From positions 35,669 to 99,668 of the forward strand of contig CAZKUQ010000001.1 of the NCBI GenBank assembly GCA_964555965.1: a stretch of DNA of 64,000 nucleotides. The letters are read 5' to 3'. Source of the stretch: an uncultured Coxiellaceae bacterium (GTDB taxonomy: Bacteria; Pseudomonadota; Gammaproteobacteria; DSM-16500). The translations under genes were made by a program, and so were the position numbers. Shown here piece after piece: positions 1 to 64,000 of the stretch. Every line of letters starts with the position of its first letter. Positions within the stretch are counted from its first letter, which is position 1. Under the pieces are notes generated by a model. It had not been told where the DNA came from. It ran no database searches and saw only the letters and a list, made by a program, of their open reading frames with translations.

Positions 1-328
1 CATGGAGTTTACTTTGTTAATACCAAGTAATGGATAGAATTTTTTCTTCATCACACATATCTAACAGTTCGTAAAACGACATCTGCCGCGATTAGACATT
101 TGCTATTAAGTAGTGGCGCATCAAAAATATAATCTTTTCGTCTAAATAAATTTTTATTTAAATCGATCACGCATTCATCACCACCTCCTGATTTTTACTT
201 TGCATGGTTTATCCTGATGGTGAGTTAAACCACACCATTTCTCTGTTGATTCTTGCCTTATTGAAAATCGGGCCGGTTATATTTTTCCCTATTTTTATGG
301 AATTTTTTGCGTTTTTAAACCCGACAAA

Positions 329-1171
329 TTACATCTTCATAAAATCACTAAGAGGATAATTAATTGCTGGATGTTCTTCGGGAAGAGCAATAACATTTTG
401 ACATAAACCCGCGTCAATATTATAAAGAATATAATTATTTTTTTTAAAGCATTCCAAAATTGTTTTCAATGGCCCATATGTTGTTTCGCAAAAAATGCTG
501 GGGCGAATTTCTTTAAGAATTTTTGAAGCACCAAGCAACACCCTATCTTCTGAACATTCAACATCGATTTTTAATACAGAGGGATGAGGTAAATAATTAA
601 GCAACCAATCCAAAGAGACTGTTAATACAGAATGTGTTTCACGAATCCCACCTGAATCAGTTGTTCCACTTGATCCTGCTAAAAAACTTGTAGATCTTCC
701 TCTTTTTGCGATAAAAAAATCAGAAATATTAACAGAATTTGAAATGGCAATCGGCAAGATATCAATTTTGGCTCTTTTGCTTTTTCCCTCTTTTACTGAA
801 CGCCTCAGTAAATCAAGACAAAAAAGATCTGGTTCGATTGCCACGACTCTCCCAGATGAGCCAGCTAAAAATGCAGATGATAAGCTAAAAAGCCCGAAAC
901 TTGCACCTATATCCCATACTATAGATGCAGGTTTAACAATTTCTTTGCATACACGAAAAAGAATTGGTTCACATTTCCTAATATTATATGACCAGAATCG
1001 TAGCGCCGAATCTGGTGAAACGAAAATATAATCAGCACCAAATTCTTTTGGTAAACGTCTTTTTAATACAATTTCTCTGCTAAAATATTCAAATATTTTT
1101 CTCACAATAATGTACCTTAAATCAAAGCTTGAATTCTGTCTGCAACATAACTCGTGAAAGGTATTGAACAA
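329..1171 (-). CDS. FkbM-family SAM-dependent methyltransferase
   Basis: 280-aa ORF. VWDIGASFGLFSLSSA...GRVVAIEPD resembles the FkbM-family SAM-binding core. The 5' end overlaps the upstream gene by 55 nt, so the true start is uncertain. Confidence 0.6.
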   Translation of the reverse strand: MFNTFHELCCRQNSSFDLRYIIVRKIFEYFSREIVLKRRLPKEFGADYIFVSPDSALRFWSYNIRKCEPILFRVCKEIVKPASIVWDIGASFGLFSLSSAFLAGSSGRVVAIEPDLFCLDLLRRSVKEGKSKRAKIDILPIAISNSVNISDFFIAKRGRSTSFLAGSSGTTDSGGIRETHSVLTVSLDWLLNYLPHPSVLKIDVECSEDRVLLGASKILKEIRPSIFCETTYGPLKTILECFKKNNYILYNIDAGLCQNVIALPEEHPAINYPLSDFMKM

Positions 1172-2325
1172 GTAAAAGCAGGTGATACGGCATTTAACAC
1201 ATGGAATGATTGATTATCACCTTCTAAAATAAAATCCATTTCGAGTTTACGAGTTTTAACGTTAAGTAACTGAGCCCGAATACCTGGCCTGCCCCAATGA
1301 GCATAATTTTTTTTATCTATGTTATGTACTAATTCTGCTGCATGATTTACTAAAATTTTTCGGTTATATTTTTTCATCTCACCCCATGCAAGTTGTCTAA
1401 AATCAAATCCTGCAGAAAAAAATAATCCTACTTCTCGACATAATATTTCTAACAATTCTCGATATTTAAATTTTGATAGCCACTCGTATTGCTCGCGCCA
1501 GAAAGCCGGAATGGCTGTAGGACCAATTTTGACAGATCCATTAACGCCAACTGTAAAATGTACGCCAAGAAAGGGATTTTGTAATGAAGGCACAGGGTAA
1601 ACATGTGTTCTTAATGATTCATCGGGATTGGAAGCATATAAATATATTCCTTTAAAAGGAAGAATGGAAAAATCCTTCGAAAAACTAAAATCTTTTGCAA
1701 TTTTATCTGCATAAAGCCCAGCAGTATTTACTAAATATCCACAAGAATAAAATCCCTTGTTCGTTTTTAATAAATTATTTTTATGATTAATATATTGTGT
1801 GCCAAAGTGGATTGAAATGCCTTCCTGTTCAGCATCTTTAACCATATGTTTTAAAACAATTTTTGGATCGACAGATGATGTCGTAGGTGAAAAAAGTGCT
1901 TGCTCAAATGTTTTAATTCTGGGTTCAATTTCTAATGCTTCTTTAGCCGAAATTAGATTTAAAAAAATATCATTTTGTTTGCCGCGTTGTAAAAGTTCAT
2001 GTAATCCTTTCAGGTCTTGAGCGTCACGAGCAACAACTAGCTTGCCACAACGATTAATGGGAATTTTTTTTTCTAAGCAATAATTAGTAAGTGCGGCATT
2101 ACCTAATTTCGTAAATTTCGCTTTAAGACTATCTTTTGTGTAATAAAAACCAGCGTGAAGTACACCACTATTTCTACCACTAGCATGCTTTCCTTCACGT
2201 TCTTCTTTTTCTAAAATTATAATCCGACAATCAGAATAACGTCGCTTAAGTTCTCTAGCGATATTAAGCCCGATAATTCCTGCGCCAACAATAATAAAAT
2301 CTCCCACAGTAGTTGATAATGCCAT
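1117..2325 (-). CDS. lhgO: FAD-dependent oxidoreductase, L-2-hydroxyglutarate oxidase-like
   Basis: N-terminal Rossmann dinucleotide motif IIVGAGIIGLNIA. The following ILEKE...GRNSGVLHAGFYYTKDSLKAKF closely parallels E. coli LhgO/YgaF as I recall it. Confidence 0.65.
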   Translation of the reverse strand: MALSTTVGDFIIVGAGIIGLNIARELKRRYSDCRIIILEKEEREGKHASGRNSGVLHAGFYYTKDSLKAKFTKLGNAALTNYCLEKKIPINRCGKLVVARDAQDLKGLHELLQRGKQNDIFLNLISAKEALEIEPRIKTFEQALFSPTTSSVDPKIVLKHMVKDAEQEGISIHFGTQYINHKNNLLKTNKGFYSCGYLVNTAGLYADKIAKDFSFSKDFSILPFKGIYLYASNPDESLRTHVYPVPSLQNPFLGVHFTVGVNGSVKIGPTAIPAFWREQYEWLSKFKYRELLEILCREVGLFFSAGFDFRQLAWGEMKKYNRKILVNHAAELVHNIDKKNYAHWGRPGIRAQLLNVKTRKLEMDFILEGDNQSFHVLNAVSPAFTCSIPFTSYVADRIQALI

Positions 2326-2469
2326 GCTATTCCTCTTCGAAAACTAGACAAGCTCAATTTTATTTGCAATACTTTCGACGGTAATTTGATGGTCCACTAC
2401 CTATAATAATTACGCAAATAAAATTAGCATAAATTATGTGGCTCAAGTATGGAATAATTGAGGTGAAAA

Positions 2470-2988
2470 GTGAAGGATGCACATGCTGAATGGTATTTGG
2501 TTTTTGCTAAGCCAAATCATGAAAATATTGCTAAATTAAATTTAGATAGGCAAGGATTTCTTACTTACCTTCCTTTATTGCAGCAGCATAAACGGAAACG
2601 TAATTTATATAAACTGATTACTGAGCCGTTATTTCCTCGTTATTTATTCATTTATCTTAATTCAGAAATAGATGATTGGAGTAAAATCCGTTCTACACGA
2701 GGGTGCGTGTCATTGGTTCGCTTTGGCGCATTTCCTGCTCGTGTACCTAGGTTATTAGTCGAGCGATTGCAACAAGATGAAGCAAATAGAATTATTCAGC
2801 AAAAAATTTGCACTCCTGATTTTAAAACAGGTGATAGAGTTCAAATAATAGATGGTGTGTTAGCTAATTATGAAGGGATTGTCGAAATTAAAAATAGCCA
2901 GGAACGCATCACATTACTATTGGATATTGCGGAGAATCATACTCGTCGGGTGAACTTATCGATACATCAAGTTAAAGCAGCAAATTAA
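2470..2988 (+). CDS. rfaH: Transcription antiterminator RfaH (NusG paralog)
   Basis: 172 aa with a GTG start. NGN-type N-terminus WYLVFAKPNHE...LFPRYLFI and a C-terminal KOW-like segment GDRVQIIDGVLANYEGIV. Size and architecture are typical of RfaH. Cognate ops sites lie downstream in this window. Confidence 0.8.
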   Translation: MKDAHAEWYLVFAKPNHENIAKLNLDRQGFLTYLPLLQQHKRKRNLYKLITEPLFPRYLFIYLNSEIDDWSKIRSTRGCVSLVRFGAFPARVPRLLVERLQQDEANRIIQQKICTPDFKTGDRVQIIDGVLANYEGIVEIKNSQERITLLLDIAENHTRRVNLSIHQVKAAN

Positions 2989-3017
2989 GACCCATGGATA
3001 ATACAAGGAAGTAGGCG

Positions 3018-5135
3018 GTGTTAATTATTCAAATGTGGAAAAACTTATGTAAAAAGCAAACCGACATTGTTAATCATTATTATTTTCGAAATTATTTTTC
3101 GGCATTATTTTCTCGATTTGCTAAATCCGCCATGTTTTCAAAAATGAGAACCCACGGTCGTGTTATTGCATCAATTTATGACTTATTCGCTGTTGTGCTT
3201 GCTTGGTTATTAGCTTATTGGATTATGATTAATATAATATCAAACCTCTCTCCTGATATTATAAATAAAAAAACAAATAGTTTATTTATAATGATCTTGC
3301 ACTGGAAACTCGTATTATCTTATTTAATTTGGATTATACCATTACAATTTTTATTATTTAGATTATATGGTTTATATCGCGGATTTTGGCGATTTGCATC
3401 AATACAAGATTTACGAAAAATATTTCTTGTTTCGATGCTTGGTGGCTTGATTTCATGGATTATCTTAAGAAGAAATTCAGTTATCATGGGCGATGCTGAC
3501 CCAAATTTATTTAATATATATCTTTTATCACTACCACATTATGTTGTTGCACTCCTTTATACGGGTTTTTTAGCTTTTTTTTTATCCTCAGCACGATTAT
3601 TTGTGCGCCTAGCGAAGGATTGTCAGCATCTTTATCAAGATTATCAGAGAGTCATTATTATTGGGGCTGGAAATGCAGGAGAAGGGTTAGTACGTGATTT
3701 ATTAAGGGATGGTAATCAACCATATAAGCCCGTTGCCTTTGTTGATGATGACCTCAAAAAAGGTGGTCGTGAAATTCATAATGTAAGAGTAGTAGGTATT
3801 ACGGCTGATTTATCTAAATTAATTAAAAGTTACAGAATTGATTTAGTATTAATTGCAATACCATCTATTTCATCAACAAAAATGCGCTCGATTGTTGATA
3901 TTTGTGAGAAAGCAAATGTTCGTTGTTATATATTGCCAGGCATTAAAGATTTAGCAAATGGCTGTGTCAGCATTAATTTACTCCGCAATATTTCACTCGA
4001 AGATTTATTAGGCCGCTACCCAGTTACTTGTCAATGGTCATCCATTACAACGTTCATAAAAGGTAAAACTATTTTAGTGACGGGGGCAGGTGGATCAATT
4101 GGATCTGAATTATGTCGACAAATAATTTCGTTAGGAAGTATTTCGCGTCTTATTGTCTTAGATAATAATGAATATAATTTATATTCAATTGAAATGGAAT
4201 TACGTCAGAAATTTCCTTCTTGCCAATCTCATCCAATATTGCTTAGCGTGACAGATCGCGCTGGGATACAAGCCATATTAAATGAATATCAGCCGCACAT
4301 GGTATTTCATGCCGCAGCATATAAACATGTCCCTTTGCTTGAGTATCAGCCGCGCACAGCTATTTATAATAATATTATTGGTACAAAGATTCTTGCTGAA
4401 GAATCTGTTAGGGCTGGTGTTGAGACATTTGTACTAATTTCTTCTGATAAAGCAGTTAACCCAACAAACATTATGGGCGCTACAAAACGCGCAGCAGAGT
4501 ATTTTTGCCAAAACTTGAATGATCATGCAGAAAAAACGCGCTTTATTACGGTACGTTTTGGTAATGTATTAGATTCAACAGGAAGTGTGATTCCATTGTT
4601 TAGGAAACAAATTGAATCGGGTGGGCCAGTCACAGTTACACACCCGGAAATCACAAGATTTTTTATGACAATTCCGGAAGCATCTCAACTTATTTTGCAG
4701 GCAGCCTTTTTAGGTAAAGGCGGTGAAATTTTTGTTTTGGATATGGGCGATCCGATTAGGATCAGGTATTTGGCGGAACAAATGATCAAGTTGGCGGGTA
4801 AGGTAGTTGATCAAGATGTGAAAATTATTTATACGGGTTTACGGCCAGGTGAAAAATTATATGAAGAATGTTTTTATTCCAATGAAACACTTCAGCCTAC
4901 CATGCATGCCAAAATTTTACGTGCACGATCACAACAGCGCGATTTTAGGGAAATTCAAAATATTTGTTACAAGATGTTATCTTGTTGTGAAACAGGTAAT
5001 GTTGAAAAAGATAACCTTGTCATGCTCTTAAAGAAGCTCGTACCTGAATATGTGGAAATAAAAAATGGATATAAACAAACGACAGAAAATCCTAACGAAA
5101 CTTGGGAGGCCGATCTCATATTAGCGACTATATGA
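3018..5135 (+). CDS. Membrane-anchored nucleotide-sugar 4,6-dehydratase (WbpM/PglF/CapD family)
   Basis: 705 aa. Hydrophobic N-terminal third, then two Rossmann regions (IIGAGNAGEGL and VTGAGGSIGSEL), YKHVPLLE and SSDKAVNPTNIMGATKR motifs of the Polysacc_synt_2/CapD family. Start could be GTG 3018 or ATG 3033. Confidence 0.8.
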   Translation: MLIIQMWKNLCKKQTDIVNHYYFRNYFSALFSRFAKSAMFSKMRTHGRVIASIYDLFAVVLAWLLAYWIMINIISNLSPDIINKKTNSLFIMILHWKLVLSYLIWIIPLQFLLFRLYGLYRGFWRFASIQDLRKIFLVSMLGGLISWIILRRNSVIMGDADPNLFNIYLLSLPHYVVALLYTGFLAFFLSSARLFVRLAKDCQHLYQDYQRVIIIGAGNAGEGLVRDLLRDGNQPYKPVAFVDDDLKKGGREIHNVRVVGITADLSKLIKSYRIDLVLIAIPSISSTKMRSIVDICEKANVRCYILPGIKDLANGCVSINLLRNISLEDLLGRYPVTCQWSSITTFIKGKTILVTGAGGSIGSELCRQIISLGSISRLIVLDNNEYNLYSIEMELRQKFPSCQSHPILLSVTDRAGIQAILNEYQPHMVFHAAAYKHVPLLEYQPRTAIYNNIIGTKILAEESVRAGVETFVLISSDKAVNPTNIMGATKRAAEYFCQNLNDHAEKTRFITVRFGNVLDSTGSVIPLFRKQIESGGPVTVTHPEITRFFMTIPEASQLILQAAFLGKGGEIFVLDMGDPIRIRYLAEQMIKLAGKVVDQDVKIIYTGLRPGEKLYEECFYSNETLQPTMHAKILRARSQQRDFREIQNICYKMLSCCETGNVEKDNLVMLLKKLVPEYVEIKNGYKQTTENPNETWEADLILATI

Positions 5136-5332
5136 AAATAAACTGTTAATACATTCAGGTTAACGCTATAATTTGATTCGATATTTAAAATAGTTTATGA
5201 TAAGCTGCTATCTTTGGTATCTCTGTAGCCTATCTGGACGATAGAATACGTAAGGTAAAAGCAAAAAAATTTTTGTATTTCTTTTAAGGTAAAGGTATTA
5301 GGCATAAGCATAACGATTTAAAGGAGTAAACT

Positions 5333-5950
5333 ATGTTTAAAAAGTTATTGATCGCAAGCGCAGTTTTGGCAAGTTGTTCGAGTGTTGCTTTTGCAGGTCA
5401 CGCTTACAAAGGTGAAAAAGCTTATAAGGATTATAAGGATGAAATGCCATGCCCAAAATATCAATTTGCGGCTGGACCTTATATCGGACTCAGTGCTGGT
5501 GTTAGAAACAACTATACTGGTACTCCAACCGTTTATAAGGGGTTAGAAGGCATTCTTTCTCTTGGATATGGTGTAATGTTGAATCCATCGTGGTATCTCG
5601 CCGGTGAAATATTTGGCGGTGATAGCGCGCAGCTGAAAGATTACAATGAAGAAAACAATAGTAATAATGGTGTCAAGACCACATGGAATTTTGGCGCAAG
5701 CATTATTCCAGGTTACATGATTACTGATTATGTTCTTACTTACCTCCGTGCTGGTGTAGTTCGTGCTCGCTTTTCTGATATGAGTACTAATAAAACTGGT
5801 TGGCAGATAGGTCTTGGTGGACAAACTAACATTTATCAAAATTGGGATCTTCGCGGCGAATATGTTTATAGTCAATACCAAAGCATTTCTGGCATTGGTA
5901 AGCCGGCTTCTGATCAGGTCAATTTAGGTATTGTTTATAAATTTGTCTAA
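5333..5950 (+). CDS. Small outer-membrane beta-barrel protein with signal peptide
   Basis: Strong SD (AAAGGAG) 7 nt upstream. Signal peptide MFKKLLIASAVLASCSSVAFA. Alternating aromatic/Gly-rich strands and the C-terminal LGIVYKFV are typical of 8-stranded OMPs. Confidence 0.65.
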   Translation: MFKKLLIASAVLASCSSVAFAGHAYKGEKAYKDYKDEMPCPKYQFAAGPYIGLSAGVRNNYTGTPTVYKGLEGILSLGYGVMLNPSWYLAGEIFGGDSAQLKDYNEENNSNNGVKTTWNFGASIIPGYMITDYVLTYLRAGVVRARFSDMSTNKTGWQIGLGGQTNIYQNWDLRGEYVYSQYQSISGIGKPASDQVNLGIVYKFV

Positions 5951-5964
5951 TTTTACCTAAAATT

Positions 5965-6006
5965 GGGCAGATGTTATTTAAGCATTCTGCCCTTTAAATT
6001 TCTTTT
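5965..6006 (+). terminator. Rho-independent terminator after the OMP gene
   Basis: Perfect 7-bp stem GGGCAGA (5965-5971) / TCTGCCC (5986-5992), followed by a T-rich tail TTTAAATTTCTTTTTT. Confidence 0.6.
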
Positions 6007-6104
6007 TTAACAATTCCTCGATAAATATTTCAATCATTAATAAAATACCACGAAAAACTCTTTATTATTACTCAAAAACTAAGGCCAAATAAAAATAAAA
6101 AGCC

Positions 6105-6944
6105 ATGCAAATACATCTAACAGTTATCATTCTTACTTATAATGAATCGATTCATATAGACCGAGCCATTAAAAACGTATCGAAATGGGCAGATAAAATA
6201 ATTATTTTGGACTCTTACTCAGAAGATGATACCGTAGAAAAAGCTAGTACTTTTGGCATAGAAGTCATTTATAGAAAATTTGATAATTATAAAAATCAGA
6301 GAGAATACGCAATTGAATATGTAAAAAATAAAACAGAATGGCTATTTTTTTTAGATGCGGATGAATATTTGACGGAAGAATTAAAACAAGAAATTAAAAG
6401 TGAAACCATTAAATCAGATATATCGGGTTATTATATTCCGAGACGATTTATTTTTATGAATAAATGGATTAAATGGGGAGGATATTATCCTATTTATTTA
6501 TTAAGATTGTTTCGTCCAGAACATGCTTATCTTGATGGCGTGATTAATGAACATGTGAAAGTATCCGGAAAAATTGATTATCTTAAAAATGATTTTGTAG
6601 ATCATAATTTAAAAGGAATTAATAGTTGGATAGAGAAACACAATAGTTATGCTACTTTCGAAGCGCTTGAATTAATAAGATATAAAGCAAAACAATATCA
6701 TTTTAAGAAAATTAATATTTTTTCTACTCAGAGCGAACGAAAACAATGGTTGCGTTATAACATATGGAACAGGCTACCTATCGTCATTAGACCACCCTTA
6801 TATTTTATTTATCGATATTTTTTTAGATTAGGATTTTTAGATGGTAAAGAGGGATTTATTTATCATTTTTTGCAAGGATTTTGGTTTTGGCTCCTTATTG
6901 ATATTAAATATATAGAATCTAAGAATATAAAATGTCCGGAATAG
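6105..6944 (+). CDS. Family 2 glycosyltransferase (LPS core WaaE/KdtX-like)
   Basis: VIILTYNESIHIDRAI...LDSYSEDDT...FLDADE GT2 motifs. The C-terminal GFLDGKEGFIYHFLQGFW tail is typical of the WaaE/KdtX subgroup. Confidence 0.7.
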   Translation: MQIHLTVIILTYNESIHIDRAIKNVSKWADKIIILDSYSEDDTVEKASTFGIEVIYRKFDNYKNQREYAIEYVKNKTEWLFFLDADEYLTEELKQEIKSETIKSDISGYYIPRRFIFMNKWIKWGGYYPIYLLRLFRPEHAYLDGVINEHVKVSGKIDYLKNDFVDHNLKGINSWIEKHNSYATFEALELIRYKAKQYHFKKINIFSTQSERKQWLRYNIWNRLPIVIRPPLYFIYRYFFRLGFLDGKEGFIYHFLQGFWFWLLIDIKYIESKNIKCPE

Positions 6945-8203
6945 CTAACTTTTCAGAATATTCATCACGTTCACCAATAAGGTATTTGTTACCAATTTTT
7001 TTAATGGGTTGGATAGGCACCACCATGTCATTTTTGACTCCTATTTTTAACAGTAATACACGGTGGTTGTTTTTTTTAGCATTATTTGCGTTTTTATTCA
7101 CAAGAAAAAATATATTTCGATATTTTGATGTTAAATTAGGATTAATACTATTTATCTATTTCGGATGGTGCTTGTTAACTACTGGATGGGCTACTGTTCC
7201 GCTATTATCTTTTATAAAATCTAGCACATTCGTTCTGATTACACTGACTCTGATTTTCGCGGGGATCGAATGGATGAAAGCCAATTCATGGTCAAATTCA
7301 TTAAATTATCTTTGGATGTTATCGCTTATTGCTCTGATATCTGCTTTTTTAGGTCATCGCTCGTTATCGGTTGCAGATTATTACCATGGATTAACAATAG
7401 GATCAAATATGTTTGGTGAGACAATGTTTTTTATTTTTCCTTTTTTTCTTTGGAAAACATATAAAGCTGAAAAGAAAATAAAACGTATCGGCTGGCTAAT
7501 TCTTTCTTTAAGTGTTTTTTATTTTGTTTTTTTATCTATGTCTAGATCATCTATCTTGGCTGTAAATATAATTTTGTTAGTATTTTTCCTTAGTCTTAAA
7601 TTAAACAAGAAAATTATGTTTTGCATTGCTTCCATTTTTATTATCAGTGGAATCATCTTAATTAATCCTAGCGTCTTAATCCAAGCAATTGAAGTGTCAA
7701 AAAGTTATATATTGAAGGGTTCAGGTCAAGATTTTTCTAGAATATTCAGAAGCCGTGATTTGGCATGGAAACTTTCTTATGAAGGCGCATTAGAGGGAGG
7801 TTGGACTGGACTCGGATTTGGAATGCGGTGGGATTGGGATGAAGATATTGATGTTTATAATAGTTTATTATCTGCTTTAAAAAACGGAAGAGAAAAAGGA
7901 AATTCACAACTTGCAGTTGTTGAAGAGACAGGATTATTTGGCTTCATTCTTTATTTGGTTTTCAATATTTATATTATTAGTAAATTTATTAAGATTTACA
8001 TTGAAGTTAAAAATCAAGAACAAAAAGTTTTGATAGGAATTTTTGCGAGTATTTTTGTAGGATTAATTGCTATATCTGTATTTGAAGGTTGGTGGGATGC
8101 ACCTTGTTCACCAGAAACGATTTACTTTTGGATACTAGTTGGTATTATCAGGGGCGTAGAAATTTCTTTGATTCATAAAAATAATAAATTAAGACTAATG
8201 TAG
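6932..8203 (+). CDS. O-antigen ligase/polymerase family (Wzy_C domain) integral membrane protein
   Basis: 423 aa and polytopic. MSRSSILA follows a large loop, and GxGFG lies in a periplasmic-type loop, as in WaaL/Wzy_C proteins. Overlaps the upstream GT2 gene by 13 nt. Confidence 0.55.
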   Translation: MSGIANFSEYSSRSPIRYLLPIFLMGWIGTTMSFLTPIFNSNTRWLFFLALFAFLFTRKNIFRYFDVKLGLILFIYFGWCLLTTGWATVPLLSFIKSSTFVLITLTLIFAGIEWMKANSWSNSLNYLWMLSLIALISAFLGHRSLSVADYYHGLTIGSNMFGETMFFIFPFFLWKTYKAEKKIKRIGWLILSLSVFYFVFLSMSRSSILAVNIILLVFFLSLKLNKKIMFCIASIFIISGIILINPSVLIQAIEVSKSYILKGSGQDFSRIFRSRDLAWKLSYEGALEGGWTGLGFGMRWDWDEDIDVYNSLLSALKNGREKGNSQLAVVEETGLFGFILYLVFNIYIISKFIKIYIEVKNQEQKVLIGIFASIFVGLIAISVFEGWWDAPCSPETIYFWILVGIIRGVEISLIHKNNKLRLM

Positions 8204-8238
8204 AAAAATAGAACGGTTTAACTAAAATATAAAATATT

Positions 8239-8688
8239 TCAATATGATTCTTTTATAATCGAATTAGCAAAAACAAAATATTTCATGATAAAAAAACTAG
8301 ATGAAGCTGTTGCCATTGTAGATGCAATGAGTCCAATGTAAGCGGAGCCATGAATTATTTCGACAGTCGCCCACATGACAGTAATAGTGATTATATAATT
8401 TATTATCAACATAAATAAATACTTTCCCACGTGAAGACCTAAATGCTGTTCATTTCTTTTTACTTCAAATGTAATTATCCTATGAAGCGTGAAATGGGAA
8501 ACAACAGTTATTGAATATGCAAAAGTAGTTGCTATTTTGTAATTAAGTATACAGATACCATAAAAAAAATGAAAAGATAAAAAATTAATACAAAAAGTAG
8601 TGAATCCAATCACGATAAATTTTATTATTTGATTTTGGTTTTGCATCAAATAATTCAGTAAGAATTTCATAATATATTTTTCTGGCAT
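8239..8688 (-). CDS. GtrA-family small membrane protein (polyprenyl-phosphate-sugar handling)
   Basis: 149 aa with four predicted TM segments. IKFIVIGFTTFCINFLSFHFF and a C-terminal FIMKYFVF are typical of the GtrA family. Confidence 0.65.
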   Translation of the reverse strand: MPEKYIMKFLLNYLMQNQNQIIKFIVIGFTTFCINFLSFHFFYGICILNYKIATTFAYSITVVSHFTLHRIITFEVKRNEQHLGLHVGKYLFMLIINYIITITVMWATVEIIHGSAYIGLIASTMATASSSFFIMKYFVFANSIIKESY

Positions 8689-8701
8689 AATAAACAGCCA
8701 T

Positions 8702-10267
8702 TTAAATTTGTTGAAATTTATATTTCATAATTGCTACTAACCAAGTCCATGGGTCACGTAAAACATTTACTTTTTTTCCTTCCTTAAATGATCTAGAACG
8801 ATAATTAACAGGAATTTCTATTGGATAATGGCCATGCTTAACTAATTTAATCAATAATTCATAATCAAAATCAAAGCGATTACATTCCAATTTTATACCG
8901 CGTAAACAATCGGCTCTAAATACTTTATACATCGTAAAAGGATCTTTTAATTTTAATCCATAGGTAAGGTTAACTAATGCAGCAAAAAACCAATGGCCCA
9001 TATTCAATAAATGGCCGGTTAGCCGCTGATCTTCAAATTGCCTCATTTTCCACGCACCACCGCCATGCCGAGCACCGAGAACAAAAGTTGCTTCTCCTGT
9101 CACAAGAGGTTCAACAAGTGCATCATAATCTTCAATATCATATTCAGTATCTGCATCTTGAATAAGAATATAATCACCACTCACCTTTTCTAAACCCGCT
9201 CTTACCGCATTACCCTTTCCTCGGGGAGTATCTTGCCATATGATAGTTATTCTTTCCTTACCTTCATATTGTTTCACGATTTCACGAGTGCCATCTGTTG
9301 AATTACTTTCAACAATAATTAATTCCATTTCAATACCATCTATTTTTTTTGCAAGAATTGAATCTATAACATTTTTAACGAAATTAGCTTCATTAAAAGC
9401 GGGCATAACAACGGAAAGCTTTTTGGAAGAATTAATGGGTTTATTTTTTGCAAACAACATAACGTTGCTTGTGGCAAAGTGAAATTGATATTTTCGAATA
9501 AATTTTGGTAAAAACCTTGTATATTTGATAAGACTCGAAAATGGTTGCTTAGAATATCGAGATAGATTTTGATATAAATAATCAAGATTGATGGGTTCTT
9601 TTATTGGATTTAGTTTTAATTCTTCAAAAAATTCATCATGAAATAATTGATTTAAAGTTTTTTTAGAAAAATACCATAAATTTTGAAGACTAAAACCAGC
9701 CCAGCGACTTTTCATTAATCGAGCGGTAAGAGAGTCTACAGTAGGAAGAATTGTCACAACAATACCACTTTCTTTAAGTAGACTTCGAATATTTCGCAAA
9801 AATAAGCGAGGATGACGAACTCGATTTAATACATTTACTAAAAGAATGAAATCAAATGACTCTGATGAATTTTGCAAAGCTTGAATTTTACTATTTAATA
9901 CTTCTTCATAGTCAGCTTCACTTAGCTCTTTAGTAGTCATTAATTTTTTAACTGCTAGATCTTTTGCAGTTGCGATACAATGAAAATCAGCCGATCCTAT
10001 TTGCAGCATTTTCCCTTCCAATGGGTTACTAATATAAGATTCTATGCTACTAATATAATGTTCATCAAAACTAAACGGATTATCAATTTGATTATTCTTA
10101 TTAAAATCTGTTAGGTCTTGGTTAGTTGGTTGAGGATTTAGTCGCATTAAAGAACAATTACAGCATTTTTCAATCCGAAATTTTCCGATGGAAAAATTGT
10201 AATATATTTTTCTTTCACGACAAATTAAACATCTTCTTAAATTTTTGTTATCCTCTAATGGATTCAT
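8702..10267 (-). CDS. Fusion protein: N-terminal methyltransferase-like domain plus C-terminal GT2 polyprenyl-phosphate glycosyltransferase (GtrB/ArnC-like)
   Basis: N-terminal Cys4 ribbon (CLICRE...CCNCS) and a class I MTase-like segment FDFILLVNVLNRVRHP...LLKESGIVV. C-terminal LSVVMPAFNE...IVESNSTDGT...ILIQDADTEYD is a GT2 core. Confidence 0.65.
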   Translation of the reverse strand: MNPLEDNKNLRRCLICRERKIYYNFSIGKFRIEKCCNCSLMRLNPQPTNQDLTDFNKNNQIDNPFSFDEHYISSIESYISNPLEGKMLQIGSADFHCIATAKDLAVKKLMTTKELSEADYEEVLNSKIQALQNSSESFDFILLVNVLNRVRHPRLFLRNIRSLLKESGIVVTILPTVDSLTARLMKSRWAGFSLQNLWYFSKKTLNQLFHDEFFEELKLNPIKEPINLDYLYQNLSRYSKQPFSSLIKYTRFLPKFIRKYQFHFATSNVMLFAKNKPINSSKKLSVVMPAFNEANFVKNVIDSILAKKIDGIEMELIIVESNSTDGTREIVKQYEGKERITIIWQDTPRGKGNAVRAGLEKVSGDYILIQDADTEYDIEDYDALVEPLVTGEATFVLGARHGGGAWKMRQFEDQRLTGHLLNMGHWFFAALVNLTYGLKLKDPFTMYKVFRADCLRGIKLECNRFDFDYELLIKLVKHGHYPIEIPVNYRSRSFKEGKKVNVLRDPWTWLVAIMKYKFQQI

Positions 10268-11435
10268 TGATTAATTGCCTTTTTGAGAGAGAAATACTGG
10301 CTAAGCAAATTAACAAAGGTTCAACTGTAAATGTATATCTAGGAGATGAATATGTGGCAACATGTATTATTGATAAGGCAAGTATAGGTATAAACAATAC
10401 CCAAGCATCGAAATTATTTCGATATTTCCAAAATCCAATGATTCCTAAAATAAATATGGGAAATCGAATTGCTATTAATATTTTCGCGATTAAATTCCTA
10501 TTTGATGCTAATGGCCATCCCCACATGTTTTCTAACGCAAATAATCTTTGTTTTAAGTATGTTGTCGGGTTATTCAATATAAACTGAATATATGTGCGTA
10601 TTGGATGTAATTTTTCATCTTCCTTGAAATTAGCAATGCTTGGATATTCTTCTTTTAGGCTATCAGCATTAAGTGATTTTAAAATTTCTAAACCATATCG
10701 ATTTGTGGAAGCAATAACTCCATAATTAAGTAACATAAAACTAAATAAAATACCTAACATATAACCAGTACAAAAATAAAAAGCTTTAGCTATTTTATCA
10801 TTCTTGCATAAGAAATATAAGCTAATTGCAAACAGTAATGGAAATACAAGTAATAAATCAGATCTAAAAAATGTAGCTAGAAATAGGATAAAACCGGATA
10901 AAAAAAAATTTTTCTTTAAAAAAAGAAATATTGATAATGTTAATAAAAAACAAGCAGGAACTTCAGACAAAATGAAACGCGTATAATTAATTTGGTTTGG
11001 GTATAGGGAAACAATGAGTGCTGTTATAATTCCTATAAATTTTTTGTTCGTTATTTTTGTTGTGATTAGTGCTGCCATCCAGATAATGGACGTTGAAAGT
11101 ATAACATTTATAAAAATAAGTACCTTTGGCATTAATTCCGGTTTAACAAATATTTTTATGATTGCTATTAGCAGGGGTAAGCCATTAGGAAATTTAGCAA
11201 TTGGATGGCCTGCTATAATTGCATCAGCCATGTTGATGTAATCATATGTGTCTGTGCTAAACCACACTAATCCAGAAATGAATGGAAGAGTAAATCTAAT
11301 TAGGAAACCGAGCATGATTACTAAAATTAATGCAGCAAAGGTTACATACCCAAGTGATTGAATATTGTTTTTTAAATTTTTAGGATATAAACTTGAATCC
11401 ATGTTCCATTTCCTTGGATGAAACTCCCTATGCAA
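10248..11435 (-). CDS. GT-C fold membrane glycosyltransferase (ArnT/PMT-like)
   Basis: 395 aa with about 10 hydrophobic segments. An early loop carries acidic/aromatic residues (STDTYDYINMADA). Sits directly upstream of the GT2 and GtrA genes. Confidence 0.5.
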   Translation of the reverse strand: MHREFHPRKWNMDSSLYPKNLKNNIQSLGYVTFAALILVIMLGFLIRFTLPFISGLVWFSTDTYDYINMADAIIAGHPIAKFPNGLPLLIAIIKIFVKPELMPKVLIFINVILSTSIIWMAALITTKITNKKFIGIITALIVSLYPNQINYTRFILSEVPACFLLTLSIFLFLKKNFFLSGFILFLATFFRSDLLLVFPLLFAISLYFLCKNDKIAKAFYFCTGYMLGILFSFMLLNYGVIASTNRYGLEILKSLNADSLKEEYPSIANFKEDEKLHPIRTYIQFILNNPTTYLKQRLFALENMWGWPLASNRNLIAKILIAIRFPIFILGIIGFWKYRNNFDAWVLFIPILALSIIHVATYSSPRYTFTVEPLLICLASISLSKRQLINESIRG

Positions 11436-11537
11436 AAACGGATAATAGCGCGATGCTCCATGTGTCTCAAGTGTTTTTAAATTTTTACGATTTTAAAAAT
11501 GATGAATCATTACATGTGCAACGAGATTAAGTTTTTA

Positions 11538-11565
11538 TTGACATTTTAAAAATGTTAGCTAGACT
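11538..11565 (+). promoter_or_regulatory. Sigma70-like promoter TTGACA-N16-TAGACT
   Basis: TTGACA at 11538-11543 and TAGACT at 11560-11565. Lies in the 415-bp divergent intergenic region, about 55 nt upstream of the ops-like element. Confidence 0.5.
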
Positions 11566-11619
11566 TCAGTCGATATTAAAATTCTACTTAATCTAGAATA
11601 TGGGCAGAATTGCATCGTA

Positions 11620-11631
11620 TGCGGTAGCGTG
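11620..11631 (+). promoter_or_regulatory. ops-like RfaH recruitment element (TGCGGTAGCGTG, 11/12 to GGCGGTAGCGTG)
   Basis: Direct read of the sequence. Lies in the non-template (+) orientation of the downstream operon. Shares the upstream flank ATCGTA with the exact ops at 14576. Confidence 0.65.
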
Positions 11632-11862
11632 TGTTTTAATTCTTATTGATTTATTCTCAAGCAAAAAATATTTTAGCGTCTCAAGTATCACAAAACTAGC
11701 AACGATCCTTATCATTTTTTGTCATTCAATGCTTACCTCGTTTTTTTAACCTTTAATTAGACACCGAAGATTTTTTTCAGCGTCTGGTATTTGATCATCA
11801 GCAATAAATTGTTTTAATTGGTTAGAAAATGTGAATTTTAATAATAAAATATGGAGGTGTCG

Positions 11863-12807
11863 ATGACAGTTTTAATAACAGGTGGTTGTGGATATAAAGG
11901 TAGTGTATTAGTTCCTAAGCTACTTAAAAAAAATCATAAAGTAAGAGTAGTTGATATCATGTGGTTCGGCAATTTTTTGCAACCACATTCCAATTTAGAA
12001 GTAATAAGATCAGATATTCGAAATATACAAGATAAGTGGTTTGAAGATGTGGATGCTATTATTCACTTAGCTTCAGTTGCAAATGATCCCTGTTGCGAAC
12101 TTAATCCTAAATTAACATGGGAAGTAAGCGCATTGTCGACAATGCAGTTGGCTGATAAAGCAGTAAAAAAGGGAGTAAAGAAATTTATTTATGCATCTTC
12201 TGGGAGCGTATATGGTGTAAGCAGTGAGTCACAAGTAACGGAAGATGCACCACTTAACCCCATTTCAGAATATAACAAAGCTAAAATGGTAGCCGAACGT
12301 GTTTTATTAAGCTATTCCAATGAGTTGATAATACAAATTGTAAGACCCGCAACTGTATGTGGTTATTCCCCACGTATGCGATTTGACGTATCTGTTAATA
12401 TGTTGACAATACAAGCTTTAACGAAAAAATTAATTACAGTATTTGGAGGTAATCAAACTCGTCCTAACATTCATATCGATGATATCACTGATTTGTATCT
12501 GTATCTTCTTGATAAAAATATTTCTGGGATTTTTAATGCAGGTTTTGAAAATTTATCCATTTTGGAAATTGCTAAACAAGTCACTTCTTCTATCAATGCT
12601 GAAATTAAAATTACCATGAGCAATGATCCTAGATCTTATCATATTAATTCAGATAAATTATTAAAAATTGGGTTTAAGCCAATGAAATCTGTCCAGGATG
12701 CTATTAATGAATTGATTCAGTATTATCAGCAAGGCACACTCAGAGATGAAGATCGTTTTTATAACATTCGTACGATGAAAAATATACCAGAAGTCTTTTC
12801 TGGTTGA
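11863..12807 (+). CDS. NAD-dependent nucleotide-sugar epimerase/dehydratase (extended SDR)
   Basis: VLITGGCGYKGS Rossmann motif and YNKAK catalytic motif. ORF track starts at 11851, but ATG 11863 is preceded by GGAGG with 6-nt spacing. Confidence 0.7.
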   Translation: MTVLITGGCGYKGSVLVPKLLKKNHKVRVVDIMWFGNFLQPHSNLEVIRSDIRNIQDKWFEDVDAIIHLASVANDPCCELNPKLTWEVSALSTMQLADKAVKKGVKKFIYASSGSVYGVSSESQVTEDAPLNPISEYNKAKMVAERVLLSYSNELIIQIVRPATVCGYSPRMRFDVSVNMLTIQALTKKLITVFGGNQTRPNIHIDDITDLYLYLLDKNISGIFNAGFENLSILEIAKQVTSSINAEIKITMSNDPRSYHINSDKLLKIGFKPMKSVQDAINELIQYYQQGTLRDEDRFYNIRTMKNIPEVFSG

Positions 12808-12917
12808 TAAAGTTAAATTTTGTATGAAAATAGCTCTTTTATTGTTGTTATGATAATTTGATTGATAATAATTTTCTCTAATAATAGATATTAAAATGGA
12901 TATTTGCAGGTAAGCAT

Positions 12918-14498
12918 ATGATTAATAATCTTCAGTCTAATACATTGAATAATATGTTAGCTGTTCATTCAGAATATGATTCAAAAATTGTTACTTATGA
13001 ATTCCTAAGTAAAAAAATTACTTCTACTATAAAAAAAGGAAAAAAGAAAATAGCGCAGTGTCATGGCGTTTTTGATGTATTACATATCGGACATATCAAA
13101 CATCTACAACACGCAAAAACATTTTGTGATGTTTTAATCGTCACAATTACAGCAGATAAATATGTTAACAAAGGTCTAGGAAGACCTTATTTTCCTGAAC
13201 ATCTAAGAGCGCAGGCGCTTGCCGCGCTTAGTTGTGTAGACTATGTTGTTATCAACAATAATGCAACAGCAGTAGAAGCAATCAAAGCTATTCAGCCAAA
13301 TTTTTATGTAAAAGGAATTGAATATCTAATTAGCGAAAATGATCTCACTGGTAAAATTACTGAAGAAGATGAAGCAGTTAAGTCGGTAGGAGGTCAACTG
13401 AGATTTACTGATGATATTGTTTTTAGTTCATCATCGCTGTTGAATCGTTTTTTTACTTCCTACTCACCAGAAATTATTACTTATTTAGATCGACTAAAAC
13501 AAAAATATAAAACAAGTGAGATATTGGACATTTTAAATGGAGCGCAAAAGCTAAACGTATTGTTGATTGGCGAATCGATCATTGATATTTATCATTTTGG
13601 CGAAGCTATTGGTAAAGCGGGGAAAGAACCTGTATTAGTCTCAAAATATCACCGCGAAGAAACTTATATCGGTGGTGTGCTAGCTGTTGCTAATCATTTA
13701 AGTACTTTTTGTTCTAAAGTCACCTGCTTGACCGCTTTAGGAGAGAAAGGTGAATATGAGCAATTTATTAGAAGTAAACTCAATAGCAATGTGAACGTTA
13801 TTTTTCAATATAAAAAAAATTCACCAACAATTATAAAAAGGCGATATTTAGAAGAATATTCATTACAAAAATTATTTGAAATTTACGAGATGAATGATGG
13901 TTATCTAGATGATGAACAAAACAAGAAATTTTCAAATGAACTTGATTGTCACCTTGATAACTATGATCTTGTCATTGTTGCAGATTATGGACATGGATTA
14001 TTGAATAGTGCATGTGTTGAAAAAATTGAGACTAAATCAAAATTCTTAGCTGTTAATACACAATCCAACGCAAGCAATCATGGATTCAACTGCGTTTCAA
14101 AATATAAAAAAGCTGATTACGTTTGTATTGCTACTCGAGAATTGCAACTTAATTATCGTCAAAAACACATTTCAATAATTGAGCAATTAAATCGATTAGT
14201 AAATGATCATTGTTACAATAACGTATTAATTACTAATGGTAGGCATGGCGCCTACTCTTATAAAGCAGGTGAAGGTATCTATGAAGTACCTGCGTTTGCT
14301 ACTTCAATTAAAGATCGTGTGGGAGCTGGCGATGCTGTATTAGCAGTGACTAGCCTTTGCGTTGCTCTAGAAGCCCCTGCTGAATTGGTTGCTTTTATCG
14401 GCAATATAGTTGGTGCTGAAGCTGTTAATATCATGGGTAACGAAAGTTTTATTGAAAAAATTTCTCTCATGAAACATATCACTCATTTGTTGAAATAG
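12918..14498 (+). CDS. Bifunctional nucleotidyltransferase (N-terminal, RfaE domain II-like) / PfkB sugar kinase (C-terminal)
   Basis: N-terminal CHGVFDVLHIGHIKHL (HxGH cytidylyl/adenylyl-transferase motif). C-terminal DRVGAGDAVLAV (PfkB kinase motif). Domain order is the reverse of HldE. Confidence 0.7.
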   Translation: MINNLQSNTLNNMLAVHSEYDSKIVTYEFLSKKITSTIKKGKKKIAQCHGVFDVLHIGHIKHLQHAKTFCDVLIVTITADKYVNKGLGRPYFPEHLRAQALAALSCVDYVVINNNATAVEAIKAIQPNFYVKGIEYLISENDLTGKITEEDEAVKSVGGQLRFTDDIVFSSSSLLNRFFTSYSPEIITYLDRLKQKYKTSEILDILNGAQKLNVLLIGESIIDIYHFGEAIGKAGKEPVLVSKYHREETYIGGVLAVANHLSTFCSKVTCLTALGEKGEYEQFIRSKLNSNVNVIFQYKKNSPTIIKRRYLEEYSLQKLFEIYEMNDGYLDDEQNKKFSNELDCHLDNYDLVIVADYGHGLLNSACVEKIETKSKFLAVNTQSNASNHGFNCVSKYKKADYVCIATRELQLNYRQKHISIIEQLNRLVNDHCYNNVLITNGRHGAYSYKAGEGIYEVPAFATSIKDRVGAGDAVLAVTSLCVALEAPAELVAFIGNIVGAEAVNIMGNESFIEKISLMKHITHLLK

Positions 14499-14505
14499 TC
14501 TAATA

Positions 14506-14533
14506 TTGACAACTTGTCAGAGTTGGCTAAACT
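14506..14533 (+). promoter_or_regulatory. Sigma70-like promoter TTGACA-N16-TAAACT
   Basis: TTGACA at 14506-14511 and TAAACT at 14528-14533, about 43 nt upstream of the exact ops element. Confidence 0.5.
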
Positions 14534-14575
14534 CATCTTTCATTTGAACGCCTATGCGATGTTTATATATCGTAG

Positions 14576-14587
14576 GGCGGTAGCGTG
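14576..14587 (+). promoter_or_regulatory. ops element, exact match GGCGGTAGCGTG
   Basis: Direct read. 12/12 identity to the E. coli ops consensus, 36 nt upstream of the ABC transporter start codon, with rfaH encoded in the same window. Confidence 0.8.
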
Positions 14588-14623
14588 CTGTACACTCCAT
14601 TATAGAAAGTCCCCCTTATTAAA

Positions 14624-16399
14624 ATGAAAAATCATATAAAACAATTTTTATATTTATTGGATAGCCAAGCGAGAAGTGCTATTCCATTTTTAATTTTAAA
14701 TTTTTTATTTTCATCAGTATTAGATGTTATTGGGATTGCGCTAGTTGGCATTTTTCTTGGATTATTAACTGATCCTGCTATTTTAGCTCATAAATTTTCA
14801 TTTATCAGGATTTCTTTACCAATAATCGGTAATAAGCTAGTAGCTGTTTTCGGCTTATTTATTATATTAGCATTTGCTATTAAAGCTTTTGTTGCACTCA
14901 CCTTACAAAAAAAACTTATTTTTTTCTGCCAAGCGCTAGCTGTTAGACTCAAAACGCGTTTAATGACGGCTTATCAATATGCTCCTTATACTTTTCATCT
15001 TCAAAAAAATTCTGATTATTTAATATCCAGAATTCAAGGAAATATTGATAGCTATATAAGTAATGTGTTAATGGCTATTTTGTATCTTATTTCCAACCTA
15101 TTAATTACAATTTTTATTTTATCATTTTTATTAGTATTGCATCCTTTTTCTACGATAGCCCTGCTGGCCGCATTTATCTTATTAGGTATTAGCTACGATT
15201 TATTGGCGAAGAAAAAATTATCTGCAATGGGCAAAAAATTATCCATGATGAATGGAGAAATTTCAAAAAGTATTAGACATGGATTACATGGATTAATTGA
15301 AGTACGCGTGTTAGGTAAGGAAGAATATTTTATCGAAAACTTAACGCGACATTCTATTGAGCTTGCCAATGCATACGGTGTGTTGATAACTAAACAATTG
15401 GTGCCTCGTTATTTAATTGAGAATATGTTGGCCATTTTTATGGTTGTTATATGTTTAGGTGGAATGATTGTTGGATCTGATACGAGTAATGTAGTAGCAA
15501 TGGCTGGGATGTTTGCAGCTGCTGGCGCACGACTTTTACCGACGGCCACTCAAATCATGGCGAGTATTAACCAACTACGAGGTTATTTTCATCAAATGGA
15601 TCTTGTTTATAATGAATTAAATGATATTCACCTTATGCAAAATTCGTTACAAACTGACTTATTTTCGAATCAGAAAGAAAAATTAGTTTTTTCTAAAATT
15701 CAATTAAAAAATATTTTTTTTCAATACCCACAAACTACTTTTTCCGCTCTAAAAAATGTAGACCTTACTATTTTTAAAGGACAATCCGTAGGTTTGATTG
15801 GCCCTTCAGGTGCAGGTAAAAGTACACTAGTAAATTTAATTTTAGGATTTTTAGAACCTCAACAGGGACAGTTATTAATTGATGAGCGACCTCTTCAAAG
15901 TTTAAGAACATGGCTAAATAATTTTGCTTATTTACCACAGACTATTTTTTTATTGGATGATTCGTTGCGACGAAATGTGGCATTTGGTATTCATGATGAT
16001 GCAATTGATGAAGCACGACTATGGAATGCTCTTAACATGGCTCAACTTGCTGATGTTGTTCAAAATCTTCCAAATGGAGTTGATACATTAATTGGTGAAA
16101 ATGGCATACGTTTGTCTGGCGGACAACGTCAGCGTGTTGCATTGGCACGAGCGTTTTATCATGAAAGGGATATAATCATCTTAGATGAAGCTACTTCGTC
16201 ATTAGATAATGAAACAGAAAAAGAAGTAATTAATACGATTAAACGATTTAAGGGAAATAAAACATTAATTGTAATTGCACATCGTTTAACAACAGTCGAG
16301 CATTGTGATGTATTGTATCGATTAGAAAAAGGTTCTGTAGTGGCGGTTGGCACATATCAAGAAGTAGTCGTTGGTCCCACATCTTATCAATCAGCTTGA
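14624..16399 (+). CDS. Fused TMD-NBD ABC exporter (MsbA/PglK-like)
   Basis: Six N-terminal TM segments. Walker A GPSGAGKST, signature LSGGQRQR and Walker B IIILDEATS. Confidence 0.85.
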   Translation: MKNHIKQFLYLLDSQARSAIPFLILNFLFSSVLDVIGIALVGIFLGLLTDPAILAHKFSFIRISLPIIGNKLVAVFGLFIILAFAIKAFVALTLQKKLIFFCQALAVRLKTRLMTAYQYAPYTFHLQKNSDYLISRIQGNIDSYISNVLMAILYLISNLLITIFILSFLLVLHPFSTIALLAAFILLGISYDLLAKKKLSAMGKKLSMMNGEISKSIRHGLHGLIEVRVLGKEEYFIENLTRHSIELANAYGVLITKQLVPRYLIENMLAIFMVVICLGGMIVGSDTSNVVAMAGMFAAAGARLLPTATQIMASINQLRGYFHQMDLVYNELNDIHLMQNSLQTDLFSNQKEKLVFSKIQLKNIFFQYPQTTFSALKNVDLTIFKGQSVGLIGPSGAGKSTLVNLILGFLEPQQGQLLIDERPLQSLRTWLNNFAYLPQTIFLLDDSLRRNVAFGIHDDAIDEARLWNALNMAQLADVVQNLPNGVDTLIGENGIRLSGGQRQRVALARAFYHERDIIILDEATSSLDNETEKEVINTIKRFKGNKTLIVIAHRLTTVEHCDVLYRLEKGSVVAVGTYQEVVVGPTSYQSA

Positions 16400-16417
16400 A
16401 ATTATAAAAAGGAAATT

Positions 16418-17596
16418 GTGGTGAGTAACAAAAATATTTTTTGGTGTGCAAATTGCTTAAATATGTCGACAAGACCAAGAATTTCTTTTGATGCGCGAGG
16501 TTGGTGTAATGCGTGCCAATGGATGGAAGAAAAAAAAATGACGGATTGGTCTGAGAGACAAGCTGAATTTAAAAAGCTATTTGAAAAATACCAATCTAAA
16601 ACAGGAGGCTTTGATTGTATTGTTCCTGTTAGTGGTGGCAAAGATGGTTCATATGTTGCATATACACTAAAGCATAAATATAAAATGAATCCGCTTGCTA
16701 TTACGATTAGACCCGCATTAGAACTAGAGATAGGCAGTCAAAATCTGCATAACTTTATACGATCAGGTTACAATCATTTACATGTTTCAACAAACCCATA
16801 TGCATTAGATAAATTAAATAAATATGGATTTATCGAAAAAGGATTCCCATATTATGGTTGGTTAATAGCGATTATGACCGCCGTCATTAGGGCTGCTATA
16901 AACTTTAGGATCCCATTAATTGTTTATGGTGAAGACGGGGAAATTGAATATGGTGGTTCCACAGAAAACAAAAACAAAGCTTTATACAATATAGAATATA
17001 TGAAAAGAGTTTATTTAGAGAGTGGTCATGAGAAAGTTTTATCAAGATTACTAGAAGATTGTGATATTAGCGAAGCTGATTTATCGTGGTTTAAATTTCC
17101 AGAAGATCACGAAATACATGAAACAGATTTATCATTTACTCATTGGTCTTATTTTGAATCTTGGGATTCTTATAAAAATTATATCGTAGCAAAAGAACAT
17201 TGTGGATTAATCGAAAAAGAAGAAGGAACTGTGGGCACATTCACTAATTTTGCCCAAAATGATCAAGCGTTATATACACTACATACTTATCTGATGTACT
17301 TAAAATTTGGATTTGGACGCGCAACCCAAGATGCGGGAATAGAAATTAGAAGAGGAGCAATGACAAGAGATCAAGCGCTTAATCTAGTTAAAATGTACGA
17401 TAATATTTACCCTTATGAATTAATCGATATCTATTTGAATTATTATCAGATGACAAAAAATGAATTTGATGCGGTTTTAGATAAATTTGCAAATAAAGGA
17501 TTATTTGAGAAGATAGATGGAATCTGGCAACCGAAATTTGTAGTCGGTGAAAATTTCGAAATCAAAGATCAAATTTATGAATGTAGTAATTATTGA
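16418..17596 (+). CDS. N-acetyl sugar amidotransferase (WbpG/PseA/WbuX family), copy 1
   Basis: N-terminal Cys-rich region CANCLNMSTRP...CNAC. PP-loop VPVSGGKDGSY. C-terminal FGFGRATQDA...RRG motif shared with copy 2. Confidence 0.75.
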   Translation: MVSNKNIFWCANCLNMSTRPRISFDARGWCNACQWMEEKKMTDWSERQAEFKKLFEKYQSKTGGFDCIVPVSGGKDGSYVAYTLKHKYKMNPLAITIRPALELEIGSQNLHNFIRSGYNHLHVSTNPYALDKLNKYGFIEKGFPYYGWLIAIMTAVIRAAINFRIPLIVYGEDGEIEYGGSTENKNKALYNIEYMKRVYLESGHEKVLSRLLEDCDISEADLSWFKFPEDHEIHETDLSFTHWSYFESWDSYKNYIVAKEHCGLIEKEEGTVGTFTNFAQNDQALYTLHTYLMYLKFGFGRATQDAGIEIRRGAMTRDQALNLVKMYDNIYPYELIDIYLNYYQMTKNEFDAVLDKFANKGLFEKIDGIWQPKFVVGENFEIKDQIYECSNY

Positions 17597-18188
17597 TTAT
17601 GGTATGGGAAATATTAAATCATTGGCAAGCGCATTGAGTTATGTTGGAGCCAACAATATTGTTATATCTAGTGAATATCAAAAATTAAAAAGCGCTGATA
17701 AATTAATATTGCCCGGGGTTGGTTCATTTGCTAAAGCAATAAATATAATCAGACAAAAAAAAATAGATATTTATTTAAATGAACAAGTATTAGAAAAAAA
17801 GAAACCTATTCTGGGTATTTGCTTAGGAATGCAGCTCATGGGGATTTCGAGTACTGAGAATGGGGTTAATAAAGGACTAGGTATTATCGACGGAGAAGTG
17901 ACTAAATTTAATAATAATTATATAAAAGTACCTCATGTTGGTTTTAATCAAGTAAAAGTTAATCCCGAGTTAAAATTATATCAGATGATGGTAGGTAGTC
18001 TTGATTTTTATTTCACACATAGTTTTCGTATGCTTAGCACGAATAATATTAATCAATGTCATTGTTATTATGGGGATGAGTTCATTGCTAGCTTTGAAAA
18101 TGAAAACATTGCAGGTGTTCAATTTCATCCTGAGTTAAGTCAAAAAAATGGATTACAATTGCTTAAAAATTTTATTGAAAAATTTTAA
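17577..18188 (+). CDS. HisH-like glutamine amidotransferase subunit (WbuY-like), copy 1
   Basis: VVIIDYGMGNIKS, LPGVGSF, GICLGMQ (nucleophile Cys) and FHPE motifs. Start moved from 17547 to ATG 17577 to remove the overlap extension. Confidence 0.8.
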   Translation: MNVVIIDYGMGNIKSLASALSYVGANNIVISSEYQKLKSADKLILPGVGSFAKAINIIRQKKIDIYLNEQVLEKKKPILGICLGMQLMGISSTENGVNKGLGIIDGEVTKFNNNYIKVPHVGFNQVKVNPELKLYQMMVGSLDFYFTHSFRMLSTNNINQCHCYYGDEFIASFENENIAGVQFHPELSQKNGLQLLKNFIEKF

Positions 18189-18958
18189 TGCTAAGAAAAA
18201 GAATTATATTTACATTAATTTATAATCAAAACTTTTTTATGCAAAGTCGAAATTTTCGGTTACAAAAAGTTGGCGATATCAATTGGCTCGAAAGAAATTA
18301 TCAATTTCAAAATATTTCATTTTCACTTGATGAATTAATTATTCTAAATGCATCAAGAAATTTGAAGACAACACAGGAATTTGCAGCAATTATTTCTAGA
18401 TTATCGGATAAGGTCTTTATACCGATCGCAGCTGGAGGCGGCATTCGTTCAATTGAAGATGCTGAAACATTATTTAATAATGGCGCTGATAAGATAGTAA
18501 TTAATAGCATTCTTTTACAAGATCCTGATCTTGTAAAAGAATTAATAAATCGATATGGAGCACAAAGTATTATTGCTTCTATTGATTACAAAAAAATTAA
18601 TAATGTTAATGAGGTTTATATTTCTGATGGCTCGATAAAAGTAGAATCATCATTAAGAGATTATATTAAATATGTTGAAAATTTAGATATCGGCGAAATT
18701 TATCTAAATTCAATCGATAAAGATGGTACCGGCTTTGGCTATGATTTTGAAACTATCAATATTATCAAAGATGAGATTAAGGTTCCTTTGATTATTGCGG
18801 GTGGAGCAGGCAATCAATATCATTTGTTAGAAGGTTTAAACATACCTCAAATTAGTGCTGTTGCTACTGCTAATCTTTTTAATTTTATTGGCCAAAGTTT
18901 GTCGATGGCAAGAAAAAACATTATCAAAGCAGGCGTGAATATCGCATGTTGGGAATGA
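18188..18958 (+). CDS. HisF-like cyclase subunit (WbuZ-like), copy 1
   Basis: (beta/alpha)8 HisF-type motifs DELIILN, GGGIRS, DKDGTGFGYD and IAGGAG. Start overlaps the stop of the HisH-like gene. Confidence 0.8.
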   Translation: MLRKRIIFTLIYNQNFFMQSRNFRLQKVGDINWLERNYQFQNISFSLDELIILNASRNLKTTQEFAAIISRLSDKVFIPIAAGGGIRSIEDAETLFNNGADKIVINSILLQDPDLVKELINRYGAQSIIASIDYKKINNVNEVYISDGSIKVESSLRDYIKYVENLDIGEIYLNSIDKDGTGFGYDFETINIIKDEIKVPLIIAGGAGNQYHLLEGLNIPQISAVATANLFNFIGQSLSMARKNIIKAGVNIACWE

Positions 18959-19018
18959 AATTGTCCTAATTGAAATAATATAATCAAATAATTTCGACAA
19001 AAAATTAATGGAGTTTAA

Positions 19019-20005
19019 ATGGAATTTATTAGAGAGAATATATTACTTAATAAATTAATTATTGTTGATGGTATAGGAAAATGCGGTAAATCCATTATGC
19101 TTGATTTGATTAGCTCTTTTCGATCGGTAGAAAAAAAAGACTTTAACCCTTTTTTAGAATACATTGGATTAGCCTATAAATATAATAAAATCTCCATTGA
19201 TATGGCGACTGCAATTTTAAAAACCGAGATGGATTCAGAACTTTATAATAATATGATTGGTAGATATATTAATACACGCTTGTCAGATGATACTTCTTTA
19301 TATAAATACCATTCGCCCGCAAAATATATTGAAAGGTCATTAGCTCAAGATGGACCTGTTGTATCAAAAAAAGTATTGGCTGAAAACCCTATTTATCTTT
19401 GTTGGAGCCACGACTTAATTAATAAATCAGATATTATATTTCATGCTTTTGAATCACGTTTAGAATGGATTTATTTAAATCGCCGACCAATAGACATTAT
19501 TTATGAATGGAACAAAAAAAATTATAGCCAGCGAATGTCAAAAGATCCAACAGAAATGCAATACAGCATCAAATATCAAAACACATGCGTGCCAGAAGTT
19601 GCATTAGGTTGGGAGCAAGAATTTTTAGATATTTCACCCGATGAACGTACTGTTAAAATGATACATACTTACTTTAAATGGAATCGAGAAGCGTTATTTA
19701 AAAAGCAGGATTATAGCAATCTCCATGTTATTAATTTTGAAGATTTAGTAACGCAACCTCTTAGAGAAATTGAAAAATTAAAACAAATTATTGGTAACAA
19801 ACCTTTGCCATGCATTGATAAAATTCTTCTTTCTGCCAATTGTCCGCGAATTATTAATGAACATGAATACGAAGAAAGAGAAACAAATATTAAAAAAAAT
19901 ATTTCAAAAAAATATGCTGATTTAATATCTGAAATAAAATTAATGTACGAAGATATTAAACAACTTGCAACTTTTTCTATCGAAAAAAACGCAATAAATA
20001 ATTGA
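19019..20005 (+). CDS. Hypothetical protein, sulfotransferase-like (tentative)
   Basis: P-loop-like DGIGKCGKS near the N-terminus, central LNRRPIDIIYEW and C-terminal INFEDLVTQPLREIEKLKQIIG. These resemble the 5'-PSB, 3'-PB and C-terminal motifs of PAPS sulfotransferases. Confidence 0.35.
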   Translation: MEFIRENILLNKLIIVDGIGKCGKSIMLDLISSFRSVEKKDFNPFLEYIGLAYKYNKISIDMATAILKTEMDSELYNNMIGRYINTRLSDDTSLYKYHSPAKYIERSLAQDGPVVSKKVLAENPIYLCWSHDLINKSDIIFHAFESRLEWIYLNRRPIDIIYEWNKKNYSQRMSKDPTEMQYSIKYQNTCVPEVALGWEQEFLDISPDERTVKMIHTYFKWNREALFKKQDYSNLHVINFEDLVTQPLREIEKLKQIIGNKPLPCIDKILLSANCPRIINEHEYEERETNIKKNISKKYADLISEIKLMYEDIKQLATFSIEKNAINN

Positions 20006-20046
20006 TAGAATGATTTGAAATCATGTTAAATGGGTATCTGATTTAA

Positions 20047-22225
<2,179 letters not shown>

Positions 22226-22229
<4 letters not shown>

Positions 22230-22975
22230 AAGTTGTTGCAATTGTACAAGCAAGAATGGGATCGACACGCCTTCCTGGCAAAGTCATGATGATGTTAGGT
22301 GATAAATCAATACTTACACATGTTATCACTAGGATTCGTAACGCTGATTTGATTGATGATATTGTGATTGCAACTAGCACATTGCCACAAGATGATGTTA
22401 TCCAGAAGGAAGCAAAAAAATGTAATATTCATTGTTATAGGGGAAGTGAAACAGATGTTTTAACAAGGTATTATGAGGCAGCTAAAAATCATCAAGCAAA
22501 TGTTATTGTGAGAATCACAGCAGATTGTCCGTTTCTTGACCCATTCATATTGAACGATATGATAATTAAATTTAAACAATTACTAAAAGAAAATAAACCA
22601 ATTGATTATTTAAGTAATTGTCTTACTCGATCTTACCCTAGAGGATTAGATATAGAAATTTTCACAATAAAAACATTGCAGCAAACATATCATCAAGCTA
22701 ATCAAGATTATCAAAGAGAACATGTGACACCATACATTTATCAAAATCCACATTTGTTTTCATTGCATAATTATGCAAATCAATTAGATTTATCAGAACA
22801 CAGATGGACATTAGATACGAAGGAAGATTTTGATTTTATTTCTATAGTCTATAATAAATTAAGTATAAAAAATGAAAATTTTACTACAAATGATATTATT
22901 TCTCTCTTACAAAAGGAACCTGAATTAAAATCAATTAATATCCACATAAAACAAAAAGAATTAATTCAGAAATAA
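22226..22975 (+). CDS. SpsF-type cytidylyltransferase, presumed CMP-pseudaminic acid synthetase
   Basis: VAIVQARMGSTRLPGK N-terminal motif of the CTP_transf_3/SpsF group. Located between pseC and a Pse-associated methylase gene. Confidence 0.6.
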
Positions 22976-22990
22976 TAAAAAGGAATTTAT

Positions 22991-23614
22991 ATGGCATTTC
23001 GTAATGAACAAGAAGCATTTTGGGCAGGTGAATTTGGTAAGGAATATGTTGATCGAAACAAAAATCAAATTCTCTTGTCGAGTAATATAGAACTTTTTTC
23101 GAAAATATTTCGTAGAACGCATGATATTAAAAGTGTTATCGAATTTGGTGCAAATGTTGGCTTAAATTTGCAAGCATTAAAATTATTGCTTCCTTATTTA
23201 GAGTTAACTGCGGTTGAGATCAACGAGCATGCTGTTAATGAATTAAAGAAAAATTTGTGGGTAGAAGTACATCATCAGTCAATTGTTGAATTTAAACCTA
23301 AGAAGAAATTTGATTTAACTTTTGTTAAAGGCGTCCTTATTCACATCAATCCTAATGACCTACAAACTGTATACGATTTATTGTATCAAACAAGTACTAA
23401 ATATATTGCAATAGCAGAATATTACAATCCATCACCAGTCACCATTGAATATCGCGGTCATAAAAATAAACTTTTTAAACGTGATTTTTGTGGCGAAATG
23501 CTAGATAAATTTAAAGATTTGAAATTAGTTGATTATGGTTTTTGCTATCACAGAGATACATGTTTTCCACAAGATGATATCACGTGGTTCTTGTTAGAAA
23601 AGAATAATAGTTGA
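22991..23614 (+). CDS. Pseudaminic acid biosynthesis-associated methylase-like protein
   Basis: N-terminal FWAGEFGKEYVDRN, then IEFGANVGLNL (SAM motif I-like). This matches my recollection of the Pse-associated methylase family. Confidence 0.55.
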   Translation: MAFRNEQEAFWAGEFGKEYVDRNKNQILLSSNIELFSKIFRRTHDIKSVIEFGANVGLNLQALKLLLPYLELTAVEINEHAVNELKKNLWVEVHHQSIVEFKPKKKFDLTFVKGVLIHINPNDLQTVYDLLYQTSTKYIAIAEYYNPSPVTIEYRGHKNKLFKRDFCGEMLDKFKDLKLVDYGFCYHRDTCFPQDDITWFLLEKNNS

Positions 23615-23621
23615 GGGGTAT

Positions 23622-24794
23622 ATGATTAAATATTGCAAAATCTGTGTTTTACCTGAAACAAAGCCCGATTTATGGTTTGATGAAAATGGAGTATGTAGTG
23701 CATGTTTGAATTATCAAAATCGTGCGTATATTGATTGGACAGAACGTCGCGAAGAGTTGGAAGCAATATTATCTCGATATCGATCTAAAAACTATTGGGA
23801 TTGCATAGTACCTGTTAGTGGCGGCAAAGACAGTACTTATCAAGTTCTGCGATTATTAGAACTTAATATGAATCCGCTATGTGTGACATCAACAACATGT
23901 GACTTATCACGCATCGGTAGGAAAAATATTGAAAATATTAAAAATTTTGGTGTTGATTATGTTGAATTTTCGCCAAATAAAAAAATACGAAGTCAATTAA
24001 ATCGTATAGGATTGACAGAGGTTGGTGATATCTCTTGGCCTGAACATGTAGGTATATTTACCATTCCTGTTCGTGCAGCCGTTCAATTTGGCATTAAATT
24101 AATTATATGGGGGGAAAACTCTCAAAATGAATACGGAGGTCCGGCTGCAGCAAGTGATAATCATTTTTTAGATCGGAATTGGTTAGAAGAGTTTGGCGGA
24201 CTTTTAGGATTAAGAGTGTCAGATTTATCTGCAGCCTATGGTATCAAAGAAAAAAATCTTATTCCTTATCAATATCCAACAGATGAACAATTAAAAACAG
24301 TTGGCGTGACAGGATTATTTCTTGGTCACTACATTCCATGGGATGGCTACTCAAATGCGTTGATATCTCAAGCATTTGGCTTAACAACTTATGATAAAGT
24401 TGTTGAAGGCTCTGGTGTTAACTATGAAAATCTAGATAATTATCAGACTGGTATTCATGATTATTTTAAATTTTTAAAATTTGGTTTTGGTCGAGCAACT
24501 GATATTGCCTCATTACATGTTAGACGCGGCCGAATTACGCGATTTGATGCACTTAACATAATTAAGATACATGATGGTAAATTTCCTTGCTCTTATTTAG
24601 GTAAAAGCCTAGATAAGGTATTAAAACCACTGAATTTGTCAGTAGAAGAATTTATTACAATCGCTGATCAGTTTACCAATAAAAAATTATTCAAAACAGA
24701 TTCACAAGGCCGATTAATCAAAGATAAACATGGTAATTTGTCAAAAATTAATTACGACAATGATGACGTTGTAAAACTAAATATGGTTATATGA
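23622..24794 (+). CDS. N-acetyl sugar amidotransferase (WbpG/PseA/WbuX family), copy 2
   Basis: CKICVLPETKP...CSAC, PP-loop VPVSGGKDSTY, and FGFGRATDIA...RRG. Confidence 0.75.
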   Translation: MIKYCKICVLPETKPDLWFDENGVCSACLNYQNRAYIDWTERREELEAILSRYRSKNYWDCIVPVSGGKDSTYQVLRLLELNMNPLCVTSTTCDLSRIGRKNIENIKNFGVDYVEFSPNKKIRSQLNRIGLTEVGDISWPEHVGIFTIPVRAAVQFGIKLIIWGENSQNEYGGPAAASDNHFLDRNWLEEFGGLLGLRVSDLSAAYGIKEKNLIPYQYPTDEQLKTVGVTGLFLGHYIPWDGYSNALISQAFGLTTYDKVVEGSGVNYENLDNYQTGIHDYFKFLKFGFGRATDIASLHVRRGRITRFDALNIIKIHDGKFPCSYLGKSLDKVLKPLNLSVEEFITIADQFTNKKLFKTDSQGRLIKDKHGNLSKINYDNDDVVKLNMVI

Positions 24795-25405
24795 GTATTG
24801 CAATAATCGATTATGAAGCTGGTAATACAGGTTCTCTCAAATACGCATTAAATGAAAGCGGATTTGAGAGTTACATTGCATATGAGCCAAAAGATCTTGA
24901 TAAAGCTAGCCATATTATTTTGCCTGGTGTCGGTTCGTTTAACAAAGCAATGCATGTATTACGTGAGAGAAAATTAGATTATTCCATTAAGAAATCAGTT
25001 TTAAAACGAAAAATTCCTATATTAGGAATTTGCTTAGGCATGCATGTCTTAGCTACTAAAGGAATAGAAGGCGGCGAAACACAAGGATTAGATTTGATTC
25101 CTGGTGTTGTTTGCTTACTCGAATCTACGCAGAGTAAAATTCGACTACCCCATATTGGATGGAATGAAACATGGTTTGAAAATGGGGCTTCTTTGTTCAG
25201 CAGTATACCATCGGGCAGCGATTTTTATTTTTTACATAGTTATCATTTTGCAACACAAGATCCAGCAACTATTATTGCAAAGACAAATTATGGTTGTGCT
25301 TTCGCATCAGTTGTTATGAAAGATAATATCTATGGAGTGCAATTTCATCCTGAAAAAAGTGGTCGGTTAGGCAGACAATTATTAAAAAATTTTGCGTCAT
25401 TGTAG
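24791..25405 (+). CDS. HisH-like glutamine amidotransferase subunit, copy 2
   Basis: IAIIDYEAGNTGS, LPGVGSF, GICLGMH and FHPEKS motifs. ATGA overlap with the upstream gene. Confidence 0.8.
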   Translation: MSIAIIDYEAGNTGSLKYALNESGFESYIAYEPKDLDKASHIILPGVGSFNKAMHVLRERKLDYSIKKSVLKRKIPILGICLGMHVLATKGIEGGETQGLDLIPGVVCLLESTQSKIRLPHIGWNETWFENGASLFSSIPSGSDFYFLHSYHFATQDPATIIAKTNYGCAFASVVMKDNIYGVQFHPEKSGRLGRQLLKNFASL

Positions 25406-25414
25406 GCATACTTT

Positions 25415-26182
25415 ATGCTCAAATATCGTGTCATACCCACTTTATTATTGAAAGATATTGGCTTAGTAAAGGGCAAATTATTTAATAATTCTCGGCGAGT
25501 TGGTAGCATTTTGCCTGCAATCAAAGTTTATAATAATCGCGAAGTAGATGAGCTCGTTATATTTGATATTTCTGCTACGATTAATTCTAGACCACCTGAT
25601 TTTGATATTATCGCAAGTATTACACCATATTGTTTGATGCCATTAACAGTAGGTGGTGGAATTACTGAGTTAATCCATATACAAAAACTTTTACAACTAG
25701 GTGTAGATAAAGTAACGATTAATACTGCTGCGTACCATAACTTAAAGCTAATTGAAGATGCTGCGAATAAATTTGGAAGTCAATGTATTGTTACATGTAT
25801 AGATGCAAAAAAAGTTGCAACAGGTACGTATAGTTGTTTTAGCAAAATTGGTACTCATAATCAGAATCTAAATCCTGTTCAATGGGCAAAACAACTTGAA
25901 AATCATGGGGCAGGTGAAATATTAATAACATCTGTTGAAAAAGACGGAACAATGTCTGGTTATGATTTAGAACTTATTAGTCTTATTACTAACGCAGTAA
26001 ACATACCAGTTATCGCATCTGGTGGCGCAGGTGAACCTGAACATGCATATCAAGTAATTACATTAGCAGGAGCATCAGCTGTTGCAGCTGCTAGTATTTT
26101 TCATTTTACTGAGCAAACACCTTTGAGCATCAAACATTATTTATCGCAAAAAGGCGTACCAGTTCGAAAAAATTTTTTATAA
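25415..26182 (+). CDS. HisF-like cyclase subunit, copy 2
   Basis: RVIPTLLLK, DELVIFD, VGGGI, EKDGTMSGYD and ASGGAG motifs. Confidence 0.8.
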   Translation: MLKYRVIPTLLLKDIGLVKGKLFNNSRRVGSILPAIKVYNNREVDELVIFDISATINSRPPDFDIIASITPYCLMPLTVGGGITELIHIQKLLQLGVDKVTINTAAYHNLKLIEDAANKFGSQCIVTCIDAKKVATGTYSCFSKIGTHNQNLNPVQWAKQLENHGAGEILITSVEKDGTMSGYDLELISLITNAVNIPVIASGGAGEPEHAYQVITLAGASAVAAASIFHFTEQTPLSIKHYLSQKGVPVRKNFL

Positions 26183-26247
26183 ATAAATAATATGAGTTTA
26201 AAAATAGAAAGAATGATTTTAATAAATATGCTCTTAATAGAGACTAT

Positions 26248-26964
26248 ATGACTAAATCATATATTATTTCGGCCAACAACCTTTGGCAGCCAAAGATAAT
26301 TGAAAACCTGACAAGAAAAATTCCCGGTGAATTTATTTTAATTGAAGATAAAAAACAACTTACTTTTGATTTCATAAAAAAAATAAATCCCCAATTTATT
26401 TTTTTTACTCATTGGTCATATTATATTTCTCAAGAAATTTACGAAAAATTTGAGTGTATTGTGTTTCACATGACAGATTTACCATTTGGACGAGGTGGTA
26501 GTCCGCTACAAAATTTGATAAGCAGGGGTATACAAGAAACCAAACTATCCGCTATAAAATGCGTTGAGGAAATAGATGCCGGGCCAATTTATTTAAAATA
26601 TCCGTTATCTTTGCTAGGAACTGCCCAAGAAATTTTTGAAAACGCAAACTCTATTATGGAAGATATGATTGTTGAAATTATAAAAAAGAAACCAACGCCT
26701 CAACCTCAAAATGGTGAACCAGTCTATTTTACTCGACGCAAACCTGAGGAAGGAAATATTGCTAATTTAGATGATTTAGAAAAAATCTATGATTACATAA
26801 GAATGCTAGATGCAAATAATTATCCACATGCTTTTATAGAAACTGATTTTCTGCATTTCGAATTTACTCAAGCGACCTTGCTGCAAGGAGAACTTATTGC
26901 AAATGTCAAAATTACAAAGAAAAAAAATAGCAAAAACAGTGGCAGTGATAGCTGCTCATCCTGA
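26248..26964 (+). CDS. Formyltransferase-domain protein (Fmt N-terminal domain-like)
   Basis: VFHMTDLPFGRGGSPLQNLI aligns with the HPSLLPxxRG motif of formyltransferases. The low-complexity C-terminal tail (KKKNSKNSGSDSCSS) lies in the overlap with the next gene. Confidence 0.5.
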   Translation: MTKSYIISANNLWQPKIIENLTRKIPGEFILIEDKKQLTFDFIKKINPQFIFFTHWSYYISQEIYEKFECIVFHMTDLPFGRGGSPLQNLISRGIQETKLSAIKCVEEIDAGPIYLKYPLSLLGTAQEIFENANSIMEDMIVEIIKKKPTPQPQNGEPVYFTRRKPEEGNIANLDDLEKIYDYIRMLDANNYPHAFIETDFLHFEFTQATLLQGELIANVKITKKKNSKNSGSDSCSS

Positions 26965-27619
26965 TGATGAGATTTTAGGTTGTGGTGCCACAATTGCGAA
27001 ACATATTAAAAACGGGGATGAAGTACATGTATTAATATTGGCAGAAGGCTTGACAAGCAGACTACCAAAACGCGATCGTGATGTGATTGCGGAAGAGCTT
27101 AATTTATTAGCTGTAAGCGCAAAAGAAGCAAATGATTATCTTGGTGTTTCTTCTTTGAATTTGCATAATTTTCCAGACAATCGCATGGATAGTCTGGAAT
27201 TAATAAATATTGTTAAAGTTATTGAAAATTTTATCAGTAAGTATAAACCGCAAGTTGTATATACGCATCATTGCGGTGATGTGAATATTGATCATCGGCT
27301 GGTTAGTCAATCAGTTGTAGTTGCATGTCGTCCAATACCGAATTCTGTGGTAGAAAGAATTTTATTTTTTGAAGTAGCATCAAGTACTGAATGGCAACCG
27401 CAGTCTGCTTTTCCTTCCTTTCATCCCAACTGGTTTGTCGATGTTACCCAAACGTTGGACCAAAAATTAGCTGCGTTAGTTATTTATAAAGATGAAATGC
27501 GGTCTTGGCCACATCCAAGATCTGTTCAAGCATTAGAACATTTAGCTAGATGGCGTGGTTCAACGGTCGGTGTGGAGGCAGCAGAAGCATTTATATTAGG
27601 AAGAAATACAGATCGATAA
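26897..27619 (+). CDS. PIG-L/LmbE-family N-deacetylase
   Basis: AVIAAHPDDEILGCG and HHCGDVNIDH zinc-site motifs. Start uncertain (ATG 26897, ATG 26903 or GTG 26939). Confidence 0.7.
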   Translation: MQMSKLQRKKIAKTVAVIAAHPDDEILGCGATIAKHIKNGDEVHVLILAEGLTSRLPKRDRDVIAEELNLLAVSAKEANDYLGVSSLNLHNFPDNRMDSLELINIVKVIENFISKYKPQVVYTHHCGDVNIDHRLVSQSVVVACRPIPNSVVERILFFEVASSTEWQPQSAFPSFHPNWFVDVTQTLDQKLAALVIYKDEMRSWPHPRSVQALEHLARWRGSTVGVEAAEAFILGRNTDR

Positions 27620-27642
27620 TTCTAGATAATTAGGAATTCATA

Positions 27643-28695
27643 ATGCAGGATATTATCATTAAAGATCGAGTTATTGGCCTAGGCCATAAGCCATTTATTA
27701 TTGCTGAAATGTCTGGAAATCATAATCAATCTCTAGATAGAGCATGTGAAATAGTCAAAGCTGCGGCAAAAGCAAAGGTTGATGCAATAAAATTGCAAAC
27801 ATACACAGCTGAAACTATGACAATTAATTTAAGTGAAAAAGAATTTTTTATAAATGATCCAAATAGTTTGTGGCAGGGTAACTCTCTTTTCACGCTTTAC
27901 CAAAAAGCATACACACCATGGGAATGGCACAAAGCTATTTTTGATTTATGTAATCAATATGGAATAATTTGTTTTAGCACACCATTTGATGCATCTGCAG
28001 TTGATTTTCTCGAATCGCTTAACGTACCGCTATATAAAATTGCCTCTTTTGAAAATACTGACTTAGCGCTTATTCGTAAAGTTGTTGCAACAGGGAAACC
28101 GATTATCATTTCAACCGGAATGGCCTCATTATCAGAGCTTGATGAGGCAGTTAGAGTTGCGCGCGAAGCAGGTTGTGAGAACTTAATTCTATTAAAATGT
28201 ACTAGCGCTTACCCAGCATCTCCTGATGATTCAAATATTAGAACAATTTCACACATGCGTGATTTATTTCAATGTCAAGTTGGGCTATCTGATCACACCT
28301 TAGGTGTTGGTGCAGCAGTTGCTAGTGTCGCGCTAGGCGCGACAGTGATAGAAAAACATTTTACGCTTTCTCGATCAGAAGGTGGTGTTGATTCTGCATT
28401 TTCTTTAGAGCCATCAGAAATGCAATTATTGGTAGACGAAACAGAAAGAGCGTGGCGTTCTTTAGGGAAAATTACGTATGAAGCTAGTGAAAAAGAAAAA
28501 GCATCTTTAGTTTATAGACGTTCTTTGTATGTAGTTGAAGATATGAATAAAGGCGACATATTTTCTCTAACAAATGTTCGAGCTATTCGCCCAGGTTTTG
28601 GACTATTACCGAAGTACTTGCCGCAACTTTTAGGAAAACGAATTAATCGTGATGTTCAAAAAGGTACGCCTGTTGCTTGGGAATTAATCGGCTAA
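27643..28695 (+). CDS. pseI: Pseudaminic acid synthase, PseI (NeuB family)
   Basis: FIIAEMSGNHNQSLDRA, STPFD, LSDHTLG and a C-terminal SAF-like domain (VRAIRPGFGL). AEMSGNHN is PseI-like, unlike the AEAGVNHNG of the second NeuB homolog in this window. Confidence 0.75.
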   Translation: MQDIIIKDRVIGLGHKPFIIAEMSGNHNQSLDRACEIVKAAAKAKVDAIKLQTYTAETMTINLSEKEFFINDPNSLWQGNSLFTLYQKAYTPWEWHKAIFDLCNQYGIICFSTPFDASAVDFLESLNVPLYKIASFENTDLALIRKVVATGKPIIISTGMASLSELDEAVRVAREAGCENLILLKCTSAYPASPDDSNIRTISHMRDLFQCQVGLSDHTLGVGAAVASVALGATVIEKHFTLSRSEGGVDSAFSLEPSEMQLLVDETERAWRSLGKITYEASEKEKASLVYRRSLYVVEDMNKGDIFSLTNVRAIRPGFGLLPKYLPQLLGKRINRDVQKGTPVAWELIG

Positions 28696-28721
28696 ATTAG
28701 ATATGTCGAAAAAAACTTTAC

Positions 28722-30563
28722 TTGAATAAAATTGGCGACGGAGCCCAAATGTTTTTAGCATTAACAGCAATAGAAGAATGTTGGGATACTTCGCAACCAA
28801 TGTTGTTTTTGGGCGAATGGTGTAAAGATTACAAACGAAAGCATATTTGGGAAAAACTAGATGCTTCTGTTTTGCAATCAACGAAATTAGATTATGCAAA
28901 TTCTTACGATGCCTATCTTCATGCAATGTCTATTTATGAGAAGCTATTGCCTAAAGTAGCTGATTGGCTAAATGAGCTTCATGGCACAAAACATTCATTA
29001 AAATATTGGAGGCTTCTGGCTGGCCCCTTTTTGTTTTGGTATACCCAAGTTGTTTATCATCGATTTCTTTATCTAGATGCTGCTTATCATGAATATCCAG
29101 ATCTTGAAACTTATGGATTATCACATCAAAATTTTTTGACTCCGGTAAATACTAATGAGTTTCAATGCTTTGCTGTACAAAGTGATGCTTGGAATTTACA
29201 AATTTTAACACAGTTATCGGAGCTATATTTAAAAAAGCCACTTTGCTACAAAAAAATAGAATGTCAAATCGAACAAGAGCAGCGAAAAGCGAATATTAGT
29301 GTTTCATATAAACCTCGCACAAAATTTTTATTATTAATGCTACGCTTAATTAATAAAATTTCAAGATTACAAAATGTAGGTTTACTCAGTGGTTTTTCTA
29401 CAAGAGAAATGTTCAAATTAGCGCTAACTTCAGGCTTTCGAATTCTACCAGTTCTTCCAACAAAACCAATAAATCGTGGAGAAACATTAGATAAATCAAT
29501 TTATGCAATAGATATTATCGATATAAAAAAACGTCAACAATTACTTAATATTTCTGTTGAAGATGAATTATCAAAATTAGTCATTAATACTTTACCATTT
29601 AACATACCAATCAATCTTATTGAAGGATATCATAGAGAAGTTTCAGCAAGTAAAAAATATTTTCCTTATGCATGTAAAGTGATACTACAGGAACAAGTCG
29701 CAAGTTATGATCAATATAAATTTTGGATTGGCGATCAAATAGAGAAAGGTGCAGTACTAGTTGGATATCAACATGGTGGTTGTTATGGTATGCAAAAAGC
29801 ATCTTCTGCTGAATTTTTAGAATGCCATACCAGTGATTTTTTTATTTCATGGGGCTGGGGCCCATGTAGAAATGTTTTACCAGCTCCTTTACCACATATT
29901 CATAAGTTTATTTCTCAATATGCTCGAAAAGAAAAAGCTGAAAATCTGACAGAAATCGTATGGGTTGCAACATTATACATCCGTTACGCGATAGCAATAC
30001 ATGATTGGTCGATTACAAAAAAACCGTATCTTGATTTTCAAAAAAAATTCTTTGATGCATTAGAAAAAAAAATTGCTTCTGAGATATGTATGAGACTTAA
30101 TCCATCATTTGATAATTTTAATGAAGTTAAGGAATATTTTCCTAATTTGAATATTTATTCACCTCAAAATCGCGAAAGTTTTTTTGCACATATGAGTCGT
30201 GCAAAGATAATGGTGATTGATAATCCAAATACATCATTTCTTTATGCATTAACATTTAATGTTCCCACTCTCTTATTTTGGGATAAAAATTATTGGGTAT
30301 TTCGTGATGAAGCAAAACCTTATCTAGATGGGTTAAAATTGGTAGGGATTTATCATGAGTCACCTGAGGCAGCTGCAAATATGCTGAATAAAATTTCAGA
30401 TAATCCTCATCTATGGTGGTATAGCAAACCTGTTCAATTGGCTAGACAACAATTTTGCGATCATTTTTCTAAAATATCATCAAATTATCTTCGTGATTGG
30501 TCTGATCTACTCTTAGGGTTGATAAAAAATTCTGCAGAACAAATGAGTTTAGTAAATGATTGA
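28722..30563 (+). CDS. Large hypothetical protein, candidate nonulosonic-acid transferase
   Basis: 613-aa ORF with no family I can name confidently. It may belong to the LIC12162-type putative transferases found next to NulO genes (from memory). Start is TTG 28722 or ATG 28749. Confidence 0.3.
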   Translation: MNKIGDGAQMFLALTAIEECWDTSQPMLFLGEWCKDYKRKHIWEKLDASVLQSTKLDYANSYDAYLHAMSIYEKLLPKVADWLNELHGTKHSLKYWRLLAGPFLFWYTQVVYHRFLYLDAAYHEYPDLETYGLSHQNFLTPVNTNEFQCFAVQSDAWNLQILTQLSELYLKKPLCYKKIECQIEQEQRKANISVSYKPRTKFLLLMLRLINKISRLQNVGLLSGFSTREMFKLALTSGFRILPVLPTKPINRGETLDKSIYAIDIIDIKKRQQLLNISVEDELSKLVINTLPFNIPINLIEGYHREVSASKKYFPYACKVILQEQVASYDQYKFWIGDQIEKGAVLVGYQHGGCYGMQKASSAEFLECHTSDFFISWGWGPCRNVLPAPLPHIHKFISQYARKEKAENLTEIVWVATLYIRYAIAIHDWSITKKPYLDFQKKFFDALEKKIASEICMRLNPSFDNFNEVKEYFPNLNIYSPQNRESFFAHMSRAKIMVIDNPNTSFLYALTFNVPTLLFWDKNYWVFRDEAKPYLDGLKLVGIYHESPEAAANMLNKISDNPHLWWYSKPVQLARQQFCDHFSKISSNYLRDWSDLLLGLIKNSAEQMSLVND

Positions 30564-31440
30564 AAACCATAATATATGTGATTTTAGCGTATTTAATGAA
30601 AGTTTCGAGCCATTCAACTATCTTGGTCATCGAGATAAGCAAGTTGTTAGACAATGTATCCAAAATTTTTCTGCTGTAGTTGGATTAGTAAGATCAAATG
30701 GTTCCGTTCCAAAAGTTCTTGAAACGGGCGCAGGATTATCAACCATCATTTTTTCTAAACTGCTAAATCTTTCCGGCGAACATATTAAAACAATCGATGC
30801 GTTTGCTATTGAAGCAATTCAACTTAATTCAAGAGGCACAGGTGATCATTTTAAACTGACTGAATTAAGAAATTGTGACATTGTGAAAGGAGTGACTATT
30901 GATTTTGATGAATTAGATAAATTTTATCAATCAAAAAGTAGCACGATTATGTCATTATCGAGCGATCAAGTTTTATCTAATTTAGATTTATTTTTTAATT
31001 TTAATATGGAAGATAGAAATTATAAAAAAGTGAGTCATATCATAAAATCTAATCATGTTATTTCATCAAAATTAAAAAATTATTTTATTGAAAATAGTTT
31101 GTTTGCAAACGAACTAATAAAGGCCTATCGAACAGATAACGACGAATTTAATTTTTTAAAGTCGACACAATCTAAACCGATTTTAAGAGACACATTACAA
31201 TACTATTCACCTAATATTATTTATTTAGATTCAGGCGAATTTTCTAGTGTGATTGAATTCAATATTATTGATGAATTAACTCAAGTAGACACGTTATTAA
31301 TTGTACAAGATATATTTTTTCCCAAATCGATCAAGTCATTTTTAATTTCTTCTGCCATTCTCTCGTCAAATCGATGGCGAGTATTATGGATAGATAGAAC
31401 AACACCACAAGGCATGCTTATTTGCAAAAAATATCAATAA
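30556..31440 (+). CDS. Hypothetical protein, possible class I methyltransferase fold
   Basis: The only hint is VLETGAGLSTIIF (motif I-like). The coding call rests on a long uninterrupted ORF tightly packed within the operon. Confidence 0.3.
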   Translation: MIENHNICDFSVFNESFEPFNYLGHRDKQVVRQCIQNFSAVVGLVRSNGSVPKVLETGAGLSTIIFSKLLNLSGEHIKTIDAFAIEAIQLNSRGTGDHFKLTELRNCDIVKGVTIDFDELDKFYQSKSSTIMSLSSDQVLSNLDLFFNFNMEDRNYKKVSHIIKSNHVISSKLKNYFIENSLFANELIKAYRTDNDEFNFLKSTQSKPILRDTLQYYSPNIIYLDSGEFSSVIEFNIIDELTQVDTLLIVQDIFFPKSIKSFLISSAILSSNRWRVLWIDRTTPQGMLICKKYQ

Positions 31441-31450
31441 GGGATAAGCG

Positions 31451-32059
31451 TTGAAAATAATAAAAGAAATAAAACATGAACTGTTATCTTGGAATGAGTT
31501 AATTGTTTTTGCATGGCCTGAAACATATATCGGTAGTAAGTTACGTAAAATGTATTGGGCAAAACGCTTTAATTTAAAATCGTCTTCGACCATTGCACGT
31601 ACTGCAAAATTATATGGAAATAAAGATAGTCTCTATATTGGCGAAAATTTCAATTGTGGTGAGCACGTTGAAATTAATGCTTGCACAAGCAAAGGTATCT
31701 ATATTGGTGATGATGTCTTGGTGGCTCGCGGAGCTTTTTTTCGCGCTGCAAATCATAAATTTGATCGATTAGATGTTTCCATTAATCAACAAGGTCATGA
31801 AGCTGCAGCGATGTTATTCAATGGTAAAGAATATAGCATTATCATTGAAGATAATGTTTGGATTGGTGCTAATGCGATCATTTTATCTGGCGCAAAAATT
31901 GGAACTGGATCTGTCATTGCTGCGGGTGCGGTTGTTACAAGAAAGGAGTTCCCACCTTATTCCATTATTGGCGGTAATCCTGCAAGAATCATTAAGAGTC
32001 GAAAGGATCCTAATAATATAACCAACGAAATATCGATATTACATGAAGGAAACATGTAG
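31451..32059 (+). CDS. Left-handed beta-helix (hexapeptide repeat) acetyltransferase
   Basis: [13 protein letters not shown]...[49 protein letters not shown] start. Confidence 0.75.
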
Positions 32060-32808
32060 TGAAAAATAAAATCAAACCGTCAATTGGTTCATGGCTAACA
32101 CTCGCGCATCCAGCCATTGCAGAAATCATGGCAAATGCTGGTTTTGAATGGTTAGTCATTGATCTTGAACATTCAGTTATTACTATTCGTGAAGCAGAAG
32201 AATTGATTCGCATCATTGGGCTTTCTGGTGTAAAACCATATGTCCGTCTTACAACAAATGATCCCAATCAAATTAAAAGAGTCATGGATGCAGGCGCACA
32301 AGGTATTATTGTGCCGATGATAAAATCTCGCGAAGATCTTGAGAAAGCAGCACAGGCAATGTTTTATCCTCCAAAAGGAACAAGAGGAGTTGGACTTGCA
32401 AGAGCGCAAGGATATGGTACTCAATTTGAATCATATGTAGAGAAACATGCTACTTTTGATCTCATTGCACAAGTAGAACATATCGAAACAGTTAACAAAC
32501 TTGAAGAAATTTTATCATTTCCTGATTTACAGGGATTTATTGTGGGGCCATATGATCTTTCTGGTTCAATGGGTATTCCTGGAAATTTTACACATACTGA
32601 TTTCCAATCTGCTTTGGATAAAATAAAGCTTATTTCAACAAAATATAATCATGTAAAACGAGGGATTCATCTTGTTGAACCAAATGTCGATCAGCTTAAA
32701 AAATTAATTAATGACGAATATGATTTCATCGCATATAGCTTAGATACTCGTATATTAGATGTTGGATTGAGATCAGGCATCACACAATTTAAGGAGTTAA
32801 CTACATAA
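32059..32808 (+). CDS. HpcH/HpaI-family class II (pyruvate) aldolase
   Basis: GSWLTLAHPAIAEIMANAGFEWLVIDLEHS...VRL...GAQGIIVPMI...PPKGTRG are typical HpcH/HpaI motifs. GTG start overlaps the upstream stop by 1 nt. Confidence 0.75.
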   Translation: MKNKIKPSIGSWLTLAHPAIAEIMANAGFEWLVIDLEHSVITIREAEELIRIIGLSGVKPYVRLTTNDPNQIKRVMDAGAQGIIVPMIKSREDLEKAAQAMFYPPKGTRGVGLARAQGYGTQFESYVEKHATFDLIAQVEHIETVNKLEEILSFPDLQGFIVGPYDLSGSMGIPGNFTHTDFQSALDKIKLISTKYNHVKRGIHLVEPNVDQLKKLINDEYDFIAYSLDTRILDVGLRSGITQFKELTT

Positions 32809-33590
32809 TGGAAGCTGTTGTCATTATTCCAGCGCGTATGAGTGCCACACGATTTCCTGGCAAACCACTAGCTAAAATTGCTGGATTGCCTATGATAGTA
32901 CATTGTTATTTACGAGCAAAAATGGCAAAACTCGCCAAAGATGTTTTTGTTGCAACTTGTGATAAAGAAATTTCGGATGAAATAGCACGATTTGGCGGTG
33001 AAGCAATTATGACAGCGAATAGTCATGAAAGAGCCTCCGATCGAACGGCAGAAGCAATAAGCATTCTTGAAACACAAAAGAAAAAAATTTATGATATTGT
33101 TGTTATGCTACAAGGCGATGAACCATTGATTAATCCTGATTGTATTGATCAACTGATACAACATCACGAACAACACCAAAAAACATCCGTATTTAATTTA
33201 ACACAATTTATTGGCGAAGAAGATTTCTACAGTGTTAATACAGTGAAGGTATTAACTAATTTGCAATCAGAAATATTAGCTTTTTCTCGTGAACCAATAC
33301 CATCTTCGCGTGTAAAAGGACTATTAGGATTCAAACCAAAAAAGCAATTAGGTGTCATTTCTTTTCGTCGCGAAGCATTAATTGATTTTCATCAGCTTTC
33401 TCCAACTCCTTTAGAAAAAATTGAATCAATTGATATGATGCGGTTTTTGGAATATGGACGATCGATTAAAGAAGTATTAACTGATTCATTTATGCAAGGT
33501 GTTGATACACCCGAAGATGCAAAAAAAGTTGAGTCACATATGATAACCGATGTACTTTATCAACAATATAAAAATTTAGTAAAAAATTAA
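32808..33590 (+). CDS. KdsB-like 3-deoxy-ulosonate cytidylyltransferase
   Basis: VIIPARMSATRFPGKPLA N-terminus and MLQGDEPLI motif as in CMP-Kdo synthetase. 260 aa. Confidence 0.7.
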   Translation: MEAVVIIPARMSATRFPGKPLAKIAGLPMIVHCYLRAKMAKLAKDVFVATCDKEISDEIARFGGEAIMTANSHERASDRTAEAISILETQKKKIYDIVVMLQGDEPLINPDCIDQLIQHHEQHQKTSVFNLTQFIGEEDFYSVNTVKVLTNLQSEILAFSREPIPSSRVKGLLGFKPKKQLGVISFRREALIDFHQLSPTPLEKIESIDMMRFLEYGRSIKEVLTDSFMQGVDTPEDAKKVESHMITDVLYQQYKNLVKN

Positions 33591-33598
33591 AAAATTTT

Positions 33599-34615
33599 AT
33601 GAATGAATTACGTATTGGTATTGCTGGTTTTGGTGTTGTCGGTAAACAGCGATATAAATCTATTTTAAAAATTCCTGATACGAAAATAGTCGCTGTTTCA
33701 GATAAAATATTTTTAGAAGATCATCCTAGTCAGAATGGATATCTTTGTTTAAATGATTATAAAAAAATTTATTCACAAAATTTGGATGTTCTTTTTGTTT
33801 GCTTAACAAATGACGTATCTGCAGATGCAGTAATAGCAGGATTAGAAAATGGATTACATGTTTTCTGTGAAAAGCCACCCGGAAAAAATTTAGCAGATGT
33901 TAATCGTGTTATTGAATGTAAGAAAAAATATCTAGATCAAAAATTAATGTATGGATTCAATCATCGTTATCATCATTCTGTTCAAGAAGCATTACGCATC
34001 ATTCGTTCCGGTGAGTTAGGAAACATATTAAATCTTCATGGTTTGTATGGTAAATCGAAGTTAATTACATTTAATCAAAGTGATTGGCGTACCAAAAAAT
34101 CAATTGCTGGAGGTGGTGTTTTATTAGATCAAGGTATTCACATGGTAGATCTAATGAGATTATTTGCCGGCGAATTTGTTGATATCCATAGTTTTGTTTC
34201 GAATAATTACTGGAGTTATGATGTTGAAGACAATGCTTACGCATTGATGAAAACACAAGATGGCATTGTTGGTATATTACATTCATCAGCAACGCAATGG
34301 CGACACCGATTTCATCTCGACATTAATTTAGAAAAAGGCAGTTTGATTTTAGCAGGCATATTATCGGGTTCTAAAAGTTATGGTGCAGAAACATTAACAA
34401 TTGTTCGAGCAAATCCTGATACCGATCATGGTGATCCACAAGAACAAATGATGCGATACAATCATGATCCATCATGGGATGAAGAAGTTAAAACATTTTT
34501 TTATGCTATCCGACATGATCAACCCATCGAACATGGCACAGTTACTGATGCATATCACACGATGAATTTAGTTGATCGTATTTATCAAGCAGATAAAAAT
34601 TGGCAGGTATCTTAA
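33599..34615 (+). CDS. Gfo/Idh/MocA-family oxidoreductase
   Basis: LRIGIAGFGVVGKQ Rossmann N-terminus and a CEKPPG motif. Confidence 0.7.
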   Translation: MNELRIGIAGFGVVGKQRYKSILKIPDTKIVAVSDKIFLEDHPSQNGYLCLNDYKKIYSQNLDVLFVCLTNDVSADAVIAGLENGLHVFCEKPPGKNLADVNRVIECKKKYLDQKLMYGFNHRYHHSVQEALRIIRSGELGNILNLHGLYGKSKLITFNQSDWRTKKSIAGGGVLLDQGIHMVDLMRLFAGEFVDIHSFVSNNYWSYDVEDNAYALMKTQDGIVGILHSSATQWRHRFHLDINLEKGSLILAGILSGSKSYGAETLTIVRANPDTDHGDPQEQMMRYNHDPSWDEEVKTFFYAIRHDQPIEHGTVTDAYHTMNLVDRIYQADKNWQVS

Positions 34616-34619
34616 AAAC

Positions 34620-35330
34620 ATGAAAACAAATAAACGTGCAGTGGTGACCGGCGGCACTCGTGGCATAGGCTTAGCAATTGCTACCAAATTAAAACAAGAC
34701 GGTCACGAAGTTTTAATAACCGGTACATCTGAAAATCATTCTTTAAATAAAGAATTTATTTATAAAGCAGCAAATTTTTCGTCGCTAGAAAACATCAAAG
34801 AGTTTGCGATTTTTCTTCATGATTTTTCTCCTGATATTCTGATTAATAATGCTGGAATCAATAAAATTTCCAAATTTAATGACGTGATACCAGAAGATTT
34901 TTTGCAAATACATCAAGTCAATACCACTGCGCCATTTTATTTTTGTCAGGCGGTTTTGTCCAATATGAAAAAAAATAATTGGGGTCGAATTATTAATATT
35001 ACCTCTATTTGGAGCAAGATTAGTAAATTAGGTCGTGCAGCTTATTCTGTTAGTAAATTCGGATTAGATGGGATGACAGCGGCTCTTGCTGCTGAAGTTG
35101 CTGAACATGGAATTTTAGTAAATTGCGTTGCTCCAGGCTTTATTGAAACGGATTTAACTAAAGAAACCTTAGGTGAAAACGGAATGTGTGAAATAGCAAA
35201 ACAAATTCCAATAAAACGATTAGGAAAGCCAGAAGAAATAGCTGCTTTTGTTGCTTGGCTTGTCAGCGAGGAAAACTCATATATCAGCGGACAAAATCTT
35301 GTGATTGATGGGGGATTTACACGTGTCTAA
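34620..35330 (+). CDS. Short-chain dehydrogenase/reductase (FabG-like)
   Basis: AVVTGGTRGIG, NNAG, YSVSK and PGFIETD motifs. Start moved from 34572 to ATG 34620. Confidence 0.75.
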   Translation: MKTNKRAVVTGGTRGIGLAIATKLKQDGHEVLITGTSENHSLNKEFIYKAANFSSLENIKEFAIFLHDFSPDILINNAGINKISKFNDVIPEDFLQIHQVNTTAPFYFCQAVLSNMKKNNWGRIINITSIWSKISKLGRAAYSVSKFGLDGMTAALAAEVAEHGILVNCVAPGFIETDLTKETLGENGMCEIAKQIPIKRLGKPEEIAAFVAWLVSEENSYISGQNLVIDGGFTRV

Positions 35331-36399
35331 GTTGTTAAATATCCATTCACACAAAGGAGATTATCAAGTTCATTTCCATGAAAAAATAACCATCGATTTT
35401 CTCAATGAAGAAATGCTAGAAACAAGCCACTTTATTATTGATAAATGTTTAGCTGACATATATAAAAAACAGCTAAAAAAAATTGTGAACTTGCCCTCAA
35501 CTTTATTAATAGAAGCTACAGAATATAATAAATCATTACCTCAATTTTCGATTTATATTGAACATCTAGTTAAAAATAAAATTCGCCGAAATCATCGCCT
35601 TATTGCTATTGGTGGAGGTATTATTCAAGATATCACGTGTTTTTTAGCCGCTATTTTATTACGTGGTATTGATTGGTGGTTCTTTCCTACCACATTGCTA
35701 GCCCAAGCAGATTCTTGTATTGGGTCTAAAAGTTCAGTTAATTGTGGCGATATTAAAAATATTTTGGGAACATTTACTCCTCCTAAACAAATTTTTATTT
35801 GTACAGAATTTTTGTCTTCTCTTGATTTGGTCGATGTAAAATCCGGCATTGGTGAAATGCTAAAAGTACATGCTATTAATAGTCCCATCGCTTTCGATCA
35901 AATTGCCAATGATTACGAAAAAATTTTTGTTCACCTAGAAACGATGCTGCATTATATTTTTCGTTCGCTCGAAATTAAAAAAACAATCATTGAGCAAGAT
36001 GAATTTGACACTGGAATACGTAATGTAATGAATTATGGACATACCTTTGGACATGCCATTGAATCAGCAACGAAATATCAAATCCCACATGGGATAGCGG
36101 TTACTATTGGTATGGATATGGCAAATCATATTGCTATTGAGTTTGATTATGGAGCAGAAGAACACTTCAATAGAATGCATCCTGTTCTAAAAAAGAATTA
36201 CGAGAAATTTCTTTATCAAGAAATCCCACTAGATTCATTTATACAAGCTATTTCAAAAGATAAAAAAAATACTGGCGCTAACCAGCTTGGTTTGATTCTA
36301 CCTGACAAAGCCGGAAAACCAACACGTGTCTACTTTGAGAATGATCAACGATTTCGTTCAGCTTGTGGTGATTACTTCAGCAGAGTTTGTCGTTTATGA
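35323..36399 (+). CDS. 3-dehydroquinate synthase-family sugar-phosphate cyclase-like protein
   Basis: LIAIGGGIIQDITCFLAA (NAD-binding GGG loop) and NYGHTFGHAIE...HGIAV (metal-binding His cluster) are typical of DHQS. Start could be ATG 35305 or GTG 35323, the latter preceded by GGGGGA. Confidence 0.65.
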   Translation: MSKLLNIHSHKGDYQVHFHEKITIDFLNEEMLETSHFIIDKCLADIYKKQLKKIVNLPSTLLIEATEYNKSLPQFSIYIEHLVKNKIRRNHRLIAIGGGIIQDITCFLAAILLRGIDWWFFPTTLLAQADSCIGSKSSVNCGDIKNILGTFTPPKQIFICTEFLSSLDLVDVKSGIGEMLKVHAINSPIAFDQIANDYEKIFVHLETMLHYIFRSLEIKKTIIEQDEFDTGIRNVMNYGHTFGHAIESATKYQIPHGIAVTIGMDMANHIAIEFDYGAEEHFNRMHPVLKKNYEKFLYQEIPLDSFIQAISKDKKNTGANQLGLILPDKAGKPTRVYFENDQRFRSACGDYFSRVCRL

Positions 36400-37319
36400 A
36401 TCACACAGATTTAGTTGCTGTTACCTCTCGTTCTTTTTCAAAACATTCTGTTTTGCGACGTCAATTACAAGAACGATTCTCGCAAGTTAAATTTAATGAG
36501 TCAGGTATAAAATTAACTGATAACGCTTTAATTGATTTTTTAAAAGATGCAAAACGAGCAATAATCGGATTGGAAGTTATAAATGATCATGTGCTCGATC
36601 ATCTTCCTGAGTTGAAAGTTATTTGTAAAATGGGAACAGGCATAGACAAAATTGATCTTGAGGCACTGAAACGCAGAAAAATTGCTTTTGCGCACACACC
36701 TGGTGTGAATCAACGTTCGGTTGCTGAACTTGTTTTAGGAATGATTTTTACATTATTGCGCCACTTATCAACAATCAATTCACTTATTAAGAAAGGTGAT
36801 TGGCAACAATTGAAAGGAAGACTTTTATCTGGCCAAACAATCGGAATCATTGGTTTTGGTGCAGTGGGGCGGGATTTAGCTAAGTTATTAAGTATATTTG
36901 AATGCCAGTGTTTAATATATGATGTTCAACCATGCACTCAATTAATGCCACATGTTAAACAAGTTGATTTAGACACATTGCTTAATCATTCAGAGATTGT
37001 GTCCATTCATGTTCCTTTGATTTCAGAGAATTATCATTTTATCGGTGCAAGAGAACTTGCTAAAATGAAACATCAATCCATCTTAATTAATACTGCTCGT
37101 GGGGGTCTAGTCGATGAAGATGCTTTATATGATGCGTTAACGACAGGACATTTATCAGCTGCCGCATTAGATGTATTTGAACATGAGCCAATAGTTCCGA
37201 AAAAATTGCTAGATCTGGAAAATTTTTTTGCCACCAGCCATATTGGTGGCAGTACCGAAGAGGCGATCGAAGCGATGGGAATGATGGCCATTGAAAATTT
37301 AGAAAAAATGGAAATTTAG
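36396..37319 (+). CDS. D-isomer-specific 2-hydroxyacid dehydrogenase (PGDH-like)
   Basis: IGIIGFGAVGRDLA NAD motif, NTARGGLVDE and DVFEHEP motifs. ATGA overlap with the upstream gene at ATG 36396. Confidence 0.75.
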   Translation: MNHTDLVAVTSRSFSKHSVLRRQLQERFSQVKFNESGIKLTDNALIDFLKDAKRAIIGLEVINDHVLDHLPELKVICKMGTGIDKIDLEALKRRKIAFAHTPGVNQRSVAELVLGMIFTLLRHLSTINSLIKKGDWQQLKGRLLSGQTIGIIGFGAVGRDLAKLLSIFECQCLIYDVQPCTQLMPHVKQVDLDTLLNHSEIVSIHVPLISENYHFIGARELAKMKHQSILINTARGGLVDEDALYDALTTGHLSAAALDVFEHEPIVPKKLLDLENFFATSHIGGSTEEAIEAMGMMAIENLEKMEI

Positions 37320-37334
37320 TTAATAGGGAAAGTT

Positions 37335-37961
37335 ATGCTAATCGATATGACACTCAATAATAGAGTTAATACTTTTGCTGAAATTGTCTCAAATAGTATT
37401 TGTACAAATTTATCTAATACTCCTATAGAGTTAGAATCAGCAGTAATACAAGTAATGAATGGTTTGCGAGAGCTTAGGAAACATCATCATACACTTTTCA
37501 TTGTCGGTAATGGAGGAAGTGCTGCAGTAGCAAGTCATGCATTAGTTGATTTTGTTAATGTAGCAAAAATACGTGCGCAAGTTTTACATGAAAGTTCTTT
37601 AGTAACATGCATGGCAAATGATTATGGTTATGAAAATGCTTATTCACGTGTATTATCAACTTTTATCAAACCAGAAGACATGCTGATAGCAATTAGTAGC
37701 TCTGGAAAATCTCTTAATATTTGCAATGCAGTTAATGCTGCAAAAGAAAAAAATGCAAAAGTTATTACCTTAACAGGATTTAACGAAACTAACCCACTTC
37801 GGCAATTAGGAGACATTAATTTTTGGCTGAACTCTACTGATTATGGATTTGTTGAAGTAGGGCATCAATTTATATTACATAATCTTTCCGATCGTTTGGG
37901 TGCTGAGAAAACAAGAGAGTTTTTCGATACCGAAAATAACGTGTCGGCAATTAGTGCATGA
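37335..37961 (+). CDS. SIS-domain isomerase (GmhA/phosphoheptose isomerase-like)
   Basis: LFIVGNGGSAAVASHALVDF and LIAISSSGKSLN motifs. Confidence 0.7.
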   Translation: MLIDMTLNNRVNTFAEIVSNSICTNLSNTPIELESAVIQVMNGLRELRKHHHTLFIVGNGGSAAVASHALVDFVNVAKIRAQVLHESSLVTCMANDYGYENAYSRVLSTFIKPEDMLIAISSSGKSLNICNAVNAAKEKNAKVITLTGFNETNPLRQLGDINFWLNSTDYGFVEVGHQFILHNLSDRLGAEKTREFFDTENNVSAISA

Positions 37962-38620
37962 CCAAATATATTTGGCTATCTCACGAATTAAGTGACGATA
38001 CGCCTGCTTATGGTGGTGGTGAGAGCTTAATTGTCAAATGTGAAAAACAAATTGCTGCTGGTCATAGTTGCAACTCCACTAAACTTACTTTTTCCAATCA
38101 TCTAGGCACACATGTTGATGTGCCGTATCATTTTATTGAATCAGGAAAAAAAATTAGTGATTATAAAATTGAACAGTGGCTATTTCATAAAATAAAACTT
38201 ATCGATATTCAAATAAAACCAGATGAAATTATTACACTAGCAACAATTAAATCTGTTTTAGCTGATATAGATGATGTTGATTTTTTATTAATTAAAACCG
38301 GCTTTGAGGAATATCGCCATTCTGATATTTACTGGCAAAATTCACCTGCGTTTTCAGATGAAATTGCAGCTTTTTTAAAAGAAAATTTTCCATCTATTGC
38401 TGCGATTGGTTTTGATTCAATATCTTTAACAGGTTATCAACATAGAGAATTAGGACGTGAAGCCCATAAAACTTTTTTATCACAAGATATTCGTATTTTT
38501 GAAGACATGTACTTATCGTCAATTACAAGTGATATGCATATCTCGCAAGTGATTGCTATGCCATTGCGTTTTGAAAATGCAGATGGTGCACCTTGTACAA
38601 TGATAGCTTGTGTAGGGTAG
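37958..38620 (+). CDS. Cyclase-family metal hydrolase (kynurenine formamidase-like)
   Basis: HLGTHVDVPYHF matches the HxGTHxDxPxH motif of the putative cyclase family. ATGA overlap with the upstream gene. Confidence 0.6.
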   Translation: MTKYIWLSHELSDDTPAYGGGESLIVKCEKQIAAGHSCNSTKLTFSNHLGTHVDVPYHFIESGKKISDYKIEQWLFHKIKLIDIQIKPDEIITLATIKSVLADIDDVDFLLIKTGFEEYRHSDIYWQNSPAFSDEIAAFLKENFPSIAAIGFDSISLTGYQHRELGREAHKTFLSQDIRIFEDMYLSSITSDMHISQVIAMPLRFENADGAPCTMIACVG

Positions 38621-38629
38621 GCATATTTA

Positions 38630-39925
38630 ATGGATAATGAAAGAAGAAAAATATCTCAATTTACACTGATGCTTCAGTCGCAAACGCAATTACCGTTGTG
38701 GTCACTTGCTAATGAGAAAGTTATTTATTCTATAGCGGTGGGAGAAACGCCTATATGGGGTCCAAAAACAAGAATATTGCGCCATATCATGGCTATCGCT
38801 TATAAATTTTATCTCAGTGATTTTTTAATTTTTATTATTGGGTCTATCCAATCTTTTTTCATTTGGTGGAACGTAAAAAAAAATACGTTTAGCAAACAAA
38901 ATAAAATGGCATTCAAAAGAGTATTTGCAGGTTTTGGTGCTTCATCAGAAGAATATTTATATGAAAAATACGTTAATCAGTCACAAGACTTAACATTACG
39001 AATTAATTGGACGAAGCATAAAGGATTATCTGAGTTAGGTTGTCCATCTTTTTTATCAATCCTTTTTATGCTTACTAAAAACTCATTTGGATATACTTCA
39101 AAATTAAAACAAGCACAACAAGAAATTTCAGCAAATAGATTAGAATTTTTAACTGTATGTGCATTAAATATTGCAAATTATGCATTTTATAACTCGTACT
39201 GGAGAATAGCAAAACAGCAAGGAATTCAGGAAGCTGCTTTTGTTACGCCCGATATTTTGTCTGTTGCATGCATTGATGTTGGAATTAATTCAATTTATTT
39301 CCAGCATGGATTGTTAGCACTAAGTATTTTGATACCAAAATTTAAACGTATTGATGTATTAACGCAGGAAGAAGAAAATTATTTAAAAAATTCGTTAAAA
39401 GATGTGCAAATAAATAAAATGATTCATGTAATAAATACTAAAAACACCAAAAATAAGGTTCTTTTAGTGTTATCAATCAATGTATTTCAACAAGAGAGAT
39501 TATTAGCATGCGAATCACTTTTTCAATGGGCTAAAGAAAAAGGACTACAAATTGTGATACGGCCAACGAGTCGCGCAACGAAAGATGATTTGAAAACATT
39601 AAGTACAAATATACCAGAAGCATTAATTGATGATGTCACTGTTCCATTAGAAGAAAGCTTAAAAAAATGGAATCCCAAAATAGTTGCAGCGTGGACTTCC
39701 ACGGGACTCGTAACAGCACTTGAGCATGAATATTTGCCAATTAGTCTGTTTGATCCTTCTGTAAAAGAAGTTTGGTGTAACATGATATATCCATTAAAAG
39801 ATCGTGTTTTATTTTGGCCACGCGATAGATTATTGATTGAATCATCAATGCAATCAGAAGAAAATTACGCTGCGCAGATTTTTAATCTTCTACAGTATCA
39901 AAATCTTATTCTAGAATCTTGTTAA
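38630..39925 (+). CDS. Hypothetical membrane-associated protein, possible GT-B-like transferase
   Basis: 431-aa ORF with one N-terminal hydrophobic segment (FLIFIIGSIQSFFIWW). The C-terminal half alternates beta/alpha-like segments, with FQHG and AAWTSTGLVTALEH. I recognise no family. Confidence 0.3.
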   Translation: MDNERRKISQFTLMLQSQTQLPLWSLANEKVIYSIAVGETPIWGPKTRILRHIMAIAYKFYLSDFLIFIIGSIQSFFIWWNVKKNTFSKQNKMAFKRVFAGFGASSEEYLYEKYVNQSQDLTLRINWTKHKGLSELGCPSFLSILFMLTKNSFGYTSKLKQAQQEISANRLEFLTVCALNIANYAFYNSYWRIAKQQGIQEAAFVTPDILSVACIDVGINSIYFQHGLLALSILIPKFKRIDVLTQEEENYLKNSLKDVQINKMIHVINTKNTKNKVLLVLSINVFQQERLLACESLFQWAKEKGLQIVIRPTSRATKDDLKTLSTNIPEALIDDVTVPLEESLKKWNPKIVAAWTSTGLVTALEHEYLPISLFDPSVKEVWCNMIYPLKDRVLFWPRDRLLIESSMQSEENYAAQIFNLLQYQNLILESC

Positions 39926-40929
39926 TGAAAAAAAAATTCTTGCTATTATTTTATTTTGTGATGACCTATTTAGGTTTTATTAAATTATTTTATTGGTTAA
40001 ATCGTAATAAAAAAATAATTTTAACTTATCATAATATTATTCCCAATCATTTATTTGATGATAGTTGCCACTTGGGTGTATCGCATACTGAATCAGTATT
40101 TAAAGAACAAATAAAATTAATTTATCAGCGATTTGATCGTAATCAATGCCTTATTACTTTTGATGATGGTTATAAAAATCAACTTGAGGTTGCGGCAAAA
40201 ATTTTAAGTGATCATCATCTGCAAGGCATATTTTTTGTATCATTTCAATCGCTGTTATCAGGTCAGACGTTGACAATTGATCGAATTATGATGTGGCTAA
40301 GTTATGTTCCCGCTGGCAATTATCATATGCTAGGAAGTGATATTACTATTAATAATGCGACACGAGATTTAGTTGCAGCAAAGTTATATCAGCAATTAAT
40401 TGACGATATTAAATTATGGGATGTGATAGAAGAAAATTTAAATAACGCATTTCCATTTGATCAATTATCGATTGATGATGAACTTGTAAGATTAAGATTT
40501 AAACCGCTGACAGCGGATGATTTAGAAATACTAAAAAATGATGGCCACTTAGTTGGATCGCACAGCTGGGATCATCGACCACTGGGACGATTATCATTGG
40601 AAGAGCAAAAAGAAGATTTTTCGAAATGTATTGTTCTTGCTAATCAATATTGTAATTCTTGGCTATATAGTTATCCGTTTGGTGGTATTCAGGAAGTCTC
40701 ACCACTTACAACAAAATTATGTGCAGAATCAGGTTTTAGTTCAGCATTCATGAATATGTCGCCATCACCGGCATGGGTTGATGCTGATAGAAATTATACC
40801 TTGCCAAGATTAAGTCTTCCAAATGTAAAAAATAAATATTTATTGGATGCGAAATTATCCGGCTTTGAATCGTTTTGTAAATCAATAGTTAGGGGCATGA
40901 GATCTGAGGACTTATATGATAAAAAATAA
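39925..40929 (+). CDS. Polysaccharide deacetylase (NodB homology domain) with N-terminal TM anchor
   Basis: ITFDDGYKNQ and VGSHSWDHRPL motifs. The ORF track TTG start at 39919 is replaced by ATG 39925 (TAATG junction). Confidence 0.7.
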   Translation: MKKKFLLLFYFVMTYLGFIKLFYWLNRNKKIILTYHNIIPNHLFDDSCHLGVSHTESVFKEQIKLIYQRFDRNQCLITFDDGYKNQLEVAAKILSDHHLQGIFFVSFQSLLSGQTLTIDRIMMWLSYVPAGNYHMLGSDITINNATRDLVAAKLYQQLIDDIKLWDVIEENLNNAFPFDQLSIDDELVRLRFKPLTADDLEILKNDGHLVGSHSWDHRPLGRLSLEEQKEDFSKCIVLANQYCNSWLYSYPFGGIQEVSPLTTKLCAESGFSSAFMNMSPSPAWVDADRNYTLPRLSLPNVKNKYLLDAKLSGFESFCKSIVRGMRSEDLYDKK

Positions 40930-41161
40930 TTATAAGGAATGGTTAATAAGCTGGTTTAAAAAAAACATGGAAATATCTGTAGATGTTGTTCATCGTGATT
41001 TTTTTAAAGAAGGCTGGCTTGATTCATTTAAAACAATTGAATTAATCTCTGAAATAGAAAAAACATTTAAATTATCATTTAGTGATTCTCATTTTACGGA
41101 TGCTAGATTTTCTACCATTGATGGTCTAGCAGAAATTTTAGCTGAAATAAAAAGCAATTAA
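40916..41161 (+). CDS. Acyl/aminoacyl carrier protein-like
   Basis: 81 aa. GWLDSFKTIELISEIEK resembles the DSL/DSF phosphopantetheine attachment helix of ACP/DltC-like carriers. Sits next to an adenylating enzyme gene. Confidence 0.5.
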   Translation: MIKNNYKEWLISWFKKNMEISVDVVHRDFFKEGWLDSFKTIELISEIEKTFKLSFSDSHFTDARFSTIDGLAEILAEIKSN

Positions 41162-41172
41162 AGGAATATCAA

Positions 41173-42144
41173 ATGATTAATCCTCTTCAAAAAAAAGCAA
41201 TCAGCACTTTATTATTTCATTGTGGCAATTTGAATATAGAAGATCGCGCTCTTATTTTGTGCGACTCAAGTACACGACCGATAGCTGAAGCTTTTGTTAA
41301 TGTAGCAAATGAGGCTGATCATCAGATAAAACTGCTGGAAATACCGCCATTATCTAATCATGGTGCAGAACCGCCAGCTGATGCAGTAGATGCAATGCAG
41401 GCATCTACTTTAATACTCAGTCTTTGTAAATATTCATTAGCTCATAGTAAGGCGCGAATAAATGCTGCAAATGCAGGCGCACGTTTTCTTAGCCTACCAT
41501 TATATGATTGGAATCTTTTAGAAGATCAAAGCTTGCATATCGACTTCAAATCGCAAGCTAATTTAGTGCGAAAATTTTCGCAAGCATTTACTGACGGAAA
41601 AACTGTTCGCGTAACAACAGCTGCAGGAACGGATATCACACTTGGTATTACTGACCGGATTGGTAATTATTGTCCTGGATTTGTTGAGCGTCCGGGTGAT
41701 TTAGGTTCCCCACCTGATATCGAAGCAAATGTGTCGCCAATAGAAGATGGTTCAGAAGGAATTATTATTATTGATGGTTCAATTACGCATCCTAATTTTG
41801 GCTTGCTAGAAAAACCGATTGAACTGATCGTGCATAACGGCCGTATTGTTGAATTTCGTGGTAATAAAAATCAAGTTGCTATGCTTAATGAAATGTTTGG
41901 AACATTGGATTCGCCACGAAGAGTGTTAGCTGAATGTGGTGTAGGACTTAATCCTGCAGCGAAGTTAACTGGCATCATGTTAACTGATGAAGGCGCGTTA
42001 GGTTGTATGCATTTTGGTTTTGGTGCTAATCATACTGTTGGTGGTAAAAATAAAGTGGATTTTCATTTGGACTTTGTTTTCCATGATGCAACGCTGCAAG
42101 TAGATGGCCAAACTTTACTTCAATCTGGAATACCTCAATTATGA
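41173..42144 (+). CDS. Aminopeptidase T (M29/COG2309)-like protein
   Basis: The patterns ANVSPIEDGSEG, IIIDGSI, ECGVGLNP and GCMHFGFG resemble the thermophilic-aminopeptidase family. Tentative. Confidence 0.4.
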   Translation: MINPLQKKAISTLLFHCGNLNIEDRALILCDSSTRPIAEAFVNVANEADHQIKLLEIPPLSNHGAEPPADAVDAMQASTLILSLCKYSLAHSKARINAANAGARFLSLPLYDWNLLEDQSLHIDFKSQANLVRKFSQAFTDGKTVRVTTAAGTDITLGITDRIGNYCPGFVERPGDLGSPPDIEANVSPIEDGSEGIIIIDGSITHPNFGLLEKPIELIVHNGRIVEFRGNKNQVAMLNEMFGTLDSPRRVLAECGVGLNPAAKLTGIMLTDEGALGCMHFGFGANHTVGGKNKVDFHLDFVFHDATLQVDGQTLLQSGIPQL

Positions 42145-43658
42145 ACACACAGATCAGATCATTTATTGCAGATTTTGCAAAGTTGGTAGCATATCAACCT
42201 GATAAAATTGCATTATTAGACGGAAATGGAAGAACTGTTACTTATGTTGGATTAGCAAATCAAATTGAATGCGCACAAGCATGGTTAGCAACAATCGGTT
42301 TACAACCAGGCGATACATTAATAGCATTAATGCCAAATGCAATTGAAACAATCATACTTTTTCTCGCATGTTTACGAGGTGGTTACACTTATGCGCCTAT
42401 GCCTTGCACAGCTACGCTTGCAGAAGTAACTCGTTGGAAAAAATTAACTCGAGCAAAATTTTGCATCATAGCAAACTCTGTGAGCACACAAGCACAAGAA
42501 CAAGTGAAGCAGCTAGATTGGCAAATTTATAGTGTTGAAATTGGTATGAAAGACATGTCGTGGCCTGCTAATGGTCATGCACAAGCTATCAGCGGAGGAC
42601 GTTTAGTGATGGCATCCAGTGGCTCAACTGGCGAACCCAAAGCAATGTTGCTAGATGTAGATCGACTCTGGTCGGCCGGTAAGGCATTTCTCCGTTACCA
42701 TCAAATAGAAACAGGCGATATTCGATTTTGGAATTATCTTCCCATGTCTTATCTGGGGGGACTGTTTAATTTAACTTTAATTCCACTCGCTGCAGGCGGC
42801 AGCATTTATGTTGATGAAGCATTTAGCGGTAAAACTTTTTTGATTTTCTGGGCAACGGTAGAACGTTTTAAAATTAATAGTTTGTGGTTAGTTCCAACTA
42901 TTTTGCGTGGATTATTGGCACTATCGAATCGAGTTGGTCAAGTGATGCAACGACCGAATATTAATTTTTGTTTTCTTGGTACTGCTCCTGTTTCACTTGA
43001 AGAGAAACAAAAATTATCACAAATTTTTGGCGTACAACCGCTCGAAAATTACGGATTAAGTGAAACAACTTTTATTAGCAGTGAACATACTCAACATCTT
43101 GCCTTACGCAGACAAAGTAGTGTTGGAACAATCATGCCAGATGTTTCACTCAAGTTAGTCCCTATAGAGCAAGAAATTTCTGCGACTGAGATTTGGGTTC
43201 GTACACCATATATGATGCTTGGTTATTTAGATCAACAAGGAAATATCGAATTGCCAGTTGATGTAGATGGTTATTTACCGACAGGAGATTGTGGTCAAGT
43301 AGTCGATGGTCAATTACAGTTATCAGGACGGCGAAGAGATATCATCAAGAAAGGTGGAATTTTAATTGCTTTACGTGAAATTGAGCTAGTAGCAGAGTCT
43401 TATCCTGAAGTAGCAGAAGCAATAGCAGTGAAAGTTGACCATAGTTTTTATGGTGAGAGTAGCGTTCTTTATGTTCGAGCGCATCAGCCGATTTCTAATT
43501 CAGAACAATTTATTTCAAGATTAGGAAAATGGTTACATGAGCAATTAGTTCGACATAAGTGGCCTGAGAACATCGTATATTGCGATGAATTTCCTCGTAC
43601 ATCGAGCGGTAAGATAAAGAAACATCTTTTAGGCGCAAGGAGTGAGGCGCATGCATAG
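42141..43658 (+). CDS. AMP-dependent synthetase/ligase (adenylation enzyme)
   Basis: SSGSTGEPKA (A3 core), YGLSET, TGD and the C-terminal SSGKIKK lysine motif. ATGA overlap with the upstream gene. Confidence 0.8.
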   Translation: MNTQIRSFIADFAKLVAYQPDKIALLDGNGRTVTYVGLANQIECAQAWLATIGLQPGDTLIALMPNAIETIILFLACLRGGYTYAPMPCTATLAEVTRWKKLTRAKFCIIANSVSTQAQEQVKQLDWQIYSVEIGMKDMSWPANGHAQAISGGRLVMASSGSTGEPKAMLLDVDRLWSAGKAFLRYHQIETGDIRFWNYLPMSYLGGLFNLTLIPLAAGGSIYVDEAFSGKTFLIFWATVERFKINSLWLVPTILRGLLALSNRVGQVMQRPNINFCFLGTAPVSLEEKQKLSQIFGVQPLENYGLSETTFISSEHTQHLALRRQSSVGTIMPDVSLKLVPIEQEISATEIWVRTPYMMLGYLDQQGNIELPVDVDGYLPTGDCGQVVDGQLQLSGRRRDIIKKGGILIALREIELVAESYPEVAEAIAVKVDHSFYGESSVLYVRAHQPISNSEQFISRLGKWLHEQLVRHKWPENIVYCDEFPRTSSGKIKKHLLGARSEAHA

Positions 43659-44883
43659 TGAAGCGAGATCAATCAGCTATACGGAAATGCCACTTAGTCA
43701 TAAAGTGCAAGAAATAGCTGGTGCGTTGTCTATTTATATTAACCAATTAGTTTATGATCTCAAACGCATGCAGCGTGACATTATTACTTTGTCATTAGGC
43801 GAATCTTTTTTTGAAATTCCTTATTTTGATTTTCGACAATTAGATTTTAATCGGGGTTATCATTATTCAGATACGCGCGGGATTCCTGCTTTGCGTGAAA
43901 AAATAGCTCATTATTATAATAATCGCTATCATGCCCGTGTTTCTGCAGACGATGTGATGATTTCTGCTGGTTCTAAGGCAATTATTTATATTGCTATGCA
44001 AGCACTTATTAATCCAGGCGAAGAAGTCATCATACATGAACCTGCTTGGTTAAGTTATAAAGAGCAGGCACATTTAGTTGGTGCAACTGTTCGATTTATT
44101 CCATTCGATCATTCATGTGATCAATTCAGTGAACATTTTAGTGATAAAACTCGAATGCTGATACTGAATAATCCTAACAATCCTGCTGGACGTACTTATA
44201 GCTGTGAAGAATTACTTGATATTTATTATCAATGTCGACGCCGTAATATTTGTTTATTAATTGATGAAGCCTATAGTGATTTTGTTTTGGATAATTCATT
44301 TTTTTCAATGACAAATCTAATACCAAATCTTGATGGCATCATTATTACAAATTCATTGTCAAAAAATATGGGAATGTCAGGTTGGCGCATTGGTTATGCC
44401 CTCGCAGAAAAAAAAGTGTTAGATGCAATGCTCAAACTTAATCAACATTTAATCACATGCGCACCAACTATTCTTCAACTTTATCTGGCCGAATATTTTG
44501 ATAACATTCTTGGATATACTTTATCGCAAGTAAAAGAAGTGGTAGAAAAGAGAAAACGAATTGCAAAACGCATGGATGAATTAGGTATATCCTATTTGCC
44601 AGGTAGTACCACTTTTTATTTTTTTATAAAGACCGGTGATTATGCTGGAAATATACATGATCTTGCGCTTTATTTATTACTCGAAAAAGGCATTTCAGTT
44701 GTTCCTGGATCAGCTTATGGTAATACGACAAGCAATTTTTTACGTATGTCAATTGGTACTGAATCTGAAGAAAGAATTGATCAAGCATTATTAATATTAC
44801 GTGATACTTTATCAGCTCATCCAATAGATAGTGTTCGTACGCATGCTGAATTAGCTAGATTAAATTTACCAGAATTTGAATAA
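43651..44883 (+). CDS. Class I/II PLP-dependent aminotransferase
   Basis: NNPNNPAG and SLSKNMGMSGWRIGY (PLP lysine). ATG 43651 is preceded by AAGGAG; the ORF track start is GTG 43642. Confidence 0.75.
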   Translation: MHSEARSISYTEMPLSHKVQEIAGALSIYINQLVYDLKRMQRDIITLSLGESFFEIPYFDFRQLDFNRGYHYSDTRGIPALREKIAHYYNNRYHARVSADDVMISAGSKAIIYIAMQALINPGEEVIIHEPAWLSYKEQAHLVGATVRFIPFDHSCDQFSEHFSDKTRMLILNNPNNPAGRTYSCEELLDIYYQCRRRNICLLIDEAYSDFVLDNSFFSMTNLIPNLDGIIITNSLSKNMGMSGWRIGYALAEKKVLDAMLKLNQHLITCAPTILQLYLAEYFDNILGYTLSQVKEVVEKRKRIAKRMDELGISYLPGSTTFYFFIKTGDYAGNIHDLALYLLLEKGISVVPGSAYGNTTSNFLRMSIGTESEERIDQALLILRDTLSAHPIDSVRTHAELARLNLPEFE

Positions 44884-44896
44884 GTAAATCTTAAAT

Positions 44897-45757
44897 ATGA
44901 ATGGCGTAGAAGTAAAAAAGACTTATCCAGCTGATTTCGAAAAAATTTATCCTATTTTACAAAATTTTAATTCTCCGTATTCCAAAGAGGACTGGAAGAA
45001 AATTTTTTTATATAGTTGGGATGGAGCTGAAGATTACGTAGGTTTTCATTTAGAAAACAAAAGTGAAGTGGTTGGATTTATGGGATTAATATTTTCATGC
45101 AGGAACAAAGATAATGCGCAATATAAATTTTGCAACATTACTTCATTAATCGTTAAAGATAATTATCGAGCGGCTACTATATTACTGATACGAAAATTGA
45201 AATCATTTAACGATACGATTTTTACAGGTTTAAGTCCTATTCTCGAATCTTACCGCCTTTTAAGTATCGTGGGTTTTACTCCTTATGAAAATTATTACAA
45301 GATAATACCAACTATTACTTATTTATTTGGTAAAAAGAATAAAGTGAATATTTATGAATTGCCTATGTTACTGGATAAAGTTGATGCTGAAAACAAGCGT
45401 ATTGTAATTGATCATGCCAATCTAAAATGTAATAGCATATTGTTTGATTTCGATGGTCATTATTGTTTATTAATCTATAAAATTACAAAACAAAATCACT
45501 ATTACATGCCTGTCAAAAAAGTGCATATTCTTTATATTAGCAATTTGACTTTATTTAATGAGAAAAAAAGTTCTATTTTACGTATTTTTAATCGCCGATT
45601 TGGATTCTTAACGGCAATGTACATCGATAATCGTTTTTTAACAGAGAAAAATTTTATTTTGTCTTTAACCAGAAAAATATCACCGCCACGAATAAGTTTT
45701 AATCCTTATCATCAAGTTGATATTGATGAATTGTATTCTGAGGCTGTGCTATTGTAG
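44897..45757 (+). CDS. Hypothetical protein with GNAT-like N-terminal domain
   Basis: VVGFMGLIF...ITSLIVKDNYRAATILLIRKL resembles the GNAT beta4-alpha3 region. Weak. Confidence 0.35.
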   Translation: MNGVEVKKTYPADFEKIYPILQNFNSPYSKEDWKKIFLYSWDGAEDYVGFHLENKSEVVGFMGLIFSCRNKDNAQYKFCNITSLIVKDNYRAATILLIRKLKSFNDTIFTGLSPILESYRLLSIVGFTPYENYYKIIPTITYLFGKKNKVNIYELPMLLDKVDAENKRIVIDHANLKCNSILFDFDGHYCLLIYKITKQNHYYMPVKKVHILYISNLTLFNEKKSSILRIFNRRFGFLTAMYIDNRFLTEKNFILSLTRKISPPRISFNPYHQVDIDELYSEAVLL

Positions 45758-45811
45758 CTATTAAAATAAACCAGTTTAATAAGAAGATTTAAATAATTTT
45801 AAGGATAAAAT

Positions 45812-46909
45812 ATGAATAAGCAACAATATGAACGTTTAGCTGGTATTTCTTTTAAATCGAATGAAGGTATTCTTGAGTTACAAAATCGTTCAAAAGATAA
45901 AAAAGAATGTAAAATTTTACTTATTGGTGGTGCTGGTTATATTGGATCTGTCGTCACTAAACATTTATTAGAATGTGACTATAAAGTGCGTTGTTTAGAT
46001 TTATTATTATATGAAAATAATGAGTGTGTCATCCCTAGTTTAATGAATGAAAATTATGAATTTATCTATGGCGATTTTACAAATCCCAAAACAGTAGATC
46101 ACGCTTTAGTTGGCATAACAGATGTTATTATTTTAGGAGGTTTAGTAGGCGATCCGATTACGAAGAAATATCCTGAAATTTCACAGATAATTAACCATTC
46201 TGGTATGTTAAATTTAATCCATTTGCTAAATGGAAAAGGTCTCAATAAAGTAATTTTTATTTCAACATGTTCCAACTATGGAATAGTCGCGAATAATAAT
46301 TTAGCAGACGAAAATTGTGAATTATCGCCTCTTTCATTATATGCAAAAGCAAAAGTGGCAGTTGAAGAACATTTGAGTTCCTTGCGTGGAAAAATAGACT
46401 ATAGTCCAACCGTACTTCGTTTTGCTACGGCTTTTGGCCTTTCTCCCAGAATGCGATTTGATTTAACAGTCAATCAATTTACACGTGAACTATATTCAGG
46501 TGAAGAAGTATTGGTATACGATCCTGAAACTTGGCGACCATATTGCCATGTAAAAGATTTTTCTTTAGCTTTACAGCGCGTACTGGAGTCACCTTTAGAG
46601 TTAGTTAATTTTGAAGTATTTAATGCTGGAGGTGATAAGAATAATTTTACCAAAAAAATGGTTGTCGATACGGTAAAAAAATTTATTCCACAGGCAAAAA
46701 TACGATTTCAAGAGAAGGGTTCCGATCCTCGAGATTATCGTGTTAGTTTTAAAAAAATACGCGAGGTACTTCATTTCGAGCCAAAATATAGTGTTTCTGA
46801 TGGAATAGCAGAAATTATTAAAGCATTAGATCAAAAAATATTTAACAATGTTTCGCAGCGGATTAATTTTTACGAAAACAATCAAATTAATTATGCAAGT
46901 AACCTATGA
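45812..46909 (+). CDS. legB: NAD-dependent nucleotide-sugar 4,6-dehydratase/epimerase (LegB-like)
   Basis: ILLIGGAGYIGS and YAKAK motifs. Heads a block containing all the other legionaminic acid genes. Confidence 0.55.
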   Translation: MNKQQYERLAGISFKSNEGILELQNRSKDKKECKILLIGGAGYIGSVVTKHLLECDYKVRCLDLLLYENNECVIPSLMNENYEFIYGDFTNPKTVDHALVGITDVIILGGLVGDPITKKYPEISQIINHSGMLNLIHLLNGKGLNKVIFISTCSNYGIVANNNLADENCELSPLSLYAKAKVAVEEHLSSLRGKIDYSPTVLRFATAFGLSPRMRFDLTVNQFTRELYSGEEVLVYDPETWRPYCHVKDFSLALQRVLESPLELVNFEVFNAGGDKNNFTKKMVVDTVKKFIPQAKIRFQEKGSDPRDYRVSFKKIREVLHFEPKYSVSDGIAEIIKALDQKIFNNVSQRINFYENNQINYASNL

Positions 46910-48096
46910 TGTCATTATTAAATGAAATAGTTCATAAAATTAAAACTGTACTTTCATATTCTCCTCATTTTATTGCTCTGCATGAACCATACTTTGATGG
47001 GAATGAATGGGAATATGTTAAAGAATGTTTGGATACTGGGTGGGTATCATCCGTTGGCAAATTTGTTGATCGATTCGAGCAAGATTTAGCAAATTTCACC
47101 GGTGCAAAATATGCTGTTGCAACTGTCAACGGAACTGCTGCATTGCATATTTGTTACTTACTTGCTGGAGTCAAAACTGGAAATGAAGTGTTAATTCCTA
47201 CATTATCATTTGTAGCCACAGCTAATGCTCTTTCTTATTGCGGTGCTATTCCGCACTTTATTGAAGCTGAAGATAAATTTCTAGGAATAGATGTTAATTT
47301 GTTGGATCAATACCTAAACGACATCACGGAAATAAAAAATAATGTGTGCATTAATAAATTAACAGGTCGTCATATTCAAGCTTTATGTGTTATGCATACT
47401 TTAGGTCATCCAGTTGATCTTGATCGCATTGTTGAACTTTGTAAAAAATATCATCTCACTTTAATTGAAGATGCTGCAGAAGCTTTAGGTTCTTATTATA
47501 AAGGAATACATGTTGGTCATCGCGGATTAGTAGGAGCATTAAGTTTTAATGGAAACAAAATTATTACAACTGGTGGTGGTGGAGCAATTTTAACAAATGA
47601 TGCTAACATTGCTAAACAAGCCAAACACATGACAACAACTGCAAAATTACCACATCCTTGGTTATTTGAGCATGATAAAGTTGGCTATAATTATCGTTTA
47701 CCAAATATCAATGCAGCATTAGGATGTGCCCAACTCGAACAATTGCCAAAATTTTTAAATACAAAACGGTTACTTGCTAAAAAATATAAAAATATTTTTC
47801 TAAATTTACAAGGCCTAAGATTTATTCAAGAACCAGATTACGCAAAAAGTAATTATTGGCTAAATGCTTTATTACTTGATTCGTCTTTTGAGGATTCTAG
47901 AGATTCATTGTTAGAATTACTGAATAAAAGTAATGTCATGTCGAGACCGATTTGGAATTTATTACATACCTTGCCAATGTATAAAGACTCGCCTCGAATG
48001 ACATTATCTGTTGCAGAAGCTTTGCATAAACGTTTAATTAAAATTCCTAGCAGTGTCATATTAGGAACGACACATTCAAAAAGTGAAGCATCATGA
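46906..48096 (+). CDS. legC: DegT-family aminotransferase (LegC-like)
   Basis: HEPYFDGNEWEYVKECLDTGWVSSVGKFVDRFE N-terminus is typical of LegC-type enzymes. FNGNKIITTGGGG carries the PLP lysine. ATGA overlap. Confidence 0.75.
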   Translation: MMSLLNEIVHKIKTVLSYSPHFIALHEPYFDGNEWEYVKECLDTGWVSSVGKFVDRFEQDLANFTGAKYAVATVNGTAALHICYLLAGVKTGNEVLIPTLSFVATANALSYCGAIPHFIEAEDKFLGIDVNLLDQYLNDITEIKNNVCINKLTGRHIQALCVMHTLGHPVDLDRIVELCKKYHLTLIEDAAEALGSYYKGIHVGHRGLVGALSFNGNKIITTGGGGAILTNDANIAKQAKHMTTTAKLPHPWLFEHDKVGYNYRLPNINAALGCAQLEQLPKFLNTKRLLAKKYKNIFLNLQGLRFIQEPDYAKSNYWLNALLLDSSFEDSRDSLLELLNKSNVMSRPIWNLLHTLPMYKDSPRMTLSVAEALHKRLIKIPSSVILGTTHSKSEAS

Positions 48097-49010
48097 TGGA
48101 ATGTTTGATTATAGGATATGGCTCAATTGGTAAACGACATGCGCAAATTCTAAAAAATTTGGGATGTATGATTAGCATAGTCACCTCCCAAAAAATAGAT
48201 GACCAACCTTGTTATCTTAGTATCAAAGAAGCATTTAAAAAAAAATCATTTGATTATGTAATAATTGCGAATCCAACTTATTTGCATCACAGTGCGTTAG
48301 TTCAGCTAATTGAATGTGATTATCAAGGATTTGTACTAGTTGAAAAACCATTATTTTCTCAAATTGAACATTTACCAAAAAATAAAATAAAAAAAATTCT
48401 CGTGGCTTATAATTTACGTTTTCATGAATTACTCATCCAAACAAAAAAATTAATTGAAAATCAAAAAATAATTACATTTTCTGCTTATGTTGGACAATAT
48501 TTACCGACCTGGAGAAAAGGAACTGATTATAGAAACTGTTATTCTGCAAAAAAAGAACAAGGTGGTGGCGTACTTCGAGATTTAAGTCATGAACTAGATT
48601 ATGCATTATGGTTTTGTGGGCCATGTTTAAATGTGACAGCAATTGGTGGACATTTTAGTGATCTAGAAATTAATAGTGATGACACTTATTCTATCATGAT
48701 GAAATGTACCCAATGCCCTATTGTTAATATCCAGATTAATTATTTAGATCGATGTACAAGACGTGAAATTACGATCAACACGGAACAACATACTATCTTG
48801 ATTGATTTTATAAAGGGAACATTAAGTATAGACGGAGAAATAAAAACTCAGTATTCGGGTGAGATGAATCAAACCTATATCAAACAGCATCAAGCGGTTA
48901 TGAATAACAATTTTGATGGTTTTTGTCATTATTCTGATGGGTTATCTGTCATGAAATTAATTGATACTGTAGAAAAGGCTTCGACTGCTCAAACATGGAT
49001 GAATTTATGA
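48093..49010 (+). CDS. Gfo/Idh/MocA-like oxidoreductase (PtmF-like)
   Basis: CLIIGYGSIGKRHA Rossmann N-terminus and a VEKP motif. The position mirrors ptmF of Campylobacter Leg loci. Confidence 0.55.
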   Translation: MMECLIIGYGSIGKRHAQILKNLGCMISIVTSQKIDDQPCYLSIKEAFKKKSFDYVIIANPTYLHHSALVQLIECDYQGFVLVEKPLFSQIEHLPKNKIKKILVAYNLRFHELLIQTKKLIENQKIITFSAYVGQYLPTWRKGTDYRNCYSAKKEQGGGVLRDLSHELDYALWFCGPCLNVTAIGGHFSDLEINSDDTYSIMMKCTQCPIVNIQINYLDRCTRREITINTEQHTILIDFIKGTLSIDGEIKTQYSGEMNQTYIKQHQAVMNNNFDGFCHYSDGLSVMKLIDTVEKASTAQTWMNL

Positions 49011-49711
49011 AAGTAGTATGTACGATTTGCGCACGTGGTGGTTCAACAGGTGTAAAAAATAAAAATATTCGTAGCTTACGAGGCAAACCTCTTATTGCGC
49101 ATAGTATTATTCAAGCCAAAAAAACTAATTTATTTCCATTAATTGTGGTAAGCAGTGATTCGCCAAAAATTCGTGCTATTTCGAGTAAATGGGGAGCAAA
49201 TTATGTTATTCATAGACCTGCAGAACTAGCAACGGCGAGCATTTCAAAACTTCCTGCGATACAACATGCGGTTTTAGAAACTGAACGCTTTTATAATGAA
49301 AAATTTGATTACGTTATTGATCTGGATGCAACTGCACCATTGCGAACAATTGATGATATTGTAACGTCATTCAATATGTTGATTGAACATCCAGATGCAG
49401 ATAATCTGGTGACTGCTTGTCCTGCTAGAAAATCTCCTTATTTTAATATGCTTGAAGTAGATTCAAACGGCTTTGCATGTTTAGTAAAAAAATCCGAAAA
49501 GCTAATTCATAGACGTCAAGATACGCCTTCATGTTATGACATGAATGCTTCTATTTATATATGGAAACGAAAAACATTATTTGATTCGAAAAGTGTTATT
49601 ACGGATCGAACGCTTCTATATGTCATGCCTGAAGAACGTTCTATTGATATTGATACTATGTTAGATTGGACTTTCGTAAAGTTATTGGCAAAAAGTAGAA
49701 AGGATTTGTAA
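49007..49711 (+). CDS. legF: N-acylneuraminate-type cytidylyltransferase (CMP-legionaminic acid synthetase, LegF/NeuA-like)
   Basis: CTICARGGSTGVKNKNIR and LDATAPLR motifs. ATGA overlap at ATG 49007. Confidence 0.75.
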   Translation: MKVVCTICARGGSTGVKNKNIRSLRGKPLIAHSIIQAKKTNLFPLIVVSSDSPKIRAISSKWGANYVIHRPAELATASISKLPAIQHAVLETERFYNEKFDYVIDLDATAPLRTIDDIVTSFNMLIEHPDADNLVTACPARKSPYFNMLEVDSNGFACLVKKSEKLIHRRQDTPSCYDMNASIYIWKRKTLFDSKSVITDRTLLYVMPEERSIDIDTMLDWTFVKLLAKSRKDL

Positions 49712-50532
49712 TGACTAGGTATCAAAATTTATTTAGATTAGATGATAAAGTTGCTGTGGTGACAGGAGGCGCAGGGATTTTAGGTGCCGAATTTTGCAAT
49801 GCACTTTGTGATTTAGGTGCAACCGTCGCTTGTTTTGATATTCATGAACAATCACTGCATAAAGTTGTGACGGAATTGCAAAATAAATATGGGAAAGATA
49901 AAGCGGCAGGTTTTTTATGTGATGTTTCTGATACTCAATCTGTTAATCAAGCTGTCAATGACGTTATTAAATGTTTTTCAAGAATCGATATTTTATTAAA
50001 TAACGCAGCAACCAAAACTAACGATATTAATAATTTTTTTACACCTTTTTCAGATTTTTCGTTGGATATTTGGCGCGAAGTGATGGCAGTTAATTTAGAT
50101 GGTATGTTTTTAATGGCACAAGCAGTTGGAAAACACATGATTGAAAGACGTCAGGGTACAATTGCGCAAACTGCATCAATATACAGTTTAATGGCGCCGG
50201 ACAATCGTATTTATGAAGGATCTCATTATTTAGGCCGTGAAATAAATACACCTGCAGTTTATACGGCTTCCAAAGCGGGTGTCATTGGGCTAACTAAACA
50301 TTTAGCGACATTATGGGCTGATTATGGAATTCGTGTTAATTCATTATGCCCAGGCGGTGTATCGAGTGGTCAAAATGATGTATTTGATAAAAAATATTCT
50401 GCCAGAGTTCCCATGGGTCGAATGGCACAAAAAATAGATATTGTTGGACCGATGATGTTTCTAGTCAGCGATGCATCGCAATACATGACTGGACAAGTGC
50501 TTTATGCAGATGGTGGATTATCTGCATGGTAA
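49711..50532 (+). CDS. Short-chain dehydrogenase (PtmA-like)
   Basis: VAVVTGGAGILG, NNAA, YTASK and PGGV motifs. Confidence 0.65.
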   Translation: MTRYQNLFRLDDKVAVVTGGAGILGAEFCNALCDLGATVACFDIHEQSLHKVVTELQNKYGKDKAAGFLCDVSDTQSVNQAVNDVIKCFSRIDILLNNAATKTNDINNFFTPFSDFSLDIWREVMAVNLDGMFLMAQAVGKHMIERRQGTIAQTASIYSLMAPDNRIYEGSHYLGREINTPAVYTASKAGVIGLTKHLATLWADYGIRVNSLCPGGVSSGQNDVFDKKYSARVPMGRMAQKIDIVGPMMFLVSDASQYMTGQVLYADGGLSAW

Positions 50533-51701
50533 ATATAAAAAAAAGAAAAATAGCTGTTGTTACCGGAGCGCGAGCAGAATATGGATTGCTTCATTGGCTC
50601 ATGCGAGAAATTCAAGAAGATCCTGAACTCGAGTTGCAAGTCATTGCAACAGGTATGCATTTATCGCCTGAATTTGGATTAACTTATCAATTTATTGAAG
50701 CGGATGGATTTACGATTGATGCGAAAGTAGAAATGCTATTATCAAGTGATACTGCTATAGGCACAGCAAAATCAATCGGTTTAGGTATTATTGGATTTAC
50801 CGATGCGCTTGCTAAACTCATCCCTGATATGATTGTTTTACTAGGCGATCGATTCGAAGCATTAGCGGTTGCACAAGCTGCTCTCGTTCAAAAAATTCCA
50901 TTGGCTCATATTCATGGTGGAGAACTTTCAGAAGGCGCGATAGATGATGCTATTCGGCATTCGATTACTAAAATGTCTCATTTACACTTTGTTGCTGCAG
51001 AACCTTATCGAAAAAGAGTGATTCAATTGGGTGAAAATCCTGAAAGAGTATTTAACGTAGGTGCACCAGGTTTAGAACGAATTGAAAGAACAAAACTATT
51101 GAAGCGTAAAGAATGGGAAAAAAAAGTAGGCTTTTCTTTAGGAAAAATAAATTTTTTAGTTACTTATCTTCCTTCTACTCTGGATACAAAAGACGATATT
51201 ATTACACTGGAAGCATTATTTAACGCGCTTGATAAATTTCCAGAAGCTAAAATTATTTTCACAAAAGCTAATTCTGATGAATTAGGAAGATTGATTAATG
51301 CGAAAATAGATGAATATGTATCGCATAATGCAAAACGAGCTGCTTCGTATGTTACTTTAGGCGATTTAAATTATTTAAGCTTATTACAATTTGTCGATGT
51401 TGTTATTGGAAATTCTTCGAGTGGTTTAATCGAAGTACCTTATTTTAAAAAGCCAACCATCAATATTGGCAACCGTCAGTCCAATCGCTTAAGAGCTTCC
51501 TCAGTGATTGATTGTTCTGGAAATAAAAATGAAATTGTAGATGCAATCAAAAAAGCTTTGTCGAATGAATTTAAAAAAACATTAGAAAATACGATTTCAT
51601 CTTATGATCAAGATAAAACTGCAAATAAAATTAAAACAATTATTAAAAATATTGATCTCGAAAAAATTCTAATAAAACGTTTTAATGATTTGTCTATGTG
51701 A
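50526..51701 (+). CDS. legG: Hydrolysing NDP-2,4-diacetamido-sugar/GlcNAc 2-epimerase (NeuC/LegG)
   Basis: KIAVVTGARAEYGLL...ATGMHLSPEFG...LGDRFE...HIHGGE motifs of the NeuC family. Confidence 0.8.
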   Translation: MVNIKKRKIAVVTGARAEYGLLHWLMREIQEDPELELQVIATGMHLSPEFGLTYQFIEADGFTIDAKVEMLLSSDTAIGTAKSIGLGIIGFTDALAKLIPDMIVLLGDRFEALAVAQAALVQKIPLAHIHGGELSEGAIDDAIRHSITKMSHLHFVAAEPYRKRVIQLGENPERVFNVGAPGLERIERTKLLKRKEWEKKVGFSLGKINFLVTYLPSTLDTKDDIITLEALFNALDKFPEAKIIFTKANSDELGRLINAKIDEYVSHNAKRAASYVTLGDLNYLSLLQFVDVVIGNSSSGLIEVPYFKKPTINIGNRQSNRLRASSVIDCSGNKNEIVDAIKKALSNEFKKTLENTISSYDQDKTANKIKTIIKNIDLEKILIKRFNDLSM

Positions 51702-51717
51702 AAAGGTGTTTCAAAAA

Positions 51718-52797
51718 ATGAAAACTTTTATTATTGCTGAAGCAGGTGTCAATCATAATGGATCGTTAGAATTAGCAAGGCGCCTTGTTGATCTTGCTAA
51801 GAAAGCAGGTGCAGATGCAGTTAAGTTTCAAACTTTTCATGCAGAAGATTTAGTATGTTTGAGTGCGCCAAAAGCCGATTATCAAAAAGCGTCAACTTCC
51901 ACTAATGAATCACAATATGAAATGCTTAAGTCGCTTGAACTTAGTGAACAGGATCAAGTGAAATTACATCAATATTGTAAAGAACAAGAAATAATATTTT
52001 TATCTTCGCCATTTGATATGCGCGGTGTGAACTTTCTCTGTCAAACACTAGCATTATCTCTTATTAAAATTCCTTCAGGAGAAATTACTAATCTCCCATT
52101 ATTGTTAAAAGTCGCACAAACTGGTAAGCCAGTTATTTTATCGACAGGTATGAGCTCATTAGGTGAAATTGAAGAAGCCTTAGCTATTTTAGCATTTGGA
52201 TATTCTCATCCTTTAGAAGATATACATTTTTCAAAATATTCATATAATGAAATTTATTATTCAGATGCGGGACAAAAAATACTACAAGAAAAAGTATCAT
52301 TATTACATTGTACTTCTGAATACCCAGCGCCATTTGATGAAATAAATTTACGAGCAATTCAAACGTTACATCAGGCATTTGGATTACCTGTAGGATATTC
52401 GGATCACACATTAGGCATTGCTGTCGCCATTGCGGCTGTTGCATGTGGCGCTAAGATTATTGAGAAACATTTTACTTTAGATAAATCTCTGCCAGGCCCT
52501 GATCATCAGGCATCACTAGAGCCGCAAGATTTGACTGCGATGGTATCAGGTATTCGAGAAGTTGAACTAGCGCTTGGAAATGGCAAAAAACTTCCAACCA
52601 CAAGCGAACTTAAAAATCGATTAATTGCTCGCAAGAGTCTAGTAAGTTTAGAAAAAATTAATAAAGGCGAGTTTTTTTCTGAAAAAAATATAGGTTGCAA
52701 GAGACCAGGAAATGGGATTTCACCAATTAATTTTTACAATTATCAAGGCAAATGTGCTGAACGTAATTATGAAAAGGATGAGTTAATAGGAAATTAA
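51718..52797 (+). CDS. legI: N-acetylneuraminate-synthase family enzyme (legionaminic acid synthase, LegI/NeuB)
   Basis: FIIAEAGVNHNGSLELA, KFQTF, SSPFD, YSDHTLG and a C-terminal SAF domain. Start moved from 51685 to ATG 51718. Confidence 0.8.
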   Translation: MKTFIIAEAGVNHNGSLELARRLVDLAKKAGADAVKFQTFHAEDLVCLSAPKADYQKASTSTNESQYEMLKSLELSEQDQVKLHQYCKEQEIIFLSSPFDMRGVNFLCQTLALSLIKIPSGEITNLPLLLKVAQTGKPVILSTGMSSLGEIEEALAILAFGYSHPLEDIHFSKYSYNEIYYSDAGQKILQEKVSLLHCTSEYPAPFDEINLRAIQTLHQAFGLPVGYSDHTLGIAVAIAAVACGAKIIEKHFTLDKSLPGPDHQASLEPQDLTAMVSGIREVELALGNGKKLPTTSELKNRLIARKSLVSLEKINKGEFFSEKNIGCKRPGNGISPINFYNYQGKCAERNYEKDELIGN

Positions 52798-53442
52798 ATG
52801 GATAAGCCATCTGTTTTTATTTTAGGCGCGGGCGGGCATGCTAAAGTTTTATTAGACTGTCTCAGTTTAAATAAAAATATCACCATTCGAGGAATATTGG
52901 ATATAAACCAGCTATTGCATGGAAAATCAATTTTAGGTTTCCCAGTGATAGGTAGTGAAGATGAGATATTAAAAAATTATTTTCTTTCTAGTATTCAACT
53001 CGTGAACGGCATAGGATCAGTCAAAACAACCAGTCAACGAGAAAATATTTTTAATAAATTTAAAAATATTGGTTATCATTTTTTGAATGTAATACATCCT
53101 ACATCTTATGTTGGACAAGAAGTTATTTTAGGTGAAGGTGTTCAAGTCATGGCTGGAAGCACGATTCAAGCCGGTAGTCGTATTGGCGATAATGTTATTG
53201 TTAATACGCATGCTGTAGTTGATCATGATTGCGTCATTGAAGATCATGTTCATTTAGCACCAGGAGTTGTATGCTGCGGGAATGTGACTATTGGTAGAGG
53301 AACACATGTGGGGTCGGGTGCCGTTATTTTACAAGGAATTAATATTGGACCTAATTGTTTAATTGCAGCAGGAGCAGTGGTAACTCGTGATGTTGTTGCT
53401 GTCAGTAAAGTAGCAGGTATCCCCGCTAGAATAATGGAGTAA
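52798..53442 (+). CDS. legH: NeuD/PglD-family hexapeptide N-acetyltransferase (LegH-like)
   Basis: VFILGAGGHAKVLLD Rossmann-like N-terminus followed by LbH repeats (IGDNVIVNTHAVVDHDCVIEDHVHLAPG). Confidence 0.75.
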   Translation: MDKPSVFILGAGGHAKVLLDCLSLNKNITIRGILDINQLLHGKSILGFPVIGSEDEILKNYFLSSIQLVNGIGSVKTTSQRENIFNKFKNIGYHFLNVIHPTSYVGQEVILGEGVQVMAGSTIQAGSRIGDNVIVNTHAVVDHDCVIEDHVHLAPGVVCCGNVTIGRGTHVGSGAVILQGINIGPNCLIAAGAVVTRDVVAVSKVAGIPARIME

Positions 53443-53446
53443 AAAA

Positions 53447-54523
53447 ATGGACAAGGATGCAAAACAAACTTGGCATAATGTGTTAATTGATATCAAAACT
53501 TCTGTGCTTGCAGCTATCAATCAAATGAATGATAGCGCATGGCGTATCTTAATCGTAGTTGATAGTGATATGCATTTGTTGGGCGTCATTACTGACGGTG
53601 ATATTAGGCGTCATTTACTTAAGCAAGAAAGTTTAGAAGTACCTGTTGAACGGATTATGAAAAAAAATCCCATCACGGCTTTAGCATCAGAAAATCAAGA
53701 TCAACTATTAATGAAATTGCATTCGATGGGAATTTTACATTTACCCATTGTTGATGAAGAAAATCGTATCGTTGGTTTAGAAACGTTTGATAGCCTTTTT
53801 GCAAAAAAATCACGAGATAATTGGGTGATTTTTATGGCAGGAGGTATAGGGAAACGTTTACATCCTTTAACAATTGATTGTCCAAAACCTTTATTGAAGT
53901 TAGGCGATAAACCAATTTCAGAAATTTTGTTAGAAAATTTTGTTCGGTGTGGCTTCAAGCATTTTTATTTTTCAGTTAATTATAAAGCTGACATGATTCG
54001 TGATCACTTCGGATCAGGTGATCGATGGGGTGTGGAAATAAATTATATTGAAGAAGATGCAGCATTAGGAACAGCAGGAAGTTTAAGTCTTTTACCGGCT
54101 ATTCCAGCAAAGCCTTTTTTTGTTATTAATGCAGACATTTTAACGAATGTTAATTTTGATCATATACTTGATTTTCATCAAGAACAGAAAAATAAAATAT
54201 ATGCCACTCTCTGTGTGAGATTGCATCAAAATACCATTCCATTTGGTGTAGTACATATCAATGAATCAGATCATCGATTAGTTAATATAGAGGAAAAACC
54301 TAAAAAAGATTATTTTGTTAATGCAGGCATTTATATTTTAGAACCAACTTCATTGCGTCATTTATCATTTAATACCTATTGCGATATGCCAAATTTTTTA
54401 ACTAATCTCACCAAACAAAATTTACCTGTAGCTACTTTTCCTATCCGCGAATATTGGCTGGATATAGGCCATCACGATAATTTGGTGCAGGCAGCAACCG
54501 ATTATTTAGAAGTTTTTTCATGA
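53447..54523 (+). CDS. ptmE: CBS-pair plus sugar-1-phosphate nucleotidyltransferase (PtmE-like)
   Basis: N-terminal tandem CBS-like segments (LGVITDGDIRR, HLPIVDEENRIVG), then FMAGGIGKRLHPLT, the NTP-transferase G-loop. Confidence 0.7.
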   Translation: MDKDAKQTWHNVLIDIKTSVLAAINQMNDSAWRILIVVDSDMHLLGVITDGDIRRHLLKQESLEVPVERIMKKNPITALASENQDQLLMKLHSMGILHLPIVDEENRIVGLETFDSLFAKKSRDNWVIFMAGGIGKRLHPLTIDCPKPLLKLGDKPISEILLENFVRCGFKHFYFSVNYKADMIRDHFGSGDRWGVEINYIEEDAALGTAGSLSLLPAIPAKPFFVINADILTNVNFDHILDFHQEQKNKIYATLCVRLHQNTIPFGVVHINESDHRLVNIEEKPKKDYFVNAGIYILEPTSLRHLSFNTYCDMPNFLTNLTKQNLPVATFPIREYWLDIGHHDNLVQAATDYLEVFS

Positions 54524-54543
54524 CTCGTAGGAATCTAAAGTAA

Positions 54544-55722
54544 ATGAATATTCTTTGTTTAACACCATGGTTTCCAGCTCATCGCGAAGACCAACAGGGT
54601 AATTTTATTTTAGATTCGATAGAATCCCTAGTTGAACTTGGACACAACATAACAGTTTTATTAACACATCCTTGGAGACCATGGGCAGCTCAATTTCTTA
54701 ATAGAAAATGGCAAAGAAAAAAAATACAAATTGAACAATTTTCACAATTTCATTTTCATACTTGCCATTATTTTTCTATTCCACGAAGTTATTTTGCTTC
54801 GTTTTCACATTGGTCCTATCAAAAAAATGTCAACCATGTTTTGGAGAAGCTAGTATCAAAATATCAATGCCAGTTGATTCATGCTCATACAGAATTAGCA
54901 GGTATATCCGCTGTTAACATTGGACGTAAAATGAATATTCCAACAGTTGTTACGTTGCATGGGATTAGCACCGAAAAAAAATTATATGTAGGTAAAACAA
55001 GAAAATTATTATTTGAAAATACATTATCAAATGCAGATCGCGTTGTTGTAGTAGGTAAACCATTACTTGATTTTAGTAAGGAATTTGTAACAAATTTACA
55101 TCATTTCCGCGTGGTAGGAAATGGTTTTCGGCAATCTAATAACAATAATCGAGTGGTTAAAAAAATATTTATTGAAAATGTAATTCATTTTATTAGTGTA
55201 TCTAACTTAGAAGAAGGAAAGGGAATTGATATCAATCTACATGCACTTGCAAAATTAAAAAAATCTGGAATGACTCATTGGACATATAAAATAGTTGGCG
55301 ATGGGGCTGAACAAAAAAAACTTAAAAAACTTACTAACGAGTTAAATTTAAAAGATCATGTTACATTTATCGGGGCATGTGATCATCATGAAGTATACAG
55401 CCATCTACAACAATCAGATGCCTTTATTCTTCCCTCTTATCGTGAGGCATTTGGTGTTGCTTATTTAGAAGCAATGTCTTGTGGACTGTTAACACTTGGT
55501 GTGAAAGGACAAGGTCCTGAAGAATTTATTGAACATGAAAAAACGGGTTTGTTAGTAGATCCAAAAAATGTTGATGCATTGACTAATATGCTCAAATACA
55601 TATTAGAATCGCCAAAAAATATGATTGACATAGCCAATAATGGAAAACAACACGTGCATCGTTATTTTACTTGGCATGCTCATGCAAAAAATTTAGAAAA
55701 TGTTTATAGAGAACTCCTTTAA
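54544..55722 (+). CDS. GT4-family glycosyltransferase
   Basis: GT-B architecture. C-terminal FILPSYREAFGVAYLEAMSCG (EX7E region). Confidence 0.7.
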   Translation: MNILCLTPWFPAHREDQQGNFILDSIESLVELGHNITVLLTHPWRPWAAQFLNRKWQRKKIQIEQFSQFHFHTCHYFSIPRSYFASFSHWSYQKNVNHVLEKLVSKYQCQLIHAHTELAGISAVNIGRKMNIPTVVTLHGISTEKKLYVGKTRKLLFENTLSNADRVVVVGKPLLDFSKEFVTNLHHFRVVGNGFRQSNNNNRVVKKIFIENVIHFISVSNLEEGKGIDINLHALAKLKKSGMTHWTYKIVGDGAEQKKLKKLTNELNLKDHVTFIGACDHHEVYSHLQQSDAFILPSYREAFGVAYLEAMSCGLLTLGVKGQGPEEFIEHEKTGLLVDPKNVDALTNMLKYILESPKNMIDIANNGKQHVHRYFTWHAHAKNLENVYRELL

Positions 55723-55728
55723 GGAAAC

Positions 55729-56847
55729 ATGATGACACAAAATCAGTGTCAAAATATTTTAATGATCTATATTGAACCTACTCCATATATATTGGGCCTT
55801 ATCGAAACACTAAAACAATATTGGGAAGGTAAAATAGATGTTTTATTTTTATCTGAAAATAATTCACAAAATTGGAATATTCAATGCAAAAATAAATATA
55901 AAGTGTTGTCTAAAAATAGTATTAAAAAAATGTATCAACTGGTTTCCCAGCTTTCACAAAAAAAATATGATTGCGTTCATGTCGCAGGATGGGGAAGTAT
56001 TTCATTAATTTTGTTGATTGCTATCTCTAAATTTAAAAAATTATTCGTTACTATAGAATCTGATACGCCTATTCCTCATTATACCAAACCATGGAAACAA
56101 ATAATAAAACGTTTATTTTACCCCATCATTTTTAGGTTAGTGGATTTGTTTTTGCCTGGTGGAAAAAGGCAAGCGAAGTATATTGAAAATTTTGGTGTTA
56201 ATTCGGAATATATTTATCCTGTAAATATGACTGTCGATGTCACTAGCATTAAACAATATGCTGCTACGCTTAGTTATGATGATCGTCTTATGTTACGCCA
56301 GCGTTATAAAATTTCAGAACATGATGTAGTTTTTCTTTATGTAGGTAGACTAGAAACGTATAAAGGAATAAAAGATCTTATTACTTCGTTCAGCCATATT
56401 AATAATGAATCAGCAAGATTATTAATTGTAGGAGATGGTACTTTGCGAAGCGAGGTTGAACATGCTGCCAAAATGAATAAAAAAATCCATTATGTTGGAT
56501 CACTTTCAGGCAGCAAATTAATGAATATTTATTTTGTATCAGATATTTTGACTTTACCATCGCACCGCGATGCTTGGGGATTAGTGATTAACGAAGCAAT
56601 GGCCATGGAGTTACCAGTCATCGTTACAGACCGAGTAGGTTGTATAGAAGATTTAGTGATACATCATGAAACCGGGTTAATTGTTCCTGCTGAAGAGGTT
56701 AACGAATTAAAGTGCGCAATGGAATATATGATAACAGCTTCGCAGAAACGAATAATGATGGGCAAAAATGCAGCTCAAAGAATTTCTGACTGGACATTAG
56801 AAAATGAAGCTCAGAAAATGTGTCATGCATGGAATCAATTACGATAA
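55729..56847 (+). CDS. GT4-family glycosyltransferase
   Basis: LPSHRDAWGLVINEAMAMELPVIVTD (EX7E region). Confidence 0.7.
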   Translation: MMTQNQCQNILMIYIEPTPYILGLIETLKQYWEGKIDVLFLSENNSQNWNIQCKNKYKVLSKNSIKKMYQLVSQLSQKKYDCVHVAGWGSISLILLIAISKFKKLFVTIESDTPIPHYTKPWKQIIKRLFYPIIFRLVDLFLPGGKRQAKYIENFGVNSEYIYPVNMTVDVTSIKQYAATLSYDDRLMLRQRYKISEHDVVFLYVGRLETYKGIKDLITSFSHINNESARLLIVGDGTLRSEVEHAAKMNKKIHYVGSLSGSKLMNIYFVSDILTLPSHRDAWGLVINEAMAMELPVIVTDRVGCIEDLVIHHETGLIVPAEEVNELKCAMEYMITASQKRIMMGKNAAQRISDWTLENEAQKMCHAWNQLR

Positions 56848-56867
56848 GAAAATGGAGAAAAAGTTAC

Positions 56868-57800
56868 ATGAAAGCACTTGTTACGGGTGGTGCAGGCTTT
56901 ATCGGATCAAATTTAGTTAAAGCACTTATCAATCAGGGCGACAACGTTGTTGTGATTGATAATTTGTTATCAGGTTATAAAAAAAATCTTGCTGCGATTC
57001 CTGAAGTTGATTTTATTGAAGGAGACATACGCGATTCAGATTTACTTAACAAAATAATGAATGAAGTGGAAGTAGTATATCATCTTGCCGCATCAGTAGG
57101 AAATAAACGCTCAATAGAACATCCATTTTTGGATGCCGATATCAATGTGATGGGTACACTCAATATTCTGGAAATAGCTCGTCAACATAAAGTGAAAAAA
57201 ATAATTATTTCTTCATCTGCGGGAGTATTTGGCGAATTAAAATTATTACCGATTAAAGAAGACCATCCCATTGAACCTCGTACCCCTTATGCCAGTTCAA
57301 AATTATATGCGGAAAAAGTGTCGCTTTCTTATGCGGATCTTTATGATATGGATGTTGTTTGTTTGCGTTATTTTAACGTTTATGGTCCTCATCAACGATT
57401 TGATGCATATGGTAATGTAATCCCTATTTTTACTTTTAAGTTGTTAAGAGGTGAAACATTATCCGTTTATGGTGACGGTGAACAAACGCGAGATTTTGTT
57501 AATGTTAATGATATTGTTCAGGCAAATATAAAAGCAGCAAAGACAGATGGATTAACTGGTGTGTTTAATATTGCCAGCGGAACGCAAATTACGATTAATC
57601 AACTTATTGGTGAGTTGATTACTGTTTCAGAAATTAGCCCTGCCATAAAATATAAGAATCCTCGACCAGGTGATGTAAGAGATAGTTTAGCTGATATTAA
57701 TGCTGCACAACGTGCATTTAATTATTCTCCTTATGTAAATTTACAAGCAGGATTAAGAGAATATGTAAATTGGGCTAAATCAGAATTAAATACTGATTGA
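56868..57800 (+). CDS. NAD-dependent UDP-sugar 4-epimerase (WbpP/TviC-like)
   Basis: ALVTGGAGFIGSNL, YASSK and PGDVRDSLADI motifs. Start moved from 56820 to ATG 56868 (GGAG upstream). Confidence 0.65.
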   Translation: MKALVTGGAGFIGSNLVKALINQGDNVVVIDNLLSGYKKNLAAIPEVDFIEGDIRDSDLLNKIMNEVEVVYHLAASVGNKRSIEHPFLDADINVMGTLNILEIARQHKVKKIIISSSAGVFGELKLLPIKEDHPIEPRTPYASSKLYAEKVSLSYADLYDMDVVCLRYFNVYGPHQRFDAYGNVIPIFTFKLLRGETLSVYGDGEQTRDFVNVNDIVQANIKAAKTDGLTGVFNIASGTQITINQLIGELITVSEISPAIKYKNPRPGDVRDSLADINAAQRAFNYSPYVNLQAGLREYVNWAKSELNTD

Positions 57801-57810
57801 GAAATTTTCT

Positions 57811-59037
57811 ATGCACGTATTAATCGTATCACAGTATTTCTGGCCAGAAACATTCAGAATTAATGACTTAGCAGAAGGATTAGTAGAGCGTGGGCATAAA
57901 GTAACAGTTTTGACGGGCAAGCCTAATTATCCGACAGGGCGTTTATTTCCTGGATATCGATTACTTGGAAAAACTAGAGAGTTGTACAAAGAAATTGAAA
58001 TTATTAGATCTCCCATTATTCCAAGAGGAAAATCTAAAATTCAATTAGCTTTAAATTACTTATCTTTTTCTATATTTGCTAGCATCATGGGAACGATAAA
58101 GTGCAAACGCCCCGATGTTATTTTTGTTTTTGAGCCATCGCCTATTACTGTTGGATTACCAGCTATTTTTTTGAAGAAATTAAAAAAATCACCCATTCTA
58201 TTTTGGGTACAAGATTTATGGCCAGAAAGCGTGGTAGCAGTTAATGCAGTTCATTCAAAAAAAATTTTATTTTGGTTAGAGAAACTGGTGCATTTCATTT
58301 ATGCTCGTTGCGATTACATTTTAACTACTTCTAGATCATTTTTTAGCTCAATCAAAAAATTTGATGTTCCACAAGAAAAATTACATTATTTCCCTCAAAC
58401 GGCTGAATCATTCTACAAACCGCTTGATCCAATTTTGTGTGTAGAAGAAGATAAACTGCTGCCAAAAGGATTTCGTATTGTATTTTCAGGAAATATAGGA
58501 ACTGCTCAAGATATTGAAACAATTTTAGGAGCAGCAAAATTATTAAGAGATTATCAAGATATCAAATGGATATTTTTAGGTGATGGATCAAAGAGAAGAT
58601 GGTTGCAAAATGAAATTATTCAAAATAAATTAACGGATACAGTTTATTGGCTTGGACATTATCCAGTAGAAAGGATGCCGCGATTTTTTGCATGCGCAGA
58701 TGCATTATTAGTGACTCTAAAAAAGGATCCTGTTTTTTCTTTAACGATTCCTGGCAAAATCCAATCTTATTTAGCTTGTGCAAAACCTGTGGTTGCAGCA
58801 TTAGATGGTGAAGGAAAAGAAGTGATTGAAGAATCAAAAGCTGGCTTTGTTACTCATAGCGGTGATTCCGAATCGCTAGCAAAAATAACTATTAGTATGT
58901 ACGATCTTGATGATGCCGAACGTAAAAAAATGGGATTGAATGGTAAAAATTATTTTAACGAACATTTTCAGCGAGATTTGCTTTTGCAAAAACTTGAAAA
59001 TTGGATGATGGAATTGAAGGATAAAAAAATAAAATGA
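57811..59037 (+). CDS. GT4 glycosyltransferase, WbuB/WcaI-like (L-6-deoxy-hexosamine transferase type)
   Basis: N-terminus MHVLIVSQYFWPETFRINDLAEGLVERGHKVTVLTGKPNYP is characteristic of the WbuB/WcaI subgroup. Confidence 0.65.
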   Translation: MHVLIVSQYFWPETFRINDLAEGLVERGHKVTVLTGKPNYPTGRLFPGYRLLGKTRELYKEIEIIRSPIIPRGKSKIQLALNYLSFSIFASIMGTIKCKRPDVIFVFEPSPITVGLPAIFLKKLKKSPILFWVQDLWPESVVAVNAVHSKKILFWLEKLVHFIYARCDYILTTSRSFFSSIKKFDVPQEKLHYFPQTAESFYKPLDPILCVEEDKLLPKGFRIVFSGNIGTAQDIETILGAAKLLRDYQDIKWIFLGDGSKRRWLQNEIIQNKLTDTVYWLGHYPVERMPRFFACADALLVTLKKDPVFSLTIPGKIQSYLACAKPVVAALDGEGKEVIEESKAGFVTHSGDSESLAKITISMYDLDDAERKKMGLNGKNYFNEHFQRDLLLQKLENWMMELKDKKIK

Positions 59038-59936
59038 AAATTTTAATTTTAGGTGGCGATGGAATGCTGGGTCATCAACTATTTTTAAATCTAAAAAAAA
59101 ATCACGTTGTATTCACCACCTTGCGCCAGGATACTGCTGCCTATAAACACTATCAACTATTCGATCACCATAATAGTTATTTCAAAATCGATGTGTGTCG
59201 TGAAAGTGATATTAAACGCGTGATAGACGATGTTCAGCCACAAGTTATCATCAACGCGGTTGGTATTGTTAAACAACGTGATTCTGCAAAAGAATTTATT
59301 CCTAGCTTAGAAATTAATGCACTTTTTCCACATCGCCTAGCAAGGTTATGTGAAGAATATAAAATACGCATGATTCACTTTAGCACGGATTGCGTTTTTT
59401 CCGGAAGGCAAGGTAAATATACTGAAAATGATCCATCTGATGCTGAAGATCTTTATGGAAAAAGTAAACATTTAGGCGAGCTTTATGATAAGCATTGTGT
59501 CACAATTCGATCGTCAATTATTGGACTGGAATTAGCAAGAAAAACCGGATTAATTGAATGGTTTCTTGCTCAGCGTGGGATCATAAAAGGTTTTAGACGT
59601 GCTATTTACAGTGGTTTAACAACGCAAGAAATGAACCGTGTGATTGAGTGTATTTTAATACAGTATCCTGATCTTTATGGTGTATGGCATGTTTCATCAG
59701 AATTTATTAATAAATATGAATTACTAATGCGTTTAGCTAAAAAATTAGGGCGTAATGACATAGAGATTCAGCCAGATGATAAGTTTATATGCGATCGTAG
59801 TTTGATTGGCGCTGCTTTTAAAAAAGCAACAGGCTATCAAGCACCAAGTTGGGATATGATGCTAGATGAATTAGCCCATCAAATTAAACAGCGCAATGAA
59901 TTAAATATATCACGAGAAATACCATGCAATTATTAA
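59034..59936 (+). CDS. RmlD-like SDR reductase (WbvR/4-keto-6-deoxy-sugar reductase type)
   Basis: KILILGGDGMLG, STDCVF and YGKSK motifs. 300 aa. ATGA overlap with the upstream gene. Confidence 0.6.
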   Translation: MKILILGGDGMLGHQLFLNLKKNHVVFTTLRQDTAAYKHYQLFDHHNSYFKIDVCRESDIKRVIDDVQPQVIINAVGIVKQRDSAKEFIPSLEINALFPHRLARLCEEYKIRMIHFSTDCVFSGRQGKYTENDPSDAEDLYGKSKHLGELYDKHCVTIRSSIIGLELARKTGLIEWFLAQRGIIKGFRRAIYSGLTTQEMNRVIECILIQYPDLYGVWHVSSEFINKYELLMRLAKKLGRNDIEIQPDDKFICDRSLIGAAFKKATGYQAPSWDMMLDELAHQIKQRNELNISREIPCNY

Positions 59937-61117
59937 AAGTTATGACCATAGTAGGGACTCGTCCTGAAATTATTAAATTGAGCCGTGTGATTGCCGAATT
60001 AGAAAAATATACGAATCACATTTTGGTGCATTCCGGACAAAATTACGATTATGAATTAAACGAAATTTTTTTCCATGATTTAGAAATTAAAAAACCAGAT
60101 TACTATCTTGAAGCAGCAGATAAAAATGCGGCAAAAACAATTGGTCAAGTCATTATTAAAACAGATGAAATATTAGAAAAAGAAAAACCAGATGCTGTTT
60201 TAGTTTACGGTGATACAAATAGCTGTCTTTCTGTGCTTGCGGCAAAAAGACAAAAAATCCCTGTATTTCATATGGAAGCAGGCAATCGATGCTTCGATCA
60301 ACGCGTTCCGGAAGAAATTAATCGAAAAATTCTAGATCACATCAGTGATGTCAATTTAACGCTATCAGAACATGCACGACGCTATTTACTTTCTGAAGGA
60401 TTACGTCCAGATACGATTATTAAAATTGGCTCATGCATGCAAGAAGTATTTAATTATTATATGGCCGGTATAAAAGCGTCGACGGTTTTGGATGAATTAG
60501 ATTTAATGCCAGGAAACTATTTTATTGTTAGTACTCACCGCGAAGAAAATGTCGATTCAAAAGAAAATTTAATAGACTTACTAACAACTTTAAATGTTAT
60601 TGCAGAAAAATATAATAAAAAAGTGATTGTCTCAACACATCCACGTACACGTTTACGTTTAGAATCGCTACGTAACGACGATAATTTGATAGAAATGGAT
60701 ACTCGCATTCTATTTTTGAAACCTTTCGGTTTTTTAGCATATAGCAAATTACAGCAAGAAGCGTATTGTGTGCTTTCTGATAGCGGTAGCTTGACAGAAG
60801 ATTCAACAATTTTAAATTTTCCTGCTGTTGCAATACGTCAAACACACGAACGTCCTGAAGGAATGGATGTAGGAACGTTAATCATGAGTGGACTTAAAAA
60901 AGAAAGGGTTATTCAAGCCATCAATGTTGTCACACAACAACAGCAAAAAAATCAACGGAATTTTGCTTTAGTACCTGATTACATAGTTGATAACGTATCA
61001 CAAAAAGTAATTAGAATAATATTAAGCTACACAGATTATGTAAATAGAGTTATTTGGCATAAAGAAATAAAAAATTTACAAGGATTAAATTTAGAATCAG
61101 AGCTAGTTAATATTTAA
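59924..61117 (+). CDS. Non-hydrolysing UDP-N-acetyl-hexosamine 2-epimerase (WecB/FnlC/WbvD-like)
   Basis: VMTIVGTRPEIIKL, YGDTNS, HMEAGNR and SDSGSLTEDS motifs. Confidence 0.8.
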   Translation: MQLLKVMTIVGTRPEIIKLSRVIAELEKYTNHILVHSGQNYDYELNEIFFHDLEIKKPDYYLEAADKNAAKTIGQVIIKTDEILEKEKPDAVLVYGDTNSCLSVLAAKRQKIPVFHMEAGNRCFDQRVPEEINRKILDHISDVNLTLSEHARRYLLSEGLRPDTIIKIGSCMQEVFNYYMAGIKASTVLDELDLMPGNYFIVSTHREENVDSKENLIDLLTTLNVIAEKYNKKVIVSTHPRTRLRLESLRNDDNLIEMDTRILFLKPFGFLAYSKLQQEAYCVLSDSGSLTEDSTILNFPAVAIRQTHERPEGMDVGTLIMSGLKKERVIQAINVVTQQQQKNQRNFALVPDYIVDNVSQKVIRIILSYTDYVNRVIWHKEIKNLQGLNLESELVNI

Positions 61118-61164
61118 CCATATATTTTGATTTTAAAAAGATTTTTTTAATAAAGAAAATTAAC

Positions 61165-61944
61165 ATGAACAGTTTAGATATAAAACGTCGCCTCGGATAT
61201 TATTGGCCTGCACGCCAACAAAATAGAAAAATTATATTATTGTATCATTCTGTTGGAGATACGACCTGGGCTATGTCTGAATATGATTTTTCTATTCAAA
61301 TGGATTGGTTAGCTGACCATTGTAAAATTCTTTCTTTAACGGACTTAATACATTCAGAGCCAAGCGAAGATTTACAAGTAGCCATCACTTTTGATGATGG
61401 TTATCGAACACTGCATCATTATGTCGCTCCTATTTTAGTTAAAAAAAATATGAGCGGAATGGTATATCTAAATACTGGTTGGATTAGTGACACGGATAAT
61501 CAGCGTAAACTCTCTGTGCCAGAATTAGGACATTACCCTGATGAATCATTTTTAACTTGGCAAGAAGTAAAAGAATTGCATCAAATGAGTTGGGAAATTG
61601 GTTCGCATGGGGCAAATCATTATGATTTTTCCAAGCTCTCTGAAGATATGGTAAAACAAGAATTATCTCAATCAAAACATGATATTGAAGATAATTTAAA
61701 AATTCCCTGCACACATTTTTCTTATCCTTGGGGAAAATATTCAGCATACACAAAAAAAATTGTGAAACAAGTAGGTTATCAATATGCTGTTGCAGCTCGT
61801 CATAACAAGATAAGTATCAATTCTGATTGGTTAGCATTACCAAGGATGAATATTTCTAGAGATTATTCCTTTAATGATTTTAAAAATATTGTTAAAGGAA
61901 AATGGGATTATCTCGGAATACTTCATCAGCTAAAAGGATTATAA
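61165..61944 (+). CDS. Polysaccharide deacetylase (NodB homology domain)
   Basis: ITFDDGYRT and GSHGANH motifs. Confidence 0.7.
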   Translation: MNSLDIKRRLGYYWPARQQNRKIILLYHSVGDTTWAMSEYDFSIQMDWLADHCKILSLTDLIHSEPSEDLQVAITFDDGYRTLHHYVAPILVKKNMSGMVYLNTGWISDTDNQRKLSVPELGHYPDESFLTWQEVKELHQMSWEIGSHGANHYDFSKLSEDMVKQELSQSKHDIEDNLKIPCTHFSYPWGKYSAYTKKIVKQVGYQYAVAARHNKISINSDWLALPRMNISRDYSFNDFKNIVKGKWDYLGILHQLKGL

Positions 61945-61947
61945 ATT

Positions 61948-63090
61948 GTGAATGTGCTTGTTAATGCAATTTCTATCGTTGAAGGCGGTGGATTAGTTGT
62001 ATTAAAAAATCTTCTGGAAGAAATGAGTAGTTTTGATCAAAAAATAATGTGGTATGTGGCTGCAACACCTAATACGTTATCCCAACTTTCTCAGTCAAAA
62101 ACAGTGCAAGGTTTATCATATGCTTGGGCAAATAAGTCACCAATTCATCTTTTATATTGGTACGAAGTTGTTTTACCAAACTTAATTCGAAAAAAAAAAA
62201 TAGACATGTGTTTTTCTCAAACCAATTTTTTACCTAGACGTAAATTATCATGCCCATCAGTATTACTTGTACAACATGCGGGATATTTTTCAAAAGAATT
62301 TGAACAATTACATGTTAAAGCGAGTCATAATCCTTTGCATCATTTTATCTGGAAACGAAAAGTTCGATGGGTGCATAGCTCAATCAAACGTGCATCCGCG
62401 GTGACTGTGCAAACCCAAGCGCTTGCTGATGAAATAAAAAAAACAAAAGAAACAAAAGAAACAAAAGAAAAGATATGGGTGATACCACATGGATCTGGTC
62501 TTTTAAAAAATGTTGAAGGAAAATCTAAAGAATTTCCAAGCGATACTGTCTGGCGCATAGGATATATAACTAAATATGGTGTTCAAAAAGATTTTTCCAG
62601 TGCTTTTCAAGCGATTAAATTATTAAAAGATGCTGGAATTCCTATCAAACTTGTTTTGACATTAGGTACAGATAATGCAGCTTTTTCCAATATTTTATCG
62701 CAAATTAATTATTATCAAATTGAAGATTTGATAGAAAATCATGGTGAAATATCTGATCCGAATACGCTTAAGAAATTATATAACTCATTGCATATTTTTA
62801 TTTTTCCATCTTTATGTGAATCTTTTGGTTTTACCTTAGTTGAAGCGATGGCATCTGCATTACCAGTTATTGTTTCAAATACAAAAAGTAATTGTGAAGT
62901 TGCGGGAATAGCCAAACAAACATTTAAATCAGAAAATGCTAATGAACTAGCAGATCAAATTTCTATGTTGATTGAAAATAGAGAATTATATATAGCTGCC
63001 TCTAAAAATAGTTTTGAAAGATCGCAAGCATTTTCTTGGAAACATGCCGCTAAAGATATTTTAGATGTTATGTATCGTCTAAGAGGGTAG
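61948..63090 (+). CDS. GT4-family glycosyltransferase
   Basis: FPSLCESFGFTLVEAMASALPVIVSN (EX7E region). GTG start. Contains an A11 tract and a 9-bp triplicated repeat. Confidence 0.65.
   Translation: MNVLVNAISIVEGGGLVVLKNLLEEMSSFDQKIMWYVAATPNTLSQLSQSKTVQGLSYAWANKSPIHLLYWYEVVLPNLIRKKKIDMCFSQTNFLPRRKLSCPSVLLVQHAGYFSKEFEQLHVKASHNPLHHFIWKRKVRWVHSSIKRASAVTVQTQALADEIKKTKETKETKEKIWVIPHGSGLLKNVEGKSKEFPSDTVWRIGYITKYGVQKDFSSAFQAIKLLKDAGIPIKLVLTLGTDNAAFSNILSQINYYQIEDLIENHGEISDPNTLKKLYNSLHIFIFPSLCESFGFTLVEAMASALPVIVSNTKSNCEVAGIAKQTFKSENANELADQISMLIENRELYIAASKNSFERSQAFSWKHAAKDILDVMYRLRG
62443..62469 (+). repeat. Three tandem copies of the 9-bp unit ACAAAAGAA (encodes the TKETKETKE part of KKTKETKETKEK)
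   Basis: Direct read. C residues at 62444, 62453 and 62462 mark the 9-nt period. The repeat is in frame. Confidence 0.9.
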
Positions 63091-63115
63091 TCATATTGAT
63101 TTTTTAAGGTTTATT

Positions 63116-64000
63116 ATGCCAGATTTTAAAAAAGAAAATTATAAATGGGACGAAAATCTAACCGAAGATGAATTGGACCATTTTTTATCGAAATATCATG
63201 GTCACCCACTTCAATCAGCTAAGTGGGGTAATTCTAAAAAATTATCTACTGGCATAAAAGATCATCGATGGGCTGCCTTAAAAAATGGATTACCAGTATT
63301 TATTGCTCGGTTTGAAGAAAGAAGTATTTTTAAATTCTTTAAAGTTGCCTGGTGTCCGAAAGGGCCACTTGTTATCGATAAGGTTAATGAATCGACTTTA
63401 CATGAAGAATTTTTGCAGCGATTAAAAAAGAAGGGTTTTATTATTTGTGCTACAAATCCATGGGAAAAAATTGAATTAGTTAGCCAATCACGTTCCGTAT
63501 TTTATACGGTATGGGTGGATTTGACTCTTCAAAAAGAAAAACTCTGGGAAAATTTACATAAAAAATGTCGATCTGATATAAAACGAGCAAAAAAGTTAGG
63601 TGTTGTCATAGAAAAGTCAGAATCACTTGATGATCTTCGTTCTTTTTATAAAATTTGTGAGTCAATTAGCAAATCAAAAGGGTTTAATTTAGGCAGCTCA
63701 TTACAATTAATGATGAATTTGATATCTAACTTACATCAAGAACATGTTGAATCTTCATTGTTTGTAGCTCGATATGAAGGAAATTTATGTGGCGGGGCTT
63801 TTATAATGCGATGTGGAAAAAGTATTCATTATTTATGGGGAGGAGTGAATCGAGAATTTTCTCATTTGTGTATTGGCGAAGCACTGCAATGGGAAATAAT
63901 TGAATGGGGATTAAGCAAAAATTGTACCAAGTATGATTTAGAAGGAATATCAGCAAAGCAAAACGGTGGTGTTGATAAATTTAAAAAGAAATTTGGTGGT
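63116..64000 (+). CDS. FemAB-family (aminoacyl-tRNA-dependent peptidyltransferase-like) protein, 3'-truncated by the window end
   Basis: Not in the ORF track because no stop is reached. My manual translation from ATG 63116 gives 295 codons without a stop: MPDFKKENYKWDENL...HPLQSAKWG...VAWCPKGP...HYLWGGVNREF...YDLEGI...FKKKFGG. This pattern is typical of FemAB-like proteins. Confidence 0.6.
   Translation, partial: MPDFKKENYKWDENLTEDELDHFLSKYHGHPLQSAKWGNSKKLSTGIKDHRWAALKNGLPVFIARFEERSIFKFFKVAWCPKGPLVIDKVNESTLHEEFLQRLKKKGFIICATNPWEKIELVSQSRSVFYTVWVDLTLQKEKLWENLHKKCRSDIKRAKKLGVVIEKSESLDDLRSFYKICESISKSKGFNLGSSLQLMMNLISNLHQEHVESSLFVARYEGNLCGGAFIMRCGKSIHYLWGGVNREFSHLCIGEALQWEIIEWGLSKNCTKYDLEGISAKQNGGVDKFKKKFGG

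Follow-up and report, generated by a model that had tools for sequence, protein, structure and literature searches.

Several NusG paralogues are encoded in cis, including UpxY in the capsule loci of Bacteroides, LoaP in polyketide and polysaccharide operons of Bacillus and Clostridia, and TaA in Myxococcus. In E. coli and Salmonella, RfaH is said to act on the JUMPstart-ops leaders of rfb, waa, kps, hly, and tra, which were reportedly described by Hobbs & Reeves in 1994 and by Bailey et al. in 1997. The mechanism was described by Zuber et al. 2018 (PMC5995543): in E. coli, RNA polymerase pauses at U11 of ops, and a mini-hairpin of the non-template strand, closed by the C3:G8 pair, presents G5 and T6 to residues K10, H20, R23, and R73 of RfaH. 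In the E. coli element, pausing does not need bases 3-8, but the binding of RfaH does (PMC5995543). RfaH keeps NusG and Rho out, counteracts pausing, and, through ribosomal protein S10, brings ribosomes to mRNAs without a Shine-Dalgarno (SD) sequence (PMC6391919), and long polysaccharide operons are its classic target class (PMC6391919, PMC7593976). Weinberg et al. (PMC2864571) noted a conserved stem-loop in JUMPstart elements and put JUMPstart among their candidate structured RNAs. The contacts of RfaH with ops and its autoinhibition are inferred to have arisen together (Wang et al. 2020, PMC7593976), and RfaH homologues with a predicted beta-structured C-terminal domain (CTD), which adjoin LPS operons and lack several of the ops-binding residues, are reported to act without ops (bioRxiv 2026, PMC13015549).

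Here we report the analysis of a 64-kb stretch of DNA (hereafter the window) that carries a perfect ops element at 14576-14587. With a probability of about 0.85, we consider this site to be a functional ops at the core of a JUMPstart-type leader, by means of which the product of rfaH (2470-2988) would control a cell-surface polysaccharide operon at least 49 kb long. This reading extends the known JUMPstart/ops-RfaH antitermination circuit, base for base, to a new AT-rich uncultured lineage near Coxiellaceae. An initial annotation of this DNA had already interpreted the site in terms of RfaH and ops, and that interpretation is now supported by the cognate rfaH gene, by conservation of the leader, and by a covariance model score of 30.3 bits. 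Beyond it, we found the rfaH gene within the window, a second, partly decayed ops module, and a hairpin 5' of ops.

The ops element and the leader of the exporter gene

The two promoter-ops modules of the window and the genes downstream of the second one comprise the following features.

11538-11565, + strand: promoter P1, TTGACA-N16-TAGACT, same type as P2
11620-11631, + strand: ops#1 TGCGGTAGCGTG, 11/12 match with G1 replaced by T
14506-14511 (-35, TTGACA) and 14528-14533 (-10, TAAACT), + strand: promoter P2 with a 16-nt spacer, 10/12 sigma-70 match
14555-14562 (UGCGAUGU) and 14567-14574 (AUAUCGUA), + strand: arms of the JUMPstart-type hairpin with loop UUAU, formed in the minimum-free-energy structure predicted for the leader
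14576-14587, + strand: ops#2 GGCGGTAGCGTG, 12/12 match; model R1 30.3 bits, E = 5e-8, over 14540-14595
14588-14623, + strand: ops-to-start spacer of 36 nt without SD sequence, anti-SD duplex -0.4 kcal/mol
14624-16399, + strand: first gene, PglK/MsbA-like ABC exporter (PglK, E = 1e-84; MsbA, E = 1e-82; Pfam ABC_tran and ABC_membrane)
16418-64000, + strand: 49 further complete genes and a last ORF truncated at the window end, no gap above 65 nt

The exact 12/12 match of ops#2 that the initial annotation had claimed was confirmed, and it is the sole exact copy in the window, where base composition (GC 0.33) gives a chance expectation of 4.3e-4 copies on both strands. Sites with at most one mismatch to ops number two, compared with a mean of 0.01 in 100 dinucleotide shuffles. 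The element is intergenic, being located between the end of an HldE-like gene (14498) and the start of the ABC exporter gene (14624), and the only ORFs overlapping it are short (27-37 aa). The 12-nt sequence GGCGGTAGnnTG occupies the non-template (sense) strand, which is shared with the downstream genes, and the window itself codes for a cognate RfaH (2470-2988). By analogy with E. coli, ops#2 is expected to be the RfaH loading site, read on the non-template strand, with the U11 pause at position 14586.

The promoter TTGACA-N16-TAAACT, previously described as near-consensus, matches the sigma-70 consensus at 10 of 12 positions and is kept in the orthologous leaders; P1 and P2 are the only exact TTGACA-N16-TARACT matches in the window. 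From the location of P2, transcription is predicted to start at approximately 14540. The spacings given earlier also hold, with 42 nt (against about 43) from the -10 hexamer to ops G1 and 36 nt from ops G12 to the ATG at 14624. Likewise, the claimed lack of an SD sequence at the exporter ATG was borne out: the best anti-SD duplex between -20 and -3 has an energy of -0.4 kcal/mol, compared with medians for the 52 co-directional genes of -3.3 (listed starts) and -5.4 (when the best alternative start is taken). An SD sequence is missing in about 10% (5/52) of the operon genes as well; the four other genes that are as bare of it as the exporter all lie no more than 13 nt from the gene before them, compared with a gap of 125 nt for the exporter. 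As in the E. coli work (PMC6391919), the missing SD may be tied to ribosome recruitment by RfaH.

Genes downstream of ops

The ~50-kb gene run that had been proposed downstream of the element consists of 50 complete + strand ORFs between 14624 and 63090 and one more that begins at 63117 and is cut off by the end of the window, and the largest gap between them is 65 nt; from this co-directional arrangement, we infer a single-transcript operon. The exporter encoded by the first gene scores below the NCBIfam equivalog cut-offs of both PglK and MsbA, and it is a probable flippase for a lipid-linked glycan. The downstream products include two WbpG/HisH/HisF-like amidotransferase sets, two nonulosonic-acid pathways centered on NeuB, GT4 glycosyltransferases, PseB/PseC-like enzymes, CMP-sugar synthetases and transferases, aminotransferases, deacetylases, and an ACP/AMP-ligase module. 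Based on this gene content, the run is assigned as a cell-surface polysaccharide cluster (O-antigen or capsule-like) with a PglK/Wzk-type exporter.

The WbpG/HisH/HisF-like sets are located at 16418-18958 and 23622-26182, and the NeuB genes at 27643-28695 and 51685-52797. The NeuB genes are accompanied by separate partners, namely PseB/PseC-like genes or 2-epimerase and CMP-transferase genes. These look like two nonulosonic-acid pathways in one operon, the product being probably decorated with acetamidino groups. At 40916-44883 (+), genes for an acyl-carrier protein, an ORF of unknown function, an AMP-dependent ligase, and a class I/II aminotransferase lie inside the operon and suggest that the glycan is decorated with acyl or aminoacyl groups.

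A scan for intrinsic terminators gave no convincing candidate between the genes of the 14.6-64 kb run. The scan returned weak candidates (hairpin plus T-run), ~44 in the + and 36 in the - orientation, almost all of which lie within ORFs, and in DNA as AT-rich as this, such a scan is uninformative. A terminator candidate at 63182 was rejected because of its position inside an ORF. A tRNA scan gave no hits.

A JUMPstart-type hairpin directly upstream of ops

The hairpin in the exporter leader has the conserved core UGCGA/UCGUA and is separated by the single base G14575 from ops, which begins at 14576. The ops sites linked to rfaH homologues share a stem in this very position, with the consensus UGCGGAAC...GUUCUGCA followed by 1 nt and GGCGGUAGCGUG. 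In 44 independent sites, the 9-bp stem is 85% paired, compared with 29-54% when one partner is slid along the other, and pairing within the subfamily reaches 91.7%. The two arms covary, with 56 double-change cells compared with 26 +/- 3 in shuffled alignments, and none of the 500 shuffles reached the observed value. The folding energy of the whole leader is not significant (z = -1.43), so the case for the hairpin rests on covariation.

A covariance model (R1) was built from 44 ops sites adjoining rfaH homologues in other genomes, with the window left out. Its top match in the window spans 14540-14595 and scores 30.3 bits (E = 5e-8), and ops#1 receives 10.5 bits (E = 0.24). The Rfam family RF01707 (JUMPstart) had no match in the window at its gathering threshold of 35 bits, and it gave nothing at E <= 10 over 11300-14800 and nothing in 18 related loci; the leader of E. 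coli rfb, used as a positive control, scored 60 bits. None of the Rfam families reached its threshold in the window or in these 18 loci. The RF01707 model is too E. coli-specific. By comparison, R1 scores the E. coli JUMPstart element at only 22.8 bits, and the window displays the JUMPstart layout of a stem-loop, one unpaired nucleotide, and ops in the 5' UTR of a polysaccharide gene. Because RF01707 is blind to the window and the layout is nevertheless the same as in E. coli, we consider the window element to be a divergent module of the JUMPstart type. Since R1 finds leaders missed by RF01707, it could be used for the annotation of RfaH regulons in metagenome-assembled genomes (MAGs).

In the predicted leader RNA, five further pairs between 14549-14553 (CGCCU) and 14575-14579 (GGGCG) prolong the hairpin. 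According to the folding model, this extension would hide the spacer base and G1-G4 of ops in the RNA after the polymerase has moved on.

The rfaH gene and its product

The gene for the predicted cognate regulator is located in the same cluster, 12 kb upstream of ops#2, and is followed by a dehydratase gene.

2470-2988, + strand: rfaH, 172 aa, NusG-family antiterminator (TIGR01955 RfaH equivalog, 151.4 bits; cut-off 144.5)
3018-5135, + strand: WbpM/PglF-like dehydratase gene, 30 nt past rfaH

The protein combines an NGN and a KOW domain and scores above the RfaH cut-off and below the NCBIfam cut-offs of NusG (TIGR00922, 50.7 vs 135.7), UpxY (68.1 vs 100), and LoaP (44.1 vs 125). Its best sequence matches in the PDB are structures of E. 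coli RfaH (E = 7e-18). Of the residues that read ops in E. coli, K10, R23, and R73 are kept as K14, R27, and R77, along with Q28 (Q24), T76 (T72), and G78 (G74). H20 of E. coli corresponds to N24, an asparagine also found in 29 of the 35 clade members, and R16 corresponds to I20. The equivalents of E48, R138, and I93 (E52, R146, and V97) are reported as kept, and F130 is replaced by Val. The initial annotation had suggested strong selection on the contact between RfaH and ops, and this fits both the retention of the K10, R23, Q24, T72, R73, and G74 equivalents and the invariance of the 12-mer in genomes with a GC content between 0.31 and 0.72.

An AlphaFold2 model based on an alignment of 35 sequences has a mean pLDDT of 81.7 and comprises the NGN domain and a five-stranded KOW domain. 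The CTD is predicted as a beta-barrel (strands at 123-170, pLDDT 76-86), and the alpha-hairpin of autoinhibited RfaH is not predicted. Over its full length, the model matches active RfaH and NusG, and it matches autoinhibited RfaH over the N-terminal domain only. The model thus gives no more than a hint that the autoinhibited state with an alpha-helical CTD is missing, as one predicted state leaves the other possible.

The best genome match to the window RfaH comes from an uncultured Coxiellaceae MAG (65% identity), identity to Coxiella burnetii is 50%, and its relatives are otherwise from metagenomes. In exact-sequence look-ups, the RfaH sequence was found only in a 3-kb Logan contig and the exporter sequence was not on record, and a literature search combining RfaH with Coxiella returned nothing relevant. 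The closest RfaH relatives, with 71-78% identity, are encoded on groundwater metagenome contigs (L082-L086), in which no ops with up to two mismatches was found within 10 kb of rfaH. The cis linkage of rfaH and ops is therefore not universal, and these contigs are unusable for leader comparison. Of the three closest relatives that were examined, two have the same pair of rfaH and a wbpM-like gene, and in the third, rfaH is followed by a Polysacc_synt_3 gene on the opposite strand. The neighboring polysaccharide genes of L082-L086 are also largely on the opposite strand.

Linkage of ops to rfaH and conservation of the leader in other genomes

A genome scan with the single RfaH protein gave no matches, and a scan with the alignment of 35 RfaH sequences retrieved 80 genome loci (1.05 Mb in total) with an rfaH homologue. 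In 45 of these 80 loci, the exact 12-mer follows rfaH at a distance of 55-2385 nt on the same strand, and only two exact copies exist anywhere else in the 1.05 Mb. The central ops bases 3-8 are invariant in more than 60 sites. Many gammaproteobacterial MAGs share one gene order, consisting of a ugd/tviB-like gene, rfaH, an ORF of ~200 aa, the hairpin with ops, an epimerase gene, and manC (e.g., L015, 10546-11148, and L066, 10293-11144), and this order accounts for a cluster of rfaH-to-ops distances at 735-960 nt. The ~200-aa product encoded after rfaH resembles a winged-helix regulator.

A metagenome scan for the 18-mer TCGTAGGGCGGTAGCGTG returned 37 loci, of which the low-GC ones bear the same UGCGA/UCGUA hairpin and ~14 are coincidences within coding sequences of high-GC contigs. 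The coding loci (L089-L091, L096, L099, L105, L111-L113, and L116-L119) share the conserved sequence ...GTCGAGCACGTCGTAGGGCGGTAGCGTGTCCTGGTCGGTCTGGTT... and come from high-GC soil and sediment contigs. As this coding-like sequence is unrelated to the leaders, caution is needed in genome scans that use the motif only.

The contig Ga0207159_1002 is syntenic with the window, with the order wbpM, hairpin and ops, acyltransferase, epimerase, HldE-like gene, hairpin and ops, and exporter; protein identities are 72% for wbpM, 76-80% for the epimerase, 72% for the HldE-like enzyme, and 68% for the exporter. In three more contigs (L120-L122), a promoter, hairpin, and ops immediately precede an exporter orthologue (49-67%), and a contig of GC 0.64 has the same placement before an exporter homologue of 36% identity. 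An alignment of six leaders has a mean column identity of 56%, with invariant columns for TTGACA, TA.ACT (the third base of the -10 being A or G), AUG.G (left arm), UCGUA (right arm), and bases 2-12 of ops, position 1 being variable through ops#1 of the window (T). In the orthologous leaders, the ops-to-start spacer measures 10-39 nt, and the anti-SD duplexes of +1.5 to -3.2 kcal/mol include no good SD. The alignment shows apparent selection in this lineage on the whole module of promoter, hairpin, 1-nt spacer, ops, and SD-less start, beyond the 12-mer alone.

Proposed mechanism and alternative explanations

If the leader operates as in E. coli, transcription would start near 14540 from TTGACA-N16-TAAACT, and the polymerase would pause at U11 (14586), leaving the bases of ops accessible on the non-template strand. 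RfaH would read the G5/T6 loop of the non-template DNA hairpin through its equivalents of K10, R23, Q24, and R73, bind the polymerase, and exclude NusG, allowing pause- and Rho-resistant elongation through 50-plus genes. Its KOW domain would recruit a ribosome, via ribosomal protein S10, to the SD-less exporter start 36 nt further on. The sequence data themselves show the leader features, the rfaH gene, and their conservation and co-occurrence; pausing, loading, antitermination, and ribosome recruitment are all transferred here from the E. coli work, and the argument for the same mechanism is built on the invariance of the central ops bases, the linkage of ops with rfaH, and the consistent lack of an SD in front of the first gene. 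Counted against RfaH control are the replacements of H20 by Asn and of R16 by Ile, the beta-CTD prediction, which in E. coli-like homologues goes along with ops-independent action (PMC13015549), the miss by RF01707, the ops-less contigs L082-L086, and the share of about 10% of operon genes without an SD.

Some properties of the hairpin would also suit a model in which hairpin and ops act as an RNA element, whether bound by a protein or sRNA, stabilizing the 5' end, or controlling translation, and not, or not only, as a DNA signal for RfaH. A G.U pair is kept in the stem (in 26 of 44 sites at one position and in 14 of 18 at another), a strand-specific feature typical of RNA; the hairpin is close to where the mRNA is predicted to begin; and JUMPstart is a candidate structured RNA according to Weinberg et al. 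(PMC2864571). We nevertheless find this model improbable, since the invariant part is the 12-nt ops, an established non-template DNA signal in E. coli (PMC5995543), and the tight linkage of ops and rfaH is explained by RfaH; an RNA hairpin and a DNA signal are, moreover, compatible with each other.

It seems very improbable that ops is a mere consensus (elemental) pause, which slows the polymerase close to the start codon and so synchronizes transcription and translation without recruiting RfaH, and that the RfaH-like protein works in cis independently of ops. The consensus pause is indeed matched by ops (PMC5995543), H20 and R16 are not conserved in the window RfaH, and AlphaFold assigns it a beta CTD, as in homologues that adjoin LPS operons and are ops-independent in E. 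coli reporters (PMC13015549). However, a pause needs the flanking bases only, yet it is the RfaH-binding bases 3-8 that stay the same in over 60 sites at GC contents of 0.31-0.72, and the equivalents of K10, R23, Q24, and R73 are retained. As rfaH is 12 kb away from ops with opposite-strand genes in between, simple co-transcriptional loading in cis is impossible. That the GC-rich intergenic 12-mer arose by chance is effectively refuted: TCGTAGGGCGGTAGCGTG does occur within a conserved coding region of ~14 high-GC metagenome contigs, but the chance expectation is 4e-4 per window, the orthologous position is kept in four other contigs, and rfaH co-occurs. Among these explanations, control of the operon by RfaH through ops is thus the one that we prefer.

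Comparison with known antitermination systems

The window shares with the JUMPstart leaders of E. coli and Salmonella an identical 12-nt ops, the geometry of stem-loop, one unpaired nucleotide, and ops, the placement ahead of a long polysaccharide operon within its predicted 5' leader, an SD-less first gene, and an RfaH that passes the equivalog cut-off. It differs from E. coli in the sequence of the hairpin (UGCGA/UCGUA compared with CUGG/CCAG), in the residues at positions 20 (Asn in place of His) and 16 (Ile in place of Arg) and the predicted beta-structured CTD of RfaH, and in its host, an AT-rich uncultured gammaproteobacterium near Coxiellaceae with an operon of at least 49 kb. Similar to the predicted monomorphic RfaH homologues (PMC13015549), rfaH of the window lies in cis with a polysaccharide cluster, and a NusG-like beta-barrel CTD is predicted for its product by AlphaFold2. 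Unlike these homologues (PMC13015549), the window has a perfect, conserved ops with a hairpin, and most ops-contact residues are kept. As in the UpxY, LoaP, and TaA systems, the antiterminator gene is located in or near the long operon that it would serve, and the recruitment signal is in the 5' leader; however, the window protein is below the UpxY and LoaP family cut-offs, and UpxY, LoaP, and TaA use leader signals other than ops.

If the beta-CTD prediction is right, the clade of the window RfaH would separate the ops contacts from autoinhibition. We therefore mention, as a speculation that is unlikely to hold in full, that this lineage, and perhaps many uncultured Gammaproteobacteria with rfaH just ahead of a hairpin and ops, possess a canonical-ops RfaH without autoinhibition by an alpha-helical CTD, a living intermediate in which ops recognition is uncoupled from fold-switch autoinhibition, and that the JUMPstart stem is an exit-channel pause hairpin prolonging the loading of RfaH. 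The 1-nt spacing, invariant from E. coli to Coxiellales, would put the base of the hairpin 12 nt from the 3' end at U11, so it could be an exit-channel pause hairpin. The locus offers a natural test bed for the role of the JUMPstart hairpin, for ops recognition without metamorphic autoinhibition, and for polymerase processivity over at least 49 kb.

Other ops-like sites in the window

The module formed by P1 and ops#1 (11538-11631) would, in the proposed scheme, be the older one and serve the two genes just upstream of the exporter leader. It lies in the leader of an epimerase gene (ATG at 11863, with a GGAGG Shine-Dalgarno sequence), which is followed by the HldE-like gene (12918-14498). The orthologue of ops#1 in the contig Ga0207159_1002 (L094) has an intact hairpin and a 12/12 ops and scores 35.8 bits; compared with it, ops#1 lacks G1 and one base of the spacer and carries a mutated left hairpin arm. 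The module therefore looks like a degenerate, partly decayed copy. Behind ops#1, in a 219-nt leader, ~30 codons at 11633-11745 (+), beginning with SSKKYFSVSSITKLATILIIFCHSM, match the N-terminus of an acyltransferase-like protein, and the matching gene of 385 aa follows the orthologous ops in Ga0207159_1002 (L094, 4887-6044). These codons look like the relic of a deleted acyltransferase-like gene.

The HldE-like enzyme (12918-14498) has a domain order reversed compared with E. coli HldE, the nucleotidyltransferase (rfaE domain II) occupying residues 35-167 and the PfkB kinase (rfaE domain I) residues 209-510. Both domains score well below their equivalog cut-offs, so the substrate may differ.

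A third ops-like site, AGCGGTAGCTTG at 60782 (within 60782-60818, +), is located within a UDP-GlcNAc 2-epimerase gene and has two mismatches. With an R1 score of 8.2 bits (E = 1.4), it was rejected as a real ops and is probably a chance match. It overlaps TTGACA-N16-TAAATT, which is one mismatch off the promoter type of P1 and P2 and could be an internal promoter for the genes from 61165 onward.

What the first reader, a model, noticed from the sequence alone, without database searches (positions are those of the whole stretch)
32059..38620. Orphan eight-gene pathway: pyruvate aldolase, KdsB-like CMP-transferase, DHQS-like cyclase, SIS isomerase, three oxidoreductases and a cyclase-family hydrolase
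Eight tightly packed genes encode the following:
- an HpcH/HpaI class II aldolase
- a KdsB-type cytidylyltransferase
- a Gfo/Idh/MocA oxidoreductase
- an SDR
- a 3-dehydroquinate-synthase-family protein (GGGIIQDITCF, NYGHTFGHAIE)
- a D-2-hydroxyacid dehydrogenase
- a GmhA-type SIS isomerase
- a kynurenine-formamidase-type hydrolase (HLGTHVDVPYH)

The block contains no PEP-condensing enzyme of the KdsA or NeuB type. An aldolase beside a CMP-transferase suggests a 3-deoxy-2-ulosonic acid made by pyruvate aldol addition. DHQS-family enzymes belong to no Kdo/Neu/Leg/Pse pathway I know; elsewhere they make carbocycles from sugar phosphates (dehydroquinate, 2-deoxy-scyllo-inosose, 2-epi-5-epi-valiolone). 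The cytidylyltransferase-Gfo-SDR trio also mirrors the ptmF-legF-ptmA trio of the Leg block. This is my best candidate for an undescribed sugar-biosynthesis system, possibly a novel CMP-activated acidic or carbocyclic residue.
Basis: inference. Interest (0 to 1): 0.85.

Follow-up and report, generated by a model that had tools for sequence, protein, structure and literature searches.

The report
Conserved AroB-like CMP-sugar gene cassette
The eight genes are real. They are one copy of a widespread but biochemically uncharacterised bacterial cassette, built around a dehydroquinate-synthase-like enzyme, that probably makes a new CMP-activated acidic sugar for cell-surface glycans.

Summary
All eight co-directional genes sit at the stated coordinates, carry the stated domains and keep their catalytic residues. 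The label "orphan" is wrong.

**How common it is.** Ninety-eight loci carry the AroB-like gene (NCBIfam TIGR04425, 506 bits, cutoff 400). In the 31 with at least 5 kb on both sides:
- An SDR is present in 94%, a Gfo/Idh/MocA dehydrogenase in 90% and a 2-hydroxyacid dehydrogenase in 87%.
- A cytidylyltransferase is present in 84%, a GmhA-like SIS isomerase in 48% and the HpcH aldolase in 35%.
- NeuB is near in 3%.

Hosts include Legionella, Prochlorococcus, Chlamydiae, Verrucomicrobia, Bacteroidota, Desulfobacterota and a candidate-phylum (WWE3) bacterium. Some copies lie beside flagellin and Maf genes.

**Key features.** The AroB-like protein keeps 13 of the 14 DHQS active-site residues (the other is Leu to Met), including both carboxylate binders. 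This points to a DAHP-like keto-acid phosphate substrate, not sedoheptulose 7-phosphate. The HpcH and KdsB-like pair also occurs without the core, so the block is modular.

**Prior work.** Ten literature searches and a 2026 review of sugar phosphate cyclases give no characterisation.

**Best model (inferred).** Heptose phosphate is converted to a 2-keto-heptonate 7-phosphate. The AroB-like enzyme removes the phosphate by elimination, the SDR reduces the product, and it is CMP-activated. The product would be a new deoxy or carbocyclic Kdo-like acid. The role of HpcH is unresolved.

The parts
28722..30563 (+). LIC12162-family transferase (613 aa). Candidate transferase for the CMP-sugar. Assignment to the cassette is inferred.
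   Evidence: TIGR04331 scores 380.5 bits against a cutoff of 225. A LIC12162-family gene lies just upstream of HpcH and KdsB-like in L102, L007, L039, L053 and L019.
30556..31440 (+). 294-aa ORF of unknown family between the transferase and the acetyltransferase.
   Evidence: No significant Pfam or NCBIfam hit. Other loci carry a methyltransferase at the equivalent position: Methyltransf_21 in L102 and L019, and the 330-aa zinc-ribbon methyltransferase family in L003, L007 and L010. Membership is uncertain.
31451..32059 (+). Hexapeptide-repeat O-acetyltransferase. Possible tailoring enzyme.
   Evidence: WbbJ- and maltose-acetyltransferase-like hits. A 47%-identical homologue follows the SIS gene in the Legionella locus L003.
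32059..32808 (+). HpcH/HpaI class II pyruvate aldolase.
   Evidence: PF03328, E 6e-34. The alignment to HpaI structure 4b5s conserves IDxEH, the Arg in YVR, the Glu in QVE and the Asp in GPYDLS. It is present in 11 of 31 well-flanked loci, 10 of them with KdsB-like. It also pairs with KdsB-like in loci that lack the AroB-like core.
32808..33590 (+). KdsB/KpsU-type cytidylyltransferase (CMP-sugar synthetase).
   Evidence: TIGR00466 163.5 bits (cutoff 155.2) and NF009905 259.4 bits (cutoff 255). The best solved relative is the E. coli capsule CMP-Kdo synthetase 1gq9, 144 bits. It is the only cytidylyltransferase in the HpcH-containing loci.
33599..34615 (+). Gfo/Idh/MocA NAD(P) oxidoreductase. 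Proposed aldose-phosphate C1 dehydrogenase (inferred).
   Evidence: Pfam PF01408 and PF22725. The nearest structures are inositol dehydrogenases, glucose-fructose oxidoreductase and aldose-aldose oxidoreductase, all at 74 bits or less. Present in 90% of well-flanked loci.
34620..35330 (+). FabG-like short-chain dehydrogenase/reductase. The ORF opens at 34572, but the likely start is the ATG at 34620.
   Evidence: adh_short_C2, E 4.6e-49. It lies immediately upstream of the AroB-like gene on the same strand in 68 of 77 loci and is present in 94%. Start refined.
35323..36399 (+). AroB-like NAD+/Zn sugar-acid-phosphate phospho-lyase (TIGR04425). The ORF opens at 35305; the GenBank model starts near 35323.
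   Evidence: TIGR04425 506.5 bits (cutoff 400); aroB TIGR01357 262.7 bits, below its 305 cutoff. Thirteen of the 14 DHQS fingerprint residues are retained (L267 becomes Met); the 13 are invariant in 26 family members. P0001 is 100% identical.
36396..37319 (+). D-isomer-specific 2-hydroxyacid dehydrogenase. Proposed aldonate-phosphate 2-dehydrogenase (inferred).
   Evidence: PF02826, E 2e-54. The best NCBIfam hits are phosphoglycerate dehydrogenase (216 bits) and glyoxylate/hydroxypyruvate reductases, all below cutoff. Present in 87% of loci.
37335..37961 (+). GmhA-like single-domain SIS sugar-phosphate isomerase.
   Evidence: SIS_2. All 13 best solved relatives are phosphoheptose isomerases, at about 60 bits. 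Present in 48% of loci, usually next to the SDR.
37958..38620 (+). Cyclase-family (kynurenine-formamidase fold) metal hydrolase. Proposed lactonase (inferred, weak).
   Evidence: PF04199, E 1.2e-23. Kynurenine formamidase structures score 60 bits. Present in 13% of loci; a 6-phosphogluconolactonase/NagB-family gene (PF01182) is present in another 13%.
38630..39925 (+). 431-aa protein with faint polysialyltransferase similarity. A neighbour, probably not specific to the cassette.
   Evidence: PF07388, E 0.0014, below cutoff. Only 29 homologues were found. They occur in nonulosonic-acid loci that lack the cassette (L101, L103) as well as in L102.

Best explanation
The block is one copy of a widespread, modular operon that makes a CMP-activated, Kdo-like acidic sugar for LPS, capsule or flagellin glycans.

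**Shown.**
- The conserved core is an AroB-like enzyme with an SDR encoded directly upstream, a Gfo/Idh/MocA dehydrogenase and a D-2-hydroxyacid dehydrogenase.
- A cytidylyltransferase usually accompanies the core, and a GmhA-like SIS isomerase often does.
- No PEP-condensing enzyme is needed.
- All eight window proteins keep their catalytic residues.
- The AroB-like protein keeps the full DHQS site (13 of 14 fingerprint residues identical, Leu267 to Met), including the residues that hold the substrate carboxylate and phosphate.

**Inferred pathway.**
1. The SIS enzyme converts sedoheptulose 7-phosphate (or another ketose phosphate) to the aldose phosphate.
2. Gfo oxidises C1 to the lactone.
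3. The cyclase-family hydrolase opens the lactone. In other loci a 6-phosphogluconolactonase-like protein, or spontaneous hydrolysis, would do this.
4. The 2-hydroxyacid dehydrogenase oxidises C2, giving a hept-2-ulosonate 7-phosphate. This is a 3-hydroxy analogue of DAHP.
5. The AroB-like enzyme removes the phosphate by DHQS chemistry: NAD+ oxidation, beta-elimination, then re-reduction.
6. The SDR reduces the ketone that is exposed.
7. The KdsB-type enzyme makes the CMP donor. LIC12162-, TIGR04326- or Maf-type transferases would use it.

**Predicted product.** A C7H12O7 acid, either 7-deoxy-hept-2-ulosonic acid or its carbocyclic aldol isomer.

**Unresolved.** HpcH and KdsB-like form a separable module that looks like a pyruvate-dependent replacement for KdsA. 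How it connects with the core in the window is not resolved.
For: **Gene content and residues.**
- Family assignments.
- DHQS residues: alignments to five solved DHQSs, invariance in 26 family members, and mapping onto A. nidulans numbering.
- HpcH residues.

**Synteny.**
- Conserved order across named genomes.
- Gene neighbourhoods with Pfam labels.
- Frequencies over 98 loci.

**Support for individual steps.**
- SIS relatives are all phosphoheptose isomerases.
- Gfo relatives include aldose C1 and inositol dehydrogenases.
- The best 2HADH hits are dehydrogenases of phosphorylated hydroxy acids.
- Two unrelated hydrolase types occupy the accessory slot.
- Loci such as L016, L018 and L046 have the core plus a cytidylyltransferase but no aldolase or NeuB. 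The core alone must therefore yield the CMP-activatable acid.

**Destination of the product.**
- Maf and flagellin genes are adjacent in L016.
- LIC12162 and TIGR04326 transferase-like genes are adjacent in many loci.

**Separation from neighbouring pathways.**
- NeuB lies within 8 kb in only 1 of 31 loci.
- HpcH-containing loci have a single cytidylyltransferase.
Against: - No enzyme was assayed, and the step order is deduced from family chemistry only.
- The model gives HpcH no necessary role, yet HpcH is present here and in 35% of loci, always inside the same tight block.
- SIS is found in only about half of the loci and a lactonase candidate in about a quarter.
- The Gfo, 2HADH, SIS and cyclase proteins all score below every NCBIfam equivalog cutoff, so their substrates are open.
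- A CMP-linked carbocycle would be a chemically awkward glycosyl donor.
- HAD phosphatase homologues occur in two core-containing loci (L072, L041). The AroB-like enzyme is therefore not simply a substitute for a phosphatase.
- The KdsB-like protein passes the kdsB equivalog cutoff, so it could simply make CMP-Kdo.
Confidence: 0.4

Rival explanations
1. HpcH-first pathway. HpcH condenses pyruvate (or hydroxypyruvate made by the 2HADH) with a tetrose 4-phosphate. This gives DAHP, or a stereoisomer or 3-hydroxy analogue of it, which is the substrate of the AroB-like enzyme. In loci without HpcH, housekeeping DAHP is used. Gfo, SDR and 2HADH then tailor the product before CMP activation.
For: - HpcH is catalytically intact.
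- HpcH is always contiguous with KdsB-like and the core, with a single cytidylyltransferase.
- The AroB-like site is indistinguishable from a DAHP-binding site.
- HpcH and KdsB-like with a HAD phosphatase occur alone in L104 and L105. This fits an aldolase product that is a sugar-acid phosphate.
Against: - The model does not explain the GmhA-like SIS isomerase, which needs a phosphosugar and so must act before phosphate removal.
- It does not explain a 2-hydroxyacid dehydrogenase in the 65% of loci that lack HpcH.
- Gfo, 2HADH and SIS are more tightly linked to the AroB-like gene than HpcH is.
Confidence: 0.2
2. Two independent pathways lie side by side. HpcH and KdsB-like make a CMP-Kdo-like sugar. 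The Gfo, SDR, AroB-like, 2HADH, SIS and cyclase genes make a quinate-like cyclitol carboxylate. This cyclitol is used as a non-glycosidic substituent or small molecule and is not CMP-activated.
For: - The HpcH and KdsB-like pair exists without the core.
- L072 carries a full HpcH, KdsB-like, 2HADH and HAD set directly next to the core.
- Default DHQS chemistry gives a carbocycle. This rests on established knowledge of DHQS.
- An ACP and AMP-ligase block lies downstream in the window.
Against: - Some cytidylyltransferase accompanies the core in 26 of 31 loci, including loci with no HpcH.
- The ACP and ligase block is absent from the closest relative, L102, and from other loci.
- Core genes are interleaved with HpcH and KdsB-like in L020, L022, L023 and L028.
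Confidence: 0.12
3. The cassette serves the flanking pseudaminic or legionaminic acid pathways, for example by supplying a precursor or an N-acyl or O-linked decoration of the nonulosonic acid.
For: - In the window and in L102 the block sits between the Pse and Leg clusters.
- L006, L049, L078, L082 and L096 have a NeuB homologue nearby.
- L016 has PseB- and PseC-like genes adjacent.
Against: - NeuB lies within 8 kb in only 1 of 31 well-flanked loci.
- The cassette has its own cytidylyltransferase. The window also has separate PseF-like and LegF-like genes.
Confidence: 0.08
4. These are ordinary housekeeping genes (aroB, kdsB, gmhA and so on) that happen to lie in an LPS locus.
For: - The KdsB-like protein passes the kdsB equivalog cutoff.
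- An HldE-like ADP-heptose gene lies in the same window.
Against: - The AroB-like protein fails the aroB cutoff and passes TIGR04425.
- GmhA scores 82.7 bits against a cutoff of 209.
- The same set recurs as a block in Prochlorococcus, Chlamydiae, WWE3 and others, inside glycan loci.
- A close relative (L102) has lost the SDR and AroB-like genes by deletion. An essential aroB would not be expected to tolerate this.
Confidence: 0.03

Closest known systems
Kdo pathway: KdsD (SIS isomerase), KdsA (PEP condensation), KdsC (HAD phosphatase), KdsB (CMP activation)
   Same: The logic is the same: a sugar-phosphate isomerase, formation of a 2-keto sugar-acid phosphate, removal of the phosphate, then CMP activation by a KdsB-type enzyme. 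The window's cytidylyltransferase passes the KdsB models and is closest to KpsU.
   Different: - There is no KdsA. A class II pyruvate aldolase is present instead, or no condensing enzyme at all in 65% of loci.
- The SIS protein is GmhA-like, not KdsD-like.
- An AroB-like phospho-lyase with an SDR stands where the phosphatase would be.
- Two extra dehydrogenases, Gfo and 2HADH, are present.
3-dehydroquinate synthase (AroB) and aminoDHQ synthase (RifG type)
   Same: - Same fold.
- About 35-40% identity to solved DHQSs in the aligned regions, estimated by eye from the printed alignments and not computed.
- Thirteen of the 14 active-site residues are identical, including the Zn ligands and the phosphate and carboxylate binders; Leu267 is Met.
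- Like aminoDHQS, it is a DHQS paralogue recruited outside the shikimate pathway. This comparison rests on my own knowledge.
   Different: - It scores below the aroB equivalog cutoff (262.7 bits against 305).
- It forms its own family, TIGR04425.
- It is always embedded in glycan loci next to an SDR, never with shikimate genes.
- It has family-specific invariant residues: Q108, C112, W124, C138, S141 and the EQDEFD motif.
Sedoheptulose-7-phosphate and hexose-phosphate cyclases (EEVS, DDGS, EVS, DOIS, EboD)
   Same: They are members of the same sugar phosphate cyclase superfamily, and they too have been recruited into specialised metabolism.
   Different: - They are more distant. PDB scores are DOIS 93, ValA 73 and DDGS 63 bits, against 103-154 bits for DHQSs.
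- The DHQS carboxylate binders are retained here. To my knowledge they vary in the sedoheptulose-7-phosphate cyclases.
- A 2026 review of the superfamily lists no glycan-associated member.
Legionaminic acid cluster trio PtmF (Gfo) - LegF/PtmB (CTP_transf_3) - PtmA (SDR)
   Same: The same three protein families lie adjacent to one another. The window has a genuine copy of this trio at 48093-50532.
   Different: - Identity between the two trios is only 24-29%.
- The cassette has no LegB, LegC, LegG, LegH or LegI.
- NeuB is rarely nearby.
Aldose-phosphate to aldonate-phosphate to 2-keto-aldonate-phosphate sequences (Epd/PdxB in PLP synthesis; Zwf/Pgl and the KguD reaction)
   Same: The proposed sequence of Gfo, lactonase and 2HADH uses the same chemistry. 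PdxB, SerA and KguD belong to the same 2-Hacid_dh family. This rests on my own knowledge plus the family hits.
   Different: The substrate would be a heptose phosphate, and the C1 dehydrogenase belongs to a different family. No equivalog-level match exists to any of these enzymes.

Membership tests
TIGR04425 AroB-related putative sugar phosphate phospholyase (cyclizing) | Whole-protein score at or above the curated cutoff of 400 bits | tested here: met
   506.5 bits, covering model positions 1-347 of 348.
3-dehydroquinate synthase AroB (TIGR01357) | Score at or above the equivalog cutoff of 305 bits | tested here: not met
   262.7 bits.
3-dehydroquinate synthase AroB (TIGR01357) | The 14 active-site residues: Zn ligands E194, H271, H287; phosphate binders K152, N162, N268, H275, K356, R130; carboxylate binders K250, R264; and D146, K197, L267 | tested here: met
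   Thirteen of 14 are identical and L267 becomes Met. The 13 are invariant in 26 family members. The numbering comes from an A. nidulans sequence written from memory whose residues fall at the published positions. The same motifs align with five solved DHQSs.
3-dehydroquinate synthase AroB (TIGR01357) | Shikimate-pathway role and context, and conversion of DAHP to DHQ | not testable with these tools
   The context is always a glycan locus. Activity on DAHP is untested.
Sedoheptulose-7-phosphate cyclases (EEVS/DDGS/EVS) | Fingerprint substitutions at the DHQS carboxylate-binding positions (Kean et al. 2014, as cited) | tested here: not met
   The K250 and R264 equivalents (K225, R239) are retained and invariant. 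ValA scores 73 bits and DDGS 63 bits, against up to 154 bits for DHQS. The identity of the substituted positions rests on memory, because the primary paper was not available.
CMP-Kdo synthetase KdsB/KpsU | Score above the TIGR00466 cutoff (155.2) and the NF009905 cutoff (255) | tested here: met
   163.5 and 259.4 bits. The best solved relative is KpsU 1gq9.
CMP-Kdo synthetase KdsB/KpsU | The substrate is Kdo, and the gene is the genome's LPS-core kdsB | not testable with these tools
   Orthologues (44-52% identity) always sit beside HpcH in variable glycan loci. Whether the source genome has another kdsB cannot be seen from the window.
HpcH/HpaI class II pyruvate aldolase | Pfam PF03328, plus the metal ligands (Glu149, Asp175), the catalytic Arg70 and His45 of HpaI | tested here: met
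   117.7 bits against a cutoff of 25. All four positions are conserved in the alignment to 4b5s. The protein scores below all four equivalog cutoffs (HpaI, GarL and RhmA models), so the substrate is unknown.
Phosphoheptose isomerase GmhA (TIGR00441) | Score at or above the cutoff of 209.45 bits | tested here: not met
   82.7 bits. The nearest structures are all GmhA, at only about 60 bits. By eye, the GNGGS...H and ExxHxxxxH motifs are kept, and Asp replaces the catalytic Glu65.
Nonulosonic acid (Neu/Leg/Pse) pathway | A NeuB-type PEP condensing enzyme in the gene set | tested here: not met
   None lies in 32059-38620. NeuB is within 8 kb of the AroB-like gene in 1 of 31 loci.

The most novel reading that the evidence does not exclude
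The AroB-like enzyme completes the DHQS reaction on a hept-2-ulosonate 7-phosphate. The cassette would then produce a CMP-activated carbocyclic 'carba-ulosonic' acid, a hydroxylated quinate-type cyclitol carboxylate. Dedicated LIC12162-, TIGR04326- or Maf-type transferases would install it on LPS or flagellin. This would be a pseudo-sugar in bacterial surface glycans of many phyla, attached by a non-classical transfer mechanism.
Probability: 0.2. Interest if true: 0.9.

Novelty: new variant of a known kind. Interest (0 to 1): 0.68.

Why it matters
If the model holds, a whole class of bacterial surface sugars has been missed. It would consist of C7 deoxy or carbocyclic Kdo-like acids, made without PEP condensation by a recruited shikimate-pathway enzyme.

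The cassette occurs in ecologically and medically relevant lineages: Prochlorococcus, SUP05 relatives (for the HpcH module), Legionella, Coxiellaceae, Chlamydiae, Verrucomicrobia and a candidate-phylum (WWE3) bacterium. It sometimes lies beside flagellin and Maf genes.

- The product would be a new antigen and a possible phage receptor.
- It would add a new substrate class for cytidylyltransferases and sialyltransferase-like enzymes.
- It would be a new reaction context for DHQS chemistry.
- Thousands of '3-dehydroquinate synthase' annotations would need correction.

Tried and rejected
1. **Literature.** Ten full-text searches combined dehydroquinate synthase/AroB, KdsB/cytidylyltransferase, HpcH/aldolase, O-antigen, flagellin glycosylation/Maf, nonulosonic/legionaminic acid, sugar phosphate cyclase and TIGR04425. 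None described this gene set. The prasinovirus DHQS mention and the ebo cluster are different systems. The primary papers on the cyclase fingerprint were not available.
2. **Plasmids and viruses.** A protein search of plasmids and a pattern scan of viral contigs with the AroB-like protein found nothing.
3. **The 620-aa neighbours as LIC12162 homologues.** Pfam gave no hits, even for the window's own LIC12162 protein, and phmmer gave almost none. NCBIfam then placed most of them in TIGR04326 instead.
4. **The 431-aa downstream protein as the cassette's transferase.** Rejected, because its few homologues also sit in loci without the cassette.
5. **The AroB-like enzyme as a replacement for a HAD phosphatase.** Not supported as a rule, because HAD homologues occur in the core-containing loci L072 and L041.
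6. **The cassette trio as a recent duplicate of the Leg-block trio.** Rejected, at 24-29% identity.
7. **Not run.** Structure prediction and fold search, because sequence matches to solved homologues were already unambiguous.

Full report
**Observation.** The window (33% G+C) carries eight tightly packed + strand ORFs at exactly the coordinates given.
- The cytidylyltransferase scores 163.5 bits on TIGR00466 (cutoff 155.2) and 259.4 bits on NF009905 (cutoff 255).
- With the likeliest starts (SDR 34620, DHQS-like 35323, 2HADH 36396) the junctions between genes run from -8 to +15 nt.
- Promoter-like and terminator-like sites are not enriched over shuffled sequence.
- No KdsA- or NeuB-type gene lies inside the block.

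**Context.** The window is a very large LPS/glycan locus from the uncultured bacterium contig ACD_46C00181, which is 100% identical to P0001 and P0121.
- Upstream lie a PglF-like dehydratase, a Wzy_C protein, an HldE-like gene and an ABC transporter.
- Next comes a pseudaminic acid block with PseB/C/F-like genes, a Pse-associated methylase, WbuX/HisH/WbuZ amidotransferase genes, a formyltransferase, a deacetylase and PseI. A LIC12162-family transferase follows.
- Downstream of the block lie a 431-aa protein, a deacetylase, an ACP, an AMP-ligase and an aminotransferase.
- A complete legionaminic acid block follows, with its own Gfo, cytidylyltransferase and SDR trio, and then glycosyltransferases.

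**The DHQS-like protein.**
- It passes the curated model TIGR04425, 'AroB-related putative sugar phosphate phospholyase (cyclizing)', a hypothetical equivalog, at 506.5 bits against a cutoff of 400. It fails the aroB equivalog at 262.7 bits against 305.
- Its nearest solved relatives are genuine DHQSs (H. pylori 3clh at 154 bits, others 103-142). DOIS (93), the EEVS ValA (73) and DDGS (63) rank lower.
- Alignments to five solved DHQSs and to an A. nidulans DHQS sequence written from memory map the 14 published active-site residues. The remembered sequence places all of them at their published numbers.
- Thirteen are identical: R130, D146, K152, N162, E194, K197, K250, R264, N268, H271, H275, H287 and K356. 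Leu267 becomes Met.
- The thirteen are invariant in an alignment of 26 family members that share 54-69% identity with the window protein.
- From established knowledge, K250 and R264 hold the DAHP carboxylate. Their retention points to a 2-keto sugar-acid 7-phosphate substrate, not sedoheptulose 7-phosphate.
- Family-specific invariant residues are Q108, C112, W124, C138, S141 and the EQDEFD motif. Their meaning is unknown.

**The other enzymes.** The aldolase keeps the HpaI positions His45, Arg70, Glu149 and Asp175. By eye the remaining proteins also keep their catalytic motifs in the translations:
- the 2HADH Arg/Glu/His triad;
- the SDR TGxxxGxG and YxxxK motifs;
- the Gfo EKP motif;
- the cyclase HxGTHxDxPxH motif;
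- the KdsB PARxxSxR and GDEP motifs.

**Not an orphan.** A scan of one genome per species found the DHQS-like gene with the same neighbours in many lineages: two gammaproteobacterial MAGs, a Legionella sp., a Hyphomicrobiales MAG, Opitutaceae and Lacunisphaera, a WWE3 candidate-phylum bacterium, Prochlorococcus AG-412-I05 and a Chryseobacterium MAG. Neighbourhoods with precomputed Pfam labels add Ca. Desulfarcum, a Chlamydiae MAG and several large metagenomic contigs. A metagenome scan added 80 more loci.

I built profiles of each partner family and scanned all 100 loci then held, 98 of which carry the DHQS-like gene. The 31 non-duplicate loci with at least 5 kb on both sides gave these frequencies within 8 kb:

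| Partner | Frequency |
|---|---|
| SDR | 94% |
| Gfo | 90% |
| 2HADH | 87% |
| Any CTP_transf_3 | 84% |
| KdsB-like | 52% |
| SIS | 48% |
| HpcH | 35% (10 of 11 with KdsB-like) |
| TIGR04326-type 620-aa protein | 23% |
| LIC12162 family | 16% |
| Class I/II aminotransferase plus a second Gfo | 16% |
| Cyclase-family hydrolase | 13% |
| 6-phosphogluconolactonase/NagB-family protein | 13% |
| Maf | 6% |
| NeuB | 3% |

- The SDR lies immediately upstream of the DHQS-like gene on the same strand in 68 of 77 loci.
- The sample is not phylogenetically de-replicated.

**Variants and modularity.** Three recurring forms appear:
- HpcH (often with a zinc-ribbon methyltransferase), KdsB-like and the core, as in the window.
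- Aminotransferase, a second Gfo, KdsB-like and the core.
- The core with a NeuA-like cytidylyltransferase and no aldolase. An example is L046, which has a cytidylyltransferase-cupin fusion.

Further observations:
- In L016 and L017 the cassette lies beside flagellin, FlgK, FliW and a Maf glycosyltransferase.
- The ~620-aa neighbours are TIGR04326 'surface carbohydrate biosynthesis' proteins.
- The HpcH and KdsB-like pair (60-70% and 44-52% identity to the window's) also occurs without any DHQS-like gene in Ca. Pseudothioglobus, Amylibacter and other marine contigs. There it sits with a different 2HADH subfamily, and in L104 and L105 also with a HAD phosphatase.
- HpcH-containing core loci have only one cytidylyltransferase, and the genes are interleaved. 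In the window the two modules therefore most likely serve one product.
- The closest relative of the window locus, L102 (70-85% identity, same order), has lost the SDR and most of the DHQS-like gene. An 84-aa C-terminal remnant is left.

**Mechanism.** Only one linear order fits the known chemistry of all core families.
- A SIS isomerase needs a phosphosugar, so it must act before the phosphate is removed. Its solved relatives are all phosphoheptose isomerases.
- A 2-hydroxyacid dehydrogenase needs a C2-H hydroxy or keto acid. Its best hits are dehydrogenases of phosphorylated hydroxy acids.
- Gfo-family enzymes commonly oxidise aldose C1. This rests on established knowledge.
- Two unrelated hydrolases occupy an optional slot that fits a lactonase.

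I therefore propose the sequence heptulose/heptose 7-phosphate, then lactone, then heptonate 7-phosphate, then hept-2-ulosonate 7-phosphate. The AroB-like enzyme then eliminates the phosphate, the SDR reduces the exposed ketone, and the product is CMP-activated. Loci that have the core and a cytidylyltransferase but no condensing enzyme support the idea that the core alone makes the activatable acid.

Every step is inferred. The product could be 7-deoxy-hept-2-ulosonic acid or its carbocyclic aldol isomer, which is the default outcome of DHQS chemistry. The model does not place HpcH. The rival model, in which HpcH makes a DAHP-like substrate from pyruvate and a tetrose phosphate, explains HpcH but not SIS or 2HADH.

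**Comparison with known systems.** The cassette parallels the Kdo pathway step for step: isomerase, keto-acid phosphate formation, phosphate removal and KdsB. Different enzymes fill the middle steps.
- It is not a Neu/Leg/Pse pathway, because it has no NeuB.
- It is not a shikimate gene set.
- It does not match the sedoheptulose-7-phosphate cyclases by fingerprint or by score.
- Ten literature searches found no description of it.
- A February 2026 review of cyclitol biosynthesis lists MIPS, DOIS, DDGS, EEVS, EVS, DHQS and EboD/DEIS as the sugar phosphate cyclases. It names no glycan-linked member.

**Verdict.** The 'orphan eight-gene' framing should be replaced by 'one variant of a widespread, modular, uncharacterised cassette already flagged by a hypothetical-equivalog model'. 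I rate it a new variant of a known kind (CMP-ulosonic-acid-type biosynthesis), with interest 0.68. The carbocyclic reading has about 0.2 probability and would be far more striking.

Noticed in passing
L102:7032-9963 (groundwater contig, closest relative of the window locus): The gene order matches the window at 70-85% amino-acid identity, but the SDR and most of the AroB-like gene are deleted. An 84-aa ORF (8048-8302) is the C-terminal remnant of the AroB-like gene. The cyclase-family gene and the ACP/ligase block are also absent. The cassette may be decaying or being remodelled in this relative.
   Followed up: partly
window 39919-44883: A block lies between the cassette and the Leg genes. 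It holds a polysaccharide deacetylase, an 81-aa carrier protein (PP-binding, 40916-41161), a 323-aa protein of unknown family, an AMP-dependent ligase and a class I/II aminotransferase. It looks like machinery for an unusual acyl or aminoacyl decoration. It is absent from the close relative L102.
   Followed up: partly
window 20062-28695: A pseudaminic acid block with extras: a Pse-associated methylase, a WbuX/HisH/WbuZ amidotransferase set (acetamidino formation), a formyltransferase-like gene and a PIG-L-type deacetylase. This suggests a heavily modified Pse derivative. A second HisF-like gene lies at 18188-18958.
   Followed up: no
window 45812-54523: A complete legionaminic acid cluster: LegB, LegC, PtmF-like Gfo, LegF-like cytidylyltransferase, PtmA-like SDR, NeuC/LegG, NeuB/LegI, NeuD/LegH and PtmE. 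One locus therefore encodes three different CMP-sugar pathways.
   Followed up: partly
L104:546-4427 and L104:15520-18678 (Ca. Pseudothioglobus singularis contig): Beside an HpcH and KdsB-like pair sits a GHMP kinase, HAD, SIS, NTP-transferase and transaldolase set. From memory, it resembles the lincosamide octose genes LmbP/K/N/O/R. A 1052-aa fusion of NeuB, CTP_transf_3 and GT2 domains lies further along.
   Followed up: no
L106:5434-10541: PEP mutase (fused to a cytidylyltransferase-like domain), phosphonopyruvate decarboxylase and Fe-ADH genes lie directly upstream of an HpcH and KdsB-like pair. This hints at a phosphonate-decorated ulosonic acid.
   Followed up: no
L016:1485-16581: The cassette core lies between flagellar genes (FlgK, flagellin, CsrA, FliW) and a Maf (MptE-like) glycosyltransferase. 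PseB- and PseC-like genes are present, but no NeuB lies within 10 kb.
   Followed up: partly
window 38630-39925: A 431-aa protein with only 29 detectable homologues in 5.8 billion sequences and a faint polysialyltransferase-like C-terminus. Its homologues sit in nonulosonic-acid loci. It may be a rare CMP-sugar transferase family.
   Followed up: partly
L046:13082-15916: A cytidylyltransferase fused to a cupin domain, followed by an SDR and a DUF4862 protein, lies directly after the core. This is a third type of activation and tailoring set for the same core.
   Followed up: no
window 11851-14498: An HldE-like bifunctional kinase/adenylyltransferase (PfkB + CTP_transf_like) and an adjacent epimerase-family gene lie in the same locus. 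An ADP-heptose pathway, and hence heptose 7-phosphate, would be available here.
   Followed up: no

Follow-up and report, generated by a model that had tools for sequence, protein, structure and literature searches.

A candidate six-gene cassette for carrier-protein-dependent N-acylation of an amino sugar next to a legionaminic-acid-type gene cluster

In the 64-kb stretch of DNA analyzed here (the window), which derives from an uncultured Coxiellaceae bacterium, six co-directional open reading frames on the + strand span positions 39919–45757 and mostly overlap or almost abut each other. They encode, in this order, a NodB (CE4)-type hydrolase of 336 aa (39919–40929), an acyl or peptidyl carrier protein of 81 aa (40916–41161), a NicX/M29-fold metalloprotein of 323 aa (PF26233; 41173–42144), an ANL-superfamily adenylase of the acyl-CoA-synthetase type with 505 aa (42141–43658), a class I (AspAT-like) PLP aminotransferase of 413 aa (43642–44883), and an orphan protein of 286 aa with a predicted tandem-GNAT fold (44897–45757). 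The initial annotation had described six consecutive genes at this position, and all six + strand reading frames as well as the motifs quoted for them are indeed present in the translations. The NodB gene overlaps the transferase-like upstream gene by 7 nt and the carrier gene by 14 nt. The metalloprotein gene follows the carrier gene after an 11-nt gap and overlaps the adenylase gene by 4 nt, which in turn overlaps the aminotransferase gene by 17 nt, and a 13-nt gap precedes the orphan gene. The cassette proteins are identical to ACD_46C00181G0035-0041 from an uncultured groundwater bacterium.

Only 54 nt after the end of the cassette, LegB/LegC-like genes open a legionaminic-acid-type pathway that lies outside the cassette on the same + strand (45812–54523). 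It includes a LegC family aminotransferase (540 bits at a cut-off of 420), encoded 1.1 kb downstream of the cassette, and a NeuD/PglB-type acetyltransferase (224 bits), and further holds NeuB, a hydrolysing 2-epimerase, and CTP_transf_3, GFO, SDR, and CBS-nucleotidyltransferase proteins. The same pathway flanks the cassette in locus L004 and in the Cohnella locus L029, and L008 has part of it (NeuC, NeuB, a PglD-like acetyltransferase, and a nucleotidyltransferase). The flanking pathway is likely the source of the acceptor sugar.

The NodB-type hydrolase, which we propose to be a de-N-acetylase that frees the acceptor amine, matches Pfam Polysacc_deac_1 with 45.7 bits (E 7.6e-12, cut-off 23.1). 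A membrane-anchored NodB protein had been annotated, in agreement with a single N-terminal hydrophobic helix at residues 7–27 (FLLLFYFVMTYLGFIKLFYWL) that is kept in the orthologues and invariant in seven of them. The anchor leaves the topology of the protein unfixed. In an alignment with S. pneumoniae PgdA, the TFDDG and HSWDH segments correspond to its catalytic Asp pair and its two metal-binding His residues, and CE4 motif 1 (TFDD, with the base and the metal Asp) and motif 2 (H(S/T)xxH, the metal His pair) are invariant in seven NodB orthologues. In the comparison with PgdA and among the seven orthologues, the Arg of motif 3 (RxPY) is not evident, a Ser taking its place in SYP(F/Y)GG, and motif 5 shows no conserved LxH with the catalytic-acid His and instead a conserved L-x-R-(L/I)-(S/D)-L. 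As the canonical motif-3 Arg and motif-5 His are missing, deacetylase activity is not assured.

The carrier protein matches Pfam PP-binding with 30.9 bits (E 3.2e-7, cut-off 20.8). Ser37 in the LDSF motif is the predicted phosphopantetheine site, and this serine is found without exception in related cassettes (20 of 20 carriers). Among NCBIfam models, DltC is the best match, yet every match is below its cut-off (PRK05087 with 31.5 bits versus 68, TIGR01688 with 24.2 versus 52.35).

The adenylase matches AMP-binding (E 9e-47) and AMP-binding_C in Pfam, and its top NCBIfam and PDB relatives are malonyl-/oxalyl-CoA synthetases, FACS, and MenE; its 25 best NCBIfam matches are all acyl- or aryl-CoA ligases. 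The catalytic motifs are intact, with A3, A5, A7, A8, and A10 being conserved. The A4 motif, PxSYLGGxFN, is specific to and invariant in the family and contains no Asp, and neither the A4 segment nor residues 195–224 of the window protein offer an Asp or Glu able to bind an alpha-ammonium group. Together with the acyl-CoA-synthetase type of the enzyme, this makes direct loading of an amino acid less likely. Since the enzyme does not belong to the amino-acid-activating type, our best guess is that the substrate would be a keto acid or another acid that gains its amine by transamination.

A candidate enzyme for this transamination is encoded next to it. The aminotransferase matches Aminotran_1_2 in Pfam (E 1.6e-61) and, as its best PDB match, Thermotoga AspAT 1o4s (2.4e-51). 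The segments SLSKNMG with the PLP lysine, NNPNNPAG, and DEAYSDF are shared by 21 family members, and the window protein also has the carboxylate-binding Arg, in FLRMS, so that the class I aspartate/aromatic aminotransferase features (PLP lysine, Asn-Pro-x-Gly, Asp-x-x-Tyr, and the Arg) are all found. Every NCBIfam equivalog scores far below its cut-off (at best 236 bits versus 550). In L018, a single 910-aa reading frame on the opposite strand joins the adenylase to the aminotransferase.

It was in principle possible that the amino acid is made first. In such a Dlt-like scheme, the aminotransferase would produce a free L-amino acid, possibly an unusual one, from its keto acid, the adenylase would load it, the metalloprotein would serve as an editing hydrolase of aminoacyl-thioesters or aminoacyl-amides, and the GNAT-fold protein would transfer the aminoacyl group. 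The alpha-carboxylate Arg and the complete set of PLP residues known from free-amino-acid enzymes agree with this, as does DltC as the best family match of the carrier; an aminopeptidase-like fold would fit a substrate with a free alpha-amine, and the adenylase-aminotransferase fusion suits an order of making and then activating equally well. However, the adenylase matches acyl-/aryl-CoA ligases, with malonyl-/oxalyl-CoA synthetases as best structures, its A4 segment has no Asp or Glu for an alpha-ammonium group, and a dedicated aminotransferase would be needless for common amino acids. We therefore regard the amino-acid-first scheme as rather unlikely and prefer the activation of a keto or other acid.

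The metalloprotein had been annotated as M29 aminopeptidase-like, a label that applies at the level of the fold. It scores 20.5 bits against PF02073, below the threshold of 27 and with its C-terminal half only, and M29 peptidases exceed it in length by about 90 residues. With the AlphaFold2 model of the protein (pLDDT 93), Foldseek retrieved NicX with a TM score of 0.85, the M29 aminopeptidases AmpS, PepS, and AmpT with about 0.68, and CgnB/E with 0.53, so that NicX is the best solved relative. E184, E191, D201, E254, E273, H280, and D300 as well as the cysteines C17, C85, and C167 are invariant, H298 is nearly so, and 611 homologues were found at E ≤ 1e-5. The residues E184/E191, E254, H280, and D300 plus H298 would, we presume, fit the two-metal Glu/Glu/His/His/Asp pattern of M29 enzymes. 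In NicX, the iron ligands His265, Ser302, His318, and Asp320 are all essential (PMC7910607). The aligned positions of the metalloprotein are Glu254, Gly282, His298, and Asp300; the His-x-Asp motif is shared, and the Glu and the Gly are invariant in 20 family members. With two of the four ligands thus replaced (His265 by Glu254 and Ser302 by Gly282), we rejected a NicX-type Fe(II) dioxygenase. From its Glu/His/His/Asp site, processing of an amide or thioester is expected, and we propose that the protein is an amide or thioester hydrolase or transferase. Its distant paralogues are found among amidohydrolases and peptidases in catabolic contexts.

The orphan protein has no family match in Pfam or NCBIfam, even at E ≤ 5, and has only 32 homologues among 5.8 billion proteins, each of them at least 44% identical. 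With its AlphaFold2 model (pLDDT 90), the best Foldseek matches were Eis-like acetyltransferases (E 5e-10, TMq 0.6), N-myristoyltransferases, and VipF, with TMq values of up to 0.61 among these tandem-GNAT enzymes. The term GNAT-like used in the initial annotation is thus appropriate for the predicted fold, but it has no counterpart in a sequence signal. The canonical GNAT loop R/Q-x-x-G-x-G/A, which binds the CoA pyrophosphate, is absent, and the orphan protein reads Y-R-A-A-T. We propose that it is a carrier-using N-acyltransferase; an enzyme that uses acetyl-CoA, or a protein without activity, would be just as compatible with the missing loop.

The six genes recur in the same order and with 49–83% identity in the loci L004, L005, L007, and L015, and they are rearranged over both strands in L006 (35–56% identity). 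Given this recurrence, the grouping is not due to chance. Beyond what had been annotated, metalloprotein, adenylase, aminotransferase, and carrier are, by genome comparison, a widespread and conserved four-gene core, which we found in about 30 independent loci of about eleven phyla, as assigned by record title, and mostly within legionaminic or pseudaminic acid clusters. Among 29 distinct genome loci, 21 show in co-linear order the trio that begins with the metalloprotein gene and continues with the adenylase and aminotransferase genes, as do the window and Paenibacillus durus (L037). Two further loci have the trio genes next to each other in a different order (the rearranged L006 and L018 with its fused pair), and the loci without an intact trio are cut contigs or have frameshifted genes. 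The carrier gene is close to the trio in most loci. Within 10 kb, a NeuB gene occurs in 11 loci and a DegT gene in 14. This co-conservation, mostly in nonulosonic acid loci, supports the annotated view of a carrier-centered module in a glycan locus.

A different relation to the surrounding genes has to be considered, namely that the cassette acts on a free small molecule or on another envelope polymer and only travels with glycan loci, having no link to O-antigen or nonulosonic acids. Peptidoglycan, for example, is the classic substrate of NodB enzymes. In Paenibacillus durus, the core, with its carrier, the orphan gene, and the NodB gene have a histidine kinase gene on one side and a GGDEF gene on the other, without sugar genes nearby, and L005 and L006 have no NeuB gene within 10 kb. 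We consider such a function highly improbable, as the majority of the loci are nonulosonic acid clusters, in three of which (L002, L024, and L028) the NeuB gene directly adjoins the metalloprotein gene. In the window, moreover, the cassette overlaps the transferase-like gene upstream and ends just before the LegB/LegC-like genes, and the embedding in a Leg cluster is repeated in the unrelated Cohnella.

Two sets of partners accompany the core and are never mixed in one locus. The first set, NodB plus the orphan protein, was found in 10 loci and is the type of the window; in the Legionellales-type cassette, the orphan gene is in every case accompanied by the NodB gene and the core, and soluble NodB relatives accompany the core in Paenibacillus, Cohnella, and one Omnitrophota MAG. 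The second set, found in at least 14 loci, consists of a DUF4910/DUF2172/HTH_47 protein and Antibiotic_NAT, an AAC(3)-like N-acyltransferase. The DUF4910/DUF2172/HTH_47 protein is confined to this alternative type; neither the window nor any NodB-type cassette has it. Each pair combines a metallohydrolase-like protein with one that resembles aminoglycoside acetyltransferases (AAC(3)-like according to Pfam, Eis-like in the predicted fold). The exchangeability of the hydrolase and acyltransferase-fold partners fits the annotated idea that an amine is freed and then re-acylated. In at least 10 of the 14 DUF4910-type loci, the NAT gene is immediately upstream of the carrier gene, which suggests that the NAT uses the carrier.

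This gene order also bears on a possible exchange of roles, in which the metalloprotein would be the transferase, its aminopeptidase site working by aminolysis so that the sugar amine takes over the acyl group of the carrier thioester, and the GNAT-fold or AAC(3)-like partner would use acetyl-CoA to cap the amino group formed anew, giving an N-acetyl-aminoacyl substituent. Many aminoacyl substituents of bacterial glycans are N-acetylated. The metalloprotein is constant and, with the aminotransferase, among the most conserved parts, whereas the GNAT/NAT partner varies, and three cysteines of the metalloprotein are invariant. In addition, C. jejuni 11168 made the di-O-methylglyceroyl modification with Cj1295 ON and the neighboring N-acetyltransferase Cj1296/7 OFF (Table 1, PMC3068675). 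However, an acyltransferase with the M29/NicX fold would be without precedent, the distant paralogues of the metalloprotein neighbor catabolic amidohydrolases and peptidases, and the position of the NAT gene next to the carrier gene speaks for the partner as the carrier-using enzyme. We thus regard the exchange of roles as unlikely.

Our preferred reading of the gene content is that the six genes probably act as a single cassette that N-acylates an amino sugar by way of a carrier protein, so that an acetyl group would be replaced on a sialic-acid-like sugar of the cell surface. As acceptor, a legionaminic acid precursor supplied by the genes directly downstream is most probable. The adenylase would activate a small carboxylic acid and load it as a thioester onto the Ser37-phosphopantetheine of the 81-aa carrier. 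The aminotransferase would most likely work on the same small molecule, converting an oxo group to an amine and thereby giving an amino-bearing acyl group, a step that may immediately precede loading, take place on the carrier, or follow the transfer. The NodB hydrolase would remove the resident N-acetyl group of the sugar, which in a nonulosonic acid would be the N5 acetyl derived from GlcNAc, and the tandem-GNAT protein would acylate the freed amine, with the loaded carrier as donor. The metalloprotein would belong to the acyl-donor side, and our guess is that it unmasks, ring-opens, or edits the acyl group, for example, rather than acting as a dioxygenase. The four core proteins would thus be a portable acyl-donor unit, and hydrolase and transferase would be its exchangeable, acceptor-specific partners. 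Counting against this reading, no phosphopantetheinyl transferase is encoded within the 64-kb window, none of the 120 best adenylase homologues is fused to a carrier, the three orphan partners show no sequence relationship to one another, and the Paenibacillus durus genes lie apart from sugar genes.

Serotype, phage receptors, and immune recognition are shaped by the non-acetyl N-substituents that nonulosonic acids and amino sugars carry, and we know of no genes for most of them. The cassette offers a defined portable gene set, a four-gene acyl-donor unit with two alternative acceptor-side pairs, that is recognizable in about eleven phyla. More tentatively, the core may be a pathway to an undescribed, keto-acid-derived, amine-bearing acyl group on Leg or Pse, which would be N-methylated in the cassette type with a SAM methyltransferase, and the NicX/M29-fold enzyme may carry out a reaction new for its fold on a carrier- or sugar-bound intermediate. 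The cassette in this way points to a new activity of the NicX/M29 fold. Strains of Paenibacillus, Cohnella, and Bradyrhizobium that carry the cassette are culturable, which makes its chemistry directly testable.

We found no publication on this cassette, and its resemblance to known systems is partial. The butirosin proteins BtrI/J/K/O/V/H/G also tether an acyl group to a carrier, modify it with a PLP enzyme, and move it to the amine of an amino sugar, and a hydrolytic step takes off a masking group. With BtrJ being an ATP-grasp ligase, BtrK a decarboxylase, and BtrG a gamma-glutamyl cyclotransferase, no homology to the cassette is expected, and the analogy is one of logic. The initial annotation had drawn a comparison with DltA/DltC, and the pairing of an adenylase with a small carrier, for which DltC is the top-scoring named family, is indeed shared with DltABCD. 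However, the DltC models are below cut-off, the adenylase is of the acyl-CoA-synthetase type and not DltA-like, and no scanned reading frame of the window matched the MBOAT (DltB) or DltD families. Furthermore, the Dlt acceptor is a hydroxyl outside the membrane, whereas we propose a sugar amine. A kinship with the second system named there, tetronate acylation by V. cholerae O1 RfbK-N, was not supported either. Vibrio RfbK-N and, in flagellin glycosylation islands of Aeromonas and enterobacteria, the Acp-CaiC-FabG-LuxE-LuxC cassettes are thought to supply non-acetyl N-acyl groups (PMC7874193, PMC4875605). They share the carrier and an AMP-ligase within a glycan locus but have LuxC/LuxE- and FabG-type genes and no aminotransferase, NicX/M29-fold protein, or deacetylase; among the six cassette genes and their neighbors, we found no match to LuxC or LuxE, and no FabG-type gene is in the cassette.

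The flagellin-glycan locus Cj1295-Cj1299 of C. jejuni is comparable in several respects. Its glyceroyl acyl group has no amine. We take it that a carrier protein gene is also within this locus, and to our knowledge, C. jejuni has no NicX/M29-fold protein and no such adenylase or aminotransferase. Like the cassette, the locus combines a hydrolase-like protein and an N-acetyltransferase gene in a nonulosonic acid context in which an N5-acetyl is replaced (PMC3068675); the window differs in having NodB and the tandem-GNAT orphan and no DUF4910 or Antibiotic_NAT protein. Cj1295 is genetically required for the exchange of the N5-acetyl group of pseudaminic acid for di-O-methylglyceroyl, the product being Pse5(2,3-di-O-methylglyceroyl)7Ac, and was described as a protein of 435 aa with an aminopeptidase-like domain and with members in Bradyrhizobium (PIRSF015244; PMC3068675). 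The core-associated DUF4910 partner agrees with this description of Cj1295, as its pairing with Antibiotic_NAT agrees with that of the locus, and the cassette gives the unexplained Cj1295-type proteins a concrete biochemical setting.

The cassette at 39919–45757 of the window is one member of a broad, previously unnoticed family. All six open reading frames claimed in the initial annotation (NodB protein, carrier, 323-aa metalloprotein, adenylase, aminotransferase, and 286-aa orphan protein) were found there together with the motifs quoted for them. Overlaps of 4–17 nt are seen at four of the six gene junctions, and the remaining two leave gaps of 11 and 13 nt. For comparison, we took in the neighborhoods of six metalloprotein homologues, 27 loci found by scanning species-representative genomes, and one Paenibacillus durus locus. 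The metalloprotein, adenylase, and aminotransferase genes were co-linear in 21 of the 29 distinct genome loci, as well as in the window and the P. durus locus, and were adjacent in a different order in two more loci, namely the rearranged L006 and the Elusimicrobia MAG locus L018, where genes are fused and on the opposite strand. The exceptions to this trio were contig ends or frameshifted MAG genes, and a carrier gene was close by in most trio loci. As named in the records, the hosts of this core belong to Pseudomonadota, Cyanobacteriota (Melainabacteria, Prochlorococcus), Actinomycetota, Elusimicrobiota, Eremiobacterota, Bdellovibrionota, Marinimicrobia, Omnitrophota, Chloroflexota, Bacillota, and Planctomycetota.

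The surroundings of the core point to sugar biosynthesis in many of these loci. NeuB was encoded within 10 kb of the core in 11 loci, 14 loci had a DegT aminotransferase within this distance, and the neuB gene directly adjoins the metalloprotein gene in three (L002, L024, and L028). In the window, in the related locus L004, and in an unrelated Cohnella, the cassette is enclosed by a CBS-nucleotidyltransferase-type cluster for legionaminic acid, and the truncated locus L008 contains part of a legionaminic set (NeuC, NeuB, a PglD-like acetyltransferase, and a nucleotidyltransferase). The exception is the culturable P. durus with its complete genome (L037; CP009288, 5903511–5925037), in which the genes for the core, the carrier, a soluble NodB protein, and an orphan of 349 aa stand alone, flanked by genes for a histidine kinase and a GGDEF protein, with no sugar genes nearby. 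Culturable carriers such as this one make the cassette chemistry testable. Among the carrier organisms surveyed, none with a known glycan structure was found. The Leg5GluNMe7Ac reportedly made by C. botulinum may illustrate a possible product class, without serving as evidence, and no locus from Clostridium came up in the species-level scan.

The 81-aa carrier matches the PP-binding family (3.2e-7), and its best-scoring models are DltC models, yet these scores are below the cut-off. The initial annotation had raised the question of a modifiable serine, which is answered by Ser37, a residue invariant in all 20 carriers of related cassettes. The adenylase (AMP-binding, 9e-47) has kept motifs A3, A5, A7, A8, and A10, and its A4 motif is a family-specific PxSYLGGxFN without an acidic residue. 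Among named families, it is closest to malonyl- and oxalyl-CoA synthetases, FACS, and MenE, and this kinship together with the A4 motif assigns the enzyme to the acyl-CoA-synthetase type and not to the DltA or NRPS type. The similarity to malonyl- and oxalyl-CoA synthetases does not establish that the substrate is a dicarboxylate, because the acyl-pocket motif A4 is entirely different. The aminotransferase (Aminotran_1_2, 1.6e-61) falls into class I, is most similar to the Thermotoga AspAT (2.4e-51), and has all PLP residues conserved, and it scores far under every equivalog cut-off. In the Elusimicrobia MAG, adenylase and aminotransferase form a natural fusion of 910 aa (L018, 6905–9634, minus strand), with the adenylase at residues 23–505 and the aminotransferase at residues 533–906, and no adenylase–carrier fusions were found among the 120 best adenylase homologues. 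As the adenylase does not belong to the amino-acid type, the aminotransferase is always present, and the two occur fused in one case, we favor an oxo or other carboxylic acid as the loaded substrate, with the amine gained by transamination, over the alternative that the carrier is loaded with an amino acid first.

The 323-aa metalloprotein belongs to PF26233 and has 611 homologues at E<=1e-5. Its AlphaFold2 model (pLDDT 93) resembles NicX (TM 0.85), M29 aminopeptidases (~0.68), and crocagin CgnB/E (0.53). Its initial label as M29-like thus holds for the fold but not for the sequence, which reached 20.5 bits with the M29 family at a cut-off of 27. The invariant Glu/Glu/His/Asp residues and the nearly invariant His298 resemble what we take to be the M29 two-metal site. 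Sequence searches for M29 structures, started from the family profile and from a distant paralogue, reached NicX alone, and matches to ubiquitin were spurious. In NicX, the iron ligands His265, Ser302, His318, and Asp320 are all essential (PMC7910607). The residues of the metalloprotein that align with them are Glu254, Gly282, His298, and Asp300, and since the invariant Glu254 and Gly282 replace His265 and Ser302, we rejected an identity as a NicX-type dioxygenase. Distant plasmid paralogues (25–31% identity) are found in catabolic or peptidase surroundings, a weak hint at hydrolase chemistry. Both the ligand set and the occurrence of the cassette in Elusimicrobia, Omnitrophota, and lineages like them, which are largely anaerobic, make it more plausible that the protein acts on an amide or thioester, by hydrolysis or transfer, than that it works as an oxygenase.

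The core is combined with one of two partner sets. Type 1 consists of a NodB hydrolase and an orphan protein, which is of the 286-aa family in the window, L004, L005, L006, L007, L015, and the truncated L008, and an unrelated protein of 349–365 or 289 aa in Cohnella (L029), P. durus (L037), and an Omnitrophota genome (L023). Type 2, present in 14 distinct loci, consists of a DUF4910/DUF2172/HTH_47 protein and an Antibiotic_NAT (AAC(3)-like) protein, often together with a SAM methyltransferase. The two sets were never mixed across very distant lineages, although the loci share descent, so that the counts are not independent trials. In both types, the pair is composed of a metallohydrolase-like and an aminoglycoside-acetyltransferase-like protein.

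The NodB protein of the window (Polysacc_deac_1, 7.6e-12) has a single hydrophobic helix at its N-terminus. In an alignment with S. pneumoniae PgdA, its TFDDG and HSWDH motifs coincide with the two catalytic Asp and the two metal-binding His residues. Both motifs are unchanged in seven orthologues and are set apart by an insertion of ~90 residues. According to the alignment with PgdA and the orthologues, the Arg position of motif 3 is a Ser, and the His of motif 5 is not evident. Transferase-like genes upstream of NodB were considered as a clue to the acceptor and discarded as uninformative, being mutually unrelated across the loci. The 286-aa protein has only 32 homologues among 5.8 billion proteins. 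The GNAT-like label that it had been given is borne out by the AlphaFold2 model (pLDDT 90), a tandem GNAT most similar to Eis-type aminoglycoside acetyltransferases, N-myristoyltransferases, and VipF, but not by sequence, as no family match was found in Pfam or NCBIfam. Neither hhalign nor BLASTP detected kinship among the orphans of the three NodB-type cassettes.

Carrier-protein-dependent glycan decoration is a known kind of system, as exemplified by Dlt and a C. jejuni flagellar locus, and butirosin offers a chemical analogy. It is also described for V. cholerae RfbK-N and for Lux-type cassettes in Aeromonas and in enterobacterial flagellin islands (PMC7874193; PMC4875605). By the membership tests for each system, the cassette lies outside Dlt, the Lux-type cassettes, and the Cj1295 module, and the metalloprotein lies outside NicX, so the likeness to DltA/DltC and to RfbK-N seen in the initial annotation is not retained, the former also in view of the adenylase type. 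In the full-text literature, we found no description of this gene composition, only the Cj1295 work and accounts of Lux-type cassettes. The C. jejuni sugar Pse5(di-O-methylglyceroyl)7Ac needs Cj1295, for which removal of the N5-acetyl group was proposed by the authors (PMC3068675). The DUF4910 partner of type 2 fits, by description, the published account of Cj1295 (435 aa, aminopeptidase-like domain, family in Bradyrhizobium). The four constant genes would form an acyl-donor unit, and the variable pair could be an acceptor-side unit that frees an amine and re-acylates it, in agreement with the logic first suggested for this locus.

The 64-kb window has a G+C content of ~33%, and its proteins are exact matches to ACD_46C00181G0035-0041, encoded by an uncultured groundwater bacterium on a contig of 129 kb. 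A NusG/RfaH-like gene followed by one for a WbpM/PglF-like 705-aa dehydratase (2470–5135) heads the locus, which fits RfaH-type antitermination of a long operon. From ~11.8 kb on, nearly all genes are on the plus strand and devoted to glycan biosynthesis. They include a pseudaminic acid pathway (20062–28695; PseB-, PseC-, and PseF-like genes; PseI 498 bits) and, downstream of the cassette, a legionaminic acid pathway (45812–54523; LegC family protein with 540 bits vs. a cut-off of 420; NeuB, NeuC-like), so many nonulosonic acid genes being unusual for a single operon-like array. Two sets of WbuX (N-acetyl sugar amidotransferase), HisH-like, and HisF/WbuZ-like genes (16418–18958 and 23622–26182) suggest two acetamidino modifications within one locus, and a LIC12162-family transferase (380 bits) is encoded at 28722–30563. 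The glycan genes also include a Kdo-like cassette.

Directly upstream of the cassette is a third set resembling those for sugar acids (32059–38620), which encodes an HpcH/HpaI aldolase, a GFO oxidoreductase, a FabG-like SDR, a 2-hydroxyacid dehydrogenase, a GmhA-like SIS protein, a cyclase/arylformamidase-like protein, a KdsB-like cytidylyltransferase (259 bits vs. a cut-off of 255), and an AroB-related 'sugar phosphate phospholyase' (TIGR04425, 506 bits vs. 400). The product may be an unusual CMP-activated ulosonic acid, and aldolase and cytidylyltransferase are also found beside the acylation core in L004 and L009. The adjacent gene (38630–39925), whose stop codon overlaps the NodB start, encodes a 431-aa protein with a weak polysialyltransferase match below the cut-off (PF07388, E 0.0014), which is conserved at 56% in L004 and may be the CMP-sugar-dependent enzyme that transfers the modified sugar. 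A promoter and terminator scan of 31–47 kb gave fewer sites than shuffled sequence and was uninformative. At its far end, surrounded by glycosyltransferase genes, the locus encodes a second, more canonical NodB-type deacetylase of 259 aa (61165–61944; Polysacc_deac_1, 2e-25). G+C content reaches its maximum for the window (0.385 vs. ~0.33) in the 2-kb bin 42001–44000, which takes in the adenylase gene and the first part of the aminotransferase gene.
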